Below are positions 1 to 64,000 of a stretch of 64,000 nucleotides of DNA, piece by piece. The stretch is from Gammaproteobacteria bacterium. GTDB taxonomy: Bacteria > Pseudomonadota > Gammaproteobacteria > Steroidobacterales > Steroidobacteraceae. The notes under the pieces are model-generated. The model did no database searches. It saw only the letters and a list, made by a program, of their open reading frames with translations, and was not told the origin of the DNA. Location: positions 7,820 to 71,819 of the forward strand of contig JBBINS010000002.1 in assembly GCA_037443765.1 (NCBI GenBank), in the 5' to 3' direction. The number at the start of each line of letters is the position of its first letter. Position 1 is the first letter of the stretch. Made by a program: the position numbers and the translations under genes.

Positions 1-1
1 C

Positions 2-988
2 TTCCGCGGCCGGCGGGTCGCCGTCGTCGGCAGTGCCGCAAGCGCCGTGCAGATCGTCCCGACGCTGGCCGCACAGGCGGCGCGGCTGACGGTATTCCAG
101 CGGACACCGTCGTGGGTCATCGACCGGCCGGACCGGGCCTACGGCGCGCTGGCGCGCCGCCTGTTCCGGATCCCGCCGCTGGCGATCGCGTACCGCACGT
201 GGCTGTACTGGCGATTCGAGGCCAATTACGCGGCCTTCAAGGGTCGCGGCCCGATGTACCGGCTGCTGACGCGCATGGCGAGGTCGCACCTCGAGCGCCA
301 GGTCGCGGATCCGGCGCTGCGCGCGAAGCTGCGCCCCGACTACCCGATCGGCTGCAAGCGCATCCTGATCAGCAGCGACTTCTACCCCGCGCTCGGCCGC
401 GCGAACGTCGAACTCGTCGCGCAGGCCGCGGCCGGCTTCACGGCGGGCGGCGTCGTCGCGGCCGACGGCGGCGTTCGCGACGTGGACGCGATCGTGTGCG
501 CCACCGGCTTCGAGACCGTCGAGCCGCTCGCGCGCCTGCCGGTCACGGGCGTCGGCGGCCGGATGCTCGCCACGGCCTGGCGCGACGGCCCGGAGGCATA
601 CCACGGCATCACCGTCGCGGGCTTCCCCAACCTCTTCATGCTGCTCGGACCGAACACCGGCACCGGGCATACGTCGGTGCTGATCCCGATCGAGGCGCAG
701 GCGCGCTACGTCCTCGCCTGCATCGGCGAACTCGGCCGGCGCGGCGCCCGTTCGATGGACGTCCGCGCCGACGTCCTCGAACGGTACAACGCCGCGTTGC
801 AGCGGCGGCTCGCGGCGACCGTGTGGGCGTCGCCACGATGCACAAGCTGGTACAAGACGCGCTCCGGCAAGATTCTCGCCACCTACCCCGGCTACATCAC
901 GCGCTACGTGCTCGAGACCCGCCGGCCGCGCTACGCCGACTACGTCTTCGAGCCGGGCGCGGGTGCGCCCCCGTCGCCCAGAACCTGA
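2..988 (+). CDS. Flavin-dependent monooxygenase (FMO / Baeyer-Villiger type), N-terminus cut by window edge
   Basis: ORF 47..988 stays open in frame back to position 2 (FRGRRVAVVGSAASAVQ, a second dinucleotide-binding motif). It has the ATGFE motif and an FMO/BVMO-like C-terminal region. Confidence 0.75.
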   Translation, partial: FRGRRVAVVGSAASAVQIVPTLAAQAARLTVFQRTPSWVIDRPDRAYGALARRLFRIPPLAIAYRTWLYWRFEANYAAFKGRGPMYRLLTRMARSHLERQVADPALRAKLRPDYPIGCKRILISSDFYPALGRANVELVAQAAAGFTAGGVVAADGGVRDVDAIVCATGFETVEPLARLPVTGVGGRMLATAWRDGPEAYHGITVAGFPNLFMLLGPNTGTGHTSVLIPIEAQARYVLACIGELGRRGARSMDVRADVLERYNAALQRRLAATVWASPRCTSWYKTRSGKILATYPGYITRYVLETRRPRYADYVFEPGAGAPPSPRT

Positions 989-998
989 GGCCCACGCC

Positions 999-1928
999 AT
1001 GCCCTGGACCGCCCTGCTGCTCGTCGTCCCTGCCGTGGCGGCGCTGGTGCTCGCGCTCGAGTTCGCTGCGCCGCGATGGATGGCGCGCAGGTGGCTCGCA
1101 CTCGAGCGTGCGCGGGCGGGGCTGCGCGCCGCAAGCGTCGACGTCCCGGGCTTCTCGATGCCCTACCTCGACGGCGGCCGCGGTGAACCGCTCGTGCTGA
1201 TCCACGGCTTCGGCGCCGACAAGGACAACTTCACGCGGATCGCGGGCTCCCTAACGCCGCACTTCCGGGTCGTCGCGCCGGACGTGCCGGGTTTTGGTGA
1301 GGCGAGCCGCGATCCCGCGGCGCGCTACCACATCGACGCCCAGGTCGAGCGGTTGCGCGCCTTCATCGGCCAGCTCGGGCTAGGCGCCGTCCACCTCGGC
1401 GGCAGCTCCATGGGGGGATTCATCGCCGCGCAGTACGCCGCGACGTATCCCGCGGACGTGCGCAGCCTCTGGTTGCTCGACGCCGCGGGCGCGACGCTCG
1501 CGCGCGACACCGAGCTCATCGGCCGCTACATCGAAACCGGCGAGATGCCGCTGCTGGTTTGCCGGGAAGCCGACTACGGCGCGCTGCTGCGCGCGGTCAT
1601 GTACCGGATGCCGCTGCTGCCGCACTCCCTGCGCGTGGTGCTCGCGCGGCGGGCCGTCGCCGACTTCGACCTGCACACCCGGATCTTCCGCGAGATCGGG
1701 ATCGAGTCGCCGGTGCTCGACGATCGTTACCCGGCGATCCGCGCGCCGACCCTGATCGTCTGGGGCCGGGAGGACCGGATCCTCAGCCCGGCCGCCGGCG
1801 AGGCGATGCGCCGGTCGATTCCGCGATCCAGACTCGTATTGATGGACGCCACCGGCCACCTGCCGATGATCGAGCGCCCGCGGGCCACCGCGGCGGACTT
1901 TCTGGCGTTCGTCGCCGCCCCGCCCTGA
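999..1928 (+). CDS. Alpha/beta-fold hydrolase
   Basis: HGFGADKDNF oxyanion region and a GGSSMGG nucleophile elbow. I chose the ATG at 999 (MPWTALLL, N-terminal hydrophobic segment) over the track start at 963, which overlaps the upstream gene. Confidence 0.85.
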   Translation: MPWTALLLVVPAVAALVLALEFAAPRWMARRWLALERARAGLRAASVDVPGFSMPYLDGGRGEPLVLIHGFGADKDNFTRIAGSLTPHFRVVAPDVPGFGEASRDPAARYHIDAQVERLRAFIGQLGLGAVHLGGSSMGGFIAAQYAATYPADVRSLWLLDAAGATLARDTELIGRYIETGEMPLLVCREADYGALLRAVMYRMPLLPHSLRVVLARRAVADFDLHTRIFREIGIESPVLDDRYPAIRAPTLIVWGREDRILSPAAGEAMRRSIPRSRLVLMDATGHLPMIERPRATAADFLAFVAAPP

Positions 1929-2026
1929 AGGCCGGCCGCCGGCCGGCCTGCGGCAACCCCGGACGAGCGCCGGGGGCCGGTTCTGCGATAGTGGCCCATC
2001 CCCTCGGACGACCGGGAGTCGCCGCC

Positions 2027-2503
2027 ATGACCGCCGCCATTGATGCCCTGCGCTCGAGCCCGCTCGCGACCGAACTGACGCCCGCGGAGACCAAGGTGCT
2101 CGCCGAACTCGTCCGCATCCGGGCCCTCAAGGACGGCGAGGTGCTGCTGCCGGAGGGCGCCCGCGACGGTCTGCTGCACGTCGTCGTCAACGGCCGCATC
2201 GACGTGCTCAAGGACGGCGCCCACGGACGGACGCTGCTGCACACCGTCGAGCCCGGCGACCTCGTCGGCGAGTTGTCGTTCATGGACGACGAACCACGCT
2301 ATGCCGCGCTGGTCGCCTCGGGCGCGACGGAGGTGCTGGTCCTCGACCGGCGCGACTTCGAGACGCTCGTCGAGCGCGAACCGCGCGTGGTCTACAAGGT
2401 CATGCGCGCCGTGATGCGCGTCGCGCACAAGGTGCAGCGCCGGCTGAGCCTGCAGATGCGCGACCTCGAGAACTACCTGTACCGGACCGGCGCCAAGACC
2501 TGA
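2027..2503 (+). CDS. Stand-alone cyclic-nucleotide-binding domain protein
   Basis: 158 aa from the ATG at 2027. GELSF...RYAALVA phosphate-binding-cassette-like motif; no fused effector domain. Confidence 0.8.
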   Translation: MTAAIDALRSSPLATELTPAETKVLAELVRIRALKDGEVLLPEGARDGLLHVVVNGRIDVLKDGAHGRTLLHTVEPGDLVGELSFMDDEPRYAALVASGATEVLVLDRRDFETLVEREPRVVYKVMRAVMRVAHKVQRRLSLQMRDLENYLYRTGAKT

Positions 2504-2518
2504 CGCGTCCTGGCGCCG

Positions 2519-3247
2519 CTACGGCGGCGCCGATCCGGGCGGTAGCATCTCGGCCACCGTGACGAAGCGGAAGCCGCGCACCGCGAGCCCGTCGACGATG
2601 CGCGGCAGCGCCTCTGCGGTGTGCCAGCCGCGACCGTTGACGTGCAGAATCAGGATGTCGCCCGGCCGCGTCCGCGCGAGGGTCTGCGCGACCAGGCGGT
2701 CCGCATCGACCGTCGGCGACGGGTCGCCCTCCGCCCAGCGCCAATGGACGACCTGGTAGCCGAGCGAACGCACGAGCGCGACGGTGCGCTCGTCGGCATT
2801 GCCGCCCGGGAACCGGAACAGCGTCGGTCGGCGCCCGGTCAGCGCCACCAACACGGCCTCGGCGCGCCTCACCTCCGCACGCACGCGATCATCCGCGAGC
2901 AGGCGCATGTCGCGCGGATGGCTCCAAGTGTGATTCTGGATCGACACGAAGTCATGACGCGCGAGTTCCCGGACGTCGTCGGCATTGTCGCGCGCGAAGC
3001 GGCCGCCCATGAACACCGTGAACGGAATCCGGCGCTGGATCAGAAAGTCGGTGATCCCGTGGTCGAGGCGCATGCGCTCGAAGGCCTCGCAGGCATCGAA
3101 GGTCAGAGCCACCACCCGATCGCGCGTTGGCAGCCGCGTCACGATGCCCGCCGGCACTGCGTCGGCGGCTGCGGGCGTCGCGGCGGCGAGCGCCGGCACG
3201 CTGGCAAGCCAGCAGAGCACCGCCGCGCCGACGCGCACGCCGTTCAC
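2519..3247 (-). CDS. Polysaccharide deacetylase (NodB-type) family protein, secreted
   Basis: TFDAC, HTWSHP and FRFPGG motifs plus a signal-like N-terminus. The GTG start at 3247 overlaps the stop of the upstream GNAT gene (GTGA). Confidence 0.85.
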   Translation of the reverse strand: MNGVRVGAAVLCWLASVPALAAATPAAADAVPAGIVTRLPTRDRVVALTFDACEAFERMRLDHGITDFLIQRRIPFTVFMGGRFARDNADDVRELARHDFVSIQNHTWSHPRDMRLLADDRVRAEVRRAEAVLVALTGRRPTLFRFPGGNADERTVALVRSLGYQVVHWRWAEGDPSPTVDADRLVAQTLARTRPGDILILHVNGRGWHTAEALPRIVDGLAVRGFRFVTVAEMLPPGSAPP

Positions 3248-3753
3248 GGCGTACGCCACTCGCTGCGCAGGATCGACATGATGCAGCGATCGGCGCGCGT
3301 GCCGTCCGGCATCCGGTACGCCGACCGGAGCAGTCCATCCTCGCGCATGCCGGCGCGCCGGTAGACGTGGCGCGCACGCTCGTTGTGGGTGAAGACGTCG
3401 AGCCACAGGCGCTCGTTGGTCGTGGCCGTGAAGACCCAGTCGACGACGACGCCGAGGAATGGCGCGCCAAAGCCGCTGCCCGGCCGGGTCACGCAGATGC
3501 GCTTGAGCTTCGCCCCTTCGTGCGGGTCGGCGAGCGGCTGCAGGATCGCGAAGCCCTCGAGCTCGCCGCCCGGCCGGCCGCCGACGAGATAGCACGTGTC
3601 CGCCCGCGCCATCGCCGCGGCGTGCTCGTCCCGCGTCCACTGCGCCGTCAGCCGCTCGTAACCGGGAAGCCGCTCGGTCGCGAAGACGAAACCGACGTCC
3701 GCCGTCGTCGCGCGGCGCAGTTGCGAAACCGCACCCTGACCGGCCGCACGCAT
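3244..3753 (-). CDS. GNAT family N-acetyltransferase
   Basis: 169 aa with an RxxGxG/A-like acetyl-CoA loop (TRPGSGFGAPF) and the HNERARHVYRRAGM motif. Confidence 0.85.
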   Translation of the reverse strand: MRAAGQGAVSQLRRATTADVGFVFATERLPGYERLTAQWTRDEHAAAMARADTCYLVGGRPGGELEGFAILQPLADPHEGAKLKRICVTRPGSGFGAPFLGVVVDWVFTATTNERLWLDVFTHNERARHVYRRAGMREDGLLRSAYRMPDGTRADRCIMSILRSEWRTP

Positions 3754-3756
3754 TCC

Positions 3757-4005
3757 TCAGATCCCCGCCTTGCCGAGCAGGTCGCCGACCTGGCGCAGCG
3801 TTGCCGCGACGGCCGGGTGGTCCGCCTCGAAGCGGACCGCCAGCGCCTCGAAGCCGCCCGGCGTCGTCGGCGCCGCGAGCCCGAGCCTCTCGATGTCGGA
3901 GACGACGACCCCGAGCAACCGCCAAGACTCCGCGTCAAGCGTTGCCGCCCGCGCCAGCTCGTCGTGCAGGCGCTGGAGGAGCGAGTTGAGTTGTTCACTG
4001 GACAT
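3757..4005 (-). CDS. DUF4404-like small protein
   Basis: 82 aa from the ATG at 4005 (MSSEQLNSLLQRLHDEL ... FEADHPAVAATLRQVGDLLGKAGI). The rest of ORF 3757..4218 is Arg-rich and unlikely to be coding. Confidence 0.65.
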   Translation of the reverse strand: MSSEQLNSLLQRLHDELARAATLDAESWRLLGVVVSDIERLGLAAPTTPGGFEALAVRFEADHPAVAATLRQVGDLLGKAGI

Positions 4006-4082
4006 GAGGCCACTCCCGGGCGTAGACACCGCACCGATTCTACGTGATCCGGAGGCCGGCCCCGGCGGCCACCGCAATAAAC

Positions 4083-4109
4083 GGGGCGGGCCCACCAGGC
4101 GCCCGCCCC
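4083..4109 (-). terminator. GC-rich hairpin downstream of hsp20 (candidate intrinsic terminator)
   Basis: GGGGCGGGC-N9-GCCCGCCCC is a perfect 9-bp stem. On the minus strand it is followed by GTTTATTG. Confidence 0.4.
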
Positions 4110-4136
4110 ACCGAGACCTCGCTCGAGTCAGGTCCG

Positions 4137-4589
4137 CTACTGGACGGCGATCTCGATCGGCTTCGGCATCGCCGCGACCACCTTCGGAATGTGGACCGTC
4201 AGCACGCCTTCCGCGCATTCGGCGCGGATCTTGGCGACGTCCACGTTCTCGGGCAGCGTGAACGTACGGACGAACTTGCCGTAGAACGTCTCGACGCGAT
4301 GCACCGTGTCCTTCTTCTCGTCGACGGCGAACTTGCGCTCGCCACGGATCTTCAGGAGGCCGTCAACGACGTCGATCTTGACGTCTTCCTTCTTGACTTC
4401 CGGGAGCTCGGCCTTCACGAGGTACTCGTCCTTCTTCTCGATGATGTCGGCATTCGGACGCCACTCGGCGGTGATGTCGAGCTTCCGCGGCCAGGCGATC
4501 CGCGGCATGAAATCGCCGCTGAAGAACGGCTCGAACCGATCCAGATAACCTTCAAACGCCTTTACTGGGAATAGATCGCGGGCAAGCAT
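4137..4589 (-). CDS. Hsp20/alpha-crystallin family small heat-shock protein
   Basis: 150 aa with an alpha-crystallin domain (YLVKAELPEVKKEDVKI ... GVLTVHIPK). AGGAGG Shine-Dalgarno at 4595..4600. Confidence 0.92.
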   Translation of the reverse strand: MLARDLFPVKAFEGYLDRFEPFFSGDFMPRIAWPRKLDITAEWRPNADIIEKKDEYLVKAELPEVKKEDVKIDVVDGLLKIRGERKFAVDEKKDTVHRVETFYGKFVRTFTLPENVDVAKIRAECAEGVLTVHIPKVVAAMPKPIEIAVQ

Positions 4590-4788
4590 GGCATCCTCCT
4601 AACCCCCACCCGCTGCGGCTGGTGTTGCCGCGTCGTCTTGGGTGGGCAACGGAAGCGTGCGCGTTCGTGCCGCGCCGTGCCATTGGCAGAGTGGCGATAT
4701 ATCTAGGCGCACGCCCATGGCGGGCTTCGCCGCCCGAAATACCCGCACCCTGCAGAATCAGCGTGTTGCGCGCCGTGCGCCCAGCGCG

Positions 4789-5382
4789 TCACACCGTCGC
4801 GAATCGCCTCGCGTGTGCGCTCCACGGCGGCGCGCTCGCGAGCGCCGCGACGACCTCGTCAGCGCTCGCGACGACCTGCCACATCTCGAGATGACGCGCG
4901 TCCATGAAGCGCTCGCGCACCGCGGACGCGAACAGGGCCAGCAGCGGGGCGTAGTAGTCGCGCGTGTTGACGATCACGATCGGCCCGAGGAACACGCCGA
5001 GCCGCTTGAGCGTGATCGCCTCGAGCAGCTCCTCGAAGGTCCCGCAACCGCCCGGCAGCGCGACGACGGCCTCGCTGCGCGACAACATCAGGTGCTTGCG
5101 CGTCCGCATGTCCTCGACGATGTGCAGCTCGGTGAGGCCGTCGTGCGACACCTCGAGGTCCTTGAGGAAGCGCGGCAGGACACCGATCACGCGCCCGCCG
5201 CGCGCGAGCGCGCCGTCGGCGAGCGCACCCATCGAACCGATCCGGCTGCCGCCATAGACGATCGCGCGGCCATCATCGGCGAGCAGCCCGCCGAGCCGCC
5301 GAGCCGCCGCGTGGTACTCGGCATCGCAGCTGCCGCTCGAGGCGCAGTACACGCACACGGTGCGCGCCAGTCGCTCGCTCAT
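4789..5382 (-). CDS. LOG family (TIGR00730-type) nucleotide 5'-monophosphate nucleosidase
   Basis: 197 aa from the ATG at 5382, with PGGCGTFEELLE and GVLP motifs. The 1012-aa ORF containing it is a shadow-ORF extension. Confidence 0.9.
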   Translation of the reverse strand: MSERLARTVCVYCASSGSCDAEYHAAARRLGGLLADDGRAIVYGGSRIGSMGALADGALARGGRVIGVLPRFLKDLEVSHDGLTELHIVEDMRTRKHLMLSRSEAVVALPGGCGTFEELLEAITLKRLGVFLGPIVIVNTRDYYAPLLALFASAVRERFMDARHLEMWQVVASADEVVAALASAPPWSAHARRFATV

Positions 5383-5460
5383 CGCTTCACCCTGCCGGCG
5401 AGGAGGGAGCCGCCATTCTAGCGAATGCCGGCGGCGCGGCGCGGCGCATAATGCCCGCGC

Positions 5461-6522
5461 ATGGCAGCCGACTCCTTTTTGGGCGGCGCGGCGCGGGCCT
5501 TTGCCAGCCCGCCGCTCCTGCTCACGGCGGTCACCACCGCCGTGCTGGCGATCGGCGACGCCGCTGGAATGATCGGCATCCCGGTGCTGCTGATCGGCAG
5601 CTCGTGGGTCTGGACCTACACGTACCTGCTGGTCAGCGCCACCGCGCACGGGCGGCCGCTGCCGGTGCTCGCCGTCGAGAACGCCAACCCGTGGCACGAG
5701 CCGCGGCCGCTGCTGCAACTCGCGATGCTCGGGACCGCGGCGAGCCTCGCATGGTGGCTCGGCGAGCACGTCGGGCGGTGGGCCGCGGTCGGCGTCGCGG
5801 CCGCGACGCTGCTGTCCTTCCCTGCCTCGCTCGCGCTGCTCGCCGTCGAGGGCGAGCCGCTGCGCGCCGCGTCGCCCGTTGCGATCGTGCGCGTCGCGCT
5901 GGGCCTCGGACCGCGCTACCTCGCCGTGGTCGCGCTCGGTGGTGCCTACGGGGTCGTCACGATCGGGCTCGCCCGAGTCGTGCCGACGTTCGTCGTGGTC
6001 GCCGTCGGACAGATGCTGCTGTACTCGCTGGCGACGGCACTCGGCGTCGCGCTGTACGCGCGCCGCCACGAACTCGGCCTCGAGGCATGGCACTCGCCGG
6101 AGCGCGACGCGGCGCGTGACGCCGCGCTCGCCGACCGCGACCGGACGGCGCTCGCGGCCGAGATCTACGGGCTCATGCGCGCCCGCCACCCCGAGGTCGC
6201 GTGGTCGCGGGCGACCGCATGGCTCGAGGCGGCCGGTCGCGATCCGGCGGCGATCCTCTGGCTGCGCGATCGTGCGCTCGAGTGGGACGAGCGGCGCTTC
6301 GCCGACCGGCTCGGCGAGGAACTCGTGTCGCGACTGATCGCCCTCGGCCGCCGCGGCGAGGCGCTCGCGGAGGTCGAGGCCTGCTGGCGGCGGGGCGGCA
6401 GCTTCGCGCCTATCGACTACCGCGACCGCGACGTGCTCGAAGGCGTCGCCCGCGAGCTCGGGCGCGACGTCGTGCGCGAGCGCCTGCGGGCCGAGCGCGG
6501 GCGGCGCGGCGAACCGGCCTGA
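5461..6522 (+). CDS. Hypothetical polytopic membrane protein with soluble helical C-terminal domain
   Basis: ATG at 5461. Several hydrophobic helices in the first ~210 aa, then an Arg/Glu/Ala-rich helical tail. I recognise no family. Confidence 0.55.
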   Translation: MAADSFLGGAARAFASPPLLLTAVTTAVLAIGDAAGMIGIPVLLIGSSWVWTYTYLLVSATAHGRPLPVLAVENANPWHEPRPLLQLAMLGTAASLAWWLGEHVGRWAAVGVAAATLLSFPASLALLAVEGEPLRAASPVAIVRVALGLGPRYLAVVALGGAYGVVTIGLARVVPTFVVVAVGQMLLYSLATALGVALYARRHELGLEAWHSPERDAARDAALADRDRTALAAEIYGLMRARHPEVAWSRATAWLEAAGRDPAAILWLRDRALEWDERRFADRLGEELVSRLIALGRRGEALAEVEACWRRGGSFAPIDYRDRDVLEGVARELGRDVVRERLRAERGRRGEPA

Positions 6523-6570
6523 CGCCCGCCCGGAATTGCGGCGCCGGTGCGATCCCGTCAGACTTCCCGC

Positions 6571-7941
<1,371 letters not shown>

Positions 7942-8254
7942 CGGCGCTGCCGCGGACGCGACGGTTCAGCGGGGCGCGGGGCCCCGCGGGCGCCGTGGGC
8001 AGGCGGCGGGCGGCCGGCCTGTACTCGCGGCCAGATGCCGGCGCCAGCGGATGCCCTGCACGAGCCCCGCGTACAAGAGCCACACTGCGCTCTCGGGCGT
8101 CATCAGGGATTCCGGATCTCGAGGGGCATTGGGTTTCACGACGACCTCCCGGCTTCCCTCCATGGATCGGCCGGACCGGGCGACGCTTGAGCCGCGCCAC
8201 TTCAGGAAGCCGAAAGCGTGACCGGCTGCCCGTCCCGGGCCGCCGCGCACCGCC

Positions 8255-10975
8255 CTACCCGGTCGCCTGCAGGCCCTGGGCGATGCCGGCGATGCTGGCG
8301 ATCAGTGCGTCCTGCAGGTCGAAGTCCTGCCGATCGGTCGCCCGCCAGCGCCGCAGCAGGTCGATTTGCATCAGGTGCATGGGGTCGACGTAGGGGTTGC
8401 GGAGCTTCATCGCCCGCTGGATCCCCGGTTCGCCGTCGAGCAGGCGTCGCTGGCCGCGCAACCGCAGCAGCCACTCGCGCGTGCGCTCGAACTCGGCGCG
8501 CACCGTCGTGAAGTGACCGCGGTGCGCCGGCGCGGCGAGCTCGGCGTACCACGCCGCGATGTCCATGTCGGCCACCGTCATGCCGAACTCGACCTCGTCG
8601 AGGAGCAGCCCGAAGAACGACCACTGCGCGAGCATCCGCTCCAGTACCGGCGCACCGTGGCGCGCGGCCGCGGCGTCGAGCCCGGAGCCGATCCCGAACC
8701 ATGCCGGCAACAGGTGGCGGCTCTGGCTCCAGGCGAAGCCCCACGGCACCGCGCGCAGCGCGTCGAGACCGGAGCGCCCCGCGCGGGTCGCCGGCCGCGA
8801 CCCAATCTGCATCCGCTCGATGACGTCGATCGGCGTCGCGTCCCGGAAGTACTCGTAGAAGCCGTCGGCCCCGTGGACCAGGTCGCGGTACGCGGCGCGG
8901 CTCGCCGCCGCGAGGACGTCGAGCGCCTCGCCGAACACGGGCTCCGGCGCCGGCCGGGCGGGCCGGCCGGCGAGCGCCTGTAACGCGCCGCCGAGCGACT
9001 GCTCGAGGCTGCGCATCGCGATCGGCCGCAACGCGTAGCTCTGGTTGATCACCTCGCCCTGCTCGGTGACGCGCAGCACGCCGTGAAAGCTGCCGGGCGG
9101 CGCGCTCTTCAGGATCGTCTCGATTCGGTTCGTGCCGCGCCCGGTCGTGCTGCCGCGGCCGTGAAACACGGTCAGCGCGACACCCGCCTCCGCCGCCGCC
9201 GCGGCCAGGGCGCCCTGCGCGCGATGCAGGGCCCAGCGCGACGCGGCGAAGCCGCTCTCCTTGTTGCTGTCGGCGTAGCCGATCATGACCACCTGCCGAT
9301 CGCCGCGCGCGGCGATGTGGCGCCGGTAGATCGGCTCGGCCAGCAGCACGCGCAGCGTGCCGCCGCTGCCGTCGAGCGCGTCGACCGACTCGAACAGCGG
9401 AGCGACGTCGAGCGGCACCTCGCCGATCCGCTTGTCGACCATCTCCGCCCAGCGCGCGAGCAACAGCACCGACAGTACGTCGTCCGGCCCCGTCGCACCG
9501 CTGACCACGTAGTCGCCGATCGCCTCCCGGCCGTGCCGGTGGCGGCCGTGCATCAGCTGCTCGAAGACCGCGAGCGTGCGACGCCCGACGGCATCGAGCG
9601 GGTGCGCCGGTCCCTCGTCCCGCTCGAGGGCGAGCCGTACGCGCTCGAGTCGCTCCGCGGCCGACCGGACGCCGAACTCGGCCTCTCCGAGCCCCTGCCC
9701 GACCACGGCGCGGTGGACATCCGCATGCTGGCGCACGTCGAGCGTCGCGAGATGGAAGCCGAAGGTTCCGACGCGCCGCAGCAGGCGCTCGACATGGAAC
9801 AGTCCGGCGCGCGTGCCCTGGTTGCTGGCGAGGCTCTCGGCCATGACCTGCACGTCGGCGAGGAACTGGCCGGCGTTCTCGTAGTGGTGCGGGCGTCCGT
9901 CGTAGGTATTGCGCAGGCGCGCGGCGAGCTGGGCACAGAACTGCCGGTACGGCATGCGGTCGTGGCGCGCCGGGGCGCCCTGCTGCGCCGCCGGCATCAG
10001 CATCGAGTACTGGTCGATGCGCGACTCCAGCGCCTTCGACACGCCGACCCGGCTCGCGCTCTGCGACAGCCGCTCGCCGAGGCGCTGCACTTCGACGTAG
10101 TAGGCGTTGACGATCACCAGCTGCTGCCGCTGCAGCGTCTCGCGAATCGTCTTCGCGTGGACGTCGGGCGCGCCGTCCATGTCACCTCCGACCCACGAAC
10201 CGAAGCGCAGCACCCGCGGCAGGTCGTGCGCGGTCAGCGTCGCGCCGAAAGCCTTCTCGATCGCGGTCGCGAGCTCCTCGTAGAAGCCGGGCAGGATGCG
10301 GTACAGGATCTCGGCGAGGAAGAACAGCACGTGCTCCCGCTCGTCGGCCACCGTCAGGCGCTCGCGCGGGTGCTCCTCGGTCTGCCAGCCGGAGGTGAGC
10401 TCGGTGCGGATCTGCTCCCAGGTCGCGCGCCGCTCGCCGGGCGTGATCGACGGATCCAGCCGATCGAGCAGCAGCTCCGCGATCTGCTGCTGCTTGCGCA
10501 GGATCGTGCGCCGGGTCGACTCGGTCGGATGCGCCGTGAACACCGGGTAGACGCACAGCTGCGACAGCCGCCCGCGGATGTCGGCGAGCGTGCAGCCGTC
10601 CTTCGCGAGGCGCGCGAGCGCGTCGTCGAGGCCCCCCGGCTGGGGCTGCGCCGAGTTGTTGAGGTACTCGCGGCGTCGCCGGATCCGGTGCACCTTCTCG
10701 GCGAGGTTGACGACGTGGAACCAGGTCGAGAACGCGCGCACGAGGTCGCGCGCCTCCCTCGGGTCGCGGCCGCGTGTTCGCCGCAGCAGCTCCGCCTCGC
10801 CGCCGTCCACGCCCTCGCGTCGCTGGATCGCGGCGACGCGGTCGCCCTCGACCAGGTCGAAGCGCTCGCGTCCGCACTGCTCGAGGAGGATCTCGCCGAC
10901 GAGGGCGCCGAGCGCGTGGACGTCCTCGCGTAGCGGCGCGTCCTTGGCGGGGAACTGGATGTTCTGACGGTACAT
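8255..10975 (-). CDS. ppc: Phosphoenolpyruvate carboxylase
   Basis: 906 aa with VFTAHPTE, GYSDSNKESG-like (GYADSNKESG) and FHGRGSTTGRG motifs and a C-terminal ...GLQATG. Confidence 0.95.
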   Translation of the reverse strand: MYRQNIQFPAKDAPLREDVHALGALVGEILLEQCGRERFDLVEGDRVAAIQRREGVDGGEAELLRRTRGRDPREARDLVRAFSTWFHVVNLAEKVHRIRRRREYLNNSAQPQPGGLDDALARLAKDGCTLADIRGRLSQLCVYPVFTAHPTESTRRTILRKQQQIAELLLDRLDPSITPGERRATWEQIRTELTSGWQTEEHPRERLTVADEREHVLFFLAEILYRILPGFYEELATAIEKAFGATLTAHDLPRVLRFGSWVGGDMDGAPDVHAKTIRETLQRQQLVIVNAYYVEVQRLGERLSQSASRVGVSKALESRIDQYSMLMPAAQQGAPARHDRMPYRQFCAQLAARLRNTYDGRPHHYENAGQFLADVQVMAESLASNQGTRAGLFHVERLLRRVGTFGFHLATLDVRQHADVHRAVVGQGLGEAEFGVRSAAERLERVRLALERDEGPAHPLDAVGRRTLAVFEQLMHGRHRHGREAIGDYVVSGATGPDDVLSVLLLARWAEMVDKRIGEVPLDVAPLFESVDALDGSGGTLRVLLAEPIYRRHIAARGDRQVVMIGYADSNKESGFAASRWALHRAQGALAAAAAEAGVALTVFHGRGSTTGRGTNRIETILKSAPPGSFHGVLRVTEQGEVINQSYALRPIAMRSLEQSLGGALQALAGRPARPAPEPVFGEALDVLAAASRAAYRDLVHGADGFYEYFRDATPIDVIERMQIGSRPATRAGRSGLDALRAVPWGFAWSQSRHLLPAWFGIGSGLDAAAARHGAPVLERMLAQWSFFGLLLDEVEFGMTVADMDIAAWYAELAAPAHRGHFTTVRAEFERTREWLLRLRGQRRLLDGEPGIQRAMKLRNPYVDPMHLMQIDLLRRWRATDRQDFDLQDALIASIAGIAQGLQATG

Positions 10976-11120
10976 CGCGGAGCAGCGGGGCCGGCGGGTC
11001 GGGGTGGGCGGCCCGAATGATATCAGGCGGCCTCCGGAGCCACGTCGCGGGTACCCCGCACCCGCCCCCGACGCCGCGAGGACTCGCGCCCGCCAGCGCC
11101 GCTGCGGCGCAAGCGCCGAA

Positions 11121-11771
11121 TCAGCGCGTCGCGCGCGTCGACCGCAGGGCCGCCGCCTGGCGTGCGAGCGCGGTCACCGCGCCGTAGTCGCGGGCGGCGA
11201 GCGCCGCTTGCGGGGCCAGCGAGGACATGCCGACGCAGAGCACGTTCGGCAGCGCGAGGTAGTCCGCGGCCGAGCGCAGGTCGATGCCGCCGGTCGGGCA
11301 GAAGCGCACGCCCGGGAACGGCGCGGCGAACGCCTTCAGCATCCCGACGCCGCCGGCGTGAGCCGCCGGAAAGAACTTCAGCGTGTCGAGCCCGGCGGCG
11401 AGCGCCGCCATCAGCTCCGTCGGCGTCGCGACGCCGGGGAGCATCGCGGCGCCTTGGCGCGCCCCTTCGGCGCAAAGCGCGGCGGAGAACCCGGGTGAGA
11501 CGACGAACTGGCTGCCGGCCGTGAGCGCCGCGGCGAGTTGGGCCGCGTCGACGACGGTGCCGGCGCCCACGATCGCCTGCGGAACCTCCGCGCGGATCGC
11601 CGCGATCGCGGCCAGCGCCGCGCTCGAACGCAGCGTGACCTCGAGGACCGGCAGGCCGCCCGCGATCAGCGCGCGCGCGAGCGGCACGGCCGTCTCGGCG
11701 TCGGTGATCGTCAGCACCGGAATCACCGGCGCCCGCGTCAGGATTTCGCCGATCCGAAGGCTCACAGACAT
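11121..11771 (-). CDS. eda: KDPG / KHG aldolase
   Basis: 216 aa from the ATG at 11771 with [14 protein letters not shown] and KFFPA motifs. Overlaps the edd stop by 10 nt. Confidence 0.9.
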
Positions 11772-13591
11772 GCCAGCGCTCCCCGTTCGGCATCGCCCAC
11801 CGCGGCACGCAGCGTAGCGAACAACTCCCGCCCGTGTCCCGTCGTGGCCGCGCCGGACGGCACCGCCGCGGGCCTGGCCGCGAGCACCTCCGGCGCGAGG
11901 CGCACCTCGAGCGAGCGCGCCCCGGCGTCGAGCCGGATCAGGTCGCCGTCGCGCACCCGGGCGAGCGGCCCGCCCACCGCGCACTCCGGCGTCACGTGGA
12001 TGGCCGCCGGCACCGAGCCGGAGGCACCCGACATGCGACCGTCGGTGACCAGCGCCACGCGGAAGCCGCGGCCCATCAGCGAGCCGAGGATCGGCGTCAG
12101 CTGGTGGAGTTCCGGCATGCCGTTGGCGCGCGGACCCTGGAAGCGCACGACGGCGACGAGGTCCCGGTCGAGCGCGCCGGCCGTAAACGCCGCGGTCAGC
12201 GCCTCCTGGCTGTCGAACACGACCGCTGGAGCCTCGACGACGTGGTCCTGCGGCGCGAGGGCGGAGGTCTTGATGACGCAGCGACCGAGGTTGCCGCGCA
12301 GCACGCGGGCTCCCCCTTCCGGGCTGAACGGCGCGCTGACCGGCCGCAGGACCTCGAGATCGAGGCTCGTCGCCGGCACGTCCCGCCAGCGCAGGGCCCC
12401 GTCGAGCAGTTGCGGGTCGCGCGTGTACGCCTCGAGGCCGCCGCCCATGATGGTCCGCGTGTCGCGGTGCAGGAGCCCGGCGTCGAGCAGTTCGCGGATC
12501 ACGAAGCCCGTGCCGCCGGCCGCGTGGAAGTGGTTCACGTCGGCGACGCCGTTCGGATAGACGCGCGCGATCAGCGGCACGGCCGACGACAGGTCGTCGA
12601 AGTCGTCCCAGTTCACGACCAGGCCCGCGGCCGCCGCGATCGCGACCAGGTGGATCGTGTGGTTGGTCGAGCCACCGGTCGCGAGCAGCGTGACGATGCC
12701 ATTGACGAGCGCGCGCTCGTCAACCATCCGGCCGAGCGACCGGTAGTCGTCGCCGAGCGCGGTGATCGCGGCGAGCCGCGTCGCCGCGAACGCGGTCAGC
12801 GCGTCGCGCAGCGCCGTGCCGGGCGGCACGAAGGCGCTGCCGGGAACGTGCAGACCCATTGCCTCCATCAGCATCTGGTTGCTGTTGGCGGTGCCGTAGA
12901 ACGTGCAGGTGCCGGGCGCGTGATAGCTCTGCGCCTCGGCCTCGAGCAGCGCCTCGCGGCCGATCTTGCCCGCCGCGTAGTCGCGCCGCACTTGGGACTT
13001 CTCGGCGTTTGGCAGCCCGGACGGCATCGGGCCGGCCGGCACGAACACCACCGGCAGGTGGCCGAAGGACAGCGCGCCGATCAGCAATCCCGGGACGATC
13101 TTGTCGCAGACGCCGAGGCACGCGGCGCCGTCGAACGCGTCGTGGGTCAGGGCCACCGCCGTCGCCATCGCGATCACGTCGCGGCTGAACAGCGACAGCT
13201 CCATGCCGGGCTGGCCCTGCGTGATGCCGTCGCACATCGCCGGGACGCCGCCCGCGAACTGCGCGACCGCGCCCGCCTCGCGCGCCGCAAGCTTGATCAG
13301 CGCCGGGTAGTGCGCGAGCGGCTGGTGCGCCGACAGCAGGTCGTTGTAGGCGGAGACAATCGCGAGATTGGGCCAGCGCGCACCGCGCAGCGCCGACTTG
13401 TCGTGCGCGCCCGCGGCCGCGAAGACGTGCGCGAGGTTCCCGCAGGAGAGCCGCCCGCGCGCCGCGCGGTGCGCGAGCGCCGCCTCGATCCGCTCGAGAT
13501 AGGCCGCGCGCAGGGGCGCGCTGCGCGCCGCGATACGGGCCGTGACGTCGCGGACGACCGGGTGCAGAGTCGAAGGGGACGTCGAGGGCAC
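11762..13591 (-). CDS. edd: Phosphogluconate dehydratase
   Basis: 609 aa, IlvD/Edd family (CDGITQG, CDKIVPG). GTG start at 13591. Confidence 0.95.
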
Positions 13592-13625
13592 GGCGGGGTT
13601 CCACTGGCACCGGATGGCAATTGCA

Positions 13626-13640
13626 TGTAGTTTATCTACA
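13626..13640. promoter_or_regulatory. Candidate HexR operator (perfect palindrome TGTAGTTTATCTACA)
   Basis: TGTA-N7-TACA palindrome in the AT-rich divergent edd/zwf region. It matches the form of the published HexR consensus, and hexR is encoded in this cluster. Confidence 0.6.
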
Positions 13641-13743
13641 TTGTATGTCGATGTTCTATCGATGGATGAAATTCACGTTATTAAATACAACCTGTTACAA
13701 ACTTATTAACATAAGATGAAACCGCTGAAGCGAGCCAAGTCTT

Positions 13744-13758
13744 TGTATATTAACTACT
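13744..13758. promoter_or_regulatory. Second, imperfect HexR-like site (TGTATATTAACTACT)
   Basis: TGTA-N7-TACT, one mismatch from a palindrome, directly upstream of the zwf start. Confidence 0.35.
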
Positions 13759-13770
13759 GTGAGTAGGCCC

Positions 13771-15269
<1,499 letters not shown>

Positions 15270-15273
<4 letters not shown>

Positions 15274-16169
15274 GCGCGCGCACCCCGCCGCTCGAGGGCG
15301 AGGACGGCAACGCGCCGGACGCGGAGATCCTGAAGCGGATCCGCGGCTTGCGCGGGTCGCTGTCACCGGCCGAGGCGCGCGTCGCGGACGCGGTACTCGC
15401 CGCACCCGCGTGGGTGCTGCAGAGCACGCTCACCGCGGTGGCCGCCCGCGCCGAAGTCAGCGACCCGACCGTGATCCGCTTTTGCCGCTCGCTCGGCCTC
15501 GACGGCTACCAGACGTTCCGGCTGCGGCTCGCGCACAGCCTCGGCAGCGGCGCCTCGTTCCTGCACCGGGACATCGACCGCGGTGACTCGGCCGCCGACC
15601 TCGCCGCCAAGGTGTTCGAGCGCGCGGGGCGCACGCTGCGCGACGTGTCGGGCCAGCTCTCGCCCGCGCAGCTCGAGGCGGCCATCCGGCTGCTGGCCGG
15701 CGCGCGGCGCATCGAGTTCTACGGGCTCGGCAGCTCCGGCATCGTCGCCGCCGACGCGCGCCACAAGTTCTTCCGGCTGGGCCTGCAGGCCGTCTCCTAC
15801 GCCGACGCGCACGTTCACGGCATGGCGGCGACGATGCTCGCGCGCGGCGACGTGGTGGTCGCGATTTCGAGCACCGGGCGCACGATCGACCTGATCTCGA
15901 GCGTCGAGCTCGCGCTCGAGGCCGGCGCCGACGTCATCGCGATCGCGCCGCCGGGCTCGCCGCTCGCGCAACGCTGCAGCGTACCGCTCGAGCTCGCGGT
16001 CGACGAGGACACCGACATCTACACGCCGATGACCACCCGGCTCGCGCAGCTGACGCTGATCGACGTGCTGTCGATCGGCGTCGCCTTGCGCCTCGGACCG
16101 GAGCTCGCGGCGCGGCTCGAGCGCGCCCGCGACAGCCTGCGCGACAAGCGCCTCAGCAAGGCCGAGTGA
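15270..16169 (+). CDS. hexR: RpiR/HexR family transcriptional regulator (HTH + SIS domain)
   Basis: GTG at 15270 overlaps the zwf stop (GTGA). N-terminal HTH_6-like region ([13 protein letters not shown]...[10 protein letters not shown]) and a SIS domain ([11 protein letters not shown]). Confidence 0.85.
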
Positions 16170-16261
16170 GTCGCACGCGCGCGGCCTGACCGGTCGCGGC
16201 GTGGCGCGTGCGGCGCGGCGGCGGATCGCTTACATTGTCCGGGTTTCCGCATTCCGGACCG

Positions 16262-16948
16262 ATGATGGACGTCGACACCGCCTTACGCACCCGGGGCTCG
16301 ACCCGTGCGTTCCTCTCCCGACCCGTCGCCCGCGCCACCATCGAGGCCGTCCTCGGCCAGGCGCGTTTTGCGCCGAGCGGCAGCAACATCCAGCCGTGGC
16401 AGGTGCACGTCGTCGCCGGCGTGGCGCGCGACGAGATCTGCCGAGCGGTCCGCGAGGCGGCGGCCGGGGCGTCGGGCGGCCCGTTCTGGCCTTACCAGTA
16501 CTACCCCGCGGTGTGGCGGGAGCCGTATCTCGCCAGGCGCCGGGCCTGTGGCTGGGGTCTGTACACGCTGCTCGGCATCGCTCGGGGTGACCGCGCGGCG
16601 ATGCTCGCGCAGGAACGCCGGAACTACGAGTTCTTCGATGCGCCCGTCGGGCTGTTCTTCTTCATCGACGCCGACCTCGGCCCCGGCAGCTGGCTGGACT
16701 ACGGCATGTTCCTGCAGTCGATCATGCTGGCCGCGACGGCGCACGGCCTCGCGACCTGCCCGCAGGCGTCCTGGGCGCCGTACCACGGCGTCGTCCGCGC
16801 GCAGCTGCGGGTCCCGGAGTCGCAGATGCTGATCTGCGGCATGGGCCTCGGCTACGCGGACCCGGCGGCGTCGGTGAACCGCTTCCGCCCGGAACGGCTC
16901 GCGGTCGACGAGTTCACCCATTGGCACGACGCCGCGGTGCGGGCTTGA
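16262..16948 (+). CDS. Nitroreductase family protein
   Basis: RGSTRAFLSRPV and APSGSNIQPW motifs. ATG at 16262. Confidence 0.85.
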   Translation: MMDVDTALRTRGSTRAFLSRPVARATIEAVLGQARFAPSGSNIQPWQVHVVAGVARDEICRAVREAAAGASGGPFWPYQYYPAVWREPYLARRRACGWGLYTLLGIARGDRAAMLAQERRNYEFFDAPVGLFFFIDADLGPGSWLDYGMFLQSIMLAATAHGLATCPQASWAPYHGVVRAQLRVPESQMLICGMGLGYADPAASVNRFRPERLAVDEFTHWHDAAVRA

Positions 16949-17886
16949 GGCGCCTGCCGCCCGCCGGTGGTGGCGGTACGCTCGTCGGCATCGCGCTGAC
17001 CATGATCGGCGCGGCCGGGTTCGCATCGAAGGGCGTCATCGCCAAGTACCTGTACGCGGACGGCTGGGGGGCCGACGCCGTGCTGACGACGAGGTCGCTG
17101 CTCGCGCTGCCGGTCATCGCCGCGTGGGCGCTGTGGGCCGCCGGACCGCGCGCCCTCTTGCGGCCACCGCCGCGCGCCGCGATCGGCGCCGCGATCGCGG
17201 GTTGTCTGTGCTACTTCGTGGGCGCGATGCTCGACTTCCGCGCGCTGACGATGATCGACGCGAGCGTCGAACGCGTACTGCTGTTCTCTTACCCGTCGAT
17301 GGTCGTCGTGCTGTACGCCGGGATCTACCGCGAGTGGCCGGAGCTGCGCTCGCTGGCGGCGCTCGTGATCACCTACGCCGGCATCTTCATGGTCGTCACG
17401 GGACTCGACGCCGGCGTGCTGCGCGGCAACGCCGCCGGCGGCGTGCTGGTGCTCGCCTGCGCGCTGACGTCGGCACTCTATTACCTCGCGAGCGACCGCT
17501 GGACCGGCGCGATCGGCAGCGTCGCCTTCACTTTCTATGCCCTATCCGCGGCCACGGTGTGCCTGCTGATGCACCGCGTGGTGGCCGGCGGGGCCAGCGC
17601 GACGGTGTGGCATGCGCGCGACCTCTGGCTGCTGCTCGCGCTCGTCAGCGTCGCGACCGTCGTGCCGATGCTGGCCATGGCGGAGGGCGTGCGCCGCCTC
17701 GGCGCGCCGCGCGCCTCGGTCGTCGCAACGGTCGGCCCGCCGACGACGATCGTGCTCGGCGCGTGGCTGCTCGACGAGCGGCTGCGGCGCGCGCAATGGC
17801 TCGGCGTGGCGCTGATCGTCGCCGGCATTCTCGCGCTGGAACTCGCGAAGCGCCCCGCCGCTGCCGCCGGCAGCCGCGCTCCCTGA
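16921..17886 (+). CDS. EamA/DMT family transporter
   Basis: About 10 hydrophobic helices arranged as two EamA-like halves. The start is uncertain (TTG at 16921 or 16945). Confidence 0.75.
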   Translation: MARRRGAGLRRLPPAGGGGTLVGIALTMIGAAGFASKGVIAKYLYADGWGADAVLTTRSLLALPVIAAWALWAAGPRALLRPPPRAAIGAAIAGCLCYFVGAMLDFRALTMIDASVERVLLFSYPSMVVVLYAGIYREWPELRSLAALVITYAGIFMVVTGLDAGVLRGNAAGGVLVLACALTSALYYLASDRWTGAIGSVAFTFYALSAATVCLLMHRVVAGGASATVWHARDLWLLLALVSVATVVPMLAMAEGVRRLGAPRASVVATVGPPTTIVLGAWLLDERLRRAQWLGVALIVAGILALELAKRPAAAAGSRAP

Positions 17887-17907
17887 GCCCCGCGGCCGAG
17901 GCCGCGC

Positions 17908-18300
17908 CTACCAGCGACGCGGGTCGGGGTCGTGGTGCAGCGCCGTACCGACGATGTAGCCAAGCGCCGCCAGTGCGCCGACGAGCGCGACGGTGCGGAC
18001 CAGCGGGGTCCGGCCGCGCCGAATCGCGATCGAGCCGAGCACGACGTAGACGACCAGCGCCAACACCTTCGCGGTCAGCCAGGCAGCGACGAACGGATAC
18101 TGCCTCAGGATCAGCGACAGGAGCACGGCGCTCGCCAGCAGCACAGTGTCCACCACGTGCGGCGCGATCCTGAGCAGCGGATGCTGCAGCAGCGCCGAGT
18201 CCGCGAACCGCAGCGCCGCGCGCAGCACGAACAGGCTGATCGACGTAACGACCGCAGCGACGTGCAGCGCCTTCAGCTCGACGTAGAAGCCCGCCAGCAT
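17908..18300 (-). CDS. SirB2-family inner-membrane protein
   Basis: 130 aa, closely resembling enterobacterial SirB2/YchQ (LKALHV..., LRQYPFVAAWLTAKVLALVVYVVLG). Confidence 0.8.
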   Translation of the reverse strand: MLAGFYVELKALHVAAVVTSISLFVLRAALRFADSALLQHPLLRIAPHVVDTVLLASAVLLSLILRQYPFVAAWLTAKVLALVVYVVLGSIAIRRGRTPLVRTVALVGALAALGYIVGTALHHDPDPRRW

Positions 18301-18308
18301 CCCGGCGG

Positions 18309-19229
18309 TCAGGCCGGGAAGAAGTCGATCGGCTTGGTCGTCGTGATGACCTCCACGTCCTTGTCGTCGAAGTGGAACATCTTGATGCGGGCGACAAGCT
18401 TGCGCTCGAGCTCCTCATCCTTCAGCTCGCTCGACAGGACCTTGCAGTCGGTGACCTCGCCGGTCGGCGCGATCGTCAGCTGCACCACAAGCTTGCCCTG
18501 CAGCTGGGGGTTGTCCCGCAGCGCGCGGTTGTAGAGCGCGTAGATGGCTGCCTTATTTCGGTCGAAGACCATCTCGATCTCTTCGCGGCTGCGCGACGCC
18601 TTGCCGCTAGAACCGGTGCGCTTGGCCTCGGCGTGATCCTTGCGGATGCCGTCGGCGAACGACTGCACGCCCTGCATCGTCGAGTGCCCGTGCAGCGAGC
18701 CCGGTCCGCCGCCGAACCCGGAACTCAGCGCCGCGGTGTTGATGCCGCCGCTGCCTCCCGCCAGGTTCGAGGTGATCAGCGAGCGCTCGGCGCGCGACGG
18801 GCCGTCGACCTTGTCCTTCAGCGGCTTCGCGCTCGCGAGCTGCTCGGTGTTCAGGGCCGCCCGCAGGTCGGCGAGCTCGTCCTTGACCGCGTTCAGCGCC
18901 TTCTGCGCCTTCTTGCGCGCCTGCTCGGTCTTGTCGACGACCGGCGGCGGCACGACCGGCTTCGGCTGCACGATCGGCTTCGGCTCCGGCTTCTTCTCCT
19001 CCACGGGTTTCGGCGGCGGCAGCGGCGGCTGCAGCACGAGCTTGACGACCTCCTCCGGCAGCGGGCGGGCGATCGGGCGCTCGGGCGTCGGCAGCAACTG
19101 GGTGCCGACGACGATGATCAACCACAGGACGAGGCCGATCGTGAGCAGCCGCTTAAAGTGGCGCTCCTCGGCGTCGTTCGGTGTCCAGGGTAGTTCGAAT
19201 ACCCGGTAATTGGCTGCAAGCACTGTCAT
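18309..19229 (-). CDS. TonB-like energy-transducer protein with AgmX/PglI-type C-terminal domain
   Basis: N-terminal membrane anchor, a Pro/Lys-rich spacer (PPLPPPKPVEEKKPEPKPIVQPKPVVPPP) and a C-terminal block (AAIYALYNRALRDNPQLQGKLVVQLTIAPTGEVTDCKV...FHF). Confidence 0.75.
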   Translation of the reverse strand: MTVLAANYRVFELPWTPNDAEERHFKRLLTIGLVLWLIIVVGTQLLPTPERPIARPLPEEVVKLVLQPPLPPPKPVEEKKPEPKPIVQPKPVVPPPVVDKTEQARKKAQKALNAVKDELADLRAALNTEQLASAKPLKDKVDGPSRAERSLITSNLAGGSGGINTAALSSGFGGGPGSLHGHSTMQGVQSFADGIRKDHAEAKRTGSSGKASRSREEIEMVFDRNKAAIYALYNRALRDNPQLQGKLVVQLTIAPTGEVTDCKVLSSELKDEELERKLVARIKMFHFDDKDVEVITTTKPIDFFPA

Positions 19230-19250
19230 CGGGGGCTCGCTCGGCGATTC

Positions 19251-19766
19251 TTAGCCAGGATTCGGGCCACGGTAGGCCCGCTCTTTCTCGATGACCGCGA
19301 GCGACATCTTGCCGATGTCCGCTGCGGTCGCCGCCATCATGATCTTCTTCAGCAGGCTGTACGGCAGACCCTTGTCCGCCATGACCGTGACCTCGCGCGC
19401 GGTCGGGTCGTTCGGTGCCATCAGCGTGCGCTTCTGCGTCTCGCTCTTGAGGCTGGCCTGCAGCGACTCGCGTGCTGCGGCCACGTCGCCCTCGATGTCC
19501 GCGACCGTCGCGGTCGCCATGCCGTTCACGAAGATCGTGTCGCGCGTGACCATCAGCACCGTCGACTCGTGCGGCCGCGACTCGGAAATCGACTGCGGAA
19601 TCGAGATGTTCTTGGTGTTCGGCAGGATCTCGTAGTCCGCCGTGTGCACCAGCATGTACACCACGAGGATCACGAGCATGTCGATCATCGGGACGAGCGC
19701 GGGCATGCCGTGGCCGCGGTGGTGGCCACCGGGCCTGCGGTTGCGCTTCAGCCGTGAGCCAATCAT
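19251..19766 (-). CDS. exbD: ExbD/TolR family protein
   Basis: 171 aa with the single TM segment LVPMIDMLVILVVYML, typical of ExbD. Overlaps the upstream gene's stop by 4 nt. Confidence 0.85.
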   Translation of the reverse strand: MIGSRLKRNRRPGGHHRGHGMPALVPMIDMLVILVVYMLVHTADYEILPNTKNISIPQSISESRPHESTVLMVTRDTIFVNGMATATVADIEGDVAAARESLQASLKSETQKRTLMAPNDPTAREVTVMADKGLPYSLLKKIMMAATAADIGKMSLAVIEKERAYRGPNPG

Positions 19767-20272
19767 GTCGGCGCGTCTCCGAGCGAGATCTGCGGGAACA
19801 ACTCCCCGCGGGCCGGCTGGCCGTCGAGGGTACCTTCGTAGGACTTCACGGCGTCCATCGTCGCGATGATCGTGTCGTACGGGATGTTCTGCTCGAGCAG
19901 CACCGTCGCCGACTTCATCTCGGGAAATTTCGCCTTGACGCGCGTCAGGAACGAGTTCAGGCCGTCGAAGTCGTAGCCGTCCGCCGTGTTCGGAAACGGC
20001 TGCAACGGGCCGGAATTCTTGTCCTGCACGACCAGGCCGTCCTTGCGCACCACGATCTCGAGCACGAGCCCCTCGGGAAGCGAAAGGGGCTCGGAGCTCT
20101 GTGCCGGCAGGTTCATCTCGACGATGTGCGTCTTCGAGAATACTGCCGTGAAGATCAGGAAGAACAGCAGGATCGTGAAGATGTCGAGCATCGGAACGAT
20201 GTTGATATCGTTCCGACCCTTGTATCGCGCATGGTTGCGCGATTGCCGGCGGGCGATCGAGGATCCGCTCAT
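19763..20272 (-). CDS. exbD: ExbD/TolR family protein (second copy)
   Basis: 169 aa with the NIVPMLDIFTILLFFLIF anchor. 4-nt overlap with exbB. Confidence 0.85.
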   Translation of the reverse strand: MSGSSIARRQSRNHARYKGRNDINIVPMLDIFTILLFFLIFTAVFSKTHIVEMNLPAQSSEPLSLPEGLVLEIVVRKDGLVVQDKNSGPLQPFPNTADGYDFDGLNSFLTRVKAKFPEMKSATVLLEQNIPYDTIIATMDAVKSYEGTLDGQPARGELFPQISLGDAPT

Positions 20273-20979
20273 GCGCGCGCCCCGCGCACCTCGCCGGTCC
20301 GCGCGGCCGCGCCCGCGGCCGCCGGCGCCTCAGCGCCCGGCGTGCGCTGCTGACGCTCGGTGATCGCGTTCAGGAACTTGACGCTCGCGACCTCGAGGCT
20401 GTCGACGATGTTCGTCGTCTTGGTCTCGAGATAGAGGTGCGACAGCAGCAGCGTGATCGCAACGAGCAGGCCGAGCGCGGTGTTGTTCATCGCGACCGAG
20501 ATGCTGGCGGACAGCAGGCTCGCCTTCTCGGCCGGGTTCGCCTGGGCGACCGCGGCGAAGGCGTTGATGAGGCCGAGAACGGTGCCGAACAGGCCCATCA
20601 GCATGCCGATGTTGGCGAGCGCGGCGAGGTAGTGGGTGCGCCGTTCGAGGTGCGGGATGACCTCGACCAGGCTTTCCTCCATCGCCTTCTCGATGTCCTC
20701 GCGACGGCGAGCCGTCGTGATCCGGCTCAAGCCGTAGCGCATGACCTGCGCGAGCGCGGTGTCCGAATCGGACACGGCGTTGGTCGCCTGCTTGAAGTTG
20801 CCCGCCTCGAACAGCGGCTGCAGCTGGTCCCACAGGCGCTTGTTGCCCGTGCCGACCTTCATCAGGTAGGCGAAGCGCTCGATGGCGATGACGAGGCCGA
20901 TCGCCCAGATCAGGGCGATGGGGTACAGGAAGAAACCTCCCTGCTTGAAGAAGTTCACAATTACGTCGTAGGCATGCAT
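20269..20979 (-). CDS. exbB: MotA/TolQ/ExbB proton-channel protein
   Basis: 236 aa with three TM segments and the ANIGMLMGLFGTVLGLINAF motif. Confidence 0.9.
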   Translation of the reverse strand: MHAYDVIVNFFKQGGFFLYPIALIWAIGLVIAIERFAYLMKVGTGNKRLWDQLQPLFEAGNFKQATNAVSDSDTALAQVMRYGLSRITTARRREDIEKAMEESLVEVIPHLERRTHYLAALANIGMLMGLFGTVLGLINAFAAVAQANPAEKASLLSASISVAMNNTALGLLVAITLLLSHLYLETKTTNIVDSLEVASVKFLNAITERQQRTPGAEAPAAAGAAARTGEVRGARA

Positions 20980-21060
20980 CTCCGCTGCTCCGTTCGATTC
21001 CGCGAGTTATGCCGGCACGGCCGGTCCATTTCACTCAAGTTATGTTACGAATACCGTGGC

Positions 21061-21549
21061 TTACTTCTCAGGCTGCGGCCCGGCCGCCCGACCTGTGATG
21101 TGCGTCTCGCCCCGCGCCCGATCCGGCGCCAGCGCATTGAAATAATCGACCTCGCGCCGGAAGACCTCCCGGTCCACCGGCGCCAGCGCCTCGTCGACCA
21201 GGCTGTTGACCGGCCGGCCGGCCAGGTCGCCGATGTCCGACCGCTTCCAGGGCACGATCACCATGACCTTCGGCAGCTCGCGGTTGCCGGTGATCTGGGT
21301 CGTCTCGAGTTCGAGCCGGTCCATCGCCTTGGCGGTCTTCTCGGCGGTGCCCGCGTCGCCCTTGGCGGCGGACTTGCGGGGCCGCGTGGCGGCTGCGCGC
21401 GGCGCGGCGACCGCCGGCTCGGCGTCCCGGACAGCCGCGGAAGCCGCCCGGGCGGCCGCTTGCGGCTCAGCCGGCGGCGCGTCCGCCGCCCGGGCGGCGC
21501 CGAGCGCCACCAGGGCGCCGAGCAAGGCGATCAGCGGACTCGTCTTCAT
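21061..21549 (-). CDS. Secreted hypothetical protein
   Basis: Signal peptide (MKTSPLIALLGALVALGAARA), an Ala/Pro-rich linker and a conserved-looking C-terminal ~80 aa. ATGA overlap with the upstream TPR gene. Confidence 0.6.
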   Translation of the reverse strand: MKTSPLIALLGALVALGAARAADAPPAEPQAAARAASAAVRDAEPAVAAPRAAATRPRKSAAKGDAGTAEKTAKAMDRLELETTQITGNRELPKVMVIVPWKRSDIGDLAGRPVNSLVDEALAPVDREVFRREVDYFNALAPDRARGETHITGRAAGPQPEK

Positions 21550-24500
21550 TTGGCCTCCGCGCGTGCGCTTTTTTGCCCGGCGCCGAGGCGCTGCCGGATC
21601 TCGGCAATCCAGGCCGACATGACCTTGTCCTCGCCACCGACCAGCGCCAGCGCCCGCTCGTACTCACCCAGTGCCTCGGCGGGCTTCTGCACGTACAGGT
21701 CGAGCAGCACGCCGAGGTTACGGTGCGCACGGGCATCGCTGGCGTCCAGCTCCAGCGAGTGGCGGTAGGACTGCTCCGCCTCGGCAAACTTGCCGAGCTG
21801 CCGGTAGACGATACCGAGCTGCGCGGCGGCCGTCGCGCTCGCCGGGTGGCGCTTCAGCGCCTCGCCGAGCGCGGCCTCGGCTTCCGGCCACTGCTGCGCT
21901 CGCGACAGCAGGATGCCGTGATTGAGCGGCGGCCCTGCGAGGGCCGGCGCCTGGGTCGCGAGCGCGACGAACTCCGTGTCGGCCTGAGCGCCGCCACTTT
22001 CGGCGGCCGCGACCGCCTCCTGGAAGCGGACCGCGATCGGCAGCGGCACCGCGGGCGCGACCGGTTGCGGCGCCGGCGCGGCGCCCTTGCCGTTCGCCGG
22101 CGGCGGGCTGGCCGGCGGCGGTGGCATGGCCCCCGCGGCGGCGTCGATGACGAGATCCTCGTTCTCCTCGGTCTTGCCGAAGCGCGCCGGCTTGAGCTTG
22201 GCGAGGGCCGCATAGCTCGCGCGAACCGGCTCGTTGTAGAGCCCCTGCGCTGCGCGCGCGGTGTTGACGAGGTGGATGTCGATCGCCTTTTCCTCGAACG
22301 GATAGGCCTGTTCCTCGAGCAACAGGTCGTACTGCTCGAGCTCCTCCCCGGCGAGACTCTTCGGGCGCTCCGACTTCAGCAGGTCCACGCCCAGCTGGCG
22401 GTACAGCTCGGCCATCTCGAAGGTCGCCGCGGTCGAGACCTCGGCGATCGCGTAGGCGTCCGCCGCCTCGAAGGCCTTGAGCGCACGCTGCATCGCCGCA
22501 CGCTTGGCTTCCAGCGACTTCTTGAGCGGCAGCACGAGGCGCACGGCATTGAACGCGTCGCGCGTCGGCTGCGCGAGCTCGAGGGAGGCTTTTGCGGCGA
22601 GGTAGCGGCTGCGGTCGGTGCGCGCGGCACCGGCGCCCTGGTCCGCCTTGATGATGTCGTCGAGCAACGCGGCGCGACGGGGCGCGTCGCCGCGCTGCTG
22701 AGCGAGGTCGGCGAGCTTCTGCCGCGCCTCCAGCGCCGCCTCGAAGGGCTGCGGGTAGCGCTTGACGTAGCTCTCCCACGTGGCGACCGTCCTCGCGACG
22801 TCGCCGGACTTCTCGTACAGGGCCGCCGCTTGCGACAGCGCTTCGCGCTGCACGTCGGCGTTGCCTCCGGGCGCGGAAGCGATGCGCTCGAACTCGACGG
22901 CCGCCGGGCCCGGCCGGCCCGCCTCGACGTAGGCGACGGCGAGCTTGCGGGTGACCTCGGGCTGGAGCTCGCTGGCCGGGAAGTTGCGCCGGAAACCCTC
23001 GAGCACCTCGATCGCCTTCGGCCAGTCCTTCATCCCGATCAGCAGCGCCGCGGCGTCATAGTCCGCGGTGGCGCGGATCTTGGCGAGCGGCGCCAGCTGC
23101 GCGACGCGCAGGAAGTCGCCGACCGCGCCGGCATCGTCGCCGGCCGCCTTGCGCGCCTCGCCCTGCTTGTACACGGAGGCCGCGACGCGTTCGTCGATCG
23201 CCGGGCGTTGCGGGTCGTTCGCCGCGAGCAGCGACTGCACCTGCAGGTACGCCCCTTCGGACTTGTCGAACTGGCCGAGCTCGAACTGGCCGTTGGCGAT
23301 CACCGTCCAGACGGTCCGCTGCTTCTCGACGTCGACCGGCGGCTGGCGCGCCAGCACGATGTCGGCAACGTCGATCGCCTTGGCGTAGTCCTTGAGGTCG
23401 TAGTACTCGCGTGCCGTGCGCACCAGCACCGGCGCGCTCTCCGGGTGGGCCTGGAACGTCGTCGCGAAGCGCAGACCGCTCTCGAGGCCCTGGCGGTGCC
23501 AGGCGCTCTTGGCCTCGCCCTGGAGCGCCGCCTCCTCCTTCTCGTAGGACACGAGCGCGGCGTAGCCGGCGGTCGCGGACTTGTCGTTCGGCGGGTAGCC
23601 GTATGCGGCGTGCTCGTACTCGAGCGCGGCATCGTGAAACTGGTGGCTCTCGAACAGCGTGTCGGCGAGCAGGTAATTGGTGGTCGCGGCTTCCTTGTCG
23701 TCCGGGAACGACTTCAGGTATTCGCGGTACCAGCGCGCCGCCTCCTGGTAGTCCGCCGGCTGTTTGGTCGCCTGCGCCTGCGCGTGGTAGTAGGAAGCGA
23801 GGTCCTTGACGTTCGTCTTGAGCTCGCGGACGACGAGCGGCGCGTCGGCCGGCTGGCGGTGCGCCCAGAACGACGACCCCAGGCGATACTGCTCGACGTA
23901 CTCGCGCTTGCCGTCGAGCACGAGCGAGGCGAAGCCGCCGCGCTTGTAGGCATCGATGGCCTGCATCTGCAGCAACGGCGCCCGCTCGTGATCCGGGTCG
24001 CGCTTGGCGAACGCACGGTAGGCGTTCGCGCCGTCGGTCCAGCGCTCCTTGCTGACGTACAGGTCGCCGAGCGTGCCGTACAGCAGGTAGGCGTACGGCT
24101 TCGCGCCGTGGCGCGCGAGGAAGCTATCGACACCCTTCGCCTCGTCCTCGAACGAGAATGTGATGGCGCACACCCGCAGCGTGTCCTCGACCAGCTCGCG
24201 CTGCGGACGCGTGAAGCCGTCGATGTCCCGTTCCTTGCCTTTGGCGTCGACGAGCTTGAGGTCGAGGAGCTTCGCGAACGAGTCGAGGGCGCCCTCGGAC
24301 TCACCGCGCTTGAACTGCGCCCAGCCGTGCTTGTACAGGCTCTGCTCGTAGAACTCCGACTTCGGCCCGAAGGCAATCACGCGGGCGTAGGCGCCCTCGG
24401 CATCCGCCCAGCGCTTGTCCATGAACATGATTTCGCCGCGCCGGAACTGCGCCTCGTCGACGTAGCGGCTCGCCGGATACCGCTTGACCAGCTGGTCGAG

Positions 24501-24941
24501 CGACGCGAGCGCCCGGTCGCCCTGCTGGTTGGCCTCGTAGGCGCGCGCCAGCTGATAGAGGACGGCGTCGTTGCGCTCGTAGTCCGGATAGGCCTTGAGG
24601 AGCCTCGTGTAGAGCACGATCGCGTCCGCCGTGTCGAGGGGCGAACCCTCGGCGAGCTCCTTCTCGATGCGGTTGAGCTCGCCGGCCTCGAGCTTGAGGT
24701 CGCCGAGCCGGCGCATCGCCTCCGCCCGCAGTGCAGCATCGCCGCGCTCGAGGTTCAGGAATTCCTGGTAGTTCTGCCGCGCCTTGTCGGAGTTCGCGTC
24801 GCTCGGCCCGTCCGGCTGGACGTCGACCTGACGGTCCTTGAGGTCGCCGATCGTCGGCTGCTTCTTAGGCGCCGCGCCGGCGACGCCGGCGGCCAGCGCC
24901 GCCGCGCAGACGAAGGCCAGCAGGGAGGCGGCCTTGCTCAT
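21546..24941 (-). CDS. Large secreted TPR-repeat protein (1131 aa)
   Basis: Signal peptide followed by many TPR-like A-x-x-x-Y/F helical pairs along the whole length. ATGA overlap with the upstream gene. Confidence 0.85.
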   Translation of the reverse strand: MSKAASLLAFVCAAALAAGVAGAAPKKQPTIGDLKDRQVDVQPDGPSDANSDKARQNYQEFLNLERGDAALRAEAMRRLGDLKLEAGELNRIEKELAEGSPLDTADAIVLYTRLLKAYPDYERNDAVLYQLARAYEANQQGDRALASLDQLVKRYPASRYVDEAQFRRGEIMFMDKRWADAEGAYARVIAFGPKSEFYEQSLYKHGWAQFKRGESEGALDSFAKLLDLKLVDAKGKERDIDGFTRPQRELVEDTLRVCAITFSFEDEAKGVDSFLARHGAKPYAYLLYGTLGDLYVSKERWTDGANAYRAFAKRDPDHERAPLLQMQAIDAYKRGGFASLVLDGKREYVEQYRLGSSFWAHRQPADAPLVVRELKTNVKDLASYYHAQAQATKQPADYQEAARWYREYLKSFPDDKEAATTNYLLADTLFESHQFHDAALEYEHAAYGYPPNDKSATAGYAALVSYEKEEAALQGEAKSAWHRQGLESGLRFATTFQAHPESAPVLVRTAREYYDLKDYAKAIDVADIVLARQPPVDVEKQRTVWTVIANGQFELGQFDKSEGAYLQVQSLLAANDPQRPAIDERVAASVYKQGEARKAAGDDAGAVGDFLRVAQLAPLAKIRATADYDAAALLIGMKDWPKAIEVLEGFRRNFPASELQPEVTRKLAVAYVEAGRPGPAAVEFERIASAPGGNADVQREALSQAAALYEKSGDVARTVATWESYVKRYPQPFEAALEARQKLADLAQQRGDAPRRAALLDDIIKADQGAGAARTDRSRYLAAKASLELAQPTRDAFNAVRLVLPLKKSLEAKRAAMQRALKAFEAADAYAIAEVSTAATFEMAELYRQLGVDLLKSERPKSLAGEELEQYDLLLEEQAYPFEEKAIDIHLVNTARAAQGLYNEPVRASYAALAKLKPARFGKTEENEDLVIDAAAGAMPPPPASPPPANGKGAAPAPQPVAPAVPLPIAVRFQEAVAAAESGGAQADTEFVALATQAPALAGPPLNHGILLSRAQQWPEAEAALGEALKRHPASATAAAQLGIVYRQLGKFAEAEQSYRHSLELDASDARAHRNLGVLLDLYVQKPAEALGEYERALALVGGEDKVMSAWIAEIRQRLGAGQKSARAEAK

Positions 24942-26914
24942 CGGGCGCCGTCCGGGGGTGGTGGCATCGCCGGCGCGGCGGGCGCCGGGCGCTCGCTGCG
25001 CTTGGCGTCGGTGTCCGAGGCGCGATCATAGATCGTCGCGAGCGAATAGCGCGCCTGCAGCATGTACGTGGAGATGCGTTCCTTCTGGGACTCCAGCTCG
25101 CGGACGGCGATGTCGGCGAGGTAGTCGGCCTGGGCACGCTGCAGCGCGGCAAGGCGGTCGCGCGCGGCCTCGATCCGCGGACGCAGGGCCGCGATGCGGC
25201 CGGCGAACTCGCCGTTTCGGTCCGGCACGGCCTGCTTGGCCTCCTGCACCAGCGACCAGCGCTTCTCGGTCTCGCGCAGCGCCTGCGAGACCTCGCGCAC
25301 GCCCTTGCGGACGGCCCAGGCGCGCGCCTTGAAGCCGTCGTTCATCTCCCAGTACAGCACGCCGCGGATCAAGCGCAGCTTCTCGCGCGCATCGTCGAGG
25401 TCCGGATCGGCGCCGGCGGTCGCGAGGACGGCCTCCATCTGCTCGACCTGCGACCAGAGCTCGCGCTCGCGGGGCGTGCCGAGCGCCGCCACGTCGCCGT
25501 TGTTCTCCGCGCTGACGACCCGCGACTCGATCTCGGTGCGGCGGCGCTGAAGCTCCTCGAGATCGACGCCGTCGAGCTTGGCGAGCACGGCCGGCAGCCG
25601 CGTGGCGTAGCGCTCGCGGCGCGTCGCGAGCATGTCGTCGAACGCCTCGACGCTCGTCGACCACGCATCGAGGTTGCGCTCCATGTAGCGCAGCATCCGG
25701 AAATTCTTCAAGCCTTCCTGGAAGTCGTTCTGCGCCAGCAGGTGGTAGAGGTAGCGCGACTCCGGCGCGTCCGGCAGCGATGATAGCTGCCAGAACCAGC
25801 CCAGCTGGTTGCGCGACTCGTTCTTCACGATCGTCTCGAGCATGCCGCCGCGCCGAATCGCCGCGATCGACTCGTCGAGGCGGCCGGTCTCGGTACCGAA
25901 CTCCCGGATCGCCGCCTCGTAGTATTCGGCCGCCTGCCGGTTCGCGTTCAGCTTCGCGTAGGCGTACGGAACCGCGAGGTAGCTCTCCTGTACTGCCGAG
26001 TCGAGCATGTTGCGCCCGTGCAGCTCGAGCCAGGGGACCAGCGCCTCGCGGTACTGCTGCTCGTCGCTCGCAGCCCAGCCGACGCCGAGCAGCGCCTTGG
26101 TCGACAGCGGCCCGTCGAGCCGGACGCGCTCCAGCACCGGCCGCGCCTCGGCGGGCCGCTTGGCCTGCAGCAGCGCGTAGCCGAGCGCCACGTTGGCCTT
26201 GTCGCGCAACGCGTCGAGTTCGGCGTTGGTGCGCTCCAGCCGGCCGATCTCGTCGAGGAGGCGCGAGCCGTTCTCGAGCTGGCCGCTGCGGACGAACGCG
26301 ACGCCGAGATTGAACTTGGCGTACGACTGCCAGACGACCGGGCCCTTCCAGTTGTCGAGCACGGCGATCGCCGCCGGGTACTTGCCCTGATAGAGCAGTG
26401 CCTGCGCGAGCAGCATATGGCGCTCGGCGTCCATCGCCGGCGTCAGCCCGGCCTTGCCCGACGCGGCCAGCGCGTCGGCGGCCTTCTCGTAGTAGCCGCG
26501 CTGGTACCAGACCTTGCCGAGGAAGAAGCGGGCGCGATCGCGCACTGGTTGCGGCACGTTCTTGCGGTCGAGCACCTCGGCGAAGATCTGGCCGGCCTCG
26601 CGGTGCTGGCCGAGCGACAGGTACAGACCGCCGAGCAGCAGCTGGGCGTCCTCTTGGTGGTGCGACAGTCGACCGTTCTGCTGCGCCGCGGTCAGCCGGG
26701 TCAGGGCGTCGAAGTAGTCGTCCTGGTAGAAGTAGAAGAGGACGTCGCCGTAATACAGGTCACGGACCTTGACGGGCGGCAACGCACCCGGCGTCGCGGC
26801 CTTCTTCGGCGCAGCCGCTCCCGCCCCCGGCGCCACGGCCAGGGCGAGCGCCAGTGCGCACACCCGCAGGCGTGCGCCGCAGCGGGTCGCGATGCCGACT
26901 CGGCTCACTCCCAC
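24938..26914 (-). CDS. Secreted TPR plus coiled-coil protein (658 aa)
   Basis: Signal-like N-terminus, TPR-like N-terminal half and a long heptad-like C-terminal half. GTG start at 26914; the start is uncertain. Confidence 0.8.
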   Translation of the reverse strand: MGVSRVGIATRCGARLRVCALALALAVAPGAGAAAPKKAATPGALPPVKVRDLYYGDVLFYFYQDDYFDALTRLTAAQQNGRLSHHQEDAQLLLGGLYLSLGQHREAGQIFAEVLDRKNVPQPVRDRARFFLGKVWYQRGYYEKAADALAASGKAGLTPAMDAERHMLLAQALLYQGKYPAAIAVLDNWKGPVVWQSYAKFNLGVAFVRSGQLENGSRLLDEIGRLERTNAELDALRDKANVALGYALLQAKRPAEARPVLERVRLDGPLSTKALLGVGWAASDEQQYREALVPWLELHGRNMLDSAVQESYLAVPYAYAKLNANRQAAEYYEAAIREFGTETGRLDESIAAIRRGGMLETIVKNESRNQLGWFWQLSSLPDAPESRYLYHLLAQNDFQEGLKNFRMLRYMERNLDAWSTSVEAFDDMLATRRERYATRLPAVLAKLDGVDLEELQRRRTEIESRVVSAENNGDVAALGTPRERELWSQVEQMEAVLATAGADPDLDDAREKLRLIRGVLYWEMNDGFKARAWAVRKGVREVSQALRETEKRWSLVQEAKQAVPDRNGEFAGRIAALRPRIEAARDRLAALQRAQADYLADIAVRELESQKERISTYMLQARYSLATIYDRASDTDAKRSERPAPAAPAMPPPPDGAR

Positions 26915-27510
26915 TCCTTGACCTTGAACTCCGGCTGCTGCGCGCTCTGCCGGTCGGAAATCTTGAGCTCGAGATACTTCGCGCCGACGCCCTTCTCGAA
27001 GTTCAGGTTCGCACCACGCTTGTAGTCGCGCTCGTGCGGCCCCTTGCCCGTGAAGAAGGCGACCAGCTCGTGCTTGCCGGTCTTCAGGTTGCCGATGAAG
27101 ACGCGGTGGACGCCGCCGCGATTCAGGGCCTCGACCTCACGGTCCGTGTACAGATAGTTCGCTACTACCTTGTTGTCGAGCCTGATCTGCACCGAATCCA
27201 GTTCGAAGAAGGTGCCGACGTCGAGCGACAGGAACACCGCGACCTGGGTGTTCGCGGGGAACAGCAGTTCTTCCTCGAGCATGAACAGGTCGCGATTGAG
27301 GTCGAGGACCTCCTTCTTGAGACCCTGGACCTCGCCGTCGAGGCTCTTGAAGTCGCCACCGCTGGCGGCCGGTGCCGCCGGAGCGCCTGCCGGGACTGCG
27401 GCCGGGGCCTCGTCGGCGGGCGGCGTGGCGCCGGCCGGCGCGGCGAGCGCGAGCAGCGCGCAGGCCGCGGCCGAGCGGATGAACAGTGCGAGAGATTTGG
27501 TGGTTACCAT
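26905..27510 (-). CDS. Secreted hypothetical protein (coiled-coil plus beta-rich domain)
   Basis: ATG at 27510 gives MVTTKSLALFIRSAAACALLALAAPAGA (signal peptide). Overlaps the downstream gene start by 10 nt. Confidence 0.65.
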   Translation of the reverse strand: MVTTKSLALFIRSAAACALLALAAPAGATPPADEAPAAVPAGAPAAPAASGGDFKSLDGEVQGLKKEVLDLNRDLFMLEEELLFPANTQVAVFLSLDVGTFFELDSVQIRLDNKVVANYLYTDREVEALNRGGVHRVFIGNLKTGKHELVAFFTGKGPHERDYKRGANLNFEKGVGAKYLELKISDRQSAQQPEFKVKEWE

Positions 27511-27677
27511 CGTCCGAGCCTTTCTGGTCATGCGCGCCGGAGCGCGCCGGTAAGCCAAAGCAGCCAGCGGGGCAGCCGGAGCGCGGAGCGCATCGCGGTG
27601 CGGCGACGCGAGCCTCTGCCGCAGTCGAGCATCGCCATTGCAATCCGAGGGCTGTCCATCGCGGTCTCCGTCAGTCG

Positions 27678-28253
27678 CTATTCGTCGAGAAGCTGCCGGA
27701 CCTCGGCGACGAGGTCGGCGTCGCCGGCGGCATCCAGCTCGCCGTGCGCGTAGCGCACGACGCCGGCGCGGTCGATCAGCAGCGTCAGCGGCACGTCCGG
27801 CACCGAGAAGCGACGGCCGAGGACCTTGTCCGCGTCGACGCCGTTGCGGAACTTGGCGCCGACCGCGCGCGCCAGCTCGGTCGCGCGGCTCGGGTCGTCG
27901 TCGAGGCTGATGCCGACGACGACCAGGCCGGCCTGCGCGTAAGTCGCATCGAGCTTCGCAAGACGCTCAAGGTACGTCCGGCACGACCCGCACCAGCTGG
28001 TCCAGAAGCCGATCGCCACGACCTCGCCGCGCCGTTCGGACAGGCGGAAATTGCGGCCGGTACCGGAGAACAGGCGCTGCACGATCTCGGGCGCCGGCTT
28101 GCCGATCAGCGGGTGATGCGCAGCGGGATCCGCCGCGCTCGAGGTCGCGACGACGCCGATGAGCGCGAGTGCGAGCACGAGGCACGCAGCACTGCGCCGG
28201 GACCGGGCATTCAACAGAGACAGCCGCCGCACCACCGTCGCCACGAACTCCAT
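27678..28253 (-). CDS. TlpA-like periplasmic thiol:disulfide oxidoreductase
   Basis: Signal/anchor plus a WCGSC redox motif in a thioredoxin-fold context (VVAIGFWTSWCGSCRTYL). Confidence 0.85.
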   Translation of the reverse strand: MEFVATVVRRLSLLNARSRRSAACLVLALALIGVVATSSAADPAAHHPLIGKPAPEIVQRLFSGTGRNFRLSERRGEVVAIGFWTSWCGSCRTYLERLAKLDATYAQAGLVVVGISLDDDPSRATELARAVGAKFRNGVDADKVLGRRFSVPDVPLTLLIDRAGVVRYAHGELDAAGDADLVAEVRQLLDE

Positions 28254-28587
28254 GTTGTCGAGCCCAGGGCAACACGCTCAGCTCGCGTGTCGCGAGCGGC
28301 TGGCGTCCAGCGACGCACGGGCCGCCACAAAACCGGACACGGCCACTCGCGGCAACCCCGCTTTCCGTCGTTCAACGGACCGGTAGCTTTGCGTCCTCGC
28401 CTCGCGACGAGTTTGCCCTTGGCAGATTTTGTAAAGCTCGCACGCACGCCCGGCACTGTCAACGCGCAGGAACGACACAGAGTGATGGACGCTTCACAAA
28501 AACGCCCGCTAGCGGTTTTGAGCTATTCCGAGTCGCCGGATGGCGACAGGCGCACGCACCACCCGCGCCATCACGGCGTGGGACGTG

Positions 28588-29952
28588 TCACGCGCCGTCG
28601 GCTCGCTCGCCGTTGCGATGCAGGCGTTCGAGGAGCCCGCGCAGCGCGCTGCGGGCCTGTGCCGCGGGCAGGAGGCCCTGCTCGGCGACGATCCGCGTCA
28701 GCTCGTCGAGTGACCGCCGCCCGTCGACGAGCGCGAGCAGCACGGCCTGGATGCGGCTGGCGTCCGCCGCGAGCGCCAGCGCGTCGGAGCGCGGCACGGG
28801 CACGGAACCGTCTCGCAACCACGGCGGCGCGGTGGACTCCTCCGGCTCGCGCGGTCCGCGGCGACGCTTGTCGGCCGCAAACAGCGCCACCGTCTCGACG
28901 CGGCCGTGCCGGCTCGCGGGTGAGCGCATGTAGGGCAGCGTGGCATCGCGCTGCGAGGCGACCTCGAAGCCCGCCGCGGTCACGATGTCGCGCACCTCCT
29001 CGGGCCCGTACCGGAGACCCGGGCGGCGCCACGGGAACGCGAGCGACCCGAAGTTGACCCAGCGCCCCCCCGGCACGAGCAACCGGTTGATCGCGAGCGC
29101 GACCGATTCAAAATCGAGGTCGACGATGTCGATGAGCCACGGCGTGACGACCGCGTCGAAGCTCTGCGCCGCAAACGGCGCGCGCCAGGCGTCGGCAAAC
29201 ACGAGCTCGAGGCCCGGCCGTGCGGGCGCCGGCGCCGCCAGCTCGCGCCGGATGGCTGCATCGGCGCCCGTGCGCGGGGCGATCGGGAACTCGTACAGCT
29301 CGACCCGGCCGCCACGGACCACACGCTCGGCGACGAGCAGCAGCAGCGGGTTGATGTCGAGCGCGACGGTCAGCGACTGCGCACCGTGTTGGTGCAGGTC
29401 GTACGCGAGCCGTCCGCCGCCGGCGCCGAGCACGAGCAAGCGCCCGCCTCGCCCGGCGAGCGCCGCCGCCACCTCCGCGTGCGAGGCTTCGTTCTCCTCG
29501 GTGCCCCAGCACCAGTCGCGGTGCACGTTGGCGTAGTAGGAATGCAGGTCCTGGCTGAGGGGCAGGCGCTCGCCGAACGCGAGCGGCGTCGCGCGCGGCA
29601 TCGGCAGCGGCGCGAGCATCAGCGGCTGCAGCAGGAGCCGCACCAGGCGTGCCTGCTCGCGGTAGGCGTCGCGGAGCGCGACCAGCCGGCTTCGGGTGCT
29701 GTCCCGGGGGGCAATCACCAGGTCGGCCTCCGCGGCGCGCTCGGCGGCCGCAAACTCCTCGAGATACAGCGTCAGGCGATTGCGCCATTCCCCGAGGGCG
29801 AGTTCGGGGTCCGCGAACAGCCACGGCAGGCCGTCGAGCCGCGGGTACTCGACGCGGCAGCCGCGGCACGCAAAACCGTCGGTCGCCGCCACCAGCGGCG
29901 CGCGCCGGCAGCGCGGGCACTGCAGCGAGTCGAGGAAACCGGGATCCGCCAT
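28588..29952 (-). CDS. SAM-dependent methyltransferase with N-terminal zinc ribbon and C-terminal winged-helix-like tail
   Basis: CPRC...CRGC Trm112-like ribbon and LVLGAGGGRLAYDL SAM motif I. I preferred the ATG at 29952 over the TTG at 29970. Confidence 0.8.
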   Translation of the reverse strand: MADPGFLDSLQCPRCRRAPLVAATDGFACRGCRVEYPRLDGLPWLFADPELALGEWRNRLTLYLEEFAAAERAAEADLVIAPRDSTRSRLVALRDAYREQARLVRLLLQPLMLAPLPMPRATPLAFGERLPLSQDLHSYYANVHRDWCWGTEENEASHAEVAAALAGRGGRLLVLGAGGGRLAYDLHQHGAQSLTVALDINPLLLLVAERVVRGGRVELYEFPIAPRTGADAAIRRELAAPAPARPGLELVFADAWRAPFAAQSFDAVVTPWLIDIVDLDFESVALAINRLLVPGGRWVNFGSLAFPWRRPGLRYGPEEVRDIVTAAGFEVASQRDATLPYMRSPASRHGRVETVALFAADKRRRGPREPEESTAPPWLRDGSVPVPRSDALALAADASRIQAVLLALVDGRRSLDELTRIVAEQGLLPAAQARSALRGLLERLHRNGERADGA

Positions 29953-30032
29953 GGGCACAGCATGCCGCAAGGAGCCACCGGACGCAGCCCGGCCCGCCCC
30001 GGACGGGCGGGCCGCCGGCGGTCGGCGTCGCG

Positions 30033-31646
30033 TCAGCCGCCGATCTTGCCGTTGACGATCGGGGCGAAGGCCGTCAGCGCGTCGAGCGCCGAGCCCGTAC
30101 CGAGCGCCTGGTCCGGGAAGACCTGCGAGAACATGGCCTGCTGGCCGTGCAGCGCCATGTAGTTGAGGAGCACCGTCTGCACGAGCAGCAGCACGTTGTT
30201 CGCCGCGGGACTTGCGGACGCGTCGACGTTGCCGCCCGGGTTCGTGAATGCCCCGATCTGCTGGTGACGGGCCGCCGCCAGCCCGCCGGCGCCGTCGAGC
30301 AGCTGCGGCCGTCCGCCGGGGTTATAGACGAGGAAGTAGGTCGCGGCGACGCCGCCGTTGTCGCTCGTCCACATGAACTTGCCGCGGCCGTCGACCGAGG
30401 TGTCGACCTGGCCACCGGCGGAGATGCCGCCGTCGCTGAACACGTAGACCATCAGCGGCTTCTGCATGCGCGCCGCATATTCGAGGCAGGCGCCGATGCA
30501 GCGGCCGGCACGCAGGTCGCGCAGCTCGCCGGTCGCCCGGCCCTGTCCGTGGTAGTCGTAGCCGCCCATGCTGATCGTGCCGGCCCCCGCGTAGCCGTTG
30601 ACGACCATCTTCATGATCGCGGCCGTCTTCTGGAACTCCGGATCGCCCTGATACTCGGCCTGGCTGAAGATACCCGAGCCGCGGGTCGCGCTCTGGTCGA
30701 CGATCTGCGGATCGAGGTCGGGGTTGAGCGCCGACGGGCTGGAGAAGTTCTCGGCGAGGTACGCCGACTTCACGTAGTTGCAGTTGGCCGCGGACTTCAC
30801 GGCGGCGTCGGCCGCGAGCTGAGTCGAGACGTTGGAGAACTTCTGGCCGCTGATGCGCGACATCGACTCGAGCACCGAGACCGCGTCGGCCGGGTTCGTG
30901 AAGAGCTGGCCGAGCACGCCGGTGTCGACCAGGCCGGTGACGTTGCTCGCCTGGGTCACGACGGTGGGCGTCAGCGCCGGATTGACCATCGACAGCGGCG
31001 CCATCGAGTTGCCGCCGGACTGGCTCGCCTGCGAGCCGATCAGCGTCAGCAGCTCGCCCTTGGCGCCGGCCATCGCGATGCCGTACATCGGATTGTGCGG
31101 GTTCGTGTTCGTGTCGTTGTTCGACAGCGCCGGGATCACGACGCCGTTGGTGGCCGCCTGCGTCGAGGGCGCCGTCCGTTCGAGAATGCCGCGGACGTGC
31201 GCGCTGTCGGAGTGGAACAGCAGGCCGAGCCGGTTCTCGATAAAGCTGCCCGTCGCGGAGGAGTTCGGCACCATGCTGCCGGGCAGACCCATCGCGCCGT
31301 ACGCCGCCGTCGGCAGGAAGTCGGTCTGACCGCCGGCGCCGCCCACGAGCACGTTGGAGCCGGCGATGTTGCCGCCGCCCGCGAGATCGAAGCAGATGAA
31401 CGGGATCTTGCCGGCACCGCCCGTGATGCCGCAGGCGACCTTCTGCGCCAGGATGTCCGGATCGAGCGCCATCGCCCGCCCCGGATTGAGGAGCAGCCCG
31501 AGCGCCGTCGGCGCGATGACCGTGGCGGAGCCCGTCATGAAGCCCTGCGCGATGAAGTCGCGCCGCGTGACGGGACGCTTGTGGGACCCGTGGCGGATCG
31601 GCTCGTCCAGCTCGAGGGTCCGCGGCGGCTTGTTCCGGATGATCAT
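30033..31646 (-). CDS. Tat-exported DUF1501/DUF1552-like protein
   Basis: ATG at 31646 with GAGG upstream. Twin-arginine motif TRRDFIAQG, a GGGN loop near the N-terminus and an MGGYDYHG motif. Confidence 0.7.
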   Translation of the reverse strand: MIIRNKPPRTLELDEPIRHGSHKRPVTRRDFIAQGFMTGSATVIAPTALGLLLNPGRAMALDPDILAQKVACGITGGAGKIPFICFDLAGGGNIAGSNVLVGGAGGQTDFLPTAAYGAMGLPGSMVPNSSATGSFIENRLGLLFHSDSAHVRGILERTAPSTQAATNGVVIPALSNNDTNTNPHNPMYGIAMAGAKGELLTLIGSQASQSGGNSMAPLSMVNPALTPTVVTQASNVTGLVDTGVLGQLFTNPADAVSVLESMSRISGQKFSNVSTQLAADAAVKSAANCNYVKSAYLAENFSSPSALNPDLDPQIVDQSATRGSGIFSQAEYQGDPEFQKTAAIMKMVVNGYAGAGTISMGGYDYHGQGRATGELRDLRAGRCIGACLEYAARMQKPLMVYVFSDGGISAGGQVDTSVDGRGKFMWTSDNGGVAATYFLVYNPGGRPQLLDGAGGLAAARHQQIGAFTNPGGNVDASASPAANNVLLLVQTVLLNYMALHGQQAMFSQVFPDQALGTGSALDALTAFAPIVNGKIGG

Positions 31647-31668
31647 GATGATTGCCTCGATAGTTCCG

Positions 31669-34197
31669 TTACTGCACCAGCATCGCGGCACTGCCCGCGA
31701 CGGCCGCGCAGGCGGCCTTCGCAATCGTCGCGGTGCCCGTCGTATCCGCCGACACGGATGCCGCCAGCTTGTCGATCAGTGCGTTGACCTCGGTCGTGAC
31801 CGACGCCGCGGACGGCTGGGTGGCCAGGAACTTGCCCGCCGCCGTGTTGGCGGTGAGCATCTGGTTGATCAGCGGCGTGATCAGCGCGTTGCGGCCATTC
31901 GTGTCGTAGGCCGCCGCCGGCGCCGCCCCGAAGTTCAGGCCCGGGAAGTACGCCGGGGCGAGCGTCGGGTCGCGAACCAGCGCGTCGCAGTACTGGATCG
32001 ACAGCTGCGCGATCGCGGTCTGGTGCGACGCAACGAAGGCCTGGAAGTCCGTCACCGCCGGCAGCGACTGCTGCAGCTTCGTGTACAGCGCGCTGACCGC
32101 CGCGTTGGTCTTCGGCACCGTGGTCATCGTCGACAGCGTCGTATTGATCCGCTCGAAGGTCCGCACGCCGATGTCCGACGGCAGCGGCGAATCGGTCGGG
32201 ATCGGCGCGATCGGCGTCGGATCGGTGTGCACGTGGGTCGCGGTCCCGATCTGCTCGAACGTCAGGAAGAACTGGTCGTACGACGGCCCCTTCTGCAGCG
32301 CGATCGTCGTACCCACCTTCGACAGCGCGACGGCACTGACGGCGCTCTTGGTCGGGTCGAAGCCCTGGCCGGTCACCGTCGTATTCAGCGGCGCGTACGC
32401 CTGGCCGACCGCTGCCTCGGCGCCGTTCACGCCGATGCGCATGCCCTTGATGACCAAGCCGCTGTAGTTGACCGTCGGATCGAGGCTCAGGAACACCGGC
32501 TGGTCGAACAGGTACGAGTAGCTGTCGTACTGCGACACCACGAACATCACGTAGCTCTGGTTGAGGCCCGTGAACTTGTCGACGTTGAACAGCAGGTAGT
32601 AGCGCTCGCCGACGCCGGCATTGAAGTTGGACTGCACATCGCTCGCCGACATGGCCTTGTTGTAGAGCGCGACCATCTTGATCAGTCCCGAGAACGGCCG
32701 GTCCGACGAGACCTCGTTGCCGAGCACGAGCGCGAAGGTATTGTCCCACTGCGACAGCGAGCCGCCCTTCTGCGGGTCACCGCTCGCGACCAGCGCGCCG
32801 TTGACGTAGATCTGGCGGCCGTTGATCGGATCGTAGGTCATCACGACGTGCTGCAGCGACGCCTGCAGGACCTGCTTCGCGTTCGGCGTCGACAGCGGCG
32901 GCATTCCGTTCGCGTCGGTGTTCGTGCTGCGCACGAACGCGTCGTAGTTGTACTGCGTCTGGCCGAGCGTGAAGTTCCGCTGCGTCGTGCCACCCGAGTA
33001 GGAAACGATGTACGCCTGCGTCTGCGTCACGTTGGCCGGCGCGACCCACGCCTCGACGCTGTACTCGCCCGTCGTCAGGATCATGTCGTGCAGCTTCGCG
33101 CTGCCGGTGGTCGTGCCCTGCAGCTTGCCCTTGTTCTGCACCTGCACGCCCCAGCCGCCGACCCAGGTCACGTCGCCCGACATGTCGAGGTTCAGCGCCG
33201 GTTCGACGCCGCTCGTGTCGTAGGCGACCGTGCCGGTTCCGGTCTTGAACTCGAACTTGGCGATCAGCCCCGTCTCGACGCGCGAGCCGCCGTTGTCGAC
33301 GACGCCGTCGTACAGCGTCAGCGCCTTCGACAGGACGAGGTTCGGGTCGACCTGCGTGATCGGCACCTGGTTCGCGAACGCCTGGATCGCGGCCAGCATC
33401 TGGGCCGATGCCGCGGCGCAGTCGCCGCCCCAGCAGTTGTGAAACTCGTCGTGCAGGCGAACGTAGAACCGCGACAGCGCCGGCGCGTCGAGATTCATCT
33501 TCGGCTGCGCGGCCGCGTAGGCCGCGTCGACGTCGGACTGCGCGAAGTACGGCGACTGCGCCGTCACCGCGCTCGGCGAGTGGCAGCGCGAGCAGTACTG
33601 CGTCAGCAGCGGATACACCGTCGACGCGAACAGCGACGAGTTCGTCGGGAAGGTCCGCGACCCGCCGGCGTCCATGAGCGTCGGCGCGACCAGCTGCACG
33701 GCCGCCTTCGAGGCGCCCATCGTAACGCCGGCCCAGTTCTGGATCCAGGTCGTCATCGTGTCGGAGCAAGCCTGCGTGCTGGCGAGCCAGCAGTGGTGGC
33801 CGCTAGCGACCTTCGCGACGATCTTCGAGCCGGCGGGATTCGTGAGGTCGACCACCGTCTGCGCCGCCTGATAGGCCAGGTTGACGTCGTCGCTGCGGGC
33901 GAACATCGGGCTCTGGTTGCCCTGGATGTGGCACGCGCCGCACTTGTCGGTGGTCTTGACGTTGTTCCAGAAGTTGACGACGAACGCCTGGACGTCGCCG
34001 CTCGCCGGTGCCGGGCCCGTATAGCTCTGCGTACTGCTGCTGGGCGGCGTGACCGGGTTGGCGGCGGTCTGGACGCTGCCGGCGCCGCAACCGGCGACCA
34101 GCGCGCCGGCGACGACGGCCAGCGCCGCGAGGCGCAGTTGAGCCAGGACTGCCGATGTGCGCGGCAGGAGGGTATCGATTGAGCCGAAAGCCTTCAT
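31669..34197 (-). CDS. Lipoprotein with two CxxCH haem motifs and a LamG/concanavalin-like domain (842 aa)
   Basis: Lipobox LVAGC. CGACH at 33928..33942 and CSRCH at 33580..33594. LamG-like block EYSVEAWV...GLIKMVALYNKAMS. Confidence 0.8.
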   Translation of the reverse strand: MKAFGSIDTLLPRTSAVLAQLRLAALAVVAGALVAGCGAGSVQTAANPVTPPSSSTQSYTGPAPASGDVQAFVVNFWNNVKTTDKCGACHIQGNQSPMFARSDDVNLAYQAAQTVVDLTNPAGSKIVAKVASGHHCWLASTQACSDTMTTWIQNWAGVTMGASKAAVQLVAPTLMDAGGSRTFPTNSSLFASTVYPLLTQYCSRCHSPSAVTAQSPYFAQSDVDAAYAAAQPKMNLDAPALSRFYVRLHDEFHNCWGGDCAAASAQMLAAIQAFANQVPITQVDPNLVLSKALTLYDGVVDNGGSRVETGLIAKFEFKTGTGTVAYDTSGVEPALNLDMSGDVTWVGGWGVQVQNKGKLQGTTTGSAKLHDMILTTGEYSVEAWVAPANVTQTQAYIVSYSGGTTQRNFTLGQTQYNYDAFVRSTNTDANGMPPLSTPNAKQVLQASLQHVVMTYDPINGRQIYVNGALVASGDPQKGGSLSQWDNTFALVLGNEVSSDRPFSGLIKMVALYNKAMSASDVQSNFNAGVGERYYLLFNVDKFTGLNQSYVMFVVSQYDSYSYLFDQPVFLSLDPTVNYSGLVIKGMRIGVNGAEAAVGQAYAPLNTTVTGQGFDPTKSAVSAVALSKVGTTIALQKGPSYDQFFLTFEQIGTATHVHTDPTPIAPIPTDSPLPSDIGVRTFERINTTLSTMTTVPKTNAAVSALYTKLQQSLPAVTDFQAFVASHQTAIAQLSIQYCDALVRDPTLAPAYFPGLNFGAAPAAAYDTNGRNALITPLINQMLTANTAAGKFLATQPSAASVTTEVNALIDKLAASVSADTTGTATIAKAACAAVAGSAAMLVQ
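33373..33960 (-). repeat. Tandem duplicated CxxCH module inside the LamG lipoprotein (protein-level repeat)
   Basis: Two ~80-aa units share the pattern CxxCH-x(5-8)-SP[MY]FA[RQ]SD-x3-AYxAAQ-x(5)-[DN]L-x2-PAxS-x(8-10)-[HF]H[CN]CW-x(5-8)-C. Confidence 0.6.
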
Positions 34198-34210
34198 GTT
34201 CGATACTCCC

Positions 34211-35431
34211 TCAATTACCCATGCAGTAGGCAGCGGTCTCGGCGAACACGTTCTTCAGGGAGTAGCCCTGCGTGAAGTGCCCGACCATCGTGCTGACCTG
34301 GTTACGATCGGCGGCGTTCGACGGCGCGCGTAGGCAGACATTCGTGAACACCTTCTGGACCTGGCACTGCGCGAACTGGGCGCTCGCGCCGAACTCGGCG
34401 CCGAGCGACTTGGCGCCGTTGCCGCTACCGGGCTGCGACTGGTCCCAGCCCATCAGGGCGTTCTGGCCGGCGCGCCAGCGGTTGTCCCAGTGATCATCCG
34501 GCGTGATGTACCCCTGGGGGAACACGGTGTTGTTGTGGAAGTACTTGCCGACGACAGTGCCCGGCGTGTACGCGATCGCGCCGTTGTCGGTCGTGGTCGT
34601 GTCGATGTAGTCGTAGAAGGCGAAGGCCTGGGCCATCGGATCCATGCCGGAGTGGCAGCCGACGCAGTTGTTCAGGAACACGCGGCTGTCGCCGCCCGGG
34701 CTGCGGCTGACGTCCTGGCGGATCCGGTCGGTCGGCCGGCTCGTGTCCATCACCTGCGCCAGGTCCGTGCACATGTGGTTGATCATCGTGAAGCGGAACA
34801 TCCGACGGTTCGTACCGGCGCTGAAGAACGCGCGGGCGGCGGCGCGGGTCGTCAGCACGCCCGCGGTCGCGGCGGCCGGCAGCCCGGTCGTCGCGGACTG
34901 GGGGGCGCTGACCAGCACGTCGCGCAGGTTCAGCGACTGCGCTTCCATCTGCACGTAGTGATCGTTGGCGGAGTTCGAGTAGGCCGGCAGCCCGAGGCCG
35001 CTCTTGCCGACATAGATGATGTCGGCCGACAACACCGTATTGAACGGCACCTCGTCGCGCACCATGCCGACGACGGTCGCGACGTAGTCGTTGAGGGGCG
35101 CGAAGGCGGTCTGGTCCGTGTTCGTCCACGGCATCACGAAATTCTTCAGCACGACCGAGTAGAAGTTGCCGTTGGCATCGTCGATTGCGAGCAGCGCGGC
35201 ACCCTTTGCATCGCCGCCGCCGATCTTCGCCTGCATGGCGTCGAGCACGGCCTGCGTCGGCGGCGCGCCGTTCAGCCGGTCGTGGATGCGCATCGCCTGC
35301 TCGCGCGACGCCGCGAGCGCCTGCCCGGCCGGCATCGCCAGCACCGCGAGCAGCAGCGCGAGCAACGTCGCGCTCATCGCCCGCGTCGGGCGTGCTCCGT
35401 TCGTCTGCCTCATTTGCATCGCTGCGTTCAT
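34211..35431 (-). CDS. Secreted monohaem protein, DUF1588/DUF1585-like
   Basis: Signal peptide (ATLLALLLAVLAMPAGQALA). CVGCH at 34652..34666 followed by SGMDPMAQAFAFYD. The start is uncertain. Confidence 0.7.
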   Translation of the reverse strand: MNAAMQMRQTNGARPTRAMSATLLALLLAVLAMPAGQALAASREQAMRIHDRLNGAPPTQAVLDAMQAKIGGGDAKGAALLAIDDANGNFYSVVLKNFVMPWTNTDQTAFAPLNDYVATVVGMVRDEVPFNTVLSADIIYVGKSGLGLPAYSNSANDHYVQMEAQSLNLRDVLVSAPQSATTGLPAAATAGVLTTRAAARAFFSAGTNRRMFRFTMINHMCTDLAQVMDTSRPTDRIRQDVSRSPGGDSRVFLNNCVGCHSGMDPMAQAFAFYDYIDTTTTDNGAIAYTPGTVVGKYFHNNTVFPQGYITPDDHWDNRWRAGQNALMGWDQSQPGSGNGAKSLGAEFGASAQFAQCQVQKVFTNVCLRAPSNAADRNQVSTMVGHFTQGYSLKNVFAETAAYCMGN

Positions 35432-35760
35432 GGCAACTCACTCGCGGTCAGATTGAAACTCGAAACGACTATATCGATAGGCATTCGCAACGGTAATGTC
35501 TCAGGACTGCGACATTCGCGCAGATGTGAATCCCATCTCAGACCACATGAAAGTCGCTGTGCTGCGACATTACGGGCGGTGGGCGGTGCGGGTTACTCTC
35601 GCGTTATTCGAAGGCCTCGGAACACATGAATACGGGATTCGTCATGGCCGAGGCTGTGAGCGTGTTAACAGAATCTGGTGTCGGCGGACGACATGATGCG
35701 GTTCGCTTCACTCGTGCTGCGCGCTTCACGCGCGGCGCGAGCGGCGCGGCCGAAGCGAGG

Positions 35761-38634
35761 ATGCGGATGGATACGTGGAACGGAACACTGCTGGTACGCG
35801 CGCAGCGCCTGCTCGTCGTCGGCATCGTCGCGGTGCTCGCAGCCGCGTGCTCGAGTAGCAGCGGCACCGCCGGCGGCGGCAACAGCGGCATCAGCCTCGG
35901 TAGCGGCGGGTCGACGAACGACCCGGTGTCGCCGGACTTCGCGATCGCCTACATCAAGCGCACGCTGCCGAAGGCCGCCGACCCGAACGCGATCACGCTC
36001 GTCGACGACCTGCGCGTACAGCGTGTTTGGAACGGCACCGCGGATGTCATCGTGCGCGAGAGCGCGAGCCCGTCGGCCGGCGAGAAGAACATCACGGCGG
36101 CGCTCGCCTGCCCGCTGGCGTCGGACCCCAACCAGAATTCGGGACCCGACCACGACGTGCGCGATCTCGACACCTCCTTCGATGGCGCGAAGCTCGTGTT
36201 CTCGTTCCGCTGCCGCCCGATCAAGAACGCCAAGGAATCGCAGCAGCCGCGCTGGACGATCTTTGAGTACAATCACGCGACCGGCAAGCTGCGCCAGGTC
36301 ATCTCGGATCCGATCGCGGCCGCGCTCGGCCACGACGTCGGCCCGCACTACCTGCCCGACGGCCGCCTCGTGTTCTCGTCGTCACGTCAGCACGACGCCA
36401 AGGCGGTGCTGATCGACGAGGGCAAGGCTCAGTTCTCTGCCGGCATCGAGGGCGACCGCAACCTGCCGGCGTTCGTGCTTCACGTGATGACGATCGCGGA
36501 CGCCAACGGCAACCCCGTCGACGGCAGCACCAGCATCCGGCAGATCTCCTTCAATACGGGCCACGATCTCGACCCGTCCGTGCTCAACGACGGCCGCATC
36601 GTGTTCACGCGCTGGGACCAGAACTCCGGTGCCGGCATGCACCTCTACGCCATCGACCCCGACGGCGGCGACATGCAACTGCTGTACGGACGCAACAGCC
36701 ACGACACGGGCAACCCGACGACGGCGCAGGGCGGCTCGCTGGTTCAATTCACGCAGGCGCGGGCGCGGCCGGATGGCAAAGTCGTCGCGCTGCTGCTGCC
36801 GTTCATGGGGACGAACTTCGGCGGCGACATCGCCCTGATCGACTCGGCCAGCTGGGTCGAGAACCTGCAGAGCGTGCTCGGCGCGACCGTGGCGCCGGGC
36901 GCGACCGGTCAGGTACGGATGGTGGTCAACGACGTCATCACGACACAGGCGCCGACCGCCAATCCGAACGCGCCGGCGGGCACGCCGGCGCCCTCCGCGC
37001 CGGCCTCGCCCGGCGGCCGCTTCTCGAGCGTCTATCCGCTGTGGGACGGGACCAACCGGCTGCTCGTCACATGGTCGCAGTGCCGGCTGACGATCCAGAC
37101 CCTCGTCGTCCCCTGCACCTCGGACAACCTCGCGAACGCCACGGCCGTGCCGGCTCCGACGATCTACAGCGTCTGGATCTACGACCCCACCAACAACACG
37201 CAGCTGCCCATCGCGCCGCCGGTCGAGGGCATCATGTACACGAACGTGGTCGCGCTGCAGCCGCGACTGCCGACCCCGACGCCGATCCCGGACGCCCAGC
37301 CGAGCACGACCGGGTCCTATACGTTCACGCTCGCCGCCGAGGGCGTCGGCATCCTCGATATAAAGAGCGTCTACGACTTCGACGGCGTCGACACGGCGCC
37401 GGGCGGCATCGCCGCCGTCCGCGACCCGACGACGCGCGTGGCGAGCCCGACCCGGCCGCGCTTCGTGCGCATCGAGAAGGCCGTGAGCCTGCCCGACAAG
37501 GAGGTGCTGCCGAACGCCGCCCTCCCCAACTTCGCCTTCGGCGCCGCCGGCAACTTCATGCGCGAAATCATCGGCTACGCGCCGGTGGAACCGGACGGCT
37601 CGGTGCGTGTGACGGTGCCGTCGAATATTCCCTTCCAGATCAGCATCCTCGATGCCAACGGCCGGCGCCTCGACGGCGCCTTCCCGCGTCATCGCGCCTG
37701 GCTGCAGGTCCGCACTGGCGAGACGGTGGTCTGCAACGGCTGCCACACCCAGCAGCAGATTCCGCCGTCGAATTCGCACGGCCGCACGGGACTGTTCTCG
37801 CTCGTGAATACGGGTGCAGCCGCCGGCGTGGCGTTCCCGAACACGGCCCTGCAAGTGACCAACCGCACCGGTGCCAACGTGGCCCCGGCCCGCCTGCCGA
37901 ACGGCGGCGAAACGATGGCCGAGTACCGCGCCGCGGAGCAGGTCACCTGCGTCGACGTGGCGTGCTCGGCCAACCCGGCGGTCGATCTCGTCTTCGCCGA
38001 CGTATGGACGATCACCGGCGTGGGCACGGCCGATCCGGCGTTCTCATGGACCTACGCGCAGCTTGGGACGCCCGCCCCGGTCCGCGCCGACTGCGAGACC
38101 AACTGGCAGGGCAACTGCCGGATCACGATCCATTACCCGCTGCACATCGCCCCGCTCTGGACCAGTCCGCGGTCGACCATCACCGCGATCGACCCGACGT
38201 CGACGGTGGCGTACACGACCTGCACGGGCTGTCACAGCCCCAAGACGACCGCGGGCGTCAAGCAGGTCCCCGCCGGCCAGCTCGACCTCTCCAGCTCGCC
38301 GGCCTCGACCAATCCCTGCGTCCAGCAGGAGTTCACGTCCTTCTGCCAGCTGCTGTTCCCGCACCCGCAGCTCGACCCTGTTACTATGCAGCCGGTCATC
38401 GTGCCCGGACCGCCGGACCCGGTGACGGGCCTGCCCACGCAGGTCATCGTTCAGGTCAATCCGCCAATGAGCGGCGCGGGAGCGAATGCTTCGGCGGCCT
38501 TCTTCAACGAGTTCGCCACCGGTGGCACGCACGCCGGCTGGCTGACCGGGGCCGAGCTGAAGCTGATCTCCGAGTGGCTCGACATCGGCGCCCAGTACTA
38601 CAACGATCCGTTCGCGATCCCACCTGCCAACTGA
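35761..38634 (+). CDS. Lipoprotein with PD40/TolB-like beta-propeller repeats and two CxxCH motifs (HzsA-related-like)
   Basis: Lipobox LAAAC. PD40-like blades. CNGCH at 37732..37746 and CTGCH at 38221..38235. Start at ATG 35761 or 35767. Confidence 0.8.
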   Translation: MRMDTWNGTLLVRAQRLLVVGIVAVLAAACSSSSGTAGGGNSGISLGSGGSTNDPVSPDFAIAYIKRTLPKAADPNAITLVDDLRVQRVWNGTADVIVRESASPSAGEKNITAALACPLASDPNQNSGPDHDVRDLDTSFDGAKLVFSFRCRPIKNAKESQQPRWTIFEYNHATGKLRQVISDPIAAALGHDVGPHYLPDGRLVFSSSRQHDAKAVLIDEGKAQFSAGIEGDRNLPAFVLHVMTIADANGNPVDGSTSIRQISFNTGHDLDPSVLNDGRIVFTRWDQNSGAGMHLYAIDPDGGDMQLLYGRNSHDTGNPTTAQGGSLVQFTQARARPDGKVVALLLPFMGTNFGGDIALIDSASWVENLQSVLGATVAPGATGQVRMVVNDVITTQAPTANPNAPAGTPAPSAPASPGGRFSSVYPLWDGTNRLLVTWSQCRLTIQTLVVPCTSDNLANATAVPAPTIYSVWIYDPTNNTQLPIAPPVEGIMYTNVVALQPRLPTPTPIPDAQPSTTGSYTFTLAAEGVGILDIKSVYDFDGVDTAPGGIAAVRDPTTRVASPTRPRFVRIEKAVSLPDKEVLPNAALPNFAFGAAGNFMREIIGYAPVEPDGSVRVTVPSNIPFQISILDANGRRLDGAFPRHRAWLQVRTGETVVCNGCHTQQQIPPSNSHGRTGLFSLVNTGAAAGVAFPNTALQVTNRTGANVAPARLPNGGETMAEYRAAEQVTCVDVACSANPAVDLVFADVWTITGVGTADPAFSWTYAQLGTPAPVRADCETNWQGNCRITIHYPLHIAPLWTSPRSTITAIDPTSTVAYTTCTGCHSPKTTAGVKQVPAGQLDLSSSPASTNPCVQQEFTSFCQLLFPHPQLDPVTMQPVIVPGPPDPVTGLPTQVIVQVNPPMSGAGANASAAFFNEFATGGTHAGWLTGAELKLISEWLDIGAQYYNDPFAIPPAN

Positions 38635-38638
38635 CCGA

Positions 38639-39412
38639 ATGCGTACAGTTCTGAAGCTCGCGAGCTTACTTATTCTGGCAACGGCGGCGGGACTCGCGCA
38701 CTCGGCAGACGGCGCGCGGCAATTCGACCGCGACGCCGGCCGCTACGTCGACGTCGCCGTCGCCGACCCCTACCTCGAACTGCACACCGGTGCTGGCGCG
38801 AGCTACCCGGTATTCCGCGTCATCCCGCGCGGCGAGCACATCGAGATCCTGTTCCGGCGCACCGACTGGTTCAAGGTCCGCGACGACCACGACCGCGAGG
38901 GCTGGGCGCACCGCGACAACATGCAGGAGACCCTGCTCGCGTCGGGCGAGAAGCTGCCGCTCGAGGACCTGTCGCACCGTGACTTCGACATCTGGCCGTG
39001 GGAATCCGGCGTCCAGAGCGGCAACTTCGGCGGCGGCAACGTCAACAGCATCTACGTCGGCTATTCGCTGAACCCGAACCTGGCCACCGAGCTCGGCGTG
39101 TCACAGACCCTCGGGCGCTCCGCCAATGGCGTGCTCGCGGTCCTTGGCCTCACACACTCGCCGCGTCCCGACTGGCGCCTCGCGCCGTTCGTGCAGCTCG
39201 GCAGCGGTGTCATCAGGATCCAGCCGAAGGCGACGATCATCTCGCCGCCGGAGCGCACCGAACAGGTCGCCTACTACGGCGCCGGCGTCAAATGGTACCT
39301 GTCGCGTCGCTTCATCCTGCGTGCGGACTACCGCAGCTACGTGCTCTTCACGCGACGCGACACAAACGAGGATCGGAACGAATGGAAAGCAGGCTTCGCG
39401 TTCTTCTTCTGA
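38639..39412 (+). CDS. Outer-membrane beta-barrel protein with N-terminal SH3-like domain
   Basis: Signal peptide, an SH3_3-like segment (YPVFRVIPRGEHIEILFRRTDWFKVRDDHDREGWAH), alternating beta-strand pattern and a C-terminal ...GFAFFF. Confidence 0.75.
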   Translation: MRTVLKLASLLILATAAGLAHSADGARQFDRDAGRYVDVAVADPYLELHTGAGASYPVFRVIPRGEHIEILFRRTDWFKVRDDHDREGWAHRDNMQETLLASGEKLPLEDLSHRDFDIWPWESGVQSGNFGGGNVNSIYVGYSLNPNLATELGVSQTLGRSANGVLAVLGLTHSPRPDWRLAPFVQLGSGVIRIQPKATIISPPERTEQVAYYGAGVKWYLSRRFILRADYRSYVLFTRRDTNEDRNEWKAGFAFFF

Positions 39413-40071
39413 TCGTCTGCGCGCTCGCGCTCGGGGGCTGCTCGATGTGGCCGTTCCACAAGAAGCAGCGCGCTGAGGAATTGCCGGTCGAGGCGACGTC
39501 TGCCGAGGGCACCGCGCCCTCGGTCGTCGAACCGCAGGTCGCGCGCCGCACGGTCAAGACGCCCAAGATAAAGAACTCCAACTTCGAGATCGGACCGTAT
39601 ATCGGCACCTACAGCGCCGAGGACTTCGGCGTCAATCCCGTGCTCGGGGCCCGCCTCGTCTATCACATCAGCGAGGACTTCTTTGCGCAGGGCCTGATCG
39701 GCCGGACCACGGTCGGCCTGACGAGCTACGAACGCCTGTCGGGCGGGGCGCAGCTGCTGACCGATAGTCAGCGCAAGCTCACGTATTACAGCCTCGACTT
39801 CGGGTACAACCTGCTGCCGGGAGAGGTGTTCGTCAGCCCGCGGCGGGCGTTCAACTCGGCGCTGTACGTGACCGGCGGCGTCGGCGCGACGCACTTCGCG
39901 GGCGACAACCGCTTCACGGTCGCGATCGGGGCCGGCTACCGCCTGCTTCTGAACGACTGGCTGGCGGCGCACTTCGACGTGCGCGACAGCATCTTCGACG
40001 AGAACCTCTTGGGCACGAACAAGACGACGCACAATCTCGAGACCGGTCTCGGCGTGACCGTGTTCTTCTGA
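39382..40071 (+). CDS. Outer-membrane beta-barrel lipoprotein (OMP_myx_plus-like)
   Basis: ATG at 39382. Lipobox LGGC, beta-strand periodicity and C-terminal ...GLGVTVFF. Overlaps the upstream gene by 31 nt. Confidence 0.75.
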   Translation: MESRLRVLLLIVCALALGGCSMWPFHKKQRAEELPVEATSAEGTAPSVVEPQVARRTVKTPKIKNSNFEIGPYIGTYSAEDFGVNPVLGARLVYHISEDFFAQGLIGRTTVGLTSYERLSGGAQLLTDSQRKLTYYSLDFGYNLLPGEVFVSPRRAFNSALYVTGGVGATHFAGDNRFTVAIGAGYRLLLNDWLAAHFDVRDSIFDENLLGTNKTTHNLETGLGVTVFF

Positions 40072-40096
40072 CGCGACTACCGGACGGAGACGACGC

Positions 40097-40606
40097 ATGA
40101 GCCTGAAGTCCCTGTGCATCGCGATCGCGCTTGCCGCGAGCGCTGGCGTTTCGACGACGGCGCTCGGCGCGGACCCGATCGGGCAGCCGGCACCGGCGTT
40201 CACGCTGCCACTGCGTGGCGGCTCCGCCCCGCTCGCGCTCGACAAGCTGCGTGGACAGGTCGTGATGGTCAACTTCTGGGCGTCGTGGTGCGAGCCGTGC
40301 CGCAAGGAGTTCCCGCTGCTCGACCAGATCTACAAGAAGTACAAGGCCGCCGGCTTTACGCTCGTCGGCGTCAACGTCGAACCGGACGCGAAGGACGCGG
40401 AGAGCTTCATCGCCAAGACGCCGGTGACGTTCCCGATCCTGTTCGACAAGGACAGCGCCGTCAGCAAGCTGTACCACGTCGCCGGCATGCCGACGACCGT
40501 GCTGATCGACCGCAAGGGTGTGCTCCGCTGGGTGCACCGCAGCTACGTGCCGGGCGACGAGAACGAGTACCTGAACCAGGTTCGCGCCATTCTGATGGAG
40601 AAATAG
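40097..40606 (+). CDS. TlpA/ResA-like thioredoxin-fold protein
   Basis: Signal peptide and a WCEPC motif (VVMVNFWASWCEPCRKEFP). Confidence 0.88.
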   Translation: MSLKSLCIAIALAASAGVSTTALGADPIGQPAPAFTLPLRGGSAPLALDKLRGQVVMVNFWASWCEPCRKEFPLLDQIYKKYKAAGFTLVGVNVEPDAKDAESFIAKTPVTFPILFDKDSAVSKLYHVAGMPTTVLIDRKGVLRWVHRSYVPGDENEYLNQVRAILMEK

Positions 40607-40608
40607 CC

Positions 40609-40836
40609 ATGACGAAGCCCTGCTTCCTCGTGCTGCTGGCAGTGATGGCCATGACCTCGGGCTGCGGCCGGATCCAGCCTTGGGTCAAGCCGTACGAGCG
40701 CGAGCGACTCGCCGACAAGGTCATGGCCTGGGACCGCGATCCGATCGCCCAGAGCTACATCACGCACGTCCACGAGAACCGCGAGGGCGCGCACGGCGGC
40801 ACCGGCGAGGCCGGCGGCGGCTGCGGCTGCAACTGA
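40609..40836 (+). CDS. DUF4266 small lipoprotein
   Basis: 75 aa with a lipoprotein-type signal ending SGC and the characteristic C-terminal GGGCGCN. Confidence 0.8.
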   Translation: MTKPCFLVLLAVMAMTSGCGRIQPWVKPYERERLADKVMAWDRDPIAQSYITHVHENREGAHGGTGEAGGGCGCN

Positions 40837-40865
40837 CGCATCGGGCGGTAACGGATTCCACGGCC

Positions 40866-42038
40866 ATGAGCTTCACCTTCAGCCTACGCCGCATCGCCTG
40901 CATGGCGGTCGCCTATCTTGCGGCGGCGAGCGCCCTCGCGGACGTCCTGCCCGAGGAGCGCGCCGACCTCAGCTGGCGCACCTACGACGGCGGCGGCCTG
41001 AAGGTGGAAGGTCCTGCGATGCTGGTCCGGAAGAACTTCTCCGACAACGTCTCCGTCAGCGCCGGGTACCAGGTCGACCAGGTGACGGGCGCCTCGATCG
41101 ACATGGTCGTGCTCGGCGCGAGCCCGCTGCACGAGGTGCGCAAGCAAAAGCAGCTCGGCGTCGACTACCTGTACGGCAAGACGACCTACAGCGTCGGCGT
41201 CGAGAGCAGCATCGAGAACGACTACGACTCGAGCAACGTCAACGCCGGCATCTCGCAGAGCATGTTCGGTGACCTGACCACGATCACGATCGGCGTCAGC
41301 CGCGGCTGGGACATCATCACGCGCGTCATCAACGCCGCGCACCAGAAGGATCCGAACTTCCGCAAGCGCCTAGACCGCAAGACCTGGTCGCTCGGCGTCT
41401 CGCAGATCCTGACGCGCAACCTGATCGCCGGCTTCGACTACGAGGCGATCACCGAGCAGGGCTATCTGCAGAACCCCTACCGGGCGATCCGCTACCTGGC
41501 CGCACCGGGCTCGACGATCTACCTGACGGCCCCGGAGGTCTTCCCGGGCACCCATACGAGCAACGCAGCCGCATTCAGGCTCAAGTACTTCCTGCCGTGG
41601 CACGCCTCGGTCGCCGGCAAGTACCGCTATTCCTTCGACACCTGGGACATCCGCGCCCAGACCGCCGAGGCCGACTACACACAGCCGTTCTTCGACGAGG
41701 CGCTGATCGCCGACCTGACCTACCGCTACTACAGGCAGAATTCGGCGTCGTTCTACTCGGACCTGTTCCAGTTCGCGAACCAGCAGAACTACATGGCGCG
41801 CGACCGGGAGCTGGCTGCCCAGGACAACAACACCGTCGGCGCCGCCGTGTCCTACGACTTCCTCAAGTCGAAGCACTGGATCGTGAAGAAGGCGTCCGGG
41901 TCGCTGCACTACGACTACATCATGTACAAGTACAAGGACTTCCGCGACGCGACGCAGCGCCAGCTGCCCGCCGGGACGGAGCCGCTCTACCACTACAACG
42001 CCAGCGTCGTGCAGGCGTTCGTCTCGATCTGGTTCTGA
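40866..42038 (+). CDS. DUF3570 domain protein (predicted flavinylated outer-membrane beta-barrel)
   Basis: Signal peptide, beta-strand periodicity and a C-terminal aromatic (..VSIWF). Carries the DQVTGAS motif. Confidence 0.85.
   Translation: MSFTFSLRRIACMAVAYLAAASALADVLPEERADLSWRTYDGGGLKVEGPAMLVRKNFSDNVSVSAGYQVDQVTGASIDMVVLGASPLHEVRKQKQLGVDYLYGKTTYSVGVESSIENDYDSSNVNAGISQSMFGDLTTITIGVSRGWDIITRVINAAHQKDPNFRKRLDRKTWSLGVSQILTRNLIAGFDYEAITEQGYLQNPYRAIRYLAAPGSTIYLTAPEVFPGTHTSNAAAFRLKYFLPWHASVAGKYRYSFDTWDIRAQTAEADYTQPFFDEALIADLTYRYYRQNSASFYSDLFQFANQQNYMARDRELAAQDNNTVGAAVSYDFLKSKHWIVKKASGSLHYDYIMYKYKDFRDATQRQLPAGTEPLYHYNASVVQAFVSIWF
41076..41096 (+). other. Candidate ApbE flavinylation site (DQVTGAS) in DUF3570
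   Basis: The codons gac cag gtg acg ggc gcc tcg match Dxx[ST]GA[ST]. apbE is the convergent neighbouring gene. Confidence 0.6.
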
Positions 42039-42042
42039 GTCG

Positions 42043-42061
42043 GGCGCGCCGGTCGCGCGCC
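42043..42061. terminator. GC hairpin between convergent DUF3570 and apbE genes
   Basis: GGCGCGC-cggtc-GCGCGCC, a 7-bp stem. There is no U-tract on either side. Confidence 0.3.
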
Positions 42062-42062
42062 G

Positions 42063-43040
42063 CTACTTCGGCGGCTCGAGGCCCTTCGTGTACCAGACCT
42101 TGCCGTACTTATCGACGACGACGGCGTCCATCTGCGGATACCGCTCGATCAGCCGGATCCCCTCGATCGGGCCCTTGATGAATACACCCTTCGACCAGCC
42201 CTCGGTGTCGGTCGCGGTCGGGCCGATGATCGTCACGCTACGCACACCGATCGGGCTCTTGCCGGTCTTCGGATCGATGATATGGTGGTACCGGATACCG
42301 CCCTCGTCGAAGAAGCGCTCGTAATCGCCCGACGTCGAAATGCCGACGTCGGCGAGCGGCATGCTGAGGACGACCTTGTTCTTGTTGTCGGGATTGCGGA
42401 TCCCGACGACCCATGGCCTCCCGCGCCGGTCGCCGAGCAGGCGCGTGTCGCCGCCGGCCATCACCATCGCGTGGGCGACCCCGAAACCCTTGAGAATCCC
42501 GACCGCCTGGTCGCAGGCGTAGCCCTTGGCGATGCCGCCGAGATCGATGCGCATGCCCTCGCGCGCGAACTTGACGGTGTGGTGCTCGGCATCAAGCACG
42601 AGGTTGCGGTAGTTGACGCCCGGCAGCGCCGCCTTGATCTCCGCGTCGCTCGGATGGATGTGGCGCGGGTAGTCGTAGAGGTAGCCGACGCTCGCGTAGG
42701 TGATGTCGAACGCGCCCTCCGTGATCTCGGAGTAGTGGATCGAGGTCTTTATCAGGTCGAAGAGCTCGGGATCGACCGCGACCGGCTCGACGGCGGCGTG
42801 CATGTTGATCCGCGAGAGCTGGCTCTCCGGCTTGTAGTGACTCATCAGCTCGTCGATGCGGCGCATGTTGTCCATGACCGCGTCGATCGCCGCCTCGCCC
42901 TGGATCCGGTCGTCGTGCCAGACCTCGACGTAGATGCGGGTCCCCATGATTGATTCTTCGCGATGCAGCCAGTCGGCGCGGGCCGGAGTGACTGCAAACA
43001 GCGACAGTGCGATGGCGAACAGACTCGCGGCAAGCTTCAT
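42063..43040 (-). CDS. apbE: FAD:protein FMN transferase
   Basis: 325 aa with a signal peptide. ApbE family motifs (IMGT..., DLGGIAKGYA, SGDYERFF, HHIIDPKTG). Confidence 0.92.
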   Translation of the reverse strand: MKLAASLFAIALSLFAVTPARADWLHREESIMGTRIYVEVWHDDRIQGEAAIDAVMDNMRRIDELMSHYKPESQLSRINMHAAVEPVAVDPELFDLIKTSIHYSEITEGAFDITYASVGYLYDYPRHIHPSDAEIKAALPGVNYRNLVLDAEHHTVKFAREGMRIDLGGIAKGYACDQAVGILKGFGVAHAMVMAGGDTRLLGDRRGRPWVVGIRNPDNKNKVVLSMPLADVGISTSGDYERFFDEGGIRYHHIIDPKTGKSPIGVRSVTIIGPTATDTEGWSKGVFIKGPIEGIRLIERYPQMDAVVVDKYGKVWYTKGLEPPK

Positions 43041-43181
43041 GTAATTTCTCCGTGGACCGCCATTATCGGCCCGCGGGCGGCGCGACGCAGCCTCAGCGTG
43101 CGGTCGGTTATCATGCGGCCAAGGAACCCGGCGCCGCGTCCGCGGTCATTGAGTAAGAGAAATCATCACAGGGGATCGACC

Positions 43182-44009
43182 ATGACAGCGCGACGCATCG
43201 TCTACACGCTGGTGCTCTTCCTGGCCGCGAACGCCGCGGCCTACGCCGGCAACCGCGAAGAAGCGCGCATCCTCCAGGCGACCCAGGTGTTGCAGGACAC
43301 CCAGGCGATGCCGGACCAGCGCGTGCCGGACTGGCTGCTGCAGCGGGCGCAAGGCATCGCGGTCATCCCGAACGTGGTGAAAGTCGCCTTGATCGCCGGT
43401 GGCCGCGGCGCGAAGGGCATTCTTATGGTGCGCGACCCGCAGGGGCGCTGGAGCAATCCGGTGTTCCTGACCCTTGGCGGTGGCAGCTTCGGGTTCCAGT
43501 GGGGCCTCGAGGTCAGCGACGTCATCCTGGTGTTCACGACCCGGCGCAGCATCGAGGGTGTGACCGGCGGCAAGCTCACGCTCGGCGCCGACGCATCGGT
43601 CGCCGTCGGCCCAATCGGACGCTCGGTCTCCGGGGCGACCGACATCGGGCTCGCCGAGGTGTACTCGTATTCGCAGTCCAAGGGACTGTTCGCCGGCGTC
43701 GCCATCGACGGAACCGTGCTCGCGATCGACCATTCGGCGAACGCGGCGTACTACCAGCGACCGGGCGTGCTGGCCTCGGACATCCTGGCGCCGACCGCCC
43801 CCGCGCCGCCGCCGAGCGCGCAACGGCTGCTTGACGCGCTCCGTCGGTTGCCGAGCGGCGGCGATGGCGTTGCTCCGGCGGCGCGCTCCCCGACGGCGGC
43901 GGCCGGATCGCCTGCCGCTGCGGCGCAGCAAGCGGCGCCGGACGCGCGTGGTTTAGAGTCCGGCGGTGCGACGACGTACCCGCTCAACGACCCTAAGCCG
44001 CACCGCTAG
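43182..44009 (+). CDS. SYLF (Ysc84/DUF500) lipid-binding domain protein with Pro/Ala-rich tail
   Basis: Signal peptide plus SYLF motifs (GIAVIPNVVKVALIAGGRGAKG, GADASVAVGPIGR, YSYSQSKGLFAGV). Confidence 0.85.
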   Translation: MTARRIVYTLVLFLAANAAAYAGNREEARILQATQVLQDTQAMPDQRVPDWLLQRAQGIAVIPNVVKVALIAGGRGAKGILMVRDPQGRWSNPVFLTLGGGSFGFQWGLEVSDVILVFTTRRSIEGVTGGKLTLGADASVAVGPIGRSVSGATDIGLAEVYSYSQSKGLFAGVAIDGTVLAIDHSANAAYYQRPGVLASDILAPTAPAPPPSAQRLLDALRRLPSGGDGVAPAARSPTAAAGSPAAAAQQAAPDARGLESGGATTYPLNDPKPHR

Positions 44010-44103
44010 AGCCCGTTCGACCCTTCCGGCGATCGCGAGCGCCCTGCTCGCCAAGGTGCTGCCGGATGGCCGCTCGGGCGCCCGCTGCGCGGGACGGCGG
44101 CGG

Positions 44104-44600
44104 CCGGTGCAGATCGTCGCCACGCAGCCCGCTGCGACGGACGCGTACGACGATGTGCTCGCGGTGGCACGCGTGCGGATCGGCCGCAACGGCCTCGCCC
44201 GCGATCCGCAGATCGTGTACGCGAACGGGCCCGGCCACGGCGCCGACCTCGTCTTCGGGGTCCTCTCGCGGATCGTGCGCCGCGCTCGGTAGACGCCCGC
44301 CGAGATCGACGGCAAGCCGGTCGAGGTGGACTACTTCGGGTCGTTCCGGGACATCCGCGCAGGACAACCTGCGGCGGGTGCAGACCGCGCTCGTTGCCGC
44401 GGCGAGCGGCCTCGAACACCTCGAACACCGCAACGAGCCGCAGGCACTCGATGCGGCGGCGGCCGGATGCGCCGCCGCCCGCCTGTTCGGTCAGGCGCAG
44501 AATCGGGAGCGGTTGGCGATCAATTGCGCCGCGAACTTGCACTGGACCACGGCCGCGAAGGAGCGACCGCTCGTGAGCTACGGTGCGCACCAGCTTTGGC
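44104..44600 (+). pseudogene. Possible decayed gene (TonB-C-like frame with in-frame TAG and a frame change)
   Basis: The frame of ORF 43966..44292 reads ...IVRRAR, then TAG at 44290..44292, then TPAEIDGKPVEVDYFGSF in the same frame. Protein-like sequence then continues in the +1 frame (QDNLRRVQTALVAAASGLEHL...). No intact ORF covers 44010..44684. Confidence 0.3.
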
Positions 44601-44684
44601 GCGGGGTCTGTTCGACGCGCCGCCGCGCCACTCGCCGATGCCCGCCGGGGAGCCGAGGCCCCGCCGGCGCGACGCGTCGGGCGC

Positions 44685-46967
44685 TCACGGCGAACGGTCG
44701 CCTGCGAGCGGCACCGCGAAGCGCGCGCCGCGAAACGCCGCGTCGTCACGGTCCGTGGCGCGCCGCCGCTCCGGTGCAGCCGCGAGCCGCGTCGCCAGCC
44801 TCGGTACGCCGGCAGACGTCAGCACGCGGACATCGAGCCCGTCGTCGCCGACCTCCGCGATCAGCGTATCGTCCGCCGCCACCGCGAACCGCCGCACCGG
44901 GAACGGCGGCAGGTCGAGGGTGAGCGTCGCGGCTTGTCGCGCCAGTCGGTAGACGTAGCGGCGGTGCCCGGCCGTCCGATCGTATACGCCCCGCAGCGAC
45001 CCGGCGCCGACGCGCACCGAGAAGTCGACTGCTCCGAGCGCCGCCGGCAATCGCGGCGCGAGCAGGATCTCGCCGCGGACGAGATCCGGGCGAACACCCA
45101 GGACGACCTGGTACCAGACCCGTAGGTGCTCGGCGTTCGACCAGGCCTGCAGGAACGTCCCGGTCAGTCGCGGCCACCGCTCCCCGGGGTGCGGGTAGGC
45201 ATCGGACGTCTCCGGCAGGCCGCCGACCACGCCGCGCGCGAGCGCCATCGCGTTCAGCTGGTCGAACAGCGGCCACGCGAGCTCGATCTGGCCGGCCTCG
45301 ACCATCCGCTCGATCGCGATGCCGTCGAGCCACGGCCACACCGTGCCGTTGTGGTAGGCCGCGTCCTTCGGGTAGCTCCCGGGCGCGAGGTGATAGCGGT
45401 GGAAGTTCGGGTCGCGCGGGTCGAGCGTCGCGACACCCCAGGGAAACACGAGCGACTCCCAGCACTGGCGGAGCGCCGCGGCCGATACGGACTCCTCCCG
45501 CAGCAGCGGCAGCGCGAACAGCAGGTTCGGACGCAACGTGTAGTCGGGCCGGCCGTCGGCCATCAGGCGATCCGCGATCCGGGCGCCCGTGGCGTCGACA
45601 AAATCGCGGGCGAACGCGTCGCGGAGCCGGTCGGCAGCGGCCGACCAGCGCCGCGCCGCCGCGTCGTTCCCCGTCGCCGTCGCGAAATCGGCGCCGGCCC
45701 GCAGCTGCTCGTACCAGAGCGCCTGGACGTCGTTGCCGCGCGTGCCGCGCGGCGAGTAGGAAGCGAGGTCTGAGCTGCGCCGGGCGTCCATCCAGGTCTC
45801 GTTGTCGCAATGGACGAGGTACCCGGACGCGTCCGTCCAATGGACGAGCGCACCCTCGATGCTGGCCGCGACGTTCCGGTAGAGATCCCCGATAATCGCG
45901 CGGTCGCCCGAATACCGGACGTAGTCCCGCAACGCGATGACGAAGCGCGGCGTGCCGTCGGTCGTGTGGTAGTCGAGGCTGTCGGCCTTGACGATGTTCG
46001 GCACGCGGCCATAGAACACCGACGCCGGATCCAGATCCTGGAACCGTGCGAACGACTTCAGGATCTGTCGCGCGGTCTCGAAGTGCCCGGTCGCAAGCGC
46101 AGCCCCCGCCAGCGAGACGAACGTGTCCCGGCCCCAGTACTCGTCGAACCACGGCAGGCCGGCGTAGATGCCGGCGCCGCGCTGGCGCGTGACGAGCGCG
46201 TCCGTCGAGAGCGTGATCCAGCGCAGCGCCGCAGTCCGGACCGGATCGTCGGTCGCCAGGAAATGCTCGCCGTTGAGGAGATGCGCGAGCCGGCTCCGTC
46301 GCTCGGACTGCCACTGCTCGGCGTCGCGGAAGCCGGCGGCGAGTAACGCCGCCGCCGCGCCGCGGCTCGACGCGACGGCAATCAGGAACCGCTGGCGGTG
46401 CACGCCCACTGCGACGTGATCCACGCGCCGAGGCGGCGCGGTGGAGCCGGCCACGTACCAGTCGACGCCATTCCGGCTGCCCTCGCTGCGGATCTGGTCG
46501 CCGACGAGTTCGAGGCGGACGGCGCCGGCCACACCGATGACCGCGACCTCGACGAGGTCGCGGTCGTCGAAGAGGCGCAGCATCTCCGTCGTGCCGTTCG
46601 GATACGCCCGGACCAGTGCATCGGGCGAGACCGCGGCGCGGGCCGTGGATGGGTCGAGTGCGGTCCCGTTCACGCTCAGACGGTATTCACTGAAGATGCC
46701 GCGCCCGGCGATGTGGAAGCCGCGGAAGGCGGCGTGCTCGACGTGCGTATTGCGGTGCGTCTGCGTGTAATAGTAGGCGGAGCGCTTGTTCGTGAAGACG
46801 ACCGCGCGGTTGTCTTCCGCGGCCACGGGCACGGTCAGGCTGGCCAGCGTCACGTCACCGCGCGCAGGCATCGGCGGCGGGGACGCCTGTGCGGCGCCGC
46901 ACGCCACCAGGACGATCCAGCGGGCCGCCGACGAGCGACTCTGGCATCGCGCGCTGCTGCGGGTCAC
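44685..46967 (-). CDS. Amylo-alpha-1,6-glucosidase / glycogen-debranching-enzyme-like (GDE_C) protein, predicted lipoprotein
   Basis: GLPWFDEYWGRDTF, ETWMDA and HNGTVWPWL motifs. GTG at 46967 gives (M)TRSSARCQSRSSAARWIVLVAC, a positively charged n-region followed by the lipobox LVAC. Confidence 0.78.
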   Translation of the reverse strand: MTRSSARCQSRSSAARWIVLVACGAAQASPPPMPARGDVTLASLTVPVAAEDNRAVVFTNKRSAYYYTQTHRNTHVEHAAFRGFHIAGRGIFSEYRLSVNGTALDPSTARAAVSPDALVRAYPNGTTEMLRLFDDRDLVEVAVIGVAGAVRLELVGDQIRSEGSRNGVDWYVAGSTAPPRRVDHVAVGVHRQRFLIAVASSRGAAAALLAAGFRDAEQWQSERRSRLAHLLNGEHFLATDDPVRTAALRWITLSTDALVTRQRGAGIYAGLPWFDEYWGRDTFVSLAGAALATGHFETARQILKSFARFQDLDPASVFYGRVPNIVKADSLDYHTTDGTPRFVIALRDYVRYSGDRAIIGDLYRNVAASIEGALVHWTDASGYLVHCDNETWMDARRSSDLASYSPRGTRGNDVQALWYEQLRAGADFATATGNDAAARRWSAAADRLRDAFARDFVDATGARIADRLMADGRPDYTLRPNLLFALPLLREESVSAAALRQCWESLVFPWGVATLDPRDPNFHRYHLAPGSYPKDAAYHNGTVWPWLDGIAIERMVEAGQIELAWPLFDQLNAMALARGVVGGLPETSDAYPHPGERWPRLTGTFLQAWSNAEHLRVWYQVVLGVRPDLVRGEILLAPRLPAALGAVDFSVRVGAGSLRGVYDRTAGHRRYVYRLARQAATLTLDLPPFPVRRFAVAADDTLIAEVGDDGLDVRVLTSAGVPRLATRLAAAPERRRATDRDDAAFRGARFAVPLAGDRSP

Positions 46968-47056
46968 CGGCCGCTCAGACGGTCCGGGCGCCGTCGATGT
47001 CCCTCGGCGGCCGCGAATCCCCGCCCAGCGCTGGATCGCACCGACCGCGGAACACC

Positions 47057-47824
47057 TCAGCCCCCGAGGTCCTGCAGGAAGCGGGCGACGTCCATCCACG
47101 CGCCGGTGCCCGACACGAGGACGGCTGCCACGTTGGTGACAATGACCACCAGTCCGCCATAGACATAGGCCTTGTGTGGCCGCCCGATGGTGCGCCAGTC
47201 GTACACGATCGCGATCACCACGAGCAGCGCGGCGACGATCGTCGGCGGGATCACCACGAACGGTGGCGGCGGCCCCGCCGCCATCGCGCCGGGCGGCGCG
47301 AGAAACGTGACAAAGACGCGCGCGAGTGCGGGGATCATCAGGCCCGACATCAGCACGTACATCAGCCGTTTGTGCACTTCCGGCCTGCGAACGTTCGCGA
47401 TCGCGAGTGCGAAGACCCCGACCATCGTCGGCAGCGTGCAGAGGGCGACCGCGGAGAAGCGCCGCGCCGCGTCGCCGAGGCCACGCGCATCATCGAGCCG
47501 GAGCATGGTGATCTTCAGCACGACGATCGAGCAGATCGTGAGCGTGAACAGCGAAATCCCCGCCAGACCCCACGCGCGATGGGCCGGCACCCGCCCGGCC
47601 GCCACCCAGGCGGTCTGGGCGAGATAGAAGAGCGTCCAGCCGAACAGCAGGAAACCGTGGATGTGTGTGATCGGCGGCGAGCGGAAGGCCCCCTGTGCCA
47701 CCGGCACCCAGTAGGTCGGCGTGAAGCCACCGAATGCGATCAGCACGAAAACCACCGCCATCCACAGGTGGAAGCGCCGGACACCGGATCGAAGTGCCAC
47801 GTCGCCGTTGAGCGTCGCTTCCAT
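47057..47824 (-). CDS. Hypothetical polytopic membrane protein
   Basis: 255 aa from the ATG at 47824 with about 7-8 hydrophobic helices. The upstream part of ORF 47057..48193 is Arg/Gly-rich and non-coding-like. Confidence 0.65.
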   Translation of the reverse strand: MEATLNGDVALRSGVRRFHLWMAVVFVLIAFGGFTPTYWVPVAQGAFRSPPITHIHGFLLFGWTLFYLAQTAWVAAGRVPAHRAWGLAGISLFTLTICSIVVLKITMLRLDDARGLGDAARRFSAVALCTLPTMVGVFALAIANVRRPEVHKRLMYVLMSGLMIPALARVFVTFLAPPGAMAAGPPPPFVVIPPTIVAALLVVIAIVYDWRTIGRPHKAYVYGGLVVIVTNVAAVLVSGTGAWMDVARFLQDLGG

Positions 47825-48008
47825 ACCACCCCCCCGCATAGCCGATCTCGCGGCCGATTGTGCACTGTTGCCGCGTCCTTTGCCGGAGCGAGCGATCCCG
47901 GCCGCGCCGCCAGCCGGGTCGTCCGAATCGAACGATACTGAGGTACCGCATCCGGCGCTCCGGTCGCCGCGCCCGCGGACGGGGATCCCGGTCCGCGGAC
48001 CGACCCCG

Positions 48009-48545
48009 TCAACCCCGCCGCGCGGGCAGGAATCGGCTGTTTCGCAGCAGACCCGCGGACACCACGGATACCAGCCCTCCGACCGGGAAAATCTCCGCGA
48101 AGGCCATCGGCAGGCGGTCGAGAGGATTCGCGTATTCGCTCTCGAACCGTTCCATCTCTGCCGTGAACCGCGCGAGCGCCGCGCCCGTGACACCCTTGGC
48201 CTGTTGCTGCTCGATCATCGCCTTGGCGTAACCCGCGGCGAAATCGACGTGCGTGACCGCGACCGCCGCCTCCCAGGCCAGGACGTACAGGATGCCGGCG
48301 ACGACGCTGATGCCGAGCCCGAGGCCGACGGCGGGCCAGAACCGGATCACCCCGCCGAGGTCGACGTCGCGACGTCGCTTGATCGCTGCGAAGACCGAAC
48401 TGAGCGCGATCAGCATCGTCAGGTAGCCGAGCGCCACGCCGTACTTCAACGGCGGATGGCCGTTCATCGCGACAGTCAGCCCAAATAGCGGTACTCCGGC
48501 GATCAGGCCCGCGATCGCGCCATAGGACAGGATCTTGCGAAGCAT
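48009..48545 (-). CDS. DUF4199-like membrane protein
   Basis: 178 aa from the ATG at 48545. Four hydrophobic helices with a soluble helical insert. Confidence 0.65.
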   Translation of the reverse strand: MLRKILSYGAIAGLIAGVPLFGLTVAMNGHPPLKYGVALGYLTMLIALSSVFAAIKRRRDVDLGGVIRFWPAVGLGLGISVVAGILYVLAWEAAVAVTHVDFAAGYAKAMIEQQQAKGVTGAALARFTAEMERFESEYANPLDRLPMAFAEIFPVGGLVSVVSAGLLRNSRFLPARRG

Positions 48546-48649
48546 TGAGCCCCCCTTCCACAGCCTGGGCGGCCATTGGTCCCGACGGGGTCGGCCTTGG
48601 CAACCATCCAATAGGGTGATTTTCGTGAAATCACCCTCACGGGTGCCCG

Positions 48650-49069
48650 TCAGGGCAAGATCCCCAGCCCGCGCGCCTTGTTGATCGCATCGGTGCGCCG
48701 CTTCGCCCCGAGCTTGCCGAACAACCGTGCGACGTGGGTCTTGATCGTATTCGGCGAGACCTCGAGCCGCGCGGCGATCTCCTTGTTCGAGCGGCCGGCG
48801 GCAATCTCCGGCAGAACCGCGAACTCCGCCGAACTGATGCCGAGGGCGGCCCGCGCCTTCGGGTTGCCGTCGAGGGTTTCCGGCCCCGGCGGTGGGGCGC
48901 CGATGACCCGCGTGCCGATGAAGACGCCGACGACGAGAAAGGCGACCGCGACCACCGCGACGTAGATGTCGGCCGAATGCGACCGTGCCAGACGCTGGTA
49001 GTCGAGCCATTGCAGCGCGAGCGTCCCCGCCGCGAGCACTGCCCCGTAGAACACAATTCGCTGCCACAT
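48650..49069 (-). CDS. Membrane-anchored LuxR-family HTH protein
   Basis: Two N-terminal TM helices, then a LuxR/GerE C-terminal HTH (SSAEFAVLPEIAAGRSNKEIAARLEVSPNTIKTHVARLFGKLG). Confidence 0.8.
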   Translation of the reverse strand: MWQRIVFYGAVLAAGTLALQWLDYQRLARSHSADIYVAVVAVAFLVVGVFIGTRVIGAPPPGPETLDGNPKARAALGISSAEFAVLPEIAAGRSNKEIAARLEVSPNTIKTHVARLFGKLGAKRRTDAINKARGLGILP

Positions 49070-49641
49070 TGCCCGCCCCTCGCCCGCACCCTATCACGGC
49101 CGCGGCCAGCCGGCCGCGAGAGGGTGTCGCGTGCCGGGAGTCCGCGCATCCCGCGCAACCGCCCCGACGATCCCGATTCCGGACGCCGCACAGGCGCCGA
49201 AGCGATCGGCGCTGCCGGCATGGGACCGCGAGACCTTGCGCGTGACGGCCGCGTGACCGCAGACGTCGGAATCGCGCCGAGCAAGGCTGCCCTCCGCCGG
49301 GATCGCGACGCCGGCCCGTGGATCCGCGACGTTCCGGCGCCCTGGATCGCCGTCACAGCCGGCACGCGACCGGCACCGGCGGAATGTCGCCCACGTCGGT
49401 TCGCGGATTCCGGGGTGTTGTTTCGAACGGGTGACTCCCATGCGGCGCCGCGCAACGCGACGGCGACACGCTTCGGGAGCCGTCGCGTCGGGGCGCGGAC
49501 GAGCCCCCGCTCACGGCCGAGCATTCGGTCCGCGTAGTATCTGCGATCCACGTGGGACGGATCGGCAGGGCACACCGCCCGTCGACCGTCGCGCGGCGGC
49601 CATTCCGGCCGGGCGACACAGGTCTGCGGAGTGCGGCCCAC

Positions 49642-50385
49642 ATGCGGAACATCCTGATCACCGGCGGCAGCCGCGGCATCGGTCGCGCGACGGCGCGTCT
49701 CTGCGGCGCGCGCGGCTGGGCTGTCGCGATCAGCTTTCGTCGTGACGAAGAGGCCGCGCGCGAGGCGGCTGCGGCGGTCGCGGCGTCGGGCGGCCGCGCG
49801 GTGACGATAAAGGGCGACGTGGCCGCGGAATCGGACGTCATTCGGGCTTTCGACGATGCGGAGGCGTCACTCGGGCAGCTCGACGGCGTCGTGATCAATG
49901 CAGGAATCGTCGCTCCGTCCCTCCCGCTCGCGGACATGACGGCCGAGCGCCTGCGGCGAATGCTCGAGGTCAACGTGTATGGCGCGTACCTCTGCGCGCG
50001 CGAATGTGCGCGGCGCTTGCCGAGCGACCGCGGTGGCCGCGGCGGATCGATCGTGCTCGTGTCGTCCGCCGCGTCGCGCCTCGGGTCCCCCTTCGAGTAC
50101 GTCGACTATGCGGCGTCCAAGGGGGCCCTCGACACGCTGACGATCGGCCTCAGCAAGGAACTCGGGCCGCAGGGCGTCCGGGTCAATGCCGTCCGTCCCG
50201 GGCTCATCGTGACCGACATCCACGCGAGCGGTGGCCAACCCGACCGGGCGCAGCGTCTCGGCTCCGCAACTCCACTCGGCCGCCCCGGGACGGCGGACGA
50301 GGTCGCCGAAGCCATCGTCTGGCTCCTTGGGAACGACGCGTCGTATGTCACCGGGGCGATCCTGGACGTCGCCGGCGGTCGCTAG
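49642..50385 (+). CDS. SDR family oxidoreductase
   Basis: TGGSRGIG cofactor motif and the YAASK catalytic motif. ATG at 49642. Confidence 0.9.
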   Translation: MRNILITGGSRGIGRATARLCGARGWAVAISFRRDEEAAREAAAAVAASGGRAVTIKGDVAAESDVIRAFDDAEASLGQLDGVVINAGIVAPSLPLADMTAERLRRMLEVNVYGAYLCARECARRLPSDRGGRGGSIVLVSSAASRLGSPFEYVDYAASKGALDTLTIGLSKELGPQGVRVNAVRPGLIVTDIHASGGQPDRAQRLGSATPLGRPGTADEVAEAIVWLLGNDASYVTGAILDVAGGR

Positions 50386-50685
50386 TACCCGCGAACACGA
50401 CGCGCCGCCACACCCACGCCGCTGACGCGCCCAGCGATCGGCCGCGCGCGCGACCGCTGCCGGCCCCTGGGGCGCGCCCGGACCGCCGGAACGCGCCGTC
50501 CACGGCACTCCGAGCGCACCCCGGCGACCGGCCGCACCGGGATCCCGCTGCACCGAACGGTCCGCTGGCGGTGGCAAGCCCGCCGCGTCCGGGGCTTCGA
50601 CAAGCACGGATTGCCGCCATCGGTGCGCGGGACTATTCGGGATGGGTGGCCTTGTGAATTCATCCGATCTCATCGGCGACGCACC

Positions 50686-51873
50686 ATGGACCGCCCGCTT
50701 CGTTGGAAACTGATCGTGCTCTTGGCGGCCGGAACCGCGGTCGTCGTCGGCGGCGGCACGTACTGGCTCGCGAACCGTGCCGCCGCACCGAGTTACGAGG
50801 CGGCGGCGGCCACGCGGGGGGACGTCACCACGACGATCACCGCCAGCGGCTCCGTCAATCCGGTGGTGATCGTCTCCGTGGGTACCTACGTGTCCGGGAC
50901 CATCGAGACCCTCAGCTGCGATTACAACACCCGGGTCCACAAAGGGCAGCGGTGCGCCAAGATCGACCCGAAGCCGTATCAAGTCATCGTGGACGAGGAT
51001 CAGGCAGACCTCGACGTTGCCAAGGCCCAACTCGTCAAGGACCAGGCCAACGTCGCCTATGCGAAGGTCAGCCACGAGCGTGCCGATCTCCTCTACAGCC
51101 AGGACTCGACGTCGCACGATGCCGTGGACGCGGCGCTCAATGCCTACCAGCAGGCCGTCGCTGTCGTCGGGCTCGACACCGCCCAGATCGCACAGAAGGC
51201 CGCGGCGCTCAGGGCCGCGCGGATCAATCTCGAATACACCGACATCGTCTCGCCGGTTGACGGCACCGTGGTGTCGCGCAGCGTCACCGCCGGACAGACC
51301 GTCGCCGCGAGCTTCCAGACGCCAACTCTCTTTCTCATTGCCACCGATCTGACGAAGATGCAGGTCGACACCAACGTCAGCGAGTCGGACATCGCCGGCG
51401 CCACGGTCGGCGCGACCGCGACGTTCACCGTCGACGCGTTCCCGAAGCTGACGTTCCAGGGGCGCGTGACGCAGGTTCGACAGGCACCCGTCAGCGTGCA
51501 GAACGTGATCACCTACGACGCCGTAATCACGGTCGACAATCCCGATCTGCTGCTCAAGCCCGGAATGACGGCCACTGCCCGCATCGTCACCGCGCAGTCG
51601 CCGAACGTGCTCCGAGTCCCATCGCAGGCGCTGCGGTTCGCGCCGTCGGCGGCCTCCCGACCGGGACTCGCCAAGACCGCCGGGCCGCCCGAGCGGCTGA
51701 TCTGGGTGACGCGCGCCGGCAAGCTGGTCCCGGTCGCCGTCACCGTAGGACTCGTCGGCGACGCGTTCGCCGAAATCGTGGCCGGCGACCTCAGGCCCGG
51801 AGATCTGGTCGTCACATCGGAGACTTCCGCCGCAGCGCCCCGCGCGTCCTCGAGCCCACCGCCGAGGCTGTAG
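50686..51873 (+). CDS. macA: Efflux periplasmic adaptor (HlyD/MacA family)
   Basis: TM anchor, lipoyl/barrel motifs and a coiled-coil hairpin. It sits directly upstream of macB. Confidence 0.85.
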   Translation: MDRPLRWKLIVLLAAGTAVVVGGGTYWLANRAAAPSYEAAAATRGDVTTTITASGSVNPVVIVSVGTYVSGTIETLSCDYNTRVHKGQRCAKIDPKPYQVIVDEDQADLDVAKAQLVKDQANVAYAKVSHERADLLYSQDSTSHDAVDAALNAYQQAVAVVGLDTAQIAQKAAALRAARINLEYTDIVSPVDGTVVSRSVTAGQTVAASFQTPTLFLIATDLTKMQVDTNVSESDIAGATVGATATFTVDAFPKLTFQGRVTQVRQAPVSVQNVITYDAVITVDNPDLLLKPGMTATARIVTAQSPNVLRVPSQALRFAPSAASRPGLAKTAGPPERLIWVTRAGKLVPVAVTVGLVGDAFAEIVAGDLRPGDLVVTSETSAAAPRASSSPPPRL

Positions 51874-51886
51874 GAGGCCGGCCGCC

Positions 51887-54004
51887 ATGACCGACCCCGT
51901 TGTCCGTCTCAGCGAGCTGACCCGAACGTTCCAGCTCGGGGACACCGCGGTGCACGCCGTGCAGGCCGTCAGCGTCTCGGTCGATCGCGGCGAGTTCCTC
52001 GCCATCATGGGCTCGTCCGGGTCGGGGAAGTCGACGATGATGAACATCGTCGGCTGCCTCGACCGGCCGACGAGCGGACAGTTCTTCTTCGAAGGCCGCG
52101 ACGTCGCCCGGCTGTCGGAGCCGGAACTGGCCGACATCCGCAGCACGCGTATCGGCTTCGTGTTTCAGAGCTTCAATCTGCTCGCCCGCACGAGCGCGCT
52201 CGAGAATGTCGTCCTGCCGCTGCTGTACGGGGCGGCGGCGGCGCTCACTTCGACCGAGCGCCTCGAGCGCGGACGCGCCATGCTCGCCCGCGTCGGTCTG
52301 GCGGACCGAGCGCGCAACACGCCGAACCAGCTGTCGGGGGGGCAGCAGCAACGCATTGCGCTGGCGCGTGCGCTGATCAACCATCCCGCCGTTCTGCTCG
52401 CCGATGAGCCGACGGGAAACCTCGACTCGCGCACGTCCCACGAGATCATGGAGATCATTCGCCGGCTGAATCGCGAGCAGAGCGTCACGGTGATCGTGGT
52501 CACGCACGAGCCCGACATCGCGGCGTACGCGGACCGGGTCCTCGTGATGCGCGACGGACGGATCATTTCCGACGAACGCCAGACGGCCGTCGCGACCGCG
52601 GACCGGGCCGATGCGGGCGCCGTCCCGACGGCCGCTGCGGCCGCGGTCCGCGACGCCGCTCCCGACTCCGCTCCCGACGGCGCGAACGGGGTTCGCGCCG
52701 CGTTCCTGTCGATGATCATGTCCGCGTCGCTGCAGGCCTTGGCCCGCAACAAGCTCCGGTCGGCGCTGACGATGCTCGGTGTCTTCATCGGCGTGGCCGC
52801 GCTCATCGCGATGGTGGCCATCGGCGACGGCGCAAGCGCCGCGGTCCGCAAGCAACTCGAAAGCCTGGGGACGAATATGGTCGTGGTTCAGCCGGGCGCC
52901 ACGACCACCGGCGGCGTCCGCGCCGGCGCGGGCAGTGCCTCGACGCTGACCGTGGTCGACGCGAATGCGATCCTGCGCGAAGACCCTGCCGTCCAACGGG
53001 TCAGCTACCTGACTCGCCAGGCCGGCCAGGTCGAGTACGGCGACCGGAACTGGAGCACCGCGATTCAGGGCGTGACGCCCAGTTACCTGGACATCGTCAG
53101 CTGGCACATCGCGCGCGGCGACGCGATGACCGAGCAACAGAACGACGCGGCCGAAGTCGTCTGCCTGATCGGCGCGACGGTGCATCAGAACCTGTTCCCG
53201 GCGGGCGAGGATCCCGTCGGCGCGACGATCCTGATCAAAGGCGTCCCGATGCGGGTCATCGCGCTCCTCGCTGCCAAGGGGCAAACGGGCTTCGGGCAGG
53301 ATCAGGACGACGTGGTCATGATTCCGTTCACGACGGCCGAGCGCAAGGTGCTTGGTGTGGCGGCGCCGCAAACCGCCCAGAACCTCGTCAGCGCCAACTA
53401 TCCCGTGGCGGCAAACCCGCTGGGGATCAGCCCGCGAATGACCGGCTACGTCAACAGCATCTACGTCCAGGCCGAGCGCGCCGATCTGGTGATCACTGCG
53501 ATCAATCAGGTTCGCGCGACGCTGGCGCGTCGCCACCACATTCGCAGCGGGCAACTGGACGATTTCAGCGTGCGCAACCTCAGTCAGATCGCGCAGGCCC
53601 AGGAGGGCAGCAGCCGGGTCATGGCCGCGCTGCTCGCGATGGTTGCGTCGATCTCGCTGCTGGTCGGCGGCATCGGCATCATGAACATCCTGCTCGTGTC
53701 GGTCACGGAGAGGACAAGGGAGATCGGCATCCGCATGGCGATCGGAGCACATCGCCTGCAGGTGCTGCTCCAGTTCCTCGCCGAGTCGGTGCTGCTGAGC
53801 GTGACGGGCGGCGTGGCCGGAATCCTGTTCGGACTGCTGGTATCGTTCGTCGTCTCCAAGCTTTCGCACTGGCCAACGCAGGTATCGCTCGCCGCAGCCC
53901 TCGGCGGCTTCGCGTTCTCGGCGGCAGTGGGAATATTCTTCGGCTACTATCCCGCGCGCAAAGCGGCCGACCTCAATCCAATCGACGCGCTCCGCTACGA
54001 ATAG
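51887..54004 (+). CDS. macB: MacB-type ABC transporter, fused ATPase-permease
   Basis: Walker A GSSGSGKST, signature LSGGQQQR, Walker B LLADEPT, and an FtsX-type permease with a large periplasmic loop. Confidence 0.93.
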   Translation: MTDPVVRLSELTRTFQLGDTAVHAVQAVSVSVDRGEFLAIMGSSGSGKSTMMNIVGCLDRPTSGQFFFEGRDVARLSEPELADIRSTRIGFVFQSFNLLARTSALENVVLPLLYGAAAALTSTERLERGRAMLARVGLADRARNTPNQLSGGQQQRIALARALINHPAVLLADEPTGNLDSRTSHEIMEIIRRLNREQSVTVIVVTHEPDIAAYADRVLVMRDGRIISDERQTAVATADRADAGAVPTAAAAAVRDAAPDSAPDGANGVRAAFLSMIMSASLQALARNKLRSALTMLGVFIGVAALIAMVAIGDGASAAVRKQLESLGTNMVVVQPGATTTGGVRAGAGSASTLTVVDANAILREDPAVQRVSYLTRQAGQVEYGDRNWSTAIQGVTPSYLDIVSWHIARGDAMTEQQNDAAEVVCLIGATVHQNLFPAGEDPVGATILIKGVPMRVIALLAAKGQTGFGQDQDDVVMIPFTTAERKVLGVAAPQTAQNLVSANYPVAANPLGISPRMTGYVNSIYVQAERADLVITAINQVRATLARRHHIRSGQLDDFSVRNLSQIAQAQEGSSRVMAALLAMVASISLLVGGIGIMNILLVSVTERTREIGIRMAIGAHRLQVLLQFLAESVLLSVTGGVAGILFGLLVSFVVSKLSHWPTQVSLAAALGGFAFSAAVGIFFGYYPARKAADLNPIDALRYE

Positions 54005-54166
54005 GCCCGCGGGCGCCGGCGACGCCCGTTGCGCAGTCGATCGGCGGATTGGCTCCCGGCAGGATTCGCCGCTATCCCGTGGGGCCGAGGCGCCGTGGCC
54101 GGCGATGGACGACCGCCATGCCATTGCCGCCACGGCGACCGGCTGCGGCGCGCAGCGCCGCGACGG

Positions 54167-55538
54167 CTACTGCTCGACGATCCGATCCAGAAAGTCCCCC
54201 GCCGCCGCCAGGTAGGTCGCGATATCGCCATCCGTGTGCGCGATCGAGGCCTGCGGCCCGGCTGCGGCGACGGCATCCCATATTCCGTGGTTCGCCATGA
54301 ACACGCGCCGCGCGTCGATGATCTCGTAGTCTAGTGAGCGAAAGCCGTCCGTTCCGGTCCGCGGCAGTTGCGGCTCGAGGCAATACCCGGAGCGGGGACC
54401 GCACCTGAACGCCTTCCACGGCAATTGGCGTCGGACAAAGGCGGCGTCCAGACCATCCGCCAGCGCCGCCCCGAGCGAGCGGACACGCTCGTAGGCATCG
54501 GCGATCATGACCTCCTCGAGAACCACCCGCGCGACCGCCGTCGCGAGCGCGCTTCCGTACGTGGTGCCGCCGGTGGCGATGCCTCGCGGGCCGATATCCA
54601 CGTCGAGGTGCTTGGCAAAGCAGTCCGCGACCTCGTCGCGCATCCCGTAGAGGCGAACGACACTCCGCTGCCGAGGCCTTTCCCCAGCACAGCGAAGTCG
54701 GGCGCCAGATGCCATGCGCGGCTGAGACCGCCAAACGCAAACTGGAACGTGTGCGCCTCATCGATGCAGAGCATCGAGCAGTATCGCCGCGTCAATTCCC
54801 GGACCCCGCGATGGAAGCCCTGGTCGGGCATGATCAGGTTGCCGTTCGTCATCACGGGTTCGGTCAGCACGAGCGCGACGTCGGCCGCCGACAGGGCCCG
54901 CTCGAGAGCGTCGAGGTCGTTGAACGGCAGGATCGTCGTGTGCGCTGCCGACCCGGGCGACAGGCCCGCCGTGTCCGGCACGCTCCTTCCGTCCTCCTCG
55001 CGGACGAGCGTCTCCTCGATATGCCCGTGGTAGTGCCCCCCGAAGATCACGATGCGCGGTCGCTTGGTCATGAACCGCCGATCCGGATGACCTCCGTATT
55101 GGATCCCGAGGCCGAAAGCGTGAATTGCCAGAACGGCAGCCCCATCCGCTCGGCAAGGATCTCGCTCACGGCGATCGCGTCTTCCGTCGGCAGCAGAAAA
55201 TGGGCACCCCGCCTCGCCTGCGCAGCGAGAGCGTCCGCCACGGCCTCGTTGCCATAGCCGATCGTCATGCTGAGATCGCACAGGTTGAAGTCGAGGTAGT
55301 CGTTGCCATCCACGTCGGTGAAGCGCGCGCCGCTTCCGGCCGCGATATAGATCGGCGGCGTCCGGTAGAGGCCCGACATCCAGGACATCGGCACGCCCAG
55401 AGGCAGATGCACACTTGCCCGCTGCCGGAGGGAGCGGGAACGGGTCGTCCGTTGCGCGAATTGGCGGTCCTCGGAAAGTCGCAGTGCGGCCAATCGGCGC
55501 CGGTCGACCATCGCCGCATGCCGATTCGAAGTGCTCAT
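54167..55538 (-). pseudogene. Class-III (GSA-aminomutase-like) aminotransferase interrupted by two frame changes
   Basis: N-terminal, middle and C-terminal thirds lie in three different minus-strand frames (ORFs 55068..55559, 54505..55887 and 54167..54715). The junctions are near 55078 (..NTEVIRI / RFMTKRPRIVIFGGHYHG) and near 54648 (..VLGKGLGSGVSF / LYGMRDEVAD). Confidence 0.7.
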
Positions 55539-55890
55539 CGGTTCCCCTGCCGACCTCACGGGCTCGAAAATGCGCCGTGGCCGCGACGGGCAACACTATC
55601 TCACGAACTCCGCCCCACGGAGGCACCCCGCCGTTGCGCGAAATGCAGCATTCAGCGCCGCTCACGCGACGGGCGCTTCGCGGATCCCCAGCTCTGCCGT
55701 TCCGCGGTCGCAGGGGCGGTACGCGGCGCCGACGCGGTGTCGCGAACCGGAGCTGCGGCGCCGGCTGCATCCGCGCGGGGAACCGGAAGCGGCCCGGCCG
55801 ATCCGGGCGCCGATCCAGCCGCCGGCCGGCGGTGTCCGAGCGAGTGTCGCCCACTTCGCCCCGGCCGCTGCCGCCGTCGGCACCCATGAC

Positions 55891-55920
55891 TTGACAGGCA
55901 AGTCCGCGCTTGCATATTAT
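55891..55920 (+). promoter_or_regulatory. Sigma70-type promoter of the arsR operon (TTGACA-18 nt-TATTAT)
   Basis: TTGACA at 55891..55896 and TATTAT at 55915..55920, 30 nt upstream of the arsR ATG. Confidence 0.5.
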
Positions 55921-55940
55921 TTCGGCAAGTACTCACTTGC
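55898..55940. promoter_or_regulatory. Two inverted repeats (GCAAG-N6-CTTGC and GCAAGT-N4-ACTTGC), candidate ArsR-type operators
   Basis: The first repeat (55898..55913) lies in the promoter spacer. The second (55925..55940) lies between the -10 element and the start codon. Confidence 0.45.
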
Positions 55941-55949
55941 GTATAGGCC

Positions 55950-56282
55950 ATGGCGGAGCGCCGCGACACCGACTTGCTGTTCAAGGCCCTGGGCGATCCG
56001 AGCCGCCGCAAGCTGCTGGATCTGCTGCACGCGAATGACGGGCGCACGCTCCGCGAGCTGTGCGAACACCTGGACATGACGCGGCAGGGCGTGACGCAGC
56101 ACCTCGAACTGCTGGAAGCGTCGAACCTGGTGACCACGGTACGGCGCGGCCGCGAGAAGCTGCACTTCCTCAATCCAGTACCGCTGCAGGAAATCTACGA
56201 GCGCTGGATTGCCAAGTTCGAAAAGCCGCGCCTCAAGGCGCTCTCGGATCTGAAACGACGTCTGGAGAAAGGCAATGGCTAG
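55950..56282 (+). CDS. ArsR/SmtB family transcriptional regulator
   Basis: LFKALGDPSRRKLLDLL ... LCEHLDMTRQGVTQHLELL winged HTH. Confidence 0.88.
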   Translation: MAERRDTDLLFKALGDPSRRKLLDLLHANDGRTLRELCEHLDMTRQGVTQHLELLEASNLVTTVRRGREKLHFLNPVPLQEIYERWIAKFEKPRLKALSDLKRRLEKGNG

Positions 56283-56712
56283 ATCGACCTTCGTCTACGT
56301 CACGTACATCCGCACGACGCCCGAGAAGTTGTGGTCGGCACTGACCGACGACTCGGAATTCATGAAGCAGTACTGGTTCGGCGTGCACTGCCAAAGCCAG
56401 TGGACGGCGGGATCGGCGTGGAGGATGGTGTCCGCCGACGGCCAGATCCTCGATGCCGGCGAGATCGTGGAGGCCGACCCCCCGCGGCGCCTCGTGATCC
56501 GCTGGCGGCACCAGAAGAGACCCGAACTCGCGGCCGAAGGCGAGTCGCTGTGCACGATGGAACTGGAGCGAAGCGGAGCGGCGGTCAAGCTTTCCATCAC
56601 CCACTCCATCGAGTGCGATCCGTCGAAGCTGATCGCGGCGGTGTCCGGCGGGTGGCCGAAGATCCTCTCCAACCTGAAATCCCTGTTAGAGACCGGCTCC
56701 GTCGTCCTGTAG
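56275..56712 (+). CDS. SRPBCC/AHSA1-like domain protein
   Basis: 145 aa overlapping the arsR stop by 8 nt. PEKLWSALTD... is typical of AHSA1-type partners of ArsR regulators. Confidence 0.85.
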   Translation: MARSTFVYVTYIRTTPEKLWSALTDDSEFMKQYWFGVHCQSQWTAGSAWRMVSADGQILDAGEIVEADPPRRLVIRWRHQKRPELAAEGESLCTMELERSGAAVKLSITHSIECDPSKLIAAVSGGWPKILSNLKSLLETGSVVL

Positions 56713-56783
56713 GGATGGGTTGTCGGACCGATATCACCGTTGGATGGCACGCCGAGCGAGCGACGTCGACAAAGGAGGCTGGC

Positions 56784-57548
56784 ATGGCGACGATTCCGAG
56801 GCTTCTTGGGGCGCTGACGGCACTGACCGTTGCTGCCGGCGTGAACGCGCAGCCGACGTCGTCGCCGTCGCCGGCCGCGACGATCGTCCTCGTTCACGGC
56901 GCTCTCATCGACGGGTCGAGTTGGAAGGGCGTCTACGACGTCCTGACGAGGGACGGATATCGCGTCCGAATCGTGCAGCAGCCGCTCACCGGGCTCGACG
57001 AGGACGTGGCTGCAACTAAGCGCGTCCTCGACCAAGAGGACGGCCCGATAATCCTTGTCGGCCACAGCTACGGCGGCTCGATCATCACCGTCGCCGGCGT
57101 CGACCCCAAGGTGAAGGCGCTGGTCTACGTGGCCGCTCTGCAACCCGACGTCGGGGAGTCCAGCGGCGAGGTGGCTCCCCCCATGCCGCCGGCGAGCCAT
57201 GATCTGAAGCCGACCAAGGACGGCTTCGTGTTCCTCGATCCCGCCAGGTTCGCCGCCGACTTTGGCGCCGACCTGCCGAGAGCGAGGGCCGAGTTCATGG
57301 CGCGCTCGCAGATGCCGGTGGCCGGCGCCGCCTTCAGCGCCAAGCTGCCCGCCGCCGCCTGGCGCGACAAGCCGAGCTACGCGATCATCGCAACCGAGGA
57401 CCGTGCGCTGGACCCCGCAGTTGCGCGGCGGATGGCCGAGCGCGCCCGGTCAAAGGTGACGGCCGTGCAGGCGAGTCACGCCGTCCTCATCTCCCACCCC
57501 CGGGCCGTCGCCCGGGTCATCGAGGCCGCCGCTCGCGACGTCGAATGA
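56784..57548 (+). CDS. Secreted alpha/beta hydrolase
   Basis: AAAGGAGG Shine-Dalgarno at 56771..56778, a signal peptide, and the LVHGALIDGSSW and GHSYGG motifs. Confidence 0.85.
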   Translation: MATIPRLLGALTALTVAAGVNAQPTSSPSPAATIVLVHGALIDGSSWKGVYDVLTRDGYRVRIVQQPLTGLDEDVAATKRVLDQEDGPIILVGHSYGGSIITVAGVDPKVKALVYVAALQPDVGESSGEVAPPMPPASHDLKPTKDGFVFLDPARFAADFGADLPRARAEFMARSQMPVAGAAFSAKLPAAAWRDKPSYAIIATEDRALDPAVARRMAERARSKVTAVQASHAVLISHPRAVARVIEAAARDVE

Positions 57549-57664
57549 ACCGCCGCGCCGGACTGTCCTGCGGCCGTAGTGCGGGCCCGCAACGATCGCC
57601 CGTGCCCGAGTCTCCGGCTTGCGCGGACTTGAGGCAGCTGCGATTGCCGGCTGCCAAAAAGCGA

Positions 57665-57688
57665 AGACCCTGGCCTACGCCAGGGTCT
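57665..57688 (-). terminator. Orphan intrinsic-terminator-like hairpin (minus-strand orientation)
   Basis: AGACCCTGG-cctacg-CCAGGGTCT is a 9-bp stem. Read on the minus strand it is followed by TCGCTTTTTGG. Confidence 0.35.
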
Positions 57689-57721
57689 CCATACAAGACA
57701 GTCGAAGCTCGTCAGGCCGAA

Positions 57722-58087
57722 CGGCGTCTGCGCATCACCCTGCGGGACTACGCGCGTTTTGGCCTGTTGATCGCGAAAGGCGATTCTGGGCCCGCGGGCA
57801 CCGTGCTGCCGGCGGGGTGGATCGACAAAGCCCAAACGCCGGTATGGCCTGCAACTGATGAGGGTTCCGGCATAGGTTGGTTTTGGTGGGTGCGCCAGGA
57901 CGGAGGGTACGAGGCCCAGGGCGCCTACGGTCAGTCGATCACCATTTATCCCAAGGACGATGTCGTCATTGCCATCAACTCGGCCACGAGCAACCCGCAT
58001 GGGTTTGGCCTTGTTCGCTGGAGACTCTTGCAGGCGCTTGACGCTGCCGCGGTCGGCCGGTCAGATCCGAACGACACGACGAAGTAG
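57722..58087 (+). pseudogene. 3' fragment of a beta-lactamase-related serine hydrolase
   Basis: Only the C-terminal ~120 aa look homologous (TLRDYARFGLLIAKGD..., GIGWFWW, AQGAYGQSITIYPKDDVVIAINS). There is no SxxK-containing N-terminal part in any frame upstream. Confidence 0.5.
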
Positions 58088-58311
58088 CGCCAAAATCGTC
58101 ACCCGTGACCGGCAGCAACGAGTCGGAAGCGGCTGGTTTGCACCCCGCCCATTCTTCGCCGCAGATTATCCTGAGCCGCGGTCGACGATAGACTTCCGGT
58201 AGACGTCAGCGCCGATCACGCTCTGGATTTTTCTGCAGAACCAGGCGGGGTCTTGTCTGAGGACGCCGCTAACCAGCGGATTTCTTGACGGAATTCTCGG
58301 TATAGCTTCCG

Positions 58312-58425
58312 CTACGCCTTCTCCCCCACCGGTAACTCCGCGATTTTGAAGGGCACCCCACACCCTCCAATCCCGCAGTGCCCAATTGGATTCTTCGCCA
58401 GATATTGCTGATGATAGTCGGCGCT
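58312..58425 (-). pseudogene. msrA: 3' remnant of msrA (peptide-methionine-S-oxide reductase)
   Basis: The minus strand reads ..[37 protein letters not shown] then stop, which matches the MsrA C-terminal signature (DYHQQYL.KNP.GYCG.GG.GV). An upstream stop at 58456..58458 leaves no catalytic N-terminus. Confidence 0.6.
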
Positions 58426-58560
58426 TAGAATGGCTTGGCCAAGTAAATCAGCGCGTTATGCGGCCGCTGGAGATTGGTCGGTCGAATTCCAGTAGACGTT
58501 AAAGTCGTTCCGCCGGTAGACCTACCATCCGCATTTCCAGTCTGAGAAGCTCAATCGGTA

Positions 58561-58578
58561 GACATCCTATAGGATGTC
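58561..58578. promoter_or_regulatory. Perfect 18-bp palindrome GACATCCTATAGGATGTC, candidate toxin-antitoxin operator
   Basis: Ends 15 nt before the PIN toxin ATG. CATAAT follows at 58580..58585. Confidence 0.5.
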
Positions 58579-58593
58579 ACATAATATTTCGCA

Positions 58594-59016
58594 ATGCGCG
58601 TAGTACTCGATACCTCCGTCTTGGTGGCAGGACTTCGGAGCCAGCTCGGAGCTGGTAGCCGAGTGCTGTACGCGGTAGCCGAACGGCGTTGCATACCTCT
58701 CGTTACAACGGCTGTATTCCTTGAGTATGAGGCAGTGCTGCTGCGATCAGAGCAACGGTTGGCAACAGGCATGAGTCCGGAGGATGTCGAAGGATTCCTC
58801 TCGGCATTCGCCAGCGCAGCAGAACCGGTCGAACTCAATTTCCTGTGGCGCCCGCAACTTCGCGATCCGGCTGACGAGTTGATGCTGGAGGCCGCAGTGA
58901 ACGGGCGAGCAGAGGCACTAGTAACCCACAACATCGGCGATTTTCAGTCGGCAACAGAACGCTTCGGTGTCAGAACCCTGACTCCAGGCGCGTTTCTCAA
59001 GGAGCTAGCAAAATGA
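58594..59016 (+). CDS. PIN-domain toxin (PIN_3/TIGR00305-like)
   Basis: MRVVLDTSVLVAG start with conserved acidic residues (D6, E44-region, D92-region, and the NIGDF tail). Confidence 0.85.
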   Translation: MRVVLDTSVLVAGLRSQLGAGSRVLYAVAERRCIPLVTTAVFLEYEAVLLRSEQRLATGMSPEDVEGFLSAFASAAEPVELNFLWRPQLRDPADELMLEAAVNGRAEALVTHNIGDFQSATERFGVRTLTPGAFLKELAK

Positions 59017-59261
59017 GCAAGAGCACATACCCACTGAAGCTGCCGAATTCAGTCAAGGAAGCTGCTGCTGAACTCGCCAAAATCGATGGGGTATCGTTGA
59101 ATCAATTCATCGCTTCGGCGGTGGCCGAGAAGGTCGGAACTCTGCGTACCGCTAGCGCGTTTCTTCAGCAGCGCGCGGGATCGGCCAAACCCAAGGATCT
59201 GATTAAATTCCTTCGACGGGCACCCAAAGTCGCCCCTGTAAAGGGAGATGAACGGGTCTAG
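59013..59261 (+). CDS. Antitoxin-like ribbon-helix-helix / HicB-family DNA-binding protein
   Basis: 82 aa. ATGA overlap with the toxin stop. YPLKLPNSVKEAAAELAKIDGVSLNQFIASAVAEKV is RHH/HicB-C-like. Confidence 0.7.
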   Translation: MSKSTYPLKLPNSVKEAAAELAKIDGVSLNQFIASAVAEKVGTLRTASAFLQQRAGSAKPKDLIKFLRRAPKVAPVKGDERV

Positions 59262-59325
59262 TGTTGTGGCTGAGGCGGCGGTGTTGGCTGCGGAGCAGCT
59301 GCGTGCCCATTCTTCACCGTATCTG

Positions 59326-59841
59326 CTACCCACTTTTCATTCTGCTTCGCCAAGATAACCAACTTGCACGGTCGGCCAGATCGTCGTGGTCATATCGCAC
59401 TTCGACATCGACCCCTTGAAACGAGGCCACATAGAGCGGAAGCCACGTGCGATTTGGCACGTGGATCTCGAGTCTCGTGCTGTCGATCCAGCGAAGCTGG
59501 GCCAGCGTGGTCGGTTCCCACTGACCCTCTGGCGCCAAAACGGTCATCGGCTCTCCGGAGTCATTGCTCCGACGGAGGTCAACCGTATTGCTGATGTATC
59601 CCGTACCGAATCCCCCGCCGCAACCATCCGCATGGGCGCTAGCGACCCAGGTTCGGTCAGGTGACGTAGAGGCCGCAGAACTCAGCCGCTCGCACTTTCG
59701 GCTGCAGCCCTCGATATAGACAAACACCGGGAGCAGACTCAACGCCACGACCAGCCGCGCCAAGATCACGGGCCCTCTGAAATCAATTTGTCGCTGCGTA
59801 GGTATCAATGCTTCCCCGAGGACTGCAATTCGCGGCCGCAT
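59326..59841 (-). CDS. Hypothetical membrane-anchored protein
   Basis: The only non-Arg-rich ORF in this AT-richer stretch. It has one hydrophobic helix (VILARLVVALSLLPVFVYI). I recognise no family. Confidence 0.4.
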   Translation of the reverse strand: MRPRIAVLGEALIPTQRQIDFRGPVILARLVVALSLLPVFVYIEGCSRKCERLSSAASTSPDRTWVASAHADGCGGGFGTGYISNTVDLRRSNDSGEPMTVLAPEGQWEPTTLAQLRWIDSTRLEIHVPNRTWLPLYVASFQGVDVEVRYDHDDLADRASWLSWRSRMKSG

Positions 59842-60067
59842 ACCCGATTGACGGCCTCCCCAGAAGCGCGCCGACCAAGGCCATGGAAGCGCCGGTCAGG
59901 CTGCAGAATTGCCTTACGGCCCGCAACCTACTGTCCCTTCGCGCAGCGAGCTGACAGCCGGCGCCGTTCGCCTCCGCTACTTCGCGTCGCCGCCGCCGCA
60001 TCCAGTCCCGCTCGGCGACCCTGACAATGCCCCGGGAGATCGTCGCGGTCAGTGCTCGTGCACTTCG

Positions 60068-60859
60068 TCACAGCAGGGGCGGCGCCACTTTCGGCAGCGA
60101 CTTGTCCACGAAAGTGCCGAGCCGAGTCTGAACTTCGGGGCCGGTCTGCACGACCGCCGCCATCAGCGACTCCGCGAACATCCCATCGGTCGCCGACATG
60201 TCGCCTATCCGGCTGATCGACGTCACGACGGCATAGTTCGACAAGGATGCGTTGTCCGCGATCTTCGCCGCCGTCGCGAGCGCAGTCTCAAGCGATTTTC
60301 CGGGCGCGCAGATTTCGTGAGCAAGCCCAAGCCTGAGTCCGGCCTCGGCGTCAAGCACCCTTCCGGTCAGCATCATCTCGACCATGCGTCCTGGCGTAAT
60401 GATTCGTGCGACGCGAACCGTCGCGCCGCCGCCGGTGAAAATCCCCTTGATGCCCTCCGGTAAGGCAAAGTAGGTCGTCGGGTCCGCGATCCGCACGTGC
60501 GTCGCAGCCGCCAACTCAAGTCCGCCACCGACGACCGCACCATGCAGGGCGGCGATCACCGGAATTCCGCCATACTGCAGTCGATCGAACACACGATGCC
60601 ACTCTTGGCACACGCGCATGAAATCGACTGCCGACCGCGCGAGCCCGTGGTGTTCTTTGAGGTCAAGCCCGGCGCAGAAATGCGGTCCTTGACCGTGCAA
60701 CACGATTGCTCGGGTGGCGGCTGGCAGCCGGCCAAGCGCAAGATCGAGCGCCGCGAGCAGCTCCTCGCTGATCGCGTTCCGTTGCGCGGGTCGGTTCAGC
60801 GACAGGACTGAGACCTGGCCTCTGACCTCAAGTGTCACTAACTCAGACATCCGATTCAT
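60068..60859 (-). CDS. Enoyl-CoA hydratase/isomerase (crotonase) family protein
   Basis: LNRPAQRNA, FCAGLDLKE and GGGLELA motifs. Confidence 0.9.
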   Translation of the reverse strand: MNRMSELVTLEVRGQVSVLSLNRPAQRNAISEELLAALDLALGRLPAATRAIVLHGQGPHFCAGLDLKEHHGLARSAVDFMRVCQEWHRVFDRLQYGGIPVIAALHGAVVGGGLELAAATHVRIADPTTYFALPEGIKGIFTGGGATVRVARIITPGRMVEMMLTGRVLDAEAGLRLGLAHEICAPGKSLETALATAAKIADNASLSNYAVVTSISRIGDMSATDGMFAESLMAAVVQTGPEVQTRLGTFVDKSLPKVAPPLL

Positions 60860-60918
60860 CCCTTATCTATCAAGACCACGCAGATTTGAGCCACAGGAGC
60901 ACAGGAAACGGAATCCTC

Positions 60919-62022
60919 CTACAGGAACGGCAGCTCGCGGAGCACCCCACGCACCGGCTTTCCGTCTTTGAGGACCTCGACGGCGTCACCCGCTGGAACT
61001 GCGATGTCGATCAGTGCAAAACCGATGTTTTTCTTCAGTCGGTATGACCAGGCACAGTTCGTCAACTCGCCGACCTTCTGCCCGTCGCGATAGATCGCAT
61101 GCCACAGGAAGCCTAGCTCCGTTGGCTCGTCGCCTTCCAGCGTGACGCCGAGCTGATGCCGCCTCACACCGCTGGCGTGGATCCGACGCAACGCCTGGAT
61201 TCCGATCACATCGTCGGCAACGTCGAGGTCGACGTATTTCCCCAGTCGCACCTCGTATGGATTGGTATGGTCATCGGTGTCCCCACCGTAAGACAGAAGG
61301 CCGCTCTCCACGCGCTCGCAAACATTGGGCGCGCCGGGGCCGATGTTCCTTGACCTGCCAGCTTCCTTGACGAGTTGCCACAGCCGGGTGCCCTGAGACC
61401 CATCCATCAGGTAGATCTCGTAACCGCCCTGCTTCGACCAGCCTGAACGCGCGACCGCGACCGGAATGCCCTCCAGAGTCGTCTCCCGGAACCAGAAATA
61501 TTTGAGCTCACGCACCCAGTCGCCGAAGAGATCCGCCACGACGCTTTCGGCCTTCGGCCCCTGGATTGCGAGGGGCGATACGTCGGGCTCGCTGACCTCG
61601 ACGGCGAGCTTGCGCTCCGCCGCGATGGCCCGCGCCCAGAACCAGATATTCGAATCCGCGATCGACAGCCAGTATCGATCGTCCGCGAGCTTCAGCAGGA
61701 TTGGATCATTGATCAGCGTGCCCGCATGGTTGCACAAGGGCACATACTTTCCCTGGCCGACTTTCCCCTTCGACAGGTCCCTTGCAGCGAGGATCTGGGC
61801 GAGCCGTCCAGCGTCGGGGCCGCGCAGCTCAACCTGCCGTTCGCATGCGACGTCCCACATCGAAACGCTATTGATAAGGCGCCAGTACTCCGCCTCGGGA
61901 TGCCCGAAGCTCGTCGGCATCAGCATGTGGTTGTAGATAGTAAAGGCAGTGACTCCATCGTCGCGCGTCGCCTCGAAGAACGGCGAGGGTCGCAGTCGGG
62001 CGGATGGTGAAATTCCGAACAC
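60919..62022 (-). CDS. GcvT-family aminomethyltransferase, DmdA-like
   Basis: GGAGA-N6-GTG start at 62022. WDVACERQVELRGPDA, EPDVSPLAIQGPKA, ARSGWSKQGGYEIY and GLLSYG motifs. Confidence 0.85.
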   Translation of the reverse strand: MFGISPSARLRPSPFFEATRDDGVTAFTIYNHMLMPTSFGHPEAEYWRLINSVSMWDVACERQVELRGPDAGRLAQILAARDLSKGKVGQGKYVPLCNHAGTLINDPILLKLADDRYWLSIADSNIWFWARAIAAERKLAVEVSEPDVSPLAIQGPKAESVVADLFGDWVRELKYFWFRETTLEGIPVAVARSGWSKQGGYEIYLMDGSQGTRLWQLVKEAGRSRNIGPGAPNVCERVESGLLSYGGDTDDHTNPYEVRLGKYVDLDVADDVIGIQALRRIHASGVRRHQLGVTLEGDEPTELGFLWHAIYRDGQKVGELTNCAWSYRLKKNIGFALIDIAVPAGDAVEVLKDGKPVRGVLRELPFL

Positions 62023-62235
62023 GATGGATCTCCTACGGTCAATGGAGGATGACGGCCGCCAGGTTGTTGCACCGCTCGAGGTTGTCGGCACACGACACGA
62101 ACCGTCACGTCCTCGTGACCGAATTGTTGCAACTGTCGCCAGTTCAATACCGGCCGTATCATGCAAGGTCCGAATTTAGACGGCTTTCCGTTGCTCGCGT
62201 TTGCGAATACCGCCAATTAATGTGCAGAATCCGCC

Positions 62236-63294
62236 ATGCGCGACAGAAAGCCAGGTCCAGCCAACTCAACCCTTCAAGTCACGGTGCCAACTGCGTTCGT
62301 TCAGCGGATGCTCGCCGGTGCACGGCGCCATCTCACGTCGGCCGAGTTGACCGAGGCAGTGCGCACCGCCGGCATCGCGCCGGCCCTGCTTAATGTGGCT
62401 ACGACCCGCGTCACACGCGCACAGTTCACGCGCCTTTATGGCTGTCTGGCGTTGGCGATGGAGGACGAAATGCTGGGGCTGTGGTCGCGGCCCATCCGAT
62501 CGGGCACGTTGAAGTATCTCGGGCTCAACCTGCTCGATGCGCCGTCACTGCTGGTCGCTCTCTACCGCTTCACGCGATTCTGGAATCTGCTTCTCGACGA
62601 CTACCGCCTCGACCTATTCCGCCACGAGCGAATCGCGACGATCCGCCTCTCTAGTCGGCAGTCGCCTCCACGCATTAACGTCTTTGGGCACGAACTGATG
62701 GTCAAACTGGTACACGGTACTGCGTCCTGGCTCATCGGCGAGAAACTCCCCGTGGACTCCGTCGGCTTTATGTTCCCGCAGCCGCGGGATTTCCGCGAAT
62801 ACGCCGCGCTCTTTCCGGAGCGAGTCGACTTCGACCAACCGCACACCTTCATCCGGTTCGCAGAGACGCCGCCGCAGCGACCGTTCCGGAGAACGAAGGC
62901 TGAACTGCTGCAGTTCGTTCGCAAGGCGCCGGACGACTGGATCTTCGTCGCTCTCGACTATACTTCCCTCGCACAGCGGGTGCGGCACTTCGTCGTCGCT
63001 CGCATCCGCGACGACCCGAGCCTCGCACAAACGGGGCTCGCACTCCGCCAGTCCACTCGCTCGCTCTCTCGCCGGTTGGCACTTGAGGGCCAGACATATC
63101 GGGCAATCAAAGACGGCGCGCGCCGCGATCTGTCGATCGAGCGTCTCGTCAAGACCCGGGACCCTGTGGCACAGATTGCAGCGGACGTCGGCTTCGAGAA
63201 CCTGTCCGCATTCCATCGGGCGTTTCGCACCTGGACCGGCAGTACGCCTCGGTCGTATCGACGACAGCAGCTCGTCGACGAGTCCGCATCATGA
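62236..63294 (+). CDS. AraC family transcriptional regulator (AraC-binding-like N-domain plus HTH)
   Basis: C-terminal AraC HTH (IAADVGFENLSAFHRAFRTWTGSTPRSYR). Divergent from the aminomethyltransferase gene. Confidence 0.88.
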   Translation: MRDRKPGPANSTLQVTVPTAFVQRMLAGARRHLTSAELTEAVRTAGIAPALLNVATTRVTRAQFTRLYGCLALAMEDEMLGLWSRPIRSGTLKYLGLNLLDAPSLLVALYRFTRFWNLLLDDYRLDLFRHERIATIRLSSRQSPPRINVFGHELMVKLVHGTASWLIGEKLPVDSVGFMFPQPRDFREYAALFPERVDFDQPHTFIRFAETPPQRPFRRTKAELLQFVRKAPDDWIFVALDYTSLAQRVRHFVVARIRDDPSLAQTGLALRQSTRSLSRRLALEGQTYRAIKDGARRDLSIERLVKTRDPVAQIAADVGFENLSAFHRAFRTWTGSTPRSYRRQQLVDESAS

Positions 63295-63508
63295 TCGGCA
63301 GAGCGCGCAGGCCGCGCTTGAAGCTGTTGGCCGCTTGGGCGTCGACACCCTTGCGCGCCCGCCGATTCACAAGGCCGCTCTTCGACGCTGCGGTACCGTC
63401 GTGGCGCCAAAGGTTAATTTCGCGACAGAACCTAGCTTCTGAGGATTAGCAGGGTGTTGAAAATCGCCGCACATGGTGCACAGTTCGGTATCGGCGGCGT
63501 TTGGAGCG

Positions 63509-64000
63509 ATGCGGATGCGCGGAGCGGATGTGCAGCGGAGCGGGCTATTCAGTTACGTGTCGCTCGAGGAGCGGATACCAGCGGATCACCCGCTGCGCGG
63601 GATACGGGCGCTGCTGGATGAGGCGCTGTGGAGCATGAGCCGTGACTTCGACCGGGTGTACGCCGAGGGGGGCCGTGCCTCGATCGCGCCGGAGCGGCTG
63701 GTGCGGGCGCTGACGCTGCAGATTCTGTACTCGATCCGCAGCGAACGGCTGCTGTGCGAGCAGCTGGACTACAACCTGCTGTTTCGCTGGTTCGTGGGCC
63801 TGGCGGTCGACGAAGCGGTGTGGGACCACTCGACGTTTACCAAGAACCGGGAGCGGCTGATTGAGGCGAAGGTGGCGAGGAAGCTGCTGCGCCGGGTGGT
63901 CCGGAACGCCAAGGCGGCGCGGCTCCTTTCGAACGAGCACTTCAGTGTCGACGGCACGCTGATCGAGTCGTGGGCGGCGGTGAAGAGCATGCGCCGGCGG
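63509..64000 (+). mobile_element. IS5-family transposase gene (DUF772/InsH N-terminal domain), 3' end beyond the window
   Basis: The + frame from ATG 63509 reads MRMRGADVQRSGLFSYVSLEERIPADHPLRGIRALLDEAL...YNLLFRWFVGLAVDEAVWDHSTFTKNRERL and stays open to the window end. It is absent from the ORF track because it has no stop. Confidence 0.85.

Follow-up and report, generated by a model that had tools for sequence, protein, structure and literature searches.

The Agl-Glt core complex and related machines

The Agl-Glt core complex (Luciano et al. 2011, PMC3169522) consists of gltC, gltD, gltE and gltG together with aglR, aglQ, aglS and one extra gene. Clusters that encode it occur in beta- and gammaproteobacteria, Geobacter and Fibrobacter; in non-gliders the complex is of unknown function, and the core genes are reported as insufficient for motility (PMC3169522). 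The cluster type has been known since 2011 and is widespread. Among the Group B clusters of that study are Mpe_A1224-1231 from Methylibium petroleiphilum and Sde_3560-3567 from Saccharophagus degradans, the latter listed as an Agl-Glt core complex with genes assigned to GltC, GltD, GltE, AglR, AglQ, AglS and GltG (PMC3169522). A literature search found no experiment on any non-deltaproteobacterial cluster.

The Agl-Glt and Agl-Nfs machines of Myxococcus xanthus combine a TolQ-like channel and two unlike TolR-like subunits with a TonB-like transducer that ends in an AgmX/PglI domain and with large periplasmic TPR proteins, all as in the operon described here. [quoted passage not shown] The VWA-transducer systems (PMC12204202) follow the same operon logic of a TPR protein, one channel gene, two unlike TolR genes and then a membrane-anchored transducer. 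In their transducers the C-terminus is a von Willebrand A domain and an SHLS/His motif is retained, whereas the transducer of the present operon (g8) has an AgmX/PglI end and lacks such a His.

Gene layout and conserved order

The window, meaning the whole stretch of 64,000 nucleotides that was analysed, comes from a Steroidobacteraceae metagenome-assembled genome, that of an uncultured soil gammaproteobacterium. An operon at 18309-27510 on the minus strand consists of eight co-directional ORFs (Table 1), as the first-pass annotation had proposed. The ORF coordinates also bear out the five overlapping stop/start junctions that it reported, with overlaps of 4 nt at four of them; g1 and g2 overlap by 10 nt if g2 starts at the GTG at 26914, and by 4 nt with the start at 26908 (public gene call). 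Membrane segments were called by hydropathy scan, not SignalP; g1 to g4 each show a single N-terminal hydrophobic segment, g5 has three, and g6, g7 and g8 have one apiece. The domains claimed earlier hold as well: MotA_ExbB in g5, ExbD in g6 and g7, TPR in g2 and g3, and AgmX/PglI in g8.

Table 1. Features of the operon and its upstream neighbour, in window coordinates.
Feature	Position	Strand	Length (aa)	Description
TlpA/ResA-like periplasmic thioredoxin	27678-28253	-		CxxC motif; Redoxin and AhpC-TSA matches; 167 nt upstream of g1
g1	26905-27510	-	201	secreted protein, counted from ATG; long helix aa 54-83, beta-sandwich aa 89-200
g2	24938-26914	-	658	GltC-like periplasmic TPR protein; alternative start 26908
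g3	21546-24941	-	1131	
g3 aa 1-931	22149-24941	-		GltD-like TPR scaffold; N-terminal repeats CpoB/YbgF-like
g3 aa 932-957	22071-22148	-		Pro/Ala-rich linker (alignment to split genes)
g3 aa 958-1131	21546-22070	-		GltE-like TPR module fused onto GltD
g4	21061-21549	-	162	small secreted protein X, low-complexity N-terminus
g5	20269-20979	-	236	AglR-like TolQ/ExbB-family proton-channel subunit; three membrane segments
g6	19763-20272	-	169	AglQ-like TolR/ExbD paralogue; transmembrane Asp30
g7	19251-19766	-	171	AglS-like TolR/ExbD paralogue; transmembrane Asp29
g8	18309-19229	-	306	GltG-like TonB-type transducer
g8 aa 214-306	18312-18590	-		AgmX/PglI C-terminal domain, NF033768

Comparison across genomes finds the eight-gene order again wherever a locus is long enough, both among 80 genomes (67-68 complete loci with conserved gene order) and among 80 metagenome contigs that carry distant g1 relatives. 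Because the same order recurs in both sets, the arrangement is not due to chance.

Correspondence to the core complex

All eight genes pair one-to-one with the S. degradans locus (L165), where the best match of each window protein is its corresponding gene. The sizes of the L165 products, 624/957/222/-/220/183/178/325 aa, equal the values that Table S3 of PMC3169522 gives for Sde_3567 to Sde_3560. In this mapping, g2 is GltC-like, g3 is GltD-like plus GltE-like, g4 is the extra small gene, g5 is AglR-like, g6 and g7 are AglQ/AglS-like, and g8 is GltG-like. The operon shares gene set and order with the Group B cluster, and differs in that GltD and GltE form one 1131-aa protein without the GltE lipobox. 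Very probably, then, it is the Agl-Glt core complex in complete form, the ancestor cluster of the Agl-Glt gliding and Agl-Nfs spore-coat machines. The basis reported here is gene content, order, orthology, domain identities, motor residues and absence of receptor linkage. The first-pass annotation had already read the locus as such a core cluster, and the one-to-one S. degradans match, the AgmX/PglI domain and the missing receptor linkage support it; but neither GltJ, which it placed in the core, nor GltF, which it named for the profile searches, belongs to the published core (PMC3169522).

The tie to M. xanthus runs through the phylogeny in PMC3169522 and through NCBI models built on Myxococcus families. 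Because the full-length models score far under their cut-offs (GltG 46.6 vs 650, GltJ 28.7 vs 450, GltE 36.2 vs 225), the operon proteins are, judged by these scores, distant relatives of the NCBI Glt models and not equivalogs. The operon encodes no outer-membrane component, and near it no candidate was found for the GltA/B/H barrels, GltK, the CglB adhesin, GltI, GltJ or AglZ.

Periplasmic proteins

The g2 product matches TPR_16 and ANAPC3 in the Pfam scan and aligns over 598 aa with the 624-aa S. degradans GltC homologue (30% identity, E 2e-72). The large TPR proteins had been annotated at first pass as GltD/GltE; this is right for g3, a GltD-GltE fusion, but g2 corresponds to GltC. Residues 1-931 of g3 align over their whole length, at 47% identity, with a stand-alone 938-aa protein of a related locus (L082), and the GltD-like part shares 35% identity (E 0) with the 957-aa GltD homologue of S. 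degradans. The GltE-like module resembles the separate 220-aa TPR lipoprotein of L082 (37% identity, E 1e-23) and the 222-aa S. degradans GltE homologue (30% identity, E 9e-20). A lipobox survey of split forms places the Pro/Ala-rich linker of g3 where separate GltE has its signal peptide and lipobox. The fused form thereby also loses the GltE lipid anchor and, as the operon has no outer-membrane component, offers no evident path for force to the outer membrane, which counts against the reading as a core-complex machine. Of 72 loci, 26 have GltD fused to GltE and 46 have the two split. Recognition of the fusion is new, and it is consistent with the contact of GltE on the GltD C-terminal domain in the published model (PMC11761067).

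The small gene g4 has no family match in Pfam or NCBIfam scans. An alignment of 102 sequences reveals a conserved core, GN[RQ]ELPKVLYIVPWK, and behind it a further conserved segment at the C-terminus. Its S. degradans counterpart (34% identity, E 5e-10) is a 99-aa gene sited between the GltE and AglR homologues, and g4 is likely the extra gene of the core complex.

The leading gene, g1, likewise lacks a Pfam or NCBIfam family match. Its AF2 model has a pLDDT of 78.6 overall and above 90 in the beta domain, and a fold search against PDB gave no match at E<=0.001. The family comprises 1215 clusters at 50% identity; the NCBI label of AraC regulator for it is a mislabelling. In all 160+ loci examined, g1 lies upstream of the GltC-like gene as the first gene of the cluster. 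That g1 invariably heads the cluster is a new observation, since it is missing from the 2011 homologue tables (PMC3169522); in S. degradans it is also upstream of gltC, but the locus-tag ranges in the 2011 table do not include it. Both g1 and g4 apparently lack Myxococcus homologues, as PMC3169522 states for one extra gene.

Motor and transducer

The channel subunit g5 scores 92 bits to MotA_ExbB in the Pfam scan. Against the AglR homologue of S. degradans it reaches 206 bits at 49% identity, compared with 46.6 bits (26-27% identity) against each of E. coli ExbB and TolQ, in keeping with a motor that falls outside the canonical Ton and Tol paralogues. Three residues are kept among relatives: T133 (96/96), T167 (95/96, with a gap in the 96th) and P20 (92/96). 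The ExbD matches of g6 and g7 are 57 and 53 bits (Pfam scan). The best match of g6 is the S. degradans AglQ homologue (E 2.5e-22, vs E 7e-9 for the AglS homologue), and g7 matches the AglS homologue at E 6e-30. The transmembrane Asp, a suggested check, is present in both copies, as D30 in g6 and D29 in g7. It is found in 87/87 ungapped relatives of g7; at the g6 position, 58 of 94 family sequences have D and 35 have N.

The transducer g8 is 37% identical (E 7e-35) to the S. degradans GltG homologue. It has 27 cytoplasmic residues and a membrane helix at aa 28-46, after which come a Pro-rich spacer, a linker of low complexity and the C-terminal domain. M. xanthus GltG, by contrast, has about 330 cytoplasmic residues with two FHA domains (PMC11761067); the Pfam scan finds no FHA domain in g8. 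The C-terminus had been assigned to the AgmX/PglI type over TonB_C, and the scores agree: NF033768 reaches 67.8 bits (cut-off 40) while Pfam TonB_C fails at 20.9 (cut-off 24.6). The NCBI GltG model aligns here through its positions 553-629 of 650, and the GltJ model likewise matches the C-terminus. A profile of this domain retrieves TonB C-terminal domains from PDB (best E 0.002), including 6sly, the reported Foldseek match of the GltJ domain (PMC11761067).

In TonB and TolA, coupling to the motor runs through a conserved membrane-helix His (PMC12204202). An alignment of relatives shows no such conserved His in the g8 family, an observation counted against the core-complex machine reading.

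Alternative readings

Shortly ahead of the cluster, 118 of 120 loci carry some part of the ApbE/thioredoxin/DUF3570 redox module, which is a new observation. The count covers loci with enough upstream DNA, from two locus sets whose g1 identity to each other is only 40-50%, and requires one or more of ApbE, a thioredoxin-like gene and DUF3570 in the 3.5 kb upstream of g1. In this window the neighbour is the TlpA/ResA-like thioredoxin, a part of this recurrent neighbourhood. It is a conserved neighbour, immediately preceding the cluster in 80 of 81 related loci, and possibly a member of the operon. ApbE is directly upstream in S. degradans, and locus L141 has thioredoxin plus DUF3570 there. The module is a recognised extracytosolic unit of unknown function (PMC8238504), and the cluster might cooperate with it, for example with DUF3570, likely an outer-membrane flavoprotein, as the missing outer-membrane partner. 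We consider this unlikely. The operon has no visible ApbE or thioredoxin substrate, because g1-g8 lack the flavinylation motif [ST]GA[ST] and have hardly any periplasmic cysteine; moreover, the adjacent member differs among lineages, the DUF3570 gene and second thioredoxin of the window lie about 13 kb off on the other strand, and adjacency could reflect inherited gene order with no functional link.

Equally improbable is a Tol-Pal-like paralogue for envelope maintenance, whose motor and transducer would pull a CpoB-like TPR scaffold to coordinate outer membrane or peptidoglycan, with no Glt-type transport. The parallel with TolQRA-CpoB extends from the proton-driven 5:2-type motor family, with channel and TolR-like proteins, to a TPR protein and a transducer that crosses the membrane once and has a long periplasmic spacer. 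The N-terminal repeats of g3 pass the tol-pal YbgF/CpoB model TIGR02795 (105 bits, cut-off 90), the g3 family profile matches E. coli CpoB, and the best NCBIfam matches are the TolQ model for g5 (59.5 bits) and the TolR model for g6 and g7. The equivalog cut-offs, 221 for TolQ and 127 for TolR, are nevertheless far above these scores. Domain scans find neither TolB nor Pal in the operon or its flanks, two unlike TolR-like genes replace one, the transducer ends in an AgmX/PglI-type domain and has no membrane-helix His, and the g8 family profile does not match E. coli TolA at E<=10. This alternative concerns the action of the machine, not its identity, and is compatible with membership in the core-complex family.

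An ordinary extra Ton system, in which ExbB-ExbD-ExbD-TonB would energise TonB-dependent receptors encoded elsewhere with TPR proteins as accessories, is very unlikely. Pfam does name g5 MotA_ExbB and g6 and g7 ExbD, the transducer is Pro-rich, its distantly TonB-like C-terminal domain recovers TonB structures by profile, and TIGR01352 is barely at its cut-off in g8 (27.4 vs 27.1). Yet g5 is as far from ExbB as from TolQ (ExbB equivalog model 43.2 bits, cut-off 206), the AgmX/PglI model outscores the TonB C-terminal model on g8 by 40 bits, and the g8 family lacks the conserved His. The motor genes are predicted to be co-transcribed and translationally coupled with four periplasmic proteins, TPR scaffolds among them, in an order kept across distant lineages. 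The absence of a TonB-dependent receptor gene, claimed at first pass, is confirmed among the large ORFs scanned in the window, and extends to 10 kb around the cluster in 82 related loci.

That the operon gives this gammaproteobacterium a working gliding-motility machine can be practically dismissed despite the homology to Agl and Glt proteins, as g8 lacks cytoplasmic FHA domains, the GltJ equivalog model never comes near its cut-off, the large ORFs of the window, scanned with Pfam and NCBIfam (with no dedicated GltA/B/H/K or CglB models), yield no other apparatus candidate, and core genes alone do not achieve motility (Luciano et al., PMC3169522).

Proposed mechanism

For the core complex we infer, by homology, a 5:1:1 stoichiometry, and all protein contacts, the force direction and any cargo have the same standing. 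AglR-like g5 would form a pentameric inner-membrane proton channel, in which one g6 and one g7 (AglQ/AglS-like) would sit as a heterodimer, their transmembrane Asp residues carrying protons. Proton flow would be converted to conformational work on the membrane helix of g8. The Pro-rich, disordered periplasmic part of g8 may reach the scaffold of g3 (GltD-GltE) and g2 (GltC-like), where its TonB-like C-terminal domain would dock, probably pairing with a beta-strand of a partner, for which g4 is the best candidate; g1 would be an obligatory additional periplasmic subunit. Without outer-membrane barrels, adhesin and cytoplasmic platform, such a machine would therefore not move the cell; it would instead use the proton-motive force to power some process in the periplasm or at the outer membrane.

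An operon of the core-complex type

The operon of eight minus-strand genes, g1 (first transcribed) to g8, is a further example of a cluster type already published, the Agl-Glt core complex. By definition, that complex comprises gltC, gltD, gltE, gltG, aglR, aglQ, aglS and a further gene, which form a single cluster in one betaproteobacterium, several gammaproteobacteria, Geobacter and Fibrobacter and which are not enough for gliding (PMC3169522). A profile search with distant relatives of g1 found a protein of Saccharophagus degradans and thereby the locus L165. Its genes encode, in order, ApbE, a g1-like protein of 177 aa, and proteins of 624, 957, 222, 99, 220 (MotA_ExbB), 183 (ExbD), 178 (ExbD) and 325 aa. 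The sizes from 624 to 325 aa are identical to those of Sde_3567, 3566, 3565, [3564], 3563, 3562, 3561 and 3560 in Table S3 of PMC3169522, and BLASTP of the window against L165 gave a one-to-one correspondence, shown in the table. On the strength of these sizes and this correspondence, the window operon belongs to the published core-complex family, and the first-pass reading of it as an Agl-Glt core cluster is supported. The link to Myxococcus itself rests on the 2011 trees, which place the S. degradans orthologs, on NCBI models from Myxococcus families, and on the low similarity of g5 to E. coli TolQ and ExbB, equal for both.

Genes of the window operon (coordinates from the ORF list) and their BLASTP counterparts in Saccharophagus degradans L165
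Gene	Window position	Strand	Counterpart in L165	Identity	E value
g1	26905-27510	-	177-aa g1-like protein	56%	5e-60
g2	24938-26914	-	624-aa GltC homolog	30%	2e-72
g3 (1131 aa), aa 7-926	21546-24941	-	957-aa GltD homolog	35%	0
g3, aa 958-1122			222-aa GltE homolog	30%	9e-20
g4	21061-21549	-	99-aa gene between GltE and AglR homologs	34%	5e-10
g5	20269-20979	-	AglR homolog	49%	8e-71
g6	19763-20272	-	AglQ homolog (best match of g6)	32%	2.5e-22
g7	19251-19766	-	AglS homolog	34%	6e-30
g8	18309-19229	-	325-aa GltG homolog	37%	7e-35

The gene order carries the features of the core complex. One TolQ/ExbB-like gene (g5) is followed by two different TolR/ExbD-like genes (g6, g7); a GltG-type, single-pass TonB-like protein with an AgmX/PglI C-terminal domain (g8) comes after the motor genes; and GltC-, GltD- and GltE-like TPR proteins lie upstream in that order, the latter two fused here. 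The paper's "additional gene", which lacks a Myxococcus homolog, may be g4, to judge from gaps in the published locus tags (PMC3169522). The literature yielded no experiments for the locus tags of the published clusters, or for core complexes in gammaproteobacteria or other non-deltaproteobacteria.

The eight co-directional genes and five stop/start overlaps described at first pass are all present in the ORF list, with intergenic gaps of 81 nt between g4 and g5 and 21 nt between g7 and g8. Public gene calls place the start of g2 6 nt downstream. Window G+C is about 70%. Pfam assigns MotA_ExbB to g5, ExbD to g6 and g7, and many TPR families to g2 and g3, while g1 and g4 have no Pfam match. A hydropathy scan gave a single N-terminal hydrophobic segment for each of g1 to g4; g5 has three membrane segments, and g6, g7 and g8 have one apiece. 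No lipobox occurs in g1 to g8. A promoter scan found no promoter-like sites, and the count of terminator-like sites was near chance expectation. One flank of the operon consists of the housekeeping genes ppc, edd and zwf. At the operon end, ORF 17535-18074 downstream of g8 was considered as a ninth gene and rejected, having no family match and a translation that resembles out-of-frame sequence; the real gene at the site is a convergent, plus-strand EamA transporter gene.

Motor proteins and the TonB-like protein

The C-terminus of g8 scores 67.8 bits against NF033768, the AgmX/PglI C-terminal domain model (cut-off 40), and the NCBIfam models for Myxococcus GltG and GltJ match the same residues. 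Pfam TonB_C gives 20.9 bits, under its cut-off of 24.6, and TIGR01352 gives a borderline 27.4 bits (cut-off 27.1), the AgmX/PglI model scoring far higher. The type first proposed for this domain, AgmX/PglI rather than canonical TonB_C, is thus upheld. As a single sequence g8 found no match in the PDB; a profile of its C-terminal domain built from 28 relatives matched almost only TonB C-terminal domains (best E 0.002), among them entry 6sly, the Foldseek match reported for the GltJ domain (PMC11761067). The profile matches and the AgmX/PglI score together mark the domain as a distant member of the TonB type, AgmX/PglI subtype.

The g5 protein is equally distant from ExbB and TolQ, scoring 35 and 34 bits against the solved structures and 46.6 bits against either E. 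coli protein. Its Thr133 and Thr167 align with the channel threonines T148 and T181 of ExbB. Among 96 relatives, Thr133 is present in all, Thr167 in 95, with a gap in the remaining one, and Pro20 in 92. The transmembrane Asp, which had been proposed for checking in both ExbD copies, is Asp in both g6 and g7 of the window. For the AglS-like g7 it is kept in all 87 ungapped sequences. The equivalent position in the AglQ-like family (Asp30 of g6, window 20183-20185) is Asp in 58 of 94 members and Asn in 35, S. degradans having Asn. Given this Asn in the AglQ-like paralog, many such motors may run on a single protonatable Asp.

The GltD-GltE fusion and g4

The fusion in g3 is readily seen by comparison with the related locus L082, in which a separate 938-aa protein aligns end to end with g3 (47% identity) and the next, a separate 220-aa TPR protein, aligns with its last 200 residues (37%, E 1e-23). 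The GltD and GltE genes are split in 46 of 72 loci and fused, as in the window, in 26. Where they are split, the second gene (GltE) usually starts with a lipobox; where they are fused, a Pro/Ala linker takes the place of the lipoprotein signal. This recurrent C-terminal fusion of GltE to GltD agrees with a contact predicted only by AlphaFold.

The N-terminus of the g4 protein is of low complexity; the protein further has a hydrophobic motif under strong conservation, GN[RQ]ELPKVLYIVPWK, and a C-terminal segment that is also conserved, a layout reminiscent of GltF. Its gene follows the GltE part of g3, the position that gltF holds after gltE in Myxococcus. In the published model, one strand of GltF pairs with the GltG domain and its C-terminal helix plugs GltC (PMC11761067). 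By analogy, g4 may be a strand donor to the g8 domain.

Comparison with gliding, Ton, Tol and defense systems

In the Myxococcus gliding machine, the cytoplasmic part of GltG comprises about 330 residues and includes two FHA domains (PMC11761067), whereas that of g8 comprises the 27 residues ahead of its membrane helix and gave no FHA match. For the GltJ equivalog model the score is 28.7 bits, with the cut-off at 450. Scans next to the operon, both here and at related loci, with libraries that lack models specific to GltA, GltB, GltH, GltK or CglB, turned up no candidates for these proteins. As no candidate outer-membrane barrel, adhesin or cytoplasmic platform was seen there, the machine is most unlikely to be a gliding motor.

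A Ton system would share the Pfam MotA_ExbB and ExbD domains. The ExbB equivalog TIGR02797 reaches 43.2 bits (cut-off 206), and ExbD models reach 22 to 26 bits against cut-offs of 123 to 216. A further Ton trait is the SHLS motif, whose conserved His lies in the membrane helix of the transducer; the g8 helix contains no His, and His24 close by is replaced by Arg in 66 of 88 relatives. As the SHLS/His motif couples the TonB and TolA transducers to their motors (PMC12204202), g8 is without this coupling motif. No TonB-dependent receptor domain was found among the large ORFs scanned in the window, in line with the first-pass annotation, or in ten scanned representatives of 18 unexplained large-ORF clusters from 82 related-locus flanks.

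One Tol-Pal feature, a CpoB/YbgF-type TPR, is matched at the level of the repeat only (TIGR02795, 105.2 bits, cut-off 90.1, g3 aa 143-225), CpoB having 263 aa against the 1131 aa of g3. The TolQ model TIGR02796 reaches 59.5 bits (cut-off 221), the TolR model TIGR02801 reaches 44 and 30 bits (cut-off 127), and no TolB or Pal domain is found in the operon or its flanks. A Zorya-like defense system was rejected, as PADLOC models matched none of g1 to g8.

Family distribution and the g1 protein

Closest relatives come from Steroidobacteraceae metagenome-assembled genomes (Gammaproteobacteria), with g1 identity up to 99-100%. A single-motif scan over one genome per species returned at least 587 loci with g1 relatives; this genome scan used a 14-sequence g1 alignment and returned close Steroidobacteraceae relatives only. 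In a large protein library, g1 relatives grouped at 50% identity make up 1215 clusters. Provided that the contig reaches far enough, g1 to g8 stay in the same order, with 67-68 complete clusters among the best 80 genome loci, and profile searches found the same order in every long locus among 80 metagenome loci whose g1 relatives are only 40-50% identical. Cluster members of ten distant g1 relatives derive almost only from metagenome-assembled genomes. A tblastn search of plasmids with g1 gave no match.

In every locus examined, S. degradans included, g1 heads the cluster. The locus-tag ranges in the 2011 table (PMC3169522) leave it out, so it has seemingly not been counted as a core component. 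In an AlphaFold2 model from a 117-sequence alignment (pLDDT 78.6), a signal peptide and a disordered Ala/Pro stretch precede a helix of 30 residues and a beta-sandwich of eight strands, the last with pLDDT above 90; an earlier model from 37 close sequences (pLDDT 61.5) gave an uninformative fold search. Foldseek of the better model against the PDB returned generic beta-sandwiches only and no specific relative. NCBI labels the g1 family (e.g. P0429, P0182, P0238) "AraC family transcriptional regulator". For a protein with a signal peptide, helix and beta-sandwich and without a DNA-binding domain this label is wrong, an annotation error that has spread.

One clade of related loci, L141 (8072-16346), L154 and L159, encodes thioredoxin, DUF3570, g1, GltC-, GltD- and GltE-like proteins and the g4 counterpart, but over the following 4 kb neither a motor gene nor a GltG-like one appears. 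This arrangement implies that the periplasmic module can be encoded apart from the motor.

Neighboring genes

A TlpA-like thioredoxin gene lies 167 nt upstream of g1 and is kept in 80 of 81 related loci. In a count drawn from two distant locus sets, the 3.5 kb upstream of g1 contain ApbE, a thioredoxin-like gene or DUF3570 for 118 of the 120 loci with enough DNA. These three make up a recognized extracytosolic flavinylation/thiol module (PMC8238504). The ApbE/DUF3570/thioredoxin-like module (cf. Meheust et al. 2021) is located at window 40097-43040, L165 8702-9712 and L141 8072-9960, and the window's DUF3570 has one TGAS motif. No flavinylation motif is found in g1 to g8 and periplasmic cysteines are almost absent, so a direct relation of these proteins to ApbE or thioredoxin as substrates is unlikely.

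Several other features of the surroundings were recorded. Just upstream of the operon is a block of secreted CxxCH-motif proteins (window 30033-35431, minus strand, and 35626-38634, plus strand), consisting of a protein of 563 aa that bears an RRDFI Tat-like signal, a LamG protein of 842 aa, one of 406 aa and a divergent one of 1002 aa in which HZS_alpha and PD40 domains occur. Of 80 Steroidobacteraceae loci, 57-62 carry each of these, and distant lineages carry none. Between this block and the thioredoxin gene, window 28588-29970 (minus strand) encodes a 460-aa methyltransferase-domain protein that is present in only 10 related loci and looks like a lineage-specific insertion. In S. degradans, a complete type II secretion (gsp) operon (L165 1-8560) lies on the same strand, directly upstream of ApbE and the core cluster. 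Toward the far end of the window (58001-64000), G+C drops from about 0.70 to 0.58-0.63 across genes that include a GCV_T aminomethyltransferase-like gene and a genuine AraC-type regulator; this segment could be acquired DNA.

Proposed working and implications

A working scheme was built by homology with ExbBD and TolQR structures and with the AglR5-AglQ-AglS model (PMC11761067). In it, g5 would form the proton channel with a g6-g7 heterodimer seated inside, and the membrane helix of g8 would ride on the outside of the channel. The long Pro-rich, disordered stretch of g8 would pass through the peptidoglycan and reach a scaffold made up of g3 and g2, where its TonB-like domain would dock via strand pairing. 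For stoichiometry, contacts and any cargo, we infer rather than observe.

A functional link between core complex and redox module is a lead only. A larger core, in which g1 is an obligatory ninth component and which may work with ApbE, thioredoxin and DUF3570 through a mechanical coupling of its motor to a flavinylated redox protein, probably one of the outer membrane, strikes us as quite improbable. If true, it would supply the first candidate cargo and the missing outer-membrane partner for the core complex.

Bacterial focal-adhesion gliding evolved from the core complex. Cultivable carriers of the cluster include Saccharophagus degradans 2-40 (Sde_3560-3568) and Cellvibrio japonicus (CJA_3312-3320). 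Its very wide spread and its constant start with g1 are leads from comparative work on the core complex, and the persistent redox neighborhood suggests where a partner may be sought.

Follow-up and report, generated by a model that had tools for sequence, protein, structure and literature searches.

What does a group of adjacent genes for exported haem proteins do in a gammaproteobacterium of the family Steroidobacteraceae, and how far does the group extend? The question is raised by four genes, here called g1 to g4, in the window (the whole stretch of 64,000 nucleotides that was analysed). A sequence-only reading had picked them out as an exported multi-haem set with no assigned function, and a literature search likewise turned up none. 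The four genes are the centre of an envelope redox gene cluster of about 25 kb with haem, flavin and thiol components, in which the new element, as judged from sequence, appears to be the exported metal-type protein family of g1. The reading preferred here, at a probability of roughly 40%, is that the cluster may be an outer-membrane-associated periplasmic electron relay of haems, flavins and thiols that serves a putative metal site in g1.

The four genes and their haem-binding motifs

All four open reading frames lie where they had been placed, and each has an ATG start. The first, g1 (30033-31646, minus strand), encodes a Tat-exported protein of 537 aa from a family without a Pfam model; the twin-arginine motif TRRDFIAQG and the motif MGGYDYHG are both found in it. 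The outer-membrane lipoprotein g2 (31669-34197, minus strand, 842 aa, lipobox LVAGC) has two haem c domains and a LamG binding domain ahead of its C-terminal domain, and g3 (34211-35431, minus strand, 406 aa) is a soluble, Sec-exported monohaem protein. A second outer-membrane lipoprotein, g4 (35761-38634, plus strand, 957 aa, lipobox LAAAC), combines a PD40 propeller, whose PD40-like strings were read correctly, with an HZS_alpha middle domain.

Five CxxCH motifs had been claimed and all five are at the exact positions given: CGACH (33928-33942, minus strand, aa 86) and CSRCH (33580-33594, minus strand, aa 202) in g2, CVGCH (34652-34666, minus strand, aa 256) in g3, where the surrounding sequence CVGCHSGMDPMAQAFAFYD also agrees, and CNGCH (37732-37746, plus strand, aa 658) and CTGCH (38221-38235, plus strand, aa 821) in g4. 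The Cys and His composition of the four proteins would lead one to expect 0.008 such motifs by chance. Among g2, g3 and g4 orthologues drawn from 83 related loci, the sites are kept in essentially every full-length protein. The single motif of g3 is present in 72/72 orthologues and the two motifs of g2 in 70/75, the five exceptions being ORF calls of 491-630 aa that are probably truncated; two motifs are found in 65 of the 70 g4 orthologues, a set that includes short ORF calls. The genes neighbouring g2, g3 and g4 encode no CxxCH. Thus, g1 to g4 are real and strictly conserved genes, and their export signals, the five conserved haem-binding motifs and a placement at the outer membrane and periplasm are supported, the lipoproteins having Gly or Ser at position +2.

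Synteny and the extent of the cluster

The view of the four genes as one system stands in part. They are adjacent, and syntenic in 68/68 loci, but they are not one unit, since they are arranged in two divergent strings. Within each string the gaps between genes range from a few bases to 62, or else the genes overlap by 4 bases. In all 68 loci with enough upstream flank, g2, g3 and g4 occur together with genes for two outer-membrane barrels, a DUF4266 lipoprotein and a DUF3570 protein. The 80 loci scanned are the top matches among at least 600, with g1 proteins 56-89% identical, and the perfect synteny therefore covers a single gammaproteobacterial clade. It could in part reflect shared descent or block transfer. 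The cluster is also carried by cultured marine and soil bacteria, and is thus testable.

One explanation is that the adjacency is non-functional and that unrelated exported proteins are neighbours by chance. The sampled loci are close relatives, which speaks for it; however, the 68/68 synteny extends over several gammaproteobacterial lineages (Steroidobacteraceae, Microbulbifer, Paraglaciecola/Alteromonas, Sedimenticola and Woeseiaceae), and a triad of g3, the g2 C-terminal domain and g1 recurs at g1 identities of 31-44%, in different gene fusions. This explanation is already disfavoured and can be regarded as highly improbable.

In all five distant contexts, where g1 is 31-44% identical, the gene just upstream of g1 encodes a protein homologous to the g2 C-terminal domain; in two of them this gene is in turn preceded by a homologue of g3. 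The conserved core thus consists of g3, the g2 C-terminal domain and g1, often with a cytoplasmic SAM methyltransferase. In the window this enzyme (28588..29970, minus strand, CARME/Methyltransf_11) is encoded directly downstream of g1 and has an N-terminal CxxC...CxxC ribbon, and it is found again beside distant g1 homologues. Neither g4 nor DUF3570 is present in the distant cassettes, so the wiring of the core to these two is not universal. Rather than with the g3-g2-g1 string, g4 belongs with the DUF3570/DUF4266/thioredoxin module.

The g4 string and the Agl/Glt-type genes

An architecture related to hydrazine synthase alpha (HzsA) had been proposed for g4, and profile searches bear it out (Pfam HZS_alpha, E 3.3e-14; PD40, 24.9 bits against a cutoff of 20.9). 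Like HzsA (PDB 5c2v), g4 has a propeller, an HZS_alpha middle domain and two c-type haem motifs, and it matches 5c2v_A immediately before its first CxxCH (E 4.4e-7). These similarities would fit a role of g4 at the centre of a chemistry of nitrogen oxides, hydroxylamine or hydrazine. However, the similarity to HzsA spans just about 64 residues, g4 scores 41 bits against the NCBIfam hydrazine_alpha equivalog (cutoff 800), and it is found without beta and gamma partners in a non-anammox gammaproteobacterium, no HzsB/HzsC-like protein being encoded in the cluster. Moreover, hundreds of HZS_alpha proteins are known outside anammox bacteria without a confirmed function (PMC12758564), which also counts against nitrogen chemistry and leaves it very improbable.

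The string that opens with g4 continues on the plus strand with an SH3_3 and outer-membrane beta-barrel protein (38639..39412), a further outer-membrane beta-barrel protein (39409..40071, TIGR04565 OMP_myx_plus, E 1.1e-46), a periplasmic TlpA/redoxin-type thioredoxin-like protein with WCEPC (40097..40606), a DUF4266 lipoprotein with a GGCGCN end and a CXC motif (40609..40836), and a DUF3570 protein (40866..42038) whose flavinylation-type TGAS motif is followed after 9 residues by a second one, xGAS. An ApbE FMN transferase (E 1.3e-80) follows on the minus strand (42063..43040); ApbE is within the locus in 18/83 loci. Clusters of DUF3570, DUF4266, thioredoxin and ApbE have been described as an extracytosolic electron-transfer module, and flavinylation of DUF3570 by ApbE has been shown by experiment (Meheust et al. 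2021, PMC8238504, from the portions of the paper drawn on here). All four components are found in the window, where DUF3570 has its flavinylation-type motif, DUF4266 its CXC tail and the redoxin its CxxC. The window locus differs from the clusters in those portions in having no DsbD nearby, and its module shares one tightly spaced string with g4, the dihaem lipoprotein related to HzsA, and with both barrel genes. The g3-g2-g1 genes are its invariable partner, a link that those portions do not mention.

Beyond the methyltransferase gene, a c-di-GMP-I-GGC riboswitch aptamer (28347..28426, minus strand) lies 5' of a further string, all of it on the minus strand. This encodes a second thioredoxin-like redoxin with WCGSC (27678..28253), an exported 217-aa protein without a family that is kept alongside the TPR genes (26905..27558), TPR proteins of 658 aa (24938..26914) and 1131 aa (21546..24941) that are GltC-like and GltD-like by size and position, a 162-aa protein in place of the small GltE-like gene (21061..21549), a MotA/TolQ/ExbB (AglR-like) proton channel of 236 aa (20269..20979), two ExbD/TolR (AglQ/AglS-like) proteins of 171 and 169 aa (19763-20272 and 19251-19766), and a 306-aa TonB-like, GltG-like protein with an AgmX/PglI C-terminal domain (18309..19229; NF033768, 67.8 bits, cutoff 40). 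By gene order, size and the AgmX/PglI profile, these genes resemble an Agl/Glt-type core complex. The TonB-like, two ExbD-like, ExbB-like, small and two large TPR genes are collinear with the core complex of Gammaproteobacteria and match it in size (Luciano et al. 2011, PMC3169522), the sizes given in the consulted part of that paper being 321-334 for GltG-like, 162-188 for AglS/AglQ, 217-245 for AglR, 162-263 for GltE-like, 939-1016 for GltD-like and 550-692 for GltC-like proteins. The window lacks the 'additional gene' that this part of the paper places between the motor genes and those for the TPR proteins. The same part reports no function for the complex in Gammaproteobacteria and does not connect it with cytochromes or flavoproteins.

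The haem proteins and g1 might then be accessory parts or cargo of an Agl/Glt-type trans-envelope motor in a c-di-GMP-controlled surface process, with redox chemistry secondary. Besides the fit of gene order and sizes to published core complexes, both the AgmX/PglI domain and the OMP_myx_plus barrel exceed the cutoffs of their models, the TPR/ExbBD operon adjoins in 48/63 loci with enough downstream flank, and the riboswitch precedes that operon in 15 sources and g3 in one locus. However, the operon is missing next to g1 in the other 15 of these 63 loci, and the surroundings of the distant g3-g2C-g1 cassettes show neither ExbBD nor TonB-like nor large TPR genes; this makes a motor role quite unlikely.

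The core proteins and the proposed relay

A DUF1501- or DUF1552-like identity had been suggested for g1, and no such membership is detectable at the family level. Clustered at 50% identity, the family gives at least 1,330 clusters. Neither g1 nor any of 70 family members matches a Pfam or NCBIfam model, even at E<=10, and hhalign gives a probability of 5.6% against genuine DUF1501 (P 0.0068) and 1% against DUF1552 (P 0.054), compared with 65% (P 6e-5) for a control alignment of DUF1501 with DUF1552. The D-x-H of g1 (GGYDYH) does align with that of DUF1501 (GWDxH), at the same relative position. Across the 70 members, down to 30% identity, R28, R29, D364 and H366 are invariant, as are H22, D178, D405 and D429. 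Such an Asp/His cluster is typical of a metal site, which is putative here.

For g3, the proposed likeness to DUF1585/1588 holds as a remote relationship seen through its orthologues, of which 33/38 match PSD2 (best 6.6e-6) and 25/38 match PSCyt3, some being named 'DUF1585 domain-containing' in RefSeq; the window protein itself falls below the Pfam threshold (PSCyt3, 14.7 bits, cutoff 27). It is a remote DUF1588/DUF1585 (PSCyt3/PSD2) relative. In g2, the two haem domains are homologous to one another (E 8e-10), the LamG domain (aa 363-522) is confirmed as Laminin_G_3 (E 4.4e-25), and the C-terminal domain covers about aa 650-842.

The arrangement recalls planctomycete-type pairs (a DUF1585/1587/1588/1592/1595 haem protein with Tat-exported DUF1552, or PSCyt/DUF1553 with DUF1501) in having a PSCyt3/PSD2-like CxxCH protein encoded beside a partner of some 500 aa that is exported by Tat, and neither system has an assigned function. 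It differs in that g1 matches neither partner model, g3 scores under Pfam thresholds, and a third component, the g2 C-terminal domain, always intervenes, and in the window it forms one protein with two haem domains and LamG.

The AlphaFold model of g1 (pLDDT 77, pTM 0.80) has alkaline-phosphatase-superfamily enzymes as 50/50 of its best PDB matches, the best Foldseek match being weak (E 6e-3, TM about 0.2); the predicted core thus weakly resembles that fold. As in the bimetal sites of this superfamily (sulfatases, iPGM, ENPP, PEtN transferases), the invariant Asp/His set follows beta strands. Unlike them, g1 is interrupted by a large helical insertion at about aa 233-349 and is obligately linked to cytochromes, and no solved member matches it at the sequence level.

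One alternative is substrate capture and hydrolysis, with g1 as a sulfatase- or phosphatase-like hydrolase on a LamG-bound polymer, the haems structural or sensory, and products imported by a TonB-like motor and outer-membrane barrels. The top structural matches of g1 (sulfatases, phosphoglycerate mutases, ENPPs, alkaline phosphatases), the concanavalin-like binding fold of LamG, the adjoining ExbB/ExbD/TonB-like genes and the presence of algal-polysaccharide degraders (Microbulbifer, Alteromonas, Paraglaciecola) among the hosts all point this way. However, g1 lacks the sulfatase C/S-x-P-x-R signature, and no match to a TonB-dependent-receptor model was obtained for any of the cluster's three barrels. 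If no redox chemistry were involved, it would also be hard to account for the strict conservation of the haem motifs and for the presence of a CXC protein, a flavinylation substrate and two CxxC redoxins, and hydrolysis is considered possible but unlikely.

In the preferred electron relay, g1 would be docked by the g2 C-terminal domain, and the haems of g2 and g3 would carry electrons to or from its metal centre, which may act on a ligand that LamG holds on the periplasmic side of the outer membrane. The gammaproteobacterial version of the core is wired to the string of g4, barrels, TlpA-like thioredoxin, DUF4266 and DUF3570, which might supply or remove electrons by a thiol, flavin and haem route. 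A proton-motive Agl/Glt-type core complex is attached in most genomes, here behind the c-di-GMP riboswitch. Alkaline-phosphatase-superfamily enzymes are hydrolases or transferases and not redox enzymes, which counts against the relay, as does the lack in the cluster of an entry point for electrons at the inner membrane (DsbD/CcdA, quinol dehydrogenase). The weak fold assignment of g1 was also counted against it, together with the fact that covalent haem, flavin and metal are all predicted.

The divergent region between g3 and g4 contains a candidate operator, the inverted repeat AATGTCTCAGGACTGCGACATT (35495..35516), of the form AATGTC-N10-GACATT. It occurs in 13/70 g3/g4 intergenic regions, with the N10 spacing every time, and 12/12 occurrences within 1.4 Mb of the loci fall in this intergenic region.

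Exported haem-motif proteins encoded beside a Tat partner

This locus encodes a strictly conserved set of exported haem-motif proteins, together with the Tat-exported protein g1, a known flavinylation substrate and thiol-redox proteins. In the window, which has a G+C content of about 70% and whose genes have their closest relatives in Steroidobacteraceae genomes, three of these genes lie on the minus strand: g1 (30033-31646, 537 aa), the LamG-bearing lipoprotein g2 (31669-34197, 842 aa) and the smaller g3 (34211-35431, 406 aa). The fourth, the lipoprotein g4 (35761-38634, 957 aa), is divergent on the plus strand. The sequence-only reading had described these four open reading frames with five CxxCH motifs, and every frame and motif was recovered at its position, as were the twin-arginine motif of g1, both lipoboxes (in g2 and in g4) and the peptide strings quoted from the proteins.

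Five CxxCH motifs in the 2,742 residues of g1-g4 compare with 0.008 expected from composition. Across 83 related loci, the motif of g3 is kept in 72/72 orthologues. Both motifs of g2 are kept in 70/75, the exceptions being open reading frame calls of 491-630 aa that are probably truncated, and both motifs of g4 in 65/70, with short calls among the remainder. The genes neighbouring g2-g4 in the same loci have none. Each of g2, g3 and g4 combines export with a conserved CxxCH, as expected of c-type cytochromes, which they are predicted to be. The lipoproteins g2 and g4 have Gly or Ser at position +2 and, by the usual +2 rule, are therefore predicted to be anchored in the outer membrane.

The LamG-like block proposed for g2 is borne out by a Laminin_G_3 match (PF13385; aa 363-522, E 4.4e-25, 89 bits against a cutoff of 27.6). 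The two haem domains of g2, of ~100 residues each, are homologous to one another (41% identity, E 8e-10), and in each the CxxCH is followed by a conserved H-x-C-W...C motif. For g3, the proposed likeness to DUF1585/1588 is seen mainly in its orthologues; in the window protein, PSCyt3/DUF1588 reaches 14.7 bits against a cutoff of 27 (aa 254-276, covering the CxxCH). Among its orthologues, PSD2/DUF1585 matches were found in 33/38 (best 6.6e-6) and PSCyt3 matches in 25/38, and RefSeq names some of them DUF1585. By these profile matches, g3 appears to be a remote PSCyt3/PSD2 (DUF1588/DUF1585) relative. Its single-sequence structure model (pLDDT 35) was unusable.

The PD40 and HzsA-related architecture suggested for g4 is upheld: a PD40 repeat scores above threshold, and the HZS_alpha middle domain (PF18582; E 3.3e-14, 53.6 bits against 26.6) lies directly before the first CxxCH. 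A rival reading of the locus, nitrogen chemistry through g4, draws on this domain and on a 64-residue match to hydrazine synthase alpha (5c2v_A; E 4.4e-7). Hydrazine synthase itself is rejected, since the NF052339 equivalog model, whose cutoff is 800 bits, gives 41, and no HzsB or HzsC partner was found among the neighbouring genes of the locus. RefSeq calls the g4 orthologues "HzsA-related protein", and a 2025 survey reports hundreds of HzsA-related proteins without confirmed function (PMC12758564).

A Tat-exported family without detectable DUF1501 or DUF1552 membership

The protein g1 had been read as DUF1501/DUF1552-like with a twin-arginine signal peptide. The signal peptide stands: [ST]RRxF[LI] occurs in 65/83 orthologues, R28 and R29 are invariant, and the g1 profile weakly matches the Tat leaders of NosZ and PaoA. 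The family assignment does not. Searches with g1 against Pfam, NCBIfam and PDB sequences gave no match, and 70 family members scanned against Pfam at E<=10 matched no model, DUF1501 (PF07394) and T2SSF included. DUF1552 (PF07586) likewise has no Pfam match to g1, and the g1 sequence lacks HxxSHH.

The families were also compared by hhalign. For DUF1501 and DUF1552, sequences were gathered using queries resembling a consensus, and only real proteins with precomputed PF07394 or PF07586 were kept. The g1 family aligned with a probability of 5.6% (P 0.0068) to a DUF1501 profile that is narrow, at about 70% identity, and with a probability of 1.0% (P 0.054) to DUF1552; the positive control, DUF1501 against DUF1552, gave 65% (P 6e-5). 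In a greedy alignment, g1 and DUF1501 are nevertheless collinear over 397 columns, with GGYD364-Y-H366 of g1 falling on GWD338-A-H340. By this alignment g1 is DUF1501-like in layout, while membership of DUF1501 or DUF1552 is rejected on the Pfam scans and the hhalign comparisons.

The family is large: an exhaustive HMMER search put it at 1,330 or more clusters at 50% identity, and another search returned at least 8,000 candidates. Residues H22, R28, R29, D178, D364, H366, D405, D429 and Q463 show no variation among members down to 30% identity, and the invariant residue cluster is metal-site-like. The AlphaFold model of g1 (pLDDT 77, pTM 0.80) was compared with the PDB by Foldseek, where the best 50 matches all belong to the alkaline-phosphatase superfamily at weak scores (E>=6e-3, TM 0.1-0.2); such a fold is a tentative prediction for g1. 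PDB sequence searches with g1, g2 and g3, by single sequence and by profile, gave only Tat-leader and noise matches, and a tblastn search of g1 against plasmids gave a single noise match.

Residues 1-27 of g1 (31566-31646, minus strand) form a Tat leader n-region that is unusually conserved: P16, H22 and P25 precede R28/R29. This conservation suggests that a dedicated chaperone, or else a modifying enzyme, recognises the region.

RefSeq orthologues of g1, such as WP_138234316.1 and WP_129776797.1, are named 'general secretion pathway protein GspF'. The label is rejected, given the absence of T2SSF from the 70 members scanned, and looks like a propagated misannotation. Work on g1 would define a new exported protein family that is now mislabelled GspF.

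A DUF3570 module and an Agl/Glt-type complex beside the cassette

Upstream synteny was compared in the 68 loci that extend 9.5 kb or more beyond g1 on its upstream side. The genes g3-g2-g1 share one strand in 68/68, and 68/68 also have a divergent string of g4, an SH3-plus-barrel protein, an OMP_myx_plus barrel, DUF4266 and DUF3570, with a redoxin in 67/68. The four genes proposed as a syntenic set are thus kept in 68/68 loci, but they are not the unit. Chance adjacency of the genes, as an explanation for such an arrangement, is disfavoured; the close-locus scan used a narrower g1 alignment, and its sample is biased towards close relatives. In the window, the six genes of the divergent string are spaced by -4 to +29 bases, and co-transcription is therefore likely.

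The divergent string and an ApbE gene beyond it supply the parts of a flavinylation module. The window DUF3570 protein (E 2.7e-41) has TGAS at aa 79; most orthologues have [ST]SAS, a variant of the published [S/T]GA[S/T] consensus. DUF4266 (E 2.2e-22) ends in a GGCGCN (CXC) tail in 65/66 orthologues, the thioredoxin-like redoxin (E 1.8e-28) has WCxxC, and an ApbE gene lies at 42063-43040 (E 1.3e-80), so that all four components by which the module is recognised are found in the window. According to PMC8238504, DUF3570 is an experimentally shown substrate of ApbE flavinylation, and clusters of DUF3570, DUF4266, thioredoxin-like protein and ApbE make up an uncharacterised module for extracytosolic electron transfer. 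No DsbD-type membrane electron donor was found among the window genes scanned; the same paper counts 316 clusters likewise without DsbD.

The preferred inference is that the haem, flavin and thiol proteins would form an electron relay associated with the outer membrane, which would serve the g1 site, with the LamG domain of g2 binding the substrate. We know of no redox precedent in the alkaline-phosphatase superfamily, which counts against such a relay, as does the lack of a membrane entry point for electrons in the cluster. Further main weaknesses are the weak fold assignment of g1 and the bias of the locus sample towards close relatives. A rival would be a hydrolytic capture system, for which the tentative alkaline-phosphatase-superfamily fold of g1 speaks and against which the conserved haem motifs and the flavinylation module count. 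The sequence-only interpretation as a whole has partial support: its conserved exported haem-motif set survives, while its family for g1 and its four-gene unit do not.

The gliding and spore-coat machines of Myxococcus evolved from the gammaproteobacterial Agl/Glt core complex. Downstream of g1, 48/63 loci carry genes for a redoxin, a 217-aa protein, two large TPR proteins, a small protein, ExbB, two ExbD and a TonB-like protein. The window proteins include one PF01618 (ExbB-like) and two PF02472 (ExbD-like) matches, and the TonB-like protein has the AgmX/PglI C-terminal domain (NF033768; 67.8 bits against a cutoff of 40) and a GltG match over its C-terminus (1.8e-12). The diagnostic combination of one TolQ/ExbB-like, two TolR/ExbD-like and a GltG-type TonB-like protein is therefore present. 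The TPR proteins fit GltD/GltE/GltC in size and order, with generic TPR matches only (GltE model, 36 bits against 225). In order and size, eight collinear genes at 18309-27558 (minus strand) agree with those of the gammaproteobacterial Agl/Glt core complex described in PMC3169522; the 'additional gene' reported there, which separates motor from TPR genes, is missing from the window. This gammaproteobacterial complex has no known function (PMC3169522). A further rival would make the haem genes accessory parts of an Agl/Glt-type motor.

Two potential regulatory elements were found. A c-di-GMP-I-GGC riboswitch aptamer (RF03167; 28347-28426, minus strand; 65.1 bits against 59, E 4e-13) lies between a methyltransferase gene and the redoxin/TPR/ExbBD string, upstream of the latter. 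A covariance model found it in 16/85 sources, 15 of them, the window included, at this position; in a Woeseiaceae genome (L078) it lies upstream of g3 (6051-6154). At 16/85, it is rejected as a universal feature of these loci. The divergent g3/g4 intergenic region contains the inverted repeat AATGTC-N10-GACATT (35495-35516), which recurs with constant spacing in 13/70 orthologous regions, is absent from the remainder of the 1.4 Mb of loci, and is a candidate operator for some regulator.

The core cassette in distant relatives

Distant g1 homologues (31-44% identity) were viewed in their own contigs, five of these contexts with DNA. A homologue of g2C, the C-terminal domain of g2 (HMM positions about 650-821), lies immediately upstream of g1 in 5/5, either as a separate protein of 213-279 aa or, where the contig stops within the upstream protein, as the C-terminal part of that protein (L087-L089). 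A g3 homologue precedes g2C in 2/5, and g2-like dihaem proteins follow g1 in 1/5; in two further contexts, known without DNA, the sizes fit this pattern. Neither g4 nor DUF3570 was found near g1 in the distant contexts viewed.

In the window, g1 is followed by a CARME/Methyltransf_11 methyltransferase gene (28588-29970, minus strand). Its product is cytoplasmic, lacks a signal peptide and has an N-terminal CxxC...CxxC ribbon. The gene occurs in 19/63 close loci and beside a g1 relative of 44% identity (E 9.5e-182), and is divergent to g1 in two more distant contexts. Such homologues recur by g1 over a wide evolutionary range (for example, L089 2648-4036 and L086 5753-6979). The enzyme may modify g1 before Tat export.

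We give a probability of roughly 15% to the full reading: that g3, g2C and g1, with or without the methyltransferase, form a widespread periplasmic haem/metal enzyme system, and that in Gammaproteobacteria this system is the functional payload joining two orphan systems, the ApbE-flavinylated DUF3570 module of the outer membrane and the ancestral proton-motive Agl/Glt complex, into a trans-envelope redox machine, with the Agl/Glt complex under c-di-GMP control in some lineages. One conserved cluster here joins three published sets without an assigned function, namely cytochrome-plus-Tat-partner pairs, the DUF3570 module and the Agl/Glt core complex. If the physical linkage is functional, a single genetic system could reveal what each of the three does, and suitable cultured hosts exist, among them Microbulbifer species and Peristeroidobacter soli.

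The low-G+C organism of L086 has two paralogous g1 genes, within the regions 570-5752 and 7974-13540. Behind one of them lies the gene for a 1,182-aa protein containing three CxxCH; the other belongs to a g3/g2C/g1/dihaem-protein cassette whose g2 is divided among separate genes.

No tRNA genes were found in the 64-kb window. Its segment from 58001 to 64000 has a G+C content of 0.58-0.63, compared with about 0.70 elsewhere.

Follow-up and report, generated by a model that had tools for sequence, protein, structure and literature searches.

The module of TlpA, DUF4266, DUF3570 and ApbE has already been published, with several hundred clusters (Meheust 2021, PMC8238504). DUF4266 is the CXC protein of this ApbE-dependent module (Meheust 2021, PMC8238504), and flavinylation by ApbE was shown experimentally for a DUF3570 homologue (PMC8238504). 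Homologues of hydrazine synthase alpha (HZS_alpha) described elsewhere have different partners, i.e., beta-gamma subunit homologues (PMC12758564). Agl/Glt-like core complexes with no known function have been reported in Gammaproteobacteria (Luciano 2011). We analyzed a 64,000-nt stretch of DNA (hereafter, the window) from a gammaproteobacterium of the family Steroidobacteraceae (assembly GCA_037443765.1, contig JBBINS010000002.1), in which the thiol-flavin module probably shares an operon with an HZS_alpha-like cytochrome. We propose, with a probability of roughly one half, that this operon is half of a nine-gene unit in which the thiol-flavin module is joined to haem proteins as an outer-membrane redox complex.

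Gene order and conservation of the six-gene operon

The operon comprised the following six genes, whose domain identities, proposed earlier in a sequence-only reading of the window, were upheld by Pfam and NCBIfam profile matches.

35767..38634, + strand: gene 1, HZS_alpha-like dihaem lipoprotein (Pfam PF18582 and PD40)
38639..39412, + strand: gene 2, SH3 and small barrel protein (SH3_3, OMP_b-brl)
39382..40071, + strand: gene 3, OMP_myx_plus barrel lipoprotein (TIGR04565)
40097..40606, + strand: gene 4, TlpA/ResA-like redoxin (Redoxin, AhpC-TSA)
40609..40836, + strand: gene 5, DUF4266 lipoprotein (PF14086)
40866..42038, + strand: gene 6, DUF3570 (PF12094)

The same reading had given the five junctions as +4, −31, +25, +2 and +29 nt, and direct reading of the sequence reproduced these values exactly. 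The stop of gene 1 at 38634 and the start of gene 2 at 38639 were separated by 4 nt, and the ATG of gene 3 at 39382 preceded the end of gene 2 at 39412, giving an overlap of 31 nt. A 25-nt gap with a GGAG ribosome-binding site followed gene 3 (40071/40097), and gaps of 2 nt (40606/40609) and 29 nt (40836/40866) preceded genes 5 and 6. A consensus scan of the six-gene unit found no sigma-70-like promoter inside it. The terminator scan yielded one weak terminator-like site inside the 3' end of gene 3 (40044-40060), the stability of which was no better than that of shuffles (z = +0.70), and promoter- or terminator-like sites were fewer in the unit than in shuffled sequence. As the genes are co-directional, with junctions of at most 29 nt and no promoter-like site inside, they probably form one transcription unit, as had been proposed.

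With DUF3570 as the seed (46-87% identity), we surveyed 80 species-representative genomes, with denominators counting the loci that reached far enough. Every such locus had the cytochrome of gene 1 (61/61), the SH3 barrel (69/69), the OMP_myx_plus barrel (72/72), TlpA (77/77) and DUF4266 (77/77). Median junctions over 66-77 loci were 13, −31, 12, 25 and 20 nt, and the −31-nt overlap between genes 2 and 3 was kept in 67 of the 71 loci, which suggests translational coupling. Because the same order and tight junctions recurred in about 60-77 species-level genomes, the layout is beyond chance. The expected adjacency of the cytochrome and barrels to DUF3570 was thus found at every informative locus (61-72 species-level) and also in distant gammaproteobacteria: cytochrome homologues at 36-39% identity, including that of Gammaproteobacteria bacterium 45_16_T64, lay in the nine-gene core with unrelated flanks. 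The unit occurred in uncultured Steroidobacteraceae-like and other Gammaproteobacteria; as all the linkage evidence comes from Gammaproteobacteria, vertical inheritance contributes to these counts.

Three features lay at the 3' side of the operon.

42043..42061: GC-rich hairpin GGCGCGC-CGGTC-GCGCGCC, between the stop codons of the convergent DUF3570 and ApbE genes, which are 24 nt apart
42063..43040, − strand: ApbE, FAD:protein FMN transferase with a signal peptide (PF02424, E = 1.3e-80)
43182..44009, + strand: Ysc84/SYLF-domain lipoprotein, 275 aa (PF04366, E = 1.3e-37)

The hairpin had been described as the only one and as following the last gene. It exists and is the sole intergenic hairpin, but comparable GC-rich inverted repeats also occur inside genes (e.g., 36970-36991 and 39503-39523). 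It consists of a 7-bp all-GC stem and a 5-nt loop and has no U-tract; the + strand gave −17.6 kcal/mol (z = −1.25; of 200 shuffles, 24 folded equally well or better) and the − strand −17.8 (z = −1.81). The terminator scan did not call it. It may be a non-canonical bidirectional terminator, for which these values are weak evidence. Of 45 loci, 43 had the Ysc84 gene no more than 10 kb downstream, and the distant loci L089, L093 and L094 lacked it. In most relatives it comes immediately after DUF3570 in the same orientation; in the window, ApbE intervenes in the opposite orientation.

Predicted products of the operon

For gene 1, a start at 35767 is more probable than one at 35761, as the public annotation gives 955 aa and a GAGG is found 6 nt upstream of the second ATG. 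Its product has the lipobox LAAAC with Ser at +2 and an N-terminal PD40/TolB-type beta-propeller, followed by a haem motif CNGCH in the HZS_alpha middle domain and a second, CTGCH, in the C-terminal domain. The PF18582 match scored 53.6 bits (cut-off 26.6), and the protein was collinear with hydrazine synthase alpha (PDB 5c2v_A; E = 4.4e-7) in all three parts (propeller, middle and C-terminal), whereas it scored just 41 bits with the NCBIfam hydrazine_alpha model (cut-off 800). The orthologue alignment showed H924, the lipobox Cys and the two haem motifs to be invariant; the sister clade has CX4CH as haem motif 2. By analogy with hydrazine synthase alpha, the product may act enzymatically through a catalytic haem instead of carrying electrons.

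The product of gene 2 is predicted to be secreted and has an N-terminal bacterial SH3 domain (SH3_3, E = 8.4e-10) and a C-terminal small barrel (OMP_b-brl, E = 2.7e-5, under the gathering score) that ends in FFF and weakly resembled the OprF N-terminal barrel (4rlc_A, E = 0.0038). That of gene 3 has the lipobox LGGC with Ser at +2 and a linker, then an OMP_myx_plus domain of ~155 residues ending in VFF; it scored 158.6 bits with TIGR04565 (cut-off 60), a family expanded in Myxococcales. The proposal of two outer-membrane beta-barrels stood in that both are barrel-type by profile, but they are small (~150 residues each), and the large barrel is DUF3570. From this size we judged them to be anchor-sized, not channel-sized.

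Gene 4 encodes a predicted periplasmic protein with a Sec signal peptide and the active site WCEPC, conserved as WC[GE]PC in 69 of the 70 orthologues. It matched Redoxin (E = 1.8e-28) and AhpC-TSA (E = 4e-28) in Pfam and, in NCBIfam, ResA best, then StoA, TlpA and DsbE, all under their cut-offs. The DUF4266 protein of gene 5 (E = 2e-22) has the lipobox TSGC with Gly at +2 and a C-terminal CXC motif, GGCGCN, retained in 75/78 orthologues.

Gene 6 matched DUF3570 with E = 2.3e-41. Its AF2 model was an 18-strand beta-barrel (pLDDT 76), for which all Foldseek matches were outer-membrane barrels, e.g., PelB, FadL, porins, OmpG and AlgE. In the model, the flavinylation sites DQVTGAS (residues 71-77) and LGAS (83-86) are placed on the loop of 15 residues that connects strands 3 and 4, where confidence was low (pLDDT 41-51). 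The long connections (15, 27 and 13 residues) were all odd-numbered loops, which should be those on the external side, and the flavin loop is predicted from this topology rule to face outward or into the lumen. D71 and S77 were invariant, site 1 followed D..[ST][SG][AV][ST] in 80/80 orthologues, and the C-terminal residue was F or Y in 80/80. The convergent ApbE is the enzyme expected to flavinylate DUF3570; it adjoined DUF3570 in just 14/66 orthologous loci, and hence is encoded elsewhere in most related genomes.

Signal peptides, lipoboxes, barrel matches and the DUF3570 model thus place five of the six predicted products at the outer membrane: the lipobox +2 residue is Ser or Gly in the cytochrome, gene 3 and DUF4266 proteins, and all three barrels end in Phe or Tyr.

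The divergent operon and the shared intergenic region

A three-gene operon on the opposite strand was equally conserved, and the conserved unit is therefore nine genes, not six.

30033..31646, − strand: Tat-exported protein, 537 aa (twin-arginine signal RRDFIAQG; no Pfam or NCBIfam family)
31669..34197, − strand: two-haem LamG lipoprotein, 842 aa (CGACH, CSRCH; Laminin_G_3, E = 4.4e-25)
34211..35431, − strand: one-haem secreted protein, 406 aa (CVGCH; no Pfam family)
35432..35766: divergent intergenic region, flanked by the one-haem gene (−) and the cytochrome gene (+)
35466-35472: conserved block GACTATA in the intergenic region
35495-35503: conserved block AATGTCTCA in the intergenic region
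about 35496-35515 and 35551-35570: two operator-like palindromes A[TA]GTC[TG]C-N6-GCGACAT in the intergenic region

The one-haem gene was present in 55/55 loci and the LamG gene in 51/51; the former was also found in the distant loci L089 and L092-L094, those with enough upstream sequence. All 55 one-haem orthologues have a single CxxCH and all 52 LamG orthologues have two. The one-haem protein gave a weak PSCyt3-like match (E = 0.039). The Tat-exported protein was the most highly conserved of all the cluster proteins, with the invariant motifs FICFDLAGG, NDT..NPHNPMYGI, GGYDYHGQGR and SDG. It had 7989 homologues, the best 120 of which showed 60-98% identity and no Pfam domain; no PDB relative was found by sequence, and its AF2 model failed (pLDDT 44).

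The alignment of the intergenic region contained invariant columns, and in a k-mer survey AATGTCTC occurred at a fixed distance in 46 of the 57 orthologous regions. No Rfam family matched the region. Scanning the orthologous regions revealed no FNR, Fur, sigma-54 or OxyR consensus site and an ECF-type pattern in just 3/57. In the window, the region folds into one long inverted repeat with imperfect pairing (z about −2.1); nevertheless, we favor the palindromes as putative protein-binding sites over an RNA fold, because the sister clade has a single palindrome.

A possible outer-membrane electron path and its alternatives

In the redox complex that we propose, the module of TlpA-like reductase, DUF4266 CXC lipoprotein and flavinylated DUF3570 would be grafted onto three haem proteins, i.e., the HZS_alpha-like two-haem outer-membrane lipoprotein, the two-haem LamG lipoprotein and the one-haem protein. 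The set would be completed by the Tat-exported protein and the two small outer-membrane barrels. Reducing equivalents would come from an inner-membrane DsbD/CcdA-type protein encoded outside the window. This source is assumed, as no DsbD/CcdA gene was found among the annotated window ORFs (most with coding-type GC3) or within 10 kb at eight related loci. Thiol-disulfide exchange would then pass from TlpA to the DUF4266 CXC motif at the inner face of the outer membrane, and the covalent FMN on the DUF3570 strand 3-4 loop would become reduced. By canonical barrel topology, this loop lies on the outer side or is folded into the lumen. Electrons would finally be exchanged between FMN and the haems of the lipoprotein cytochrome, kept close by the small barrels, and the redox reaction of the complex would take place at the outer membrane or across it. 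Flavin and haem could thereby be physically coupled in a trans-periplasmic or outer-membrane electron relay, as the sequence-only reading had suggested.

The same genes might instead represent two independent modules in conserved synteny, whose flavin and haems exchange no electrons. The cytochrome, LamG lipoprotein, one-haem protein and Tat-exported protein would then be a periplasmic or outer-membrane enzyme system, and TlpA/DUF4266/DUF3570 would have another purpose, as in lineages without these cytochromes. Such independence is consistent with the DUF3570 module standing alone in Bacteroidota and in the several hundred published clusters (PMC8238504), and with the different partners of other HZS_alpha homologues (PMC12758564); moreover, the linked cases come from one class, where inheritance could keep gene order. 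However, the cytochrome and barrels share the direction of the module with junctions of at most 25 nt, and the block was intact where both flanks were replaced (L089, L093 and L094) and despite the loss of ApbE adjacency in all but 14/66 loci. Since the two halves were also never apart in informative loci of this lineage, we consider their independence unlikely. A role of the TlpA-like redoxin, possibly with DUF4266, in maturation or maintenance rather than catalytic electron flow seems the most doubtful of the alternatives. ResA and CcmG hold CxxCH cysteines reduced for haem attachment, and gene 4 could do likewise for the five-haem set or repair oxidized residues. Three c-type cytochrome genes are adjacent, the best NCBIfam matches of gene 4, although under cut-offs, are of the ResA, StoA, TlpA and DsbE types, and further into the divergent operon (27678-28277) there is another redoxin of the DsbE type. 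Nevertheless, the TlpA-DUF4266-DUF3570 trio occurs in many lineages without these cytochromes, a flavinylated outer-membrane barrel has no obvious role in haem ligation, and the flavinylation and CXC motifs are conserved to the same degree as the haem motifs.

The unit could also be the outer-membrane end of an envelope-spanning machine with a TonB/ExbBD-type motor, namely the Agl/Glt-like core complex of Gammaproteobacteria, whose barrels and lipoproteins would form a platform for transport or surface assembly, with the redox cofactors secondary (sensing or substrate processing). The divergent operon in the window runs on with genes for two large TPR proteins, for ExbB and ExbD, and for a TonB-like protein with an AgmX/PglI (GltG/GltJ-type) C-terminal domain (67.7 bits, cut-off 40). 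In L093, a homologous TPR-TPR-ExbB set comes immediately after DUF3570 in the same orientation, a rearranged second linkage. The Myxococcales expansion of the gene 3 family and the presence of Agl/Glt-like complexes in Gammaproteobacteria point the same way. On the other hand, L089 and L094 had no TPR/ExbB genes within 10 kb, matches to Glt equivalog models were far under cut-offs, and gltA and gltB originated within the delta lineage (Luciano 2011), so that the barrels here are not established orthologues. We regard such a machine as improbable, more so than two independent modules, and it would complement rather than exclude a redox role.

Bacteroidota-type DUF3570 loci, examined as a negative control, contained ApbE and DUF3570, with DUF4266 and a thioredoxin-like gene in two, and had none of the cytochrome, barrels or other additions. 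In other Pseudomonadota, the TlpA/DUF4266/DUF3570 trio adjoins unrelated surface-sorted JDVT-CTERM proteins. The whole arrangement had been taken as undescribed; the module itself was already in the literature, and it is the link with the cytochrome and barrels that appears to be new. If the proposed redox complex is correct, the cytochrome set would be a lineage-specific client of a portable thiol-to-flavin module.

Two probable divergent operons and their putative shared control region

Six consecutive ORFs on the + strand, with coding-type GC3, were identified between 35.7 and 42.04 kb of the window, whose G+C content is ~68%. They encode a cytochrome, an SH3 barrel protein, an OMP_myx_plus barrel protein, a TlpA-like protein, a DUF4266 protein, and a DUF3570 protein (genes 1–6). 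The sequence-only reading had proposed that the six genes are co-transcribed and couple haem and flavin at the outer membrane; its observation was confirmed, but its interpretation was supported only in part. The junctions that it had reported (+4, −31, +25, +2, and +29 nt) were obtained with identical values by direct reading of the sequence, as follows.

Stop 38634, ATG 38639; + strand; gene 1/gene 2 junction, gap +4, read from sequence
Stop 39412, ATG 39382; + strand; gene 2/gene 3 junction, overlap −31, read from sequence
Stop 40071, ATG 40097; + strand; gene 3/gene 4 junction, gap +25, GGAG precedes ATG
Stop 40606, ATG 40609; + strand; gene 4/gene 5 junction, gap +2
Stop 40836, ATG 40866; + strand; gene 5/gene 6 junction, gap +29
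Final stop 42038; + strand; end of gene 6 (DUF3570)

Gene 1 probably starts at 35767, not at 35761, because the identical protein is 955 aa long in the public gene call and a GAGG is found 6 nt upstream of this start codon. The 31-nt overlap of genes 2 and 3 (39382–39412) has the same length in 67 of 71 species (orthologous positions in the related loci L008–L087), and this constancy suggests translational coupling and a fixed stoichiometry of both small barrels.

A splitting of the unit by internal promoters or terminators was checked by a consensus scan of 35300–43200. The scan found no sigma-70-like promoter and one weak site resembling a terminator within the last part of gene 3, which was no more stable than shuffles; shuffled sequence yielded more such sites. 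Downstream of gene 6, a hairpin at 42043–42061 has a 7-bp GC stem (−17.6 kcal/mol). It had been described as the only hairpin of the unit, and it is indeed the sole intergenic one, but similar GC-rich inverted repeats also occur within the genes. Since it lacks a U-tract, 24 of 200 shuffles fold equally well or better, and the intragenic repeats look alike, we regard it as weak evidence for a 3′ end and rejected it as proof of the operon end.

The six-gene unit is real, but the conserved unit is larger, as a divergent three-gene operon (30033–35431, − strand) is equally conserved. Its gaps of 13 and 22 nt are as tight as those of the six-gene operon, and the two operons together form a nine-gene core.

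Divergent operon; − strand; one-haem protein, secreted, 406 aa, one CxxCH
Divergent operon; − strand; LamG lipoprotein, 842 aa, two CxxCH and a LamG domain
Divergent operon; − strand; Tat-exported protein, 537 aa, twin-arginine signal

In the window, this operon runs on into genes for a methyltransferase-like protein, a DsbE-like redoxin, two large TPR proteins, ExbB, ExbD, and a TonB-like protein. The redoxin (27678–28277, − strand) is a second secreted protein of the DsbE/CcmG-like type and is kept in three related loci (L002, L006, and L007); a possible role is that of a separate thiol reductant in the maturation of cytochromes.

The intergenic region between the two operons, 335 nt long, holds blocks that show little or no change between species in which the proteins share only ~45% identity.

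35466–35572; no strand assigned; conserved non-coding blocks: GACTATA, AATGTCTCA, and palindromes A[TA]GTC[TG]C-N6-GCGACAT; ~57 species

The palindrome occurs twice in the window clade and once in the sister clade, and in the window the pair makes up a long, imperfect inverted repeat (z about −2.1). A search of the ~330 nt in front of the cytochrome gene yielded no Rfam family. As the sister clade does not keep the long hairpin seen in the window, a riboswitch or leader RNA was rejected and operator-like palindromes were favoured. Consensus patterns for FNR, Fur, sigma-54, OxyR, and NsrR were absent from all 57 intergenic regions, and an ECF-type pattern, the only regulator consensus matched among those tried, was found in 3 of them. 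The conserved blocks are probably binding sites of one regulator common to both operons.

Conservation of the nine-gene core

The cytochrome had 1986 scored homologues, and the layout was identical in all the contigs examined, which encode homologues with 100, 70, 57, 50, and 49% identity. A conservation scan of one-genome-per-species contigs, using a DUF3570 alignment as the seed, yielded 80 loci (DUF3570 identity 46–87%), all from Steroidobacteraceae-like or unclassified gammaproteobacterial MAGs. Presence was scored by tblastn with every window protein, and only loci whose contigs reached far enough were counted as informative.

Table. Presence of window genes at informative loci
Cytochrome present: 61/61
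SH3 barrel present: 69/69
OMP_myx_plus barrel present: 72/72
TlpA present: 77/77
DUF4266 present: 77/77
One-haem gene present: 55/55
LamG gene present: 51/51
ApbE adjacent to DUF3570: 14/66

The cytochrome and barrel genes, whose never adjoining DUF3570 elsewhere would have spoken against the proposal, were adjacent to it in every informative locus. The junction medians estimated across loci were 13, −31, 12, 25, and 20 nt.

An exhaustive profile-free search with the cytochrome gave 423 representative clusters (50% identity) at E ≤ 1e-30, the best 150 of which all had at least 35% identity to the query. Loci of five of the most distant or atypical among these were examined. Three long contigs, one from Gammaproteobacteria bacterium 45_16_T64, keep the nine-gene core within flanks unrelated to those of the window, and two short contigs carry fragments consistent with it. 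As a negative control, we used a Hymenobacter plasmid, the only match of DUF3570 in a plasmid collection, and 15 Bacteroidota-type metagenome loci. In these controls, ApbE mostly adjoins DUF3570, and no homologue of the cytochrome, the barrels, or the LamG, one-haem, and Tat-exported proteins was detectable. The cytochrome, Tat-exported, and one-haem proteins had no match in the plasmid collection.

Shared ancestry inflates these counts, because all positive cases are Gammaproteobacteria. That the flanks were replaced and ApbE adjacency was lost speaks for selection keeping the block intact. Judged from sequence comparison, the association is a lineage-specific yet deep and invariant elaboration of the flavinylation module (TlpA-like protein, DUF4266, DUF3570, and ApbE). 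Taken alone, the operon and its conserved association are very probable.

A gene for a Ysc84/SYLF lipoprotein comes immediately after DUF3570, in the same orientation, in most related loci (L021–L080) and could be a seventh member of the operon; in the window (42063–44009), the oppositely oriented ApbE gene separates the two. A methionine sulfoxide reductase (PMSR) gene lies just past Ysc84 in the related loci L006 (19591–20244) and L007 (17807–18469), but not at that position in the window. Further downstream, positions 58000–63000 have a G+C content of 57–63%, against ~68% elsewhere, and carry genes for an enoyl-CoA hydratase, an aminomethyltransferase-like protein, and an AraC-type regulator. 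Horizontal acquisition of this stretch is possible, and it seems to have no relation to the haem/flavin unit.

Domains, motifs and structural models of the products

Gene 1 encodes a lipoprotein (lipobox LAAAC, Ser at +2) with PD40/TolB-type propeller repeats, an HZS_alpha middle domain (PF18582, 53.6 bits, above the gathering score), and two CxxCH motifs. Its alignment with the alpha subunit of hydrazine synthase (PDB 5c2v_A) was collinear but weak (E = 4.4e-7) and spanned the propeller, the middle domain including the first CxxCH, and the C-terminal part. The protein scored 41 bits against the hydrazine-synthase equivalog NF052339 of NCBIfam, the cut-off of which is 800, and no HZS beta/gamma-like or CCP/MauG-type domain was found among its neighbours. 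A true hydrazine synthase subunit was therefore rejected; in the lack of a nearby beta/gamma homologue, gene 1 shares the fold type and not the enzyme. Twelve homologues (51–76% identity) all retain, without change, the lipobox Cys, the two haem motifs, and a C-terminal His.

38221–38235; + strand; haem motif 2 of gene 1

In a large sister clade (e.g., the loci L021, L025, L029, and L036), this second motif takes the CX4CH form, CTQ[GA]GCH, and two haem sites are therefore retained throughout. Plain CxxCH counting would mis-score the sister-clade cytochromes as one-haem proteins.

Gene 2 encodes a bacterial SH3 domain followed by a small barrel, which was recognized from its terminal FFF, a below-threshold OMP_b-brl match, and weak similarity to the N-terminal barrel of OprF. 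The gene 3 product is a lipoprotein whose barrel domain is of the OMP_myx_plus family (TIGR04565, 158.6 bits; cut-off 60). Both barrel domains comprise only ~150 residues. Paralogy of the two was rejected, as no significant similarity was detected (BLASTP E = 0.29).

Gene 4 encodes a secreted redoxin of the TlpA/ResA-like type, whose active site is WCEPC. It matched Redoxin, AhpC-TSA, and Thioredoxin_8, and its best family matches were ResA, TlpA, and DsbE, with every curated cut-off missed. Gene 5 encodes a DUF4266 lipoprotein (PF14086, E = 2e-22) with the C-terminus GGCGCN, an ending shared by 75 of 78 orthologues. The ApbE gene (42063–43040, convergent; PF02424, E = 1.3e-80) encodes a protein with a signal peptide.

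The DUF3570 protein (PF12094, E = 2.3e-41, 142 bits against a cut-off of 25) has an N-terminal signal sequence in its translation and two flavinylation sites, DQVTGAS followed by LGAS; an exact look-up of the window protein gave no record. At site 1, D71 and S77 are invariant and D..[ST][SG][AV][ST] is found in 80 of 80 orthologues; site 2, of which the first residue in the window is neither S nor T, reads [SGT]AS in 75 of 80. An AlphaFold2 model from a 14-sequence alignment (pLDDT 76, pTM 0.72) was an 18-strand up-down beta meander. Foldseek retrieved exclusively outer-membrane barrels from the PDB for it (PelB, FadL, porins, OmpG, and AlgE), and a C-terminal Phe/Tyr is present in all 80 orthologues. 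Hence, in this model, DUF3570 appears to be an outer-membrane barrel.

Strands 3 and 4 are joined by a 15-residue loop, modelled with low confidence, that holds both flavinylation sites. Such barrels usually have a periplasmic N-terminus, and long external loops with short periplasmic turns are canonical. When a periplasmic N-terminus was assumed for DUF3570, the long connections of the model (15, 27, and 13 residues) all fell on odd-numbered loops, and the even-numbered turns had at most 7 residues. By this topology rule, we infer that the flavin loop would be external or folded into the lumen, and ApbE would therefore have to act before outer-membrane insertion. Modification at that stage is compatible with the flavinylation of an insoluble, signal-peptide-less protein described in PMC8238504.

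The Tat-exported protein is the most conserved of the cluster, with 7989 homologues; the best 120 listed share 60–98% identity, and a Pfam domain was present in none of these 120. The protein itself has no Pfam or NCBIfam family, and no Pfam match appeared even at E ≤ 5. Several Asp/His/Asn-rich motifs are invariant, and the protein is a likely catalytic component; its motifs may bear a resemblance to DUF1501 and to the alkaline-phosphatase superfamily. An AF2 model from a 15-sequence alignment (pLDDT 44) was unusable for a fold search, and a profile search of PDB sequences gave spurious repeat matches only. The name GspF that this protein bears in some sources looks like a mis-annotation.

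A possible thiol–flavin–haem relay and its relation to known systems

The operon-like layout, the conserved nine-gene unit, and the conserved cofactor and redox motifs are accompanied by outer-membrane targeting signals on five of the six products. From these features, we propose a relay in which an inner-membrane DsbD/CcdA-type protein, not encoded here, would reduce the TlpA-like protein, which would in turn reduce the CXC that DUF4266 carries on the inner side of the outer membrane. DUF4266 would then reduce FMN on the DUF3570 barrel, and the FMN would exchange electrons with the haems of the lipoprotein cytochrome and, via this cytochrome or beside it, with the LamG, one-haem, and Tat-exported proteins. 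The two small barrels might act as anchors or a scaffold. We assign this composite reading, thiol to flavin to haem with a portable module serving its clients, a probability of roughly 0.5; its step of direct flavin–haem transfer is more tentative and stands somewhat below even odds. A portable thiol-to-flavin module that serves lineage-specific outer-membrane clients also fits, because the same trio adjoins unrelated surface proteins elsewhere: one further paper places it beside surface-sorted JDVT-CTERM proteins in a few Pseudomonadota.

In one large and environmentally widespread lineage, the flavin module is locked to fixed partners: five haem sites in three proteins, two small barrels, and a highly conserved Tat-exported protein. 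This fixed set, in place of an isolated module, offers candidate electron partners for experiments. In a rival explanation, the haem proteins and the flavin proteins would be two independent modules in synteny. The thiol proteins could instead act in maturation or maintenance. Gene 4 is like the DsbD/CcdA to TlpA/ResA/CcmG relays in being secreted and in its thioredoxin fold and WCxPC site, but the downstream partners encoded with it, a CXC lipoprotein and a flavinylated barrel, differ from those that take part in cytochrome maturation or in the assembly of copper centres.

The primary role of the cluster could also be that of the outer-membrane end of a TonB/Glt-like machine, as Glt-like genes are found nearby.

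18309–27136; − strand; Glt-like cluster (TonB-like, ExbD, ExbB, and two large TPR proteins), by domain matches

The TonB-like protein has an AgmX/PglI (GltG/GltJ-type) C-terminal domain (NF033768, 67.7 bits against a cut-off of 40), and MotA_ExbB, ExbD, and TPR domains are present, but the GltE, GltG, and GltJ equivalog models scored far below their cut-offs. Among the distant gammaproteobacterial loci, homologous TPR-TPR-ExbB genes follow DUF3570 directly on the same strand in L093 (15971–22637), a rearranged linkage, and such TPR/ExbB genes are not within 10 kb in L089 and L094. The boldest combination, which we consider unlikely, would make DUF3570-FMN, DUF4266, and the two-haem lipoprotein a trans-outer-membrane thiol/flavin/haem conduit without a multihaem cytochrome, serving the Tat-exported, LamG, and one-haem enzyme set and organised by an Agl/Glt-like TonB/ExbBD/TPR core complex. 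In such a conduit, the porin-sized DUF3570 barrel would bear one or two FMN groups, covalently attached on a loop that extends into the lumen or to the outer face, and four or five orphan protein families would together receive a first function. The cluster is a good, testable lead on the function of several orphan families.

Genes 4–6 and ApbE are, by their domains and motifs, a member of the module described by Meheust 2021 (PMC8238504). In that paper, clusters of ApbE, DUF3570, thioredoxin-like protein, and DUF4266 number 227 with DsbD and 316 without; the Chlorobium luteolum DUF3570, the only homologue for which covalent FMN is demonstrated there, is flavinylated by its own ApbE at two [S/T]GA[S/T] sites; and a hybrid thiol/flavin electron-transfer system is proposed with its function left open. 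The window shares with these clusters a DUF3570 with the [S/T]GA[S/T]-type motif, the DUF4266 CXC, a thioredoxin-fold protein, and a secreted ApbE. The typical cluster there has no cytochrome or extra barrels, DsbD and VIT1 (25 cases) being the only extras. In the window, by contrast, the module shares one operon with a two-haem lipoprotein and two small barrels, with the divergent haem/Tat operon opposite, and in its lineage ApbE is mostly non-adjacent (14/66) and DsbD is not co-located. No DsbD/CcdA domain was found in the annotated window ORFs or in the Pfam tables of the related loci L002–L007, L089, L093, and L094. The Pfam match of gene 4 also differs from the PF13899 given in PMC8238504, and the passages of that paper retrieved by our search do not describe DUF3570 as an outer-membrane barrel. 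DUF3570 is not mentioned in the 2024 and 2025 flavinylation papers that our search retrieved, and we found no published description of the module together with the cytochrome and barrels. The module itself had already been reported in PMC8238504. What appears to be new is the joining of the module to an HZS-alpha-like two-haem lipoprotein, two small barrels, and a divergent haem/Tat operon in many uncultured Gammaproteobacteria.

Like hydrazine synthase alpha of Kuenenia (PDB 5C2V), gene 1 has the domain order beta-propeller, middle domain with the first CxxCH, and C-terminal domain, the last holding the second haem motif and the conserved His. Unlike it, gene 1 is a lipoprotein-anchored gammaproteobacterial protein of very low similarity, and its partners are DUF3570, the small barrels, and LamG, with no beta-gamma homologue near. 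Homologues of hydrazine synthase alpha are widespread without confirmed function, and those described adjoin beta-gamma homologues (PMC12758564). The cluster sets a large uncharacterised branch of the HZS-alpha fold (the 423 representative clusters at E ≤ 1e-30) in a non-anammox context and links it to the gammaproteobacterial Glt-like core complex, an orphan since 2011. An Agl/Glt core complex was found in Gammaproteobacteria without known function according to Luciano 2011 (PMC3169522), in which our search found no mention of cytochromes. The ExbB/ExbD-like proteins, the TonB-like protein with a GltG/GltJ-type domain, and the large TPR proteins resemble that complex, and two different arrangements link them to the unit, but their genes lie outside the six-gene unit, are not always adjacent, and are only weakly similar to the Myxococcus Glt equivalog models.

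The predicted barrel location of DUF3570 would place the module at the outer membrane instead of in the periplasm and points to an alternative, based on flavin, to the porin-cytochrome conduits. In those conduits (MtrCAB, PioAB, and Pcc), a deca-haem or larger cytochrome is threaded through a ~26-strand barrel. The cluster resembles them in that a barrel is encoded with c-type cytochrome lipoproteins and that electrons are proposed to move to or across the outer membrane. Unlike in the conduits, each window cytochrome carries no more than two haems, some only one, and the domains of two of the barrels are just ~150 residues long. Compared with the MtrAB type (more than 20 strands and a cytochrome with at least 8 haems), the largest window barrel has ~18 strands and the haem motifs number two, two, and one. 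Whereas the barrel of a porin-cytochrome conduit encloses a cytochrome, the large barrel of the window would hold covalent FMN on a loop.
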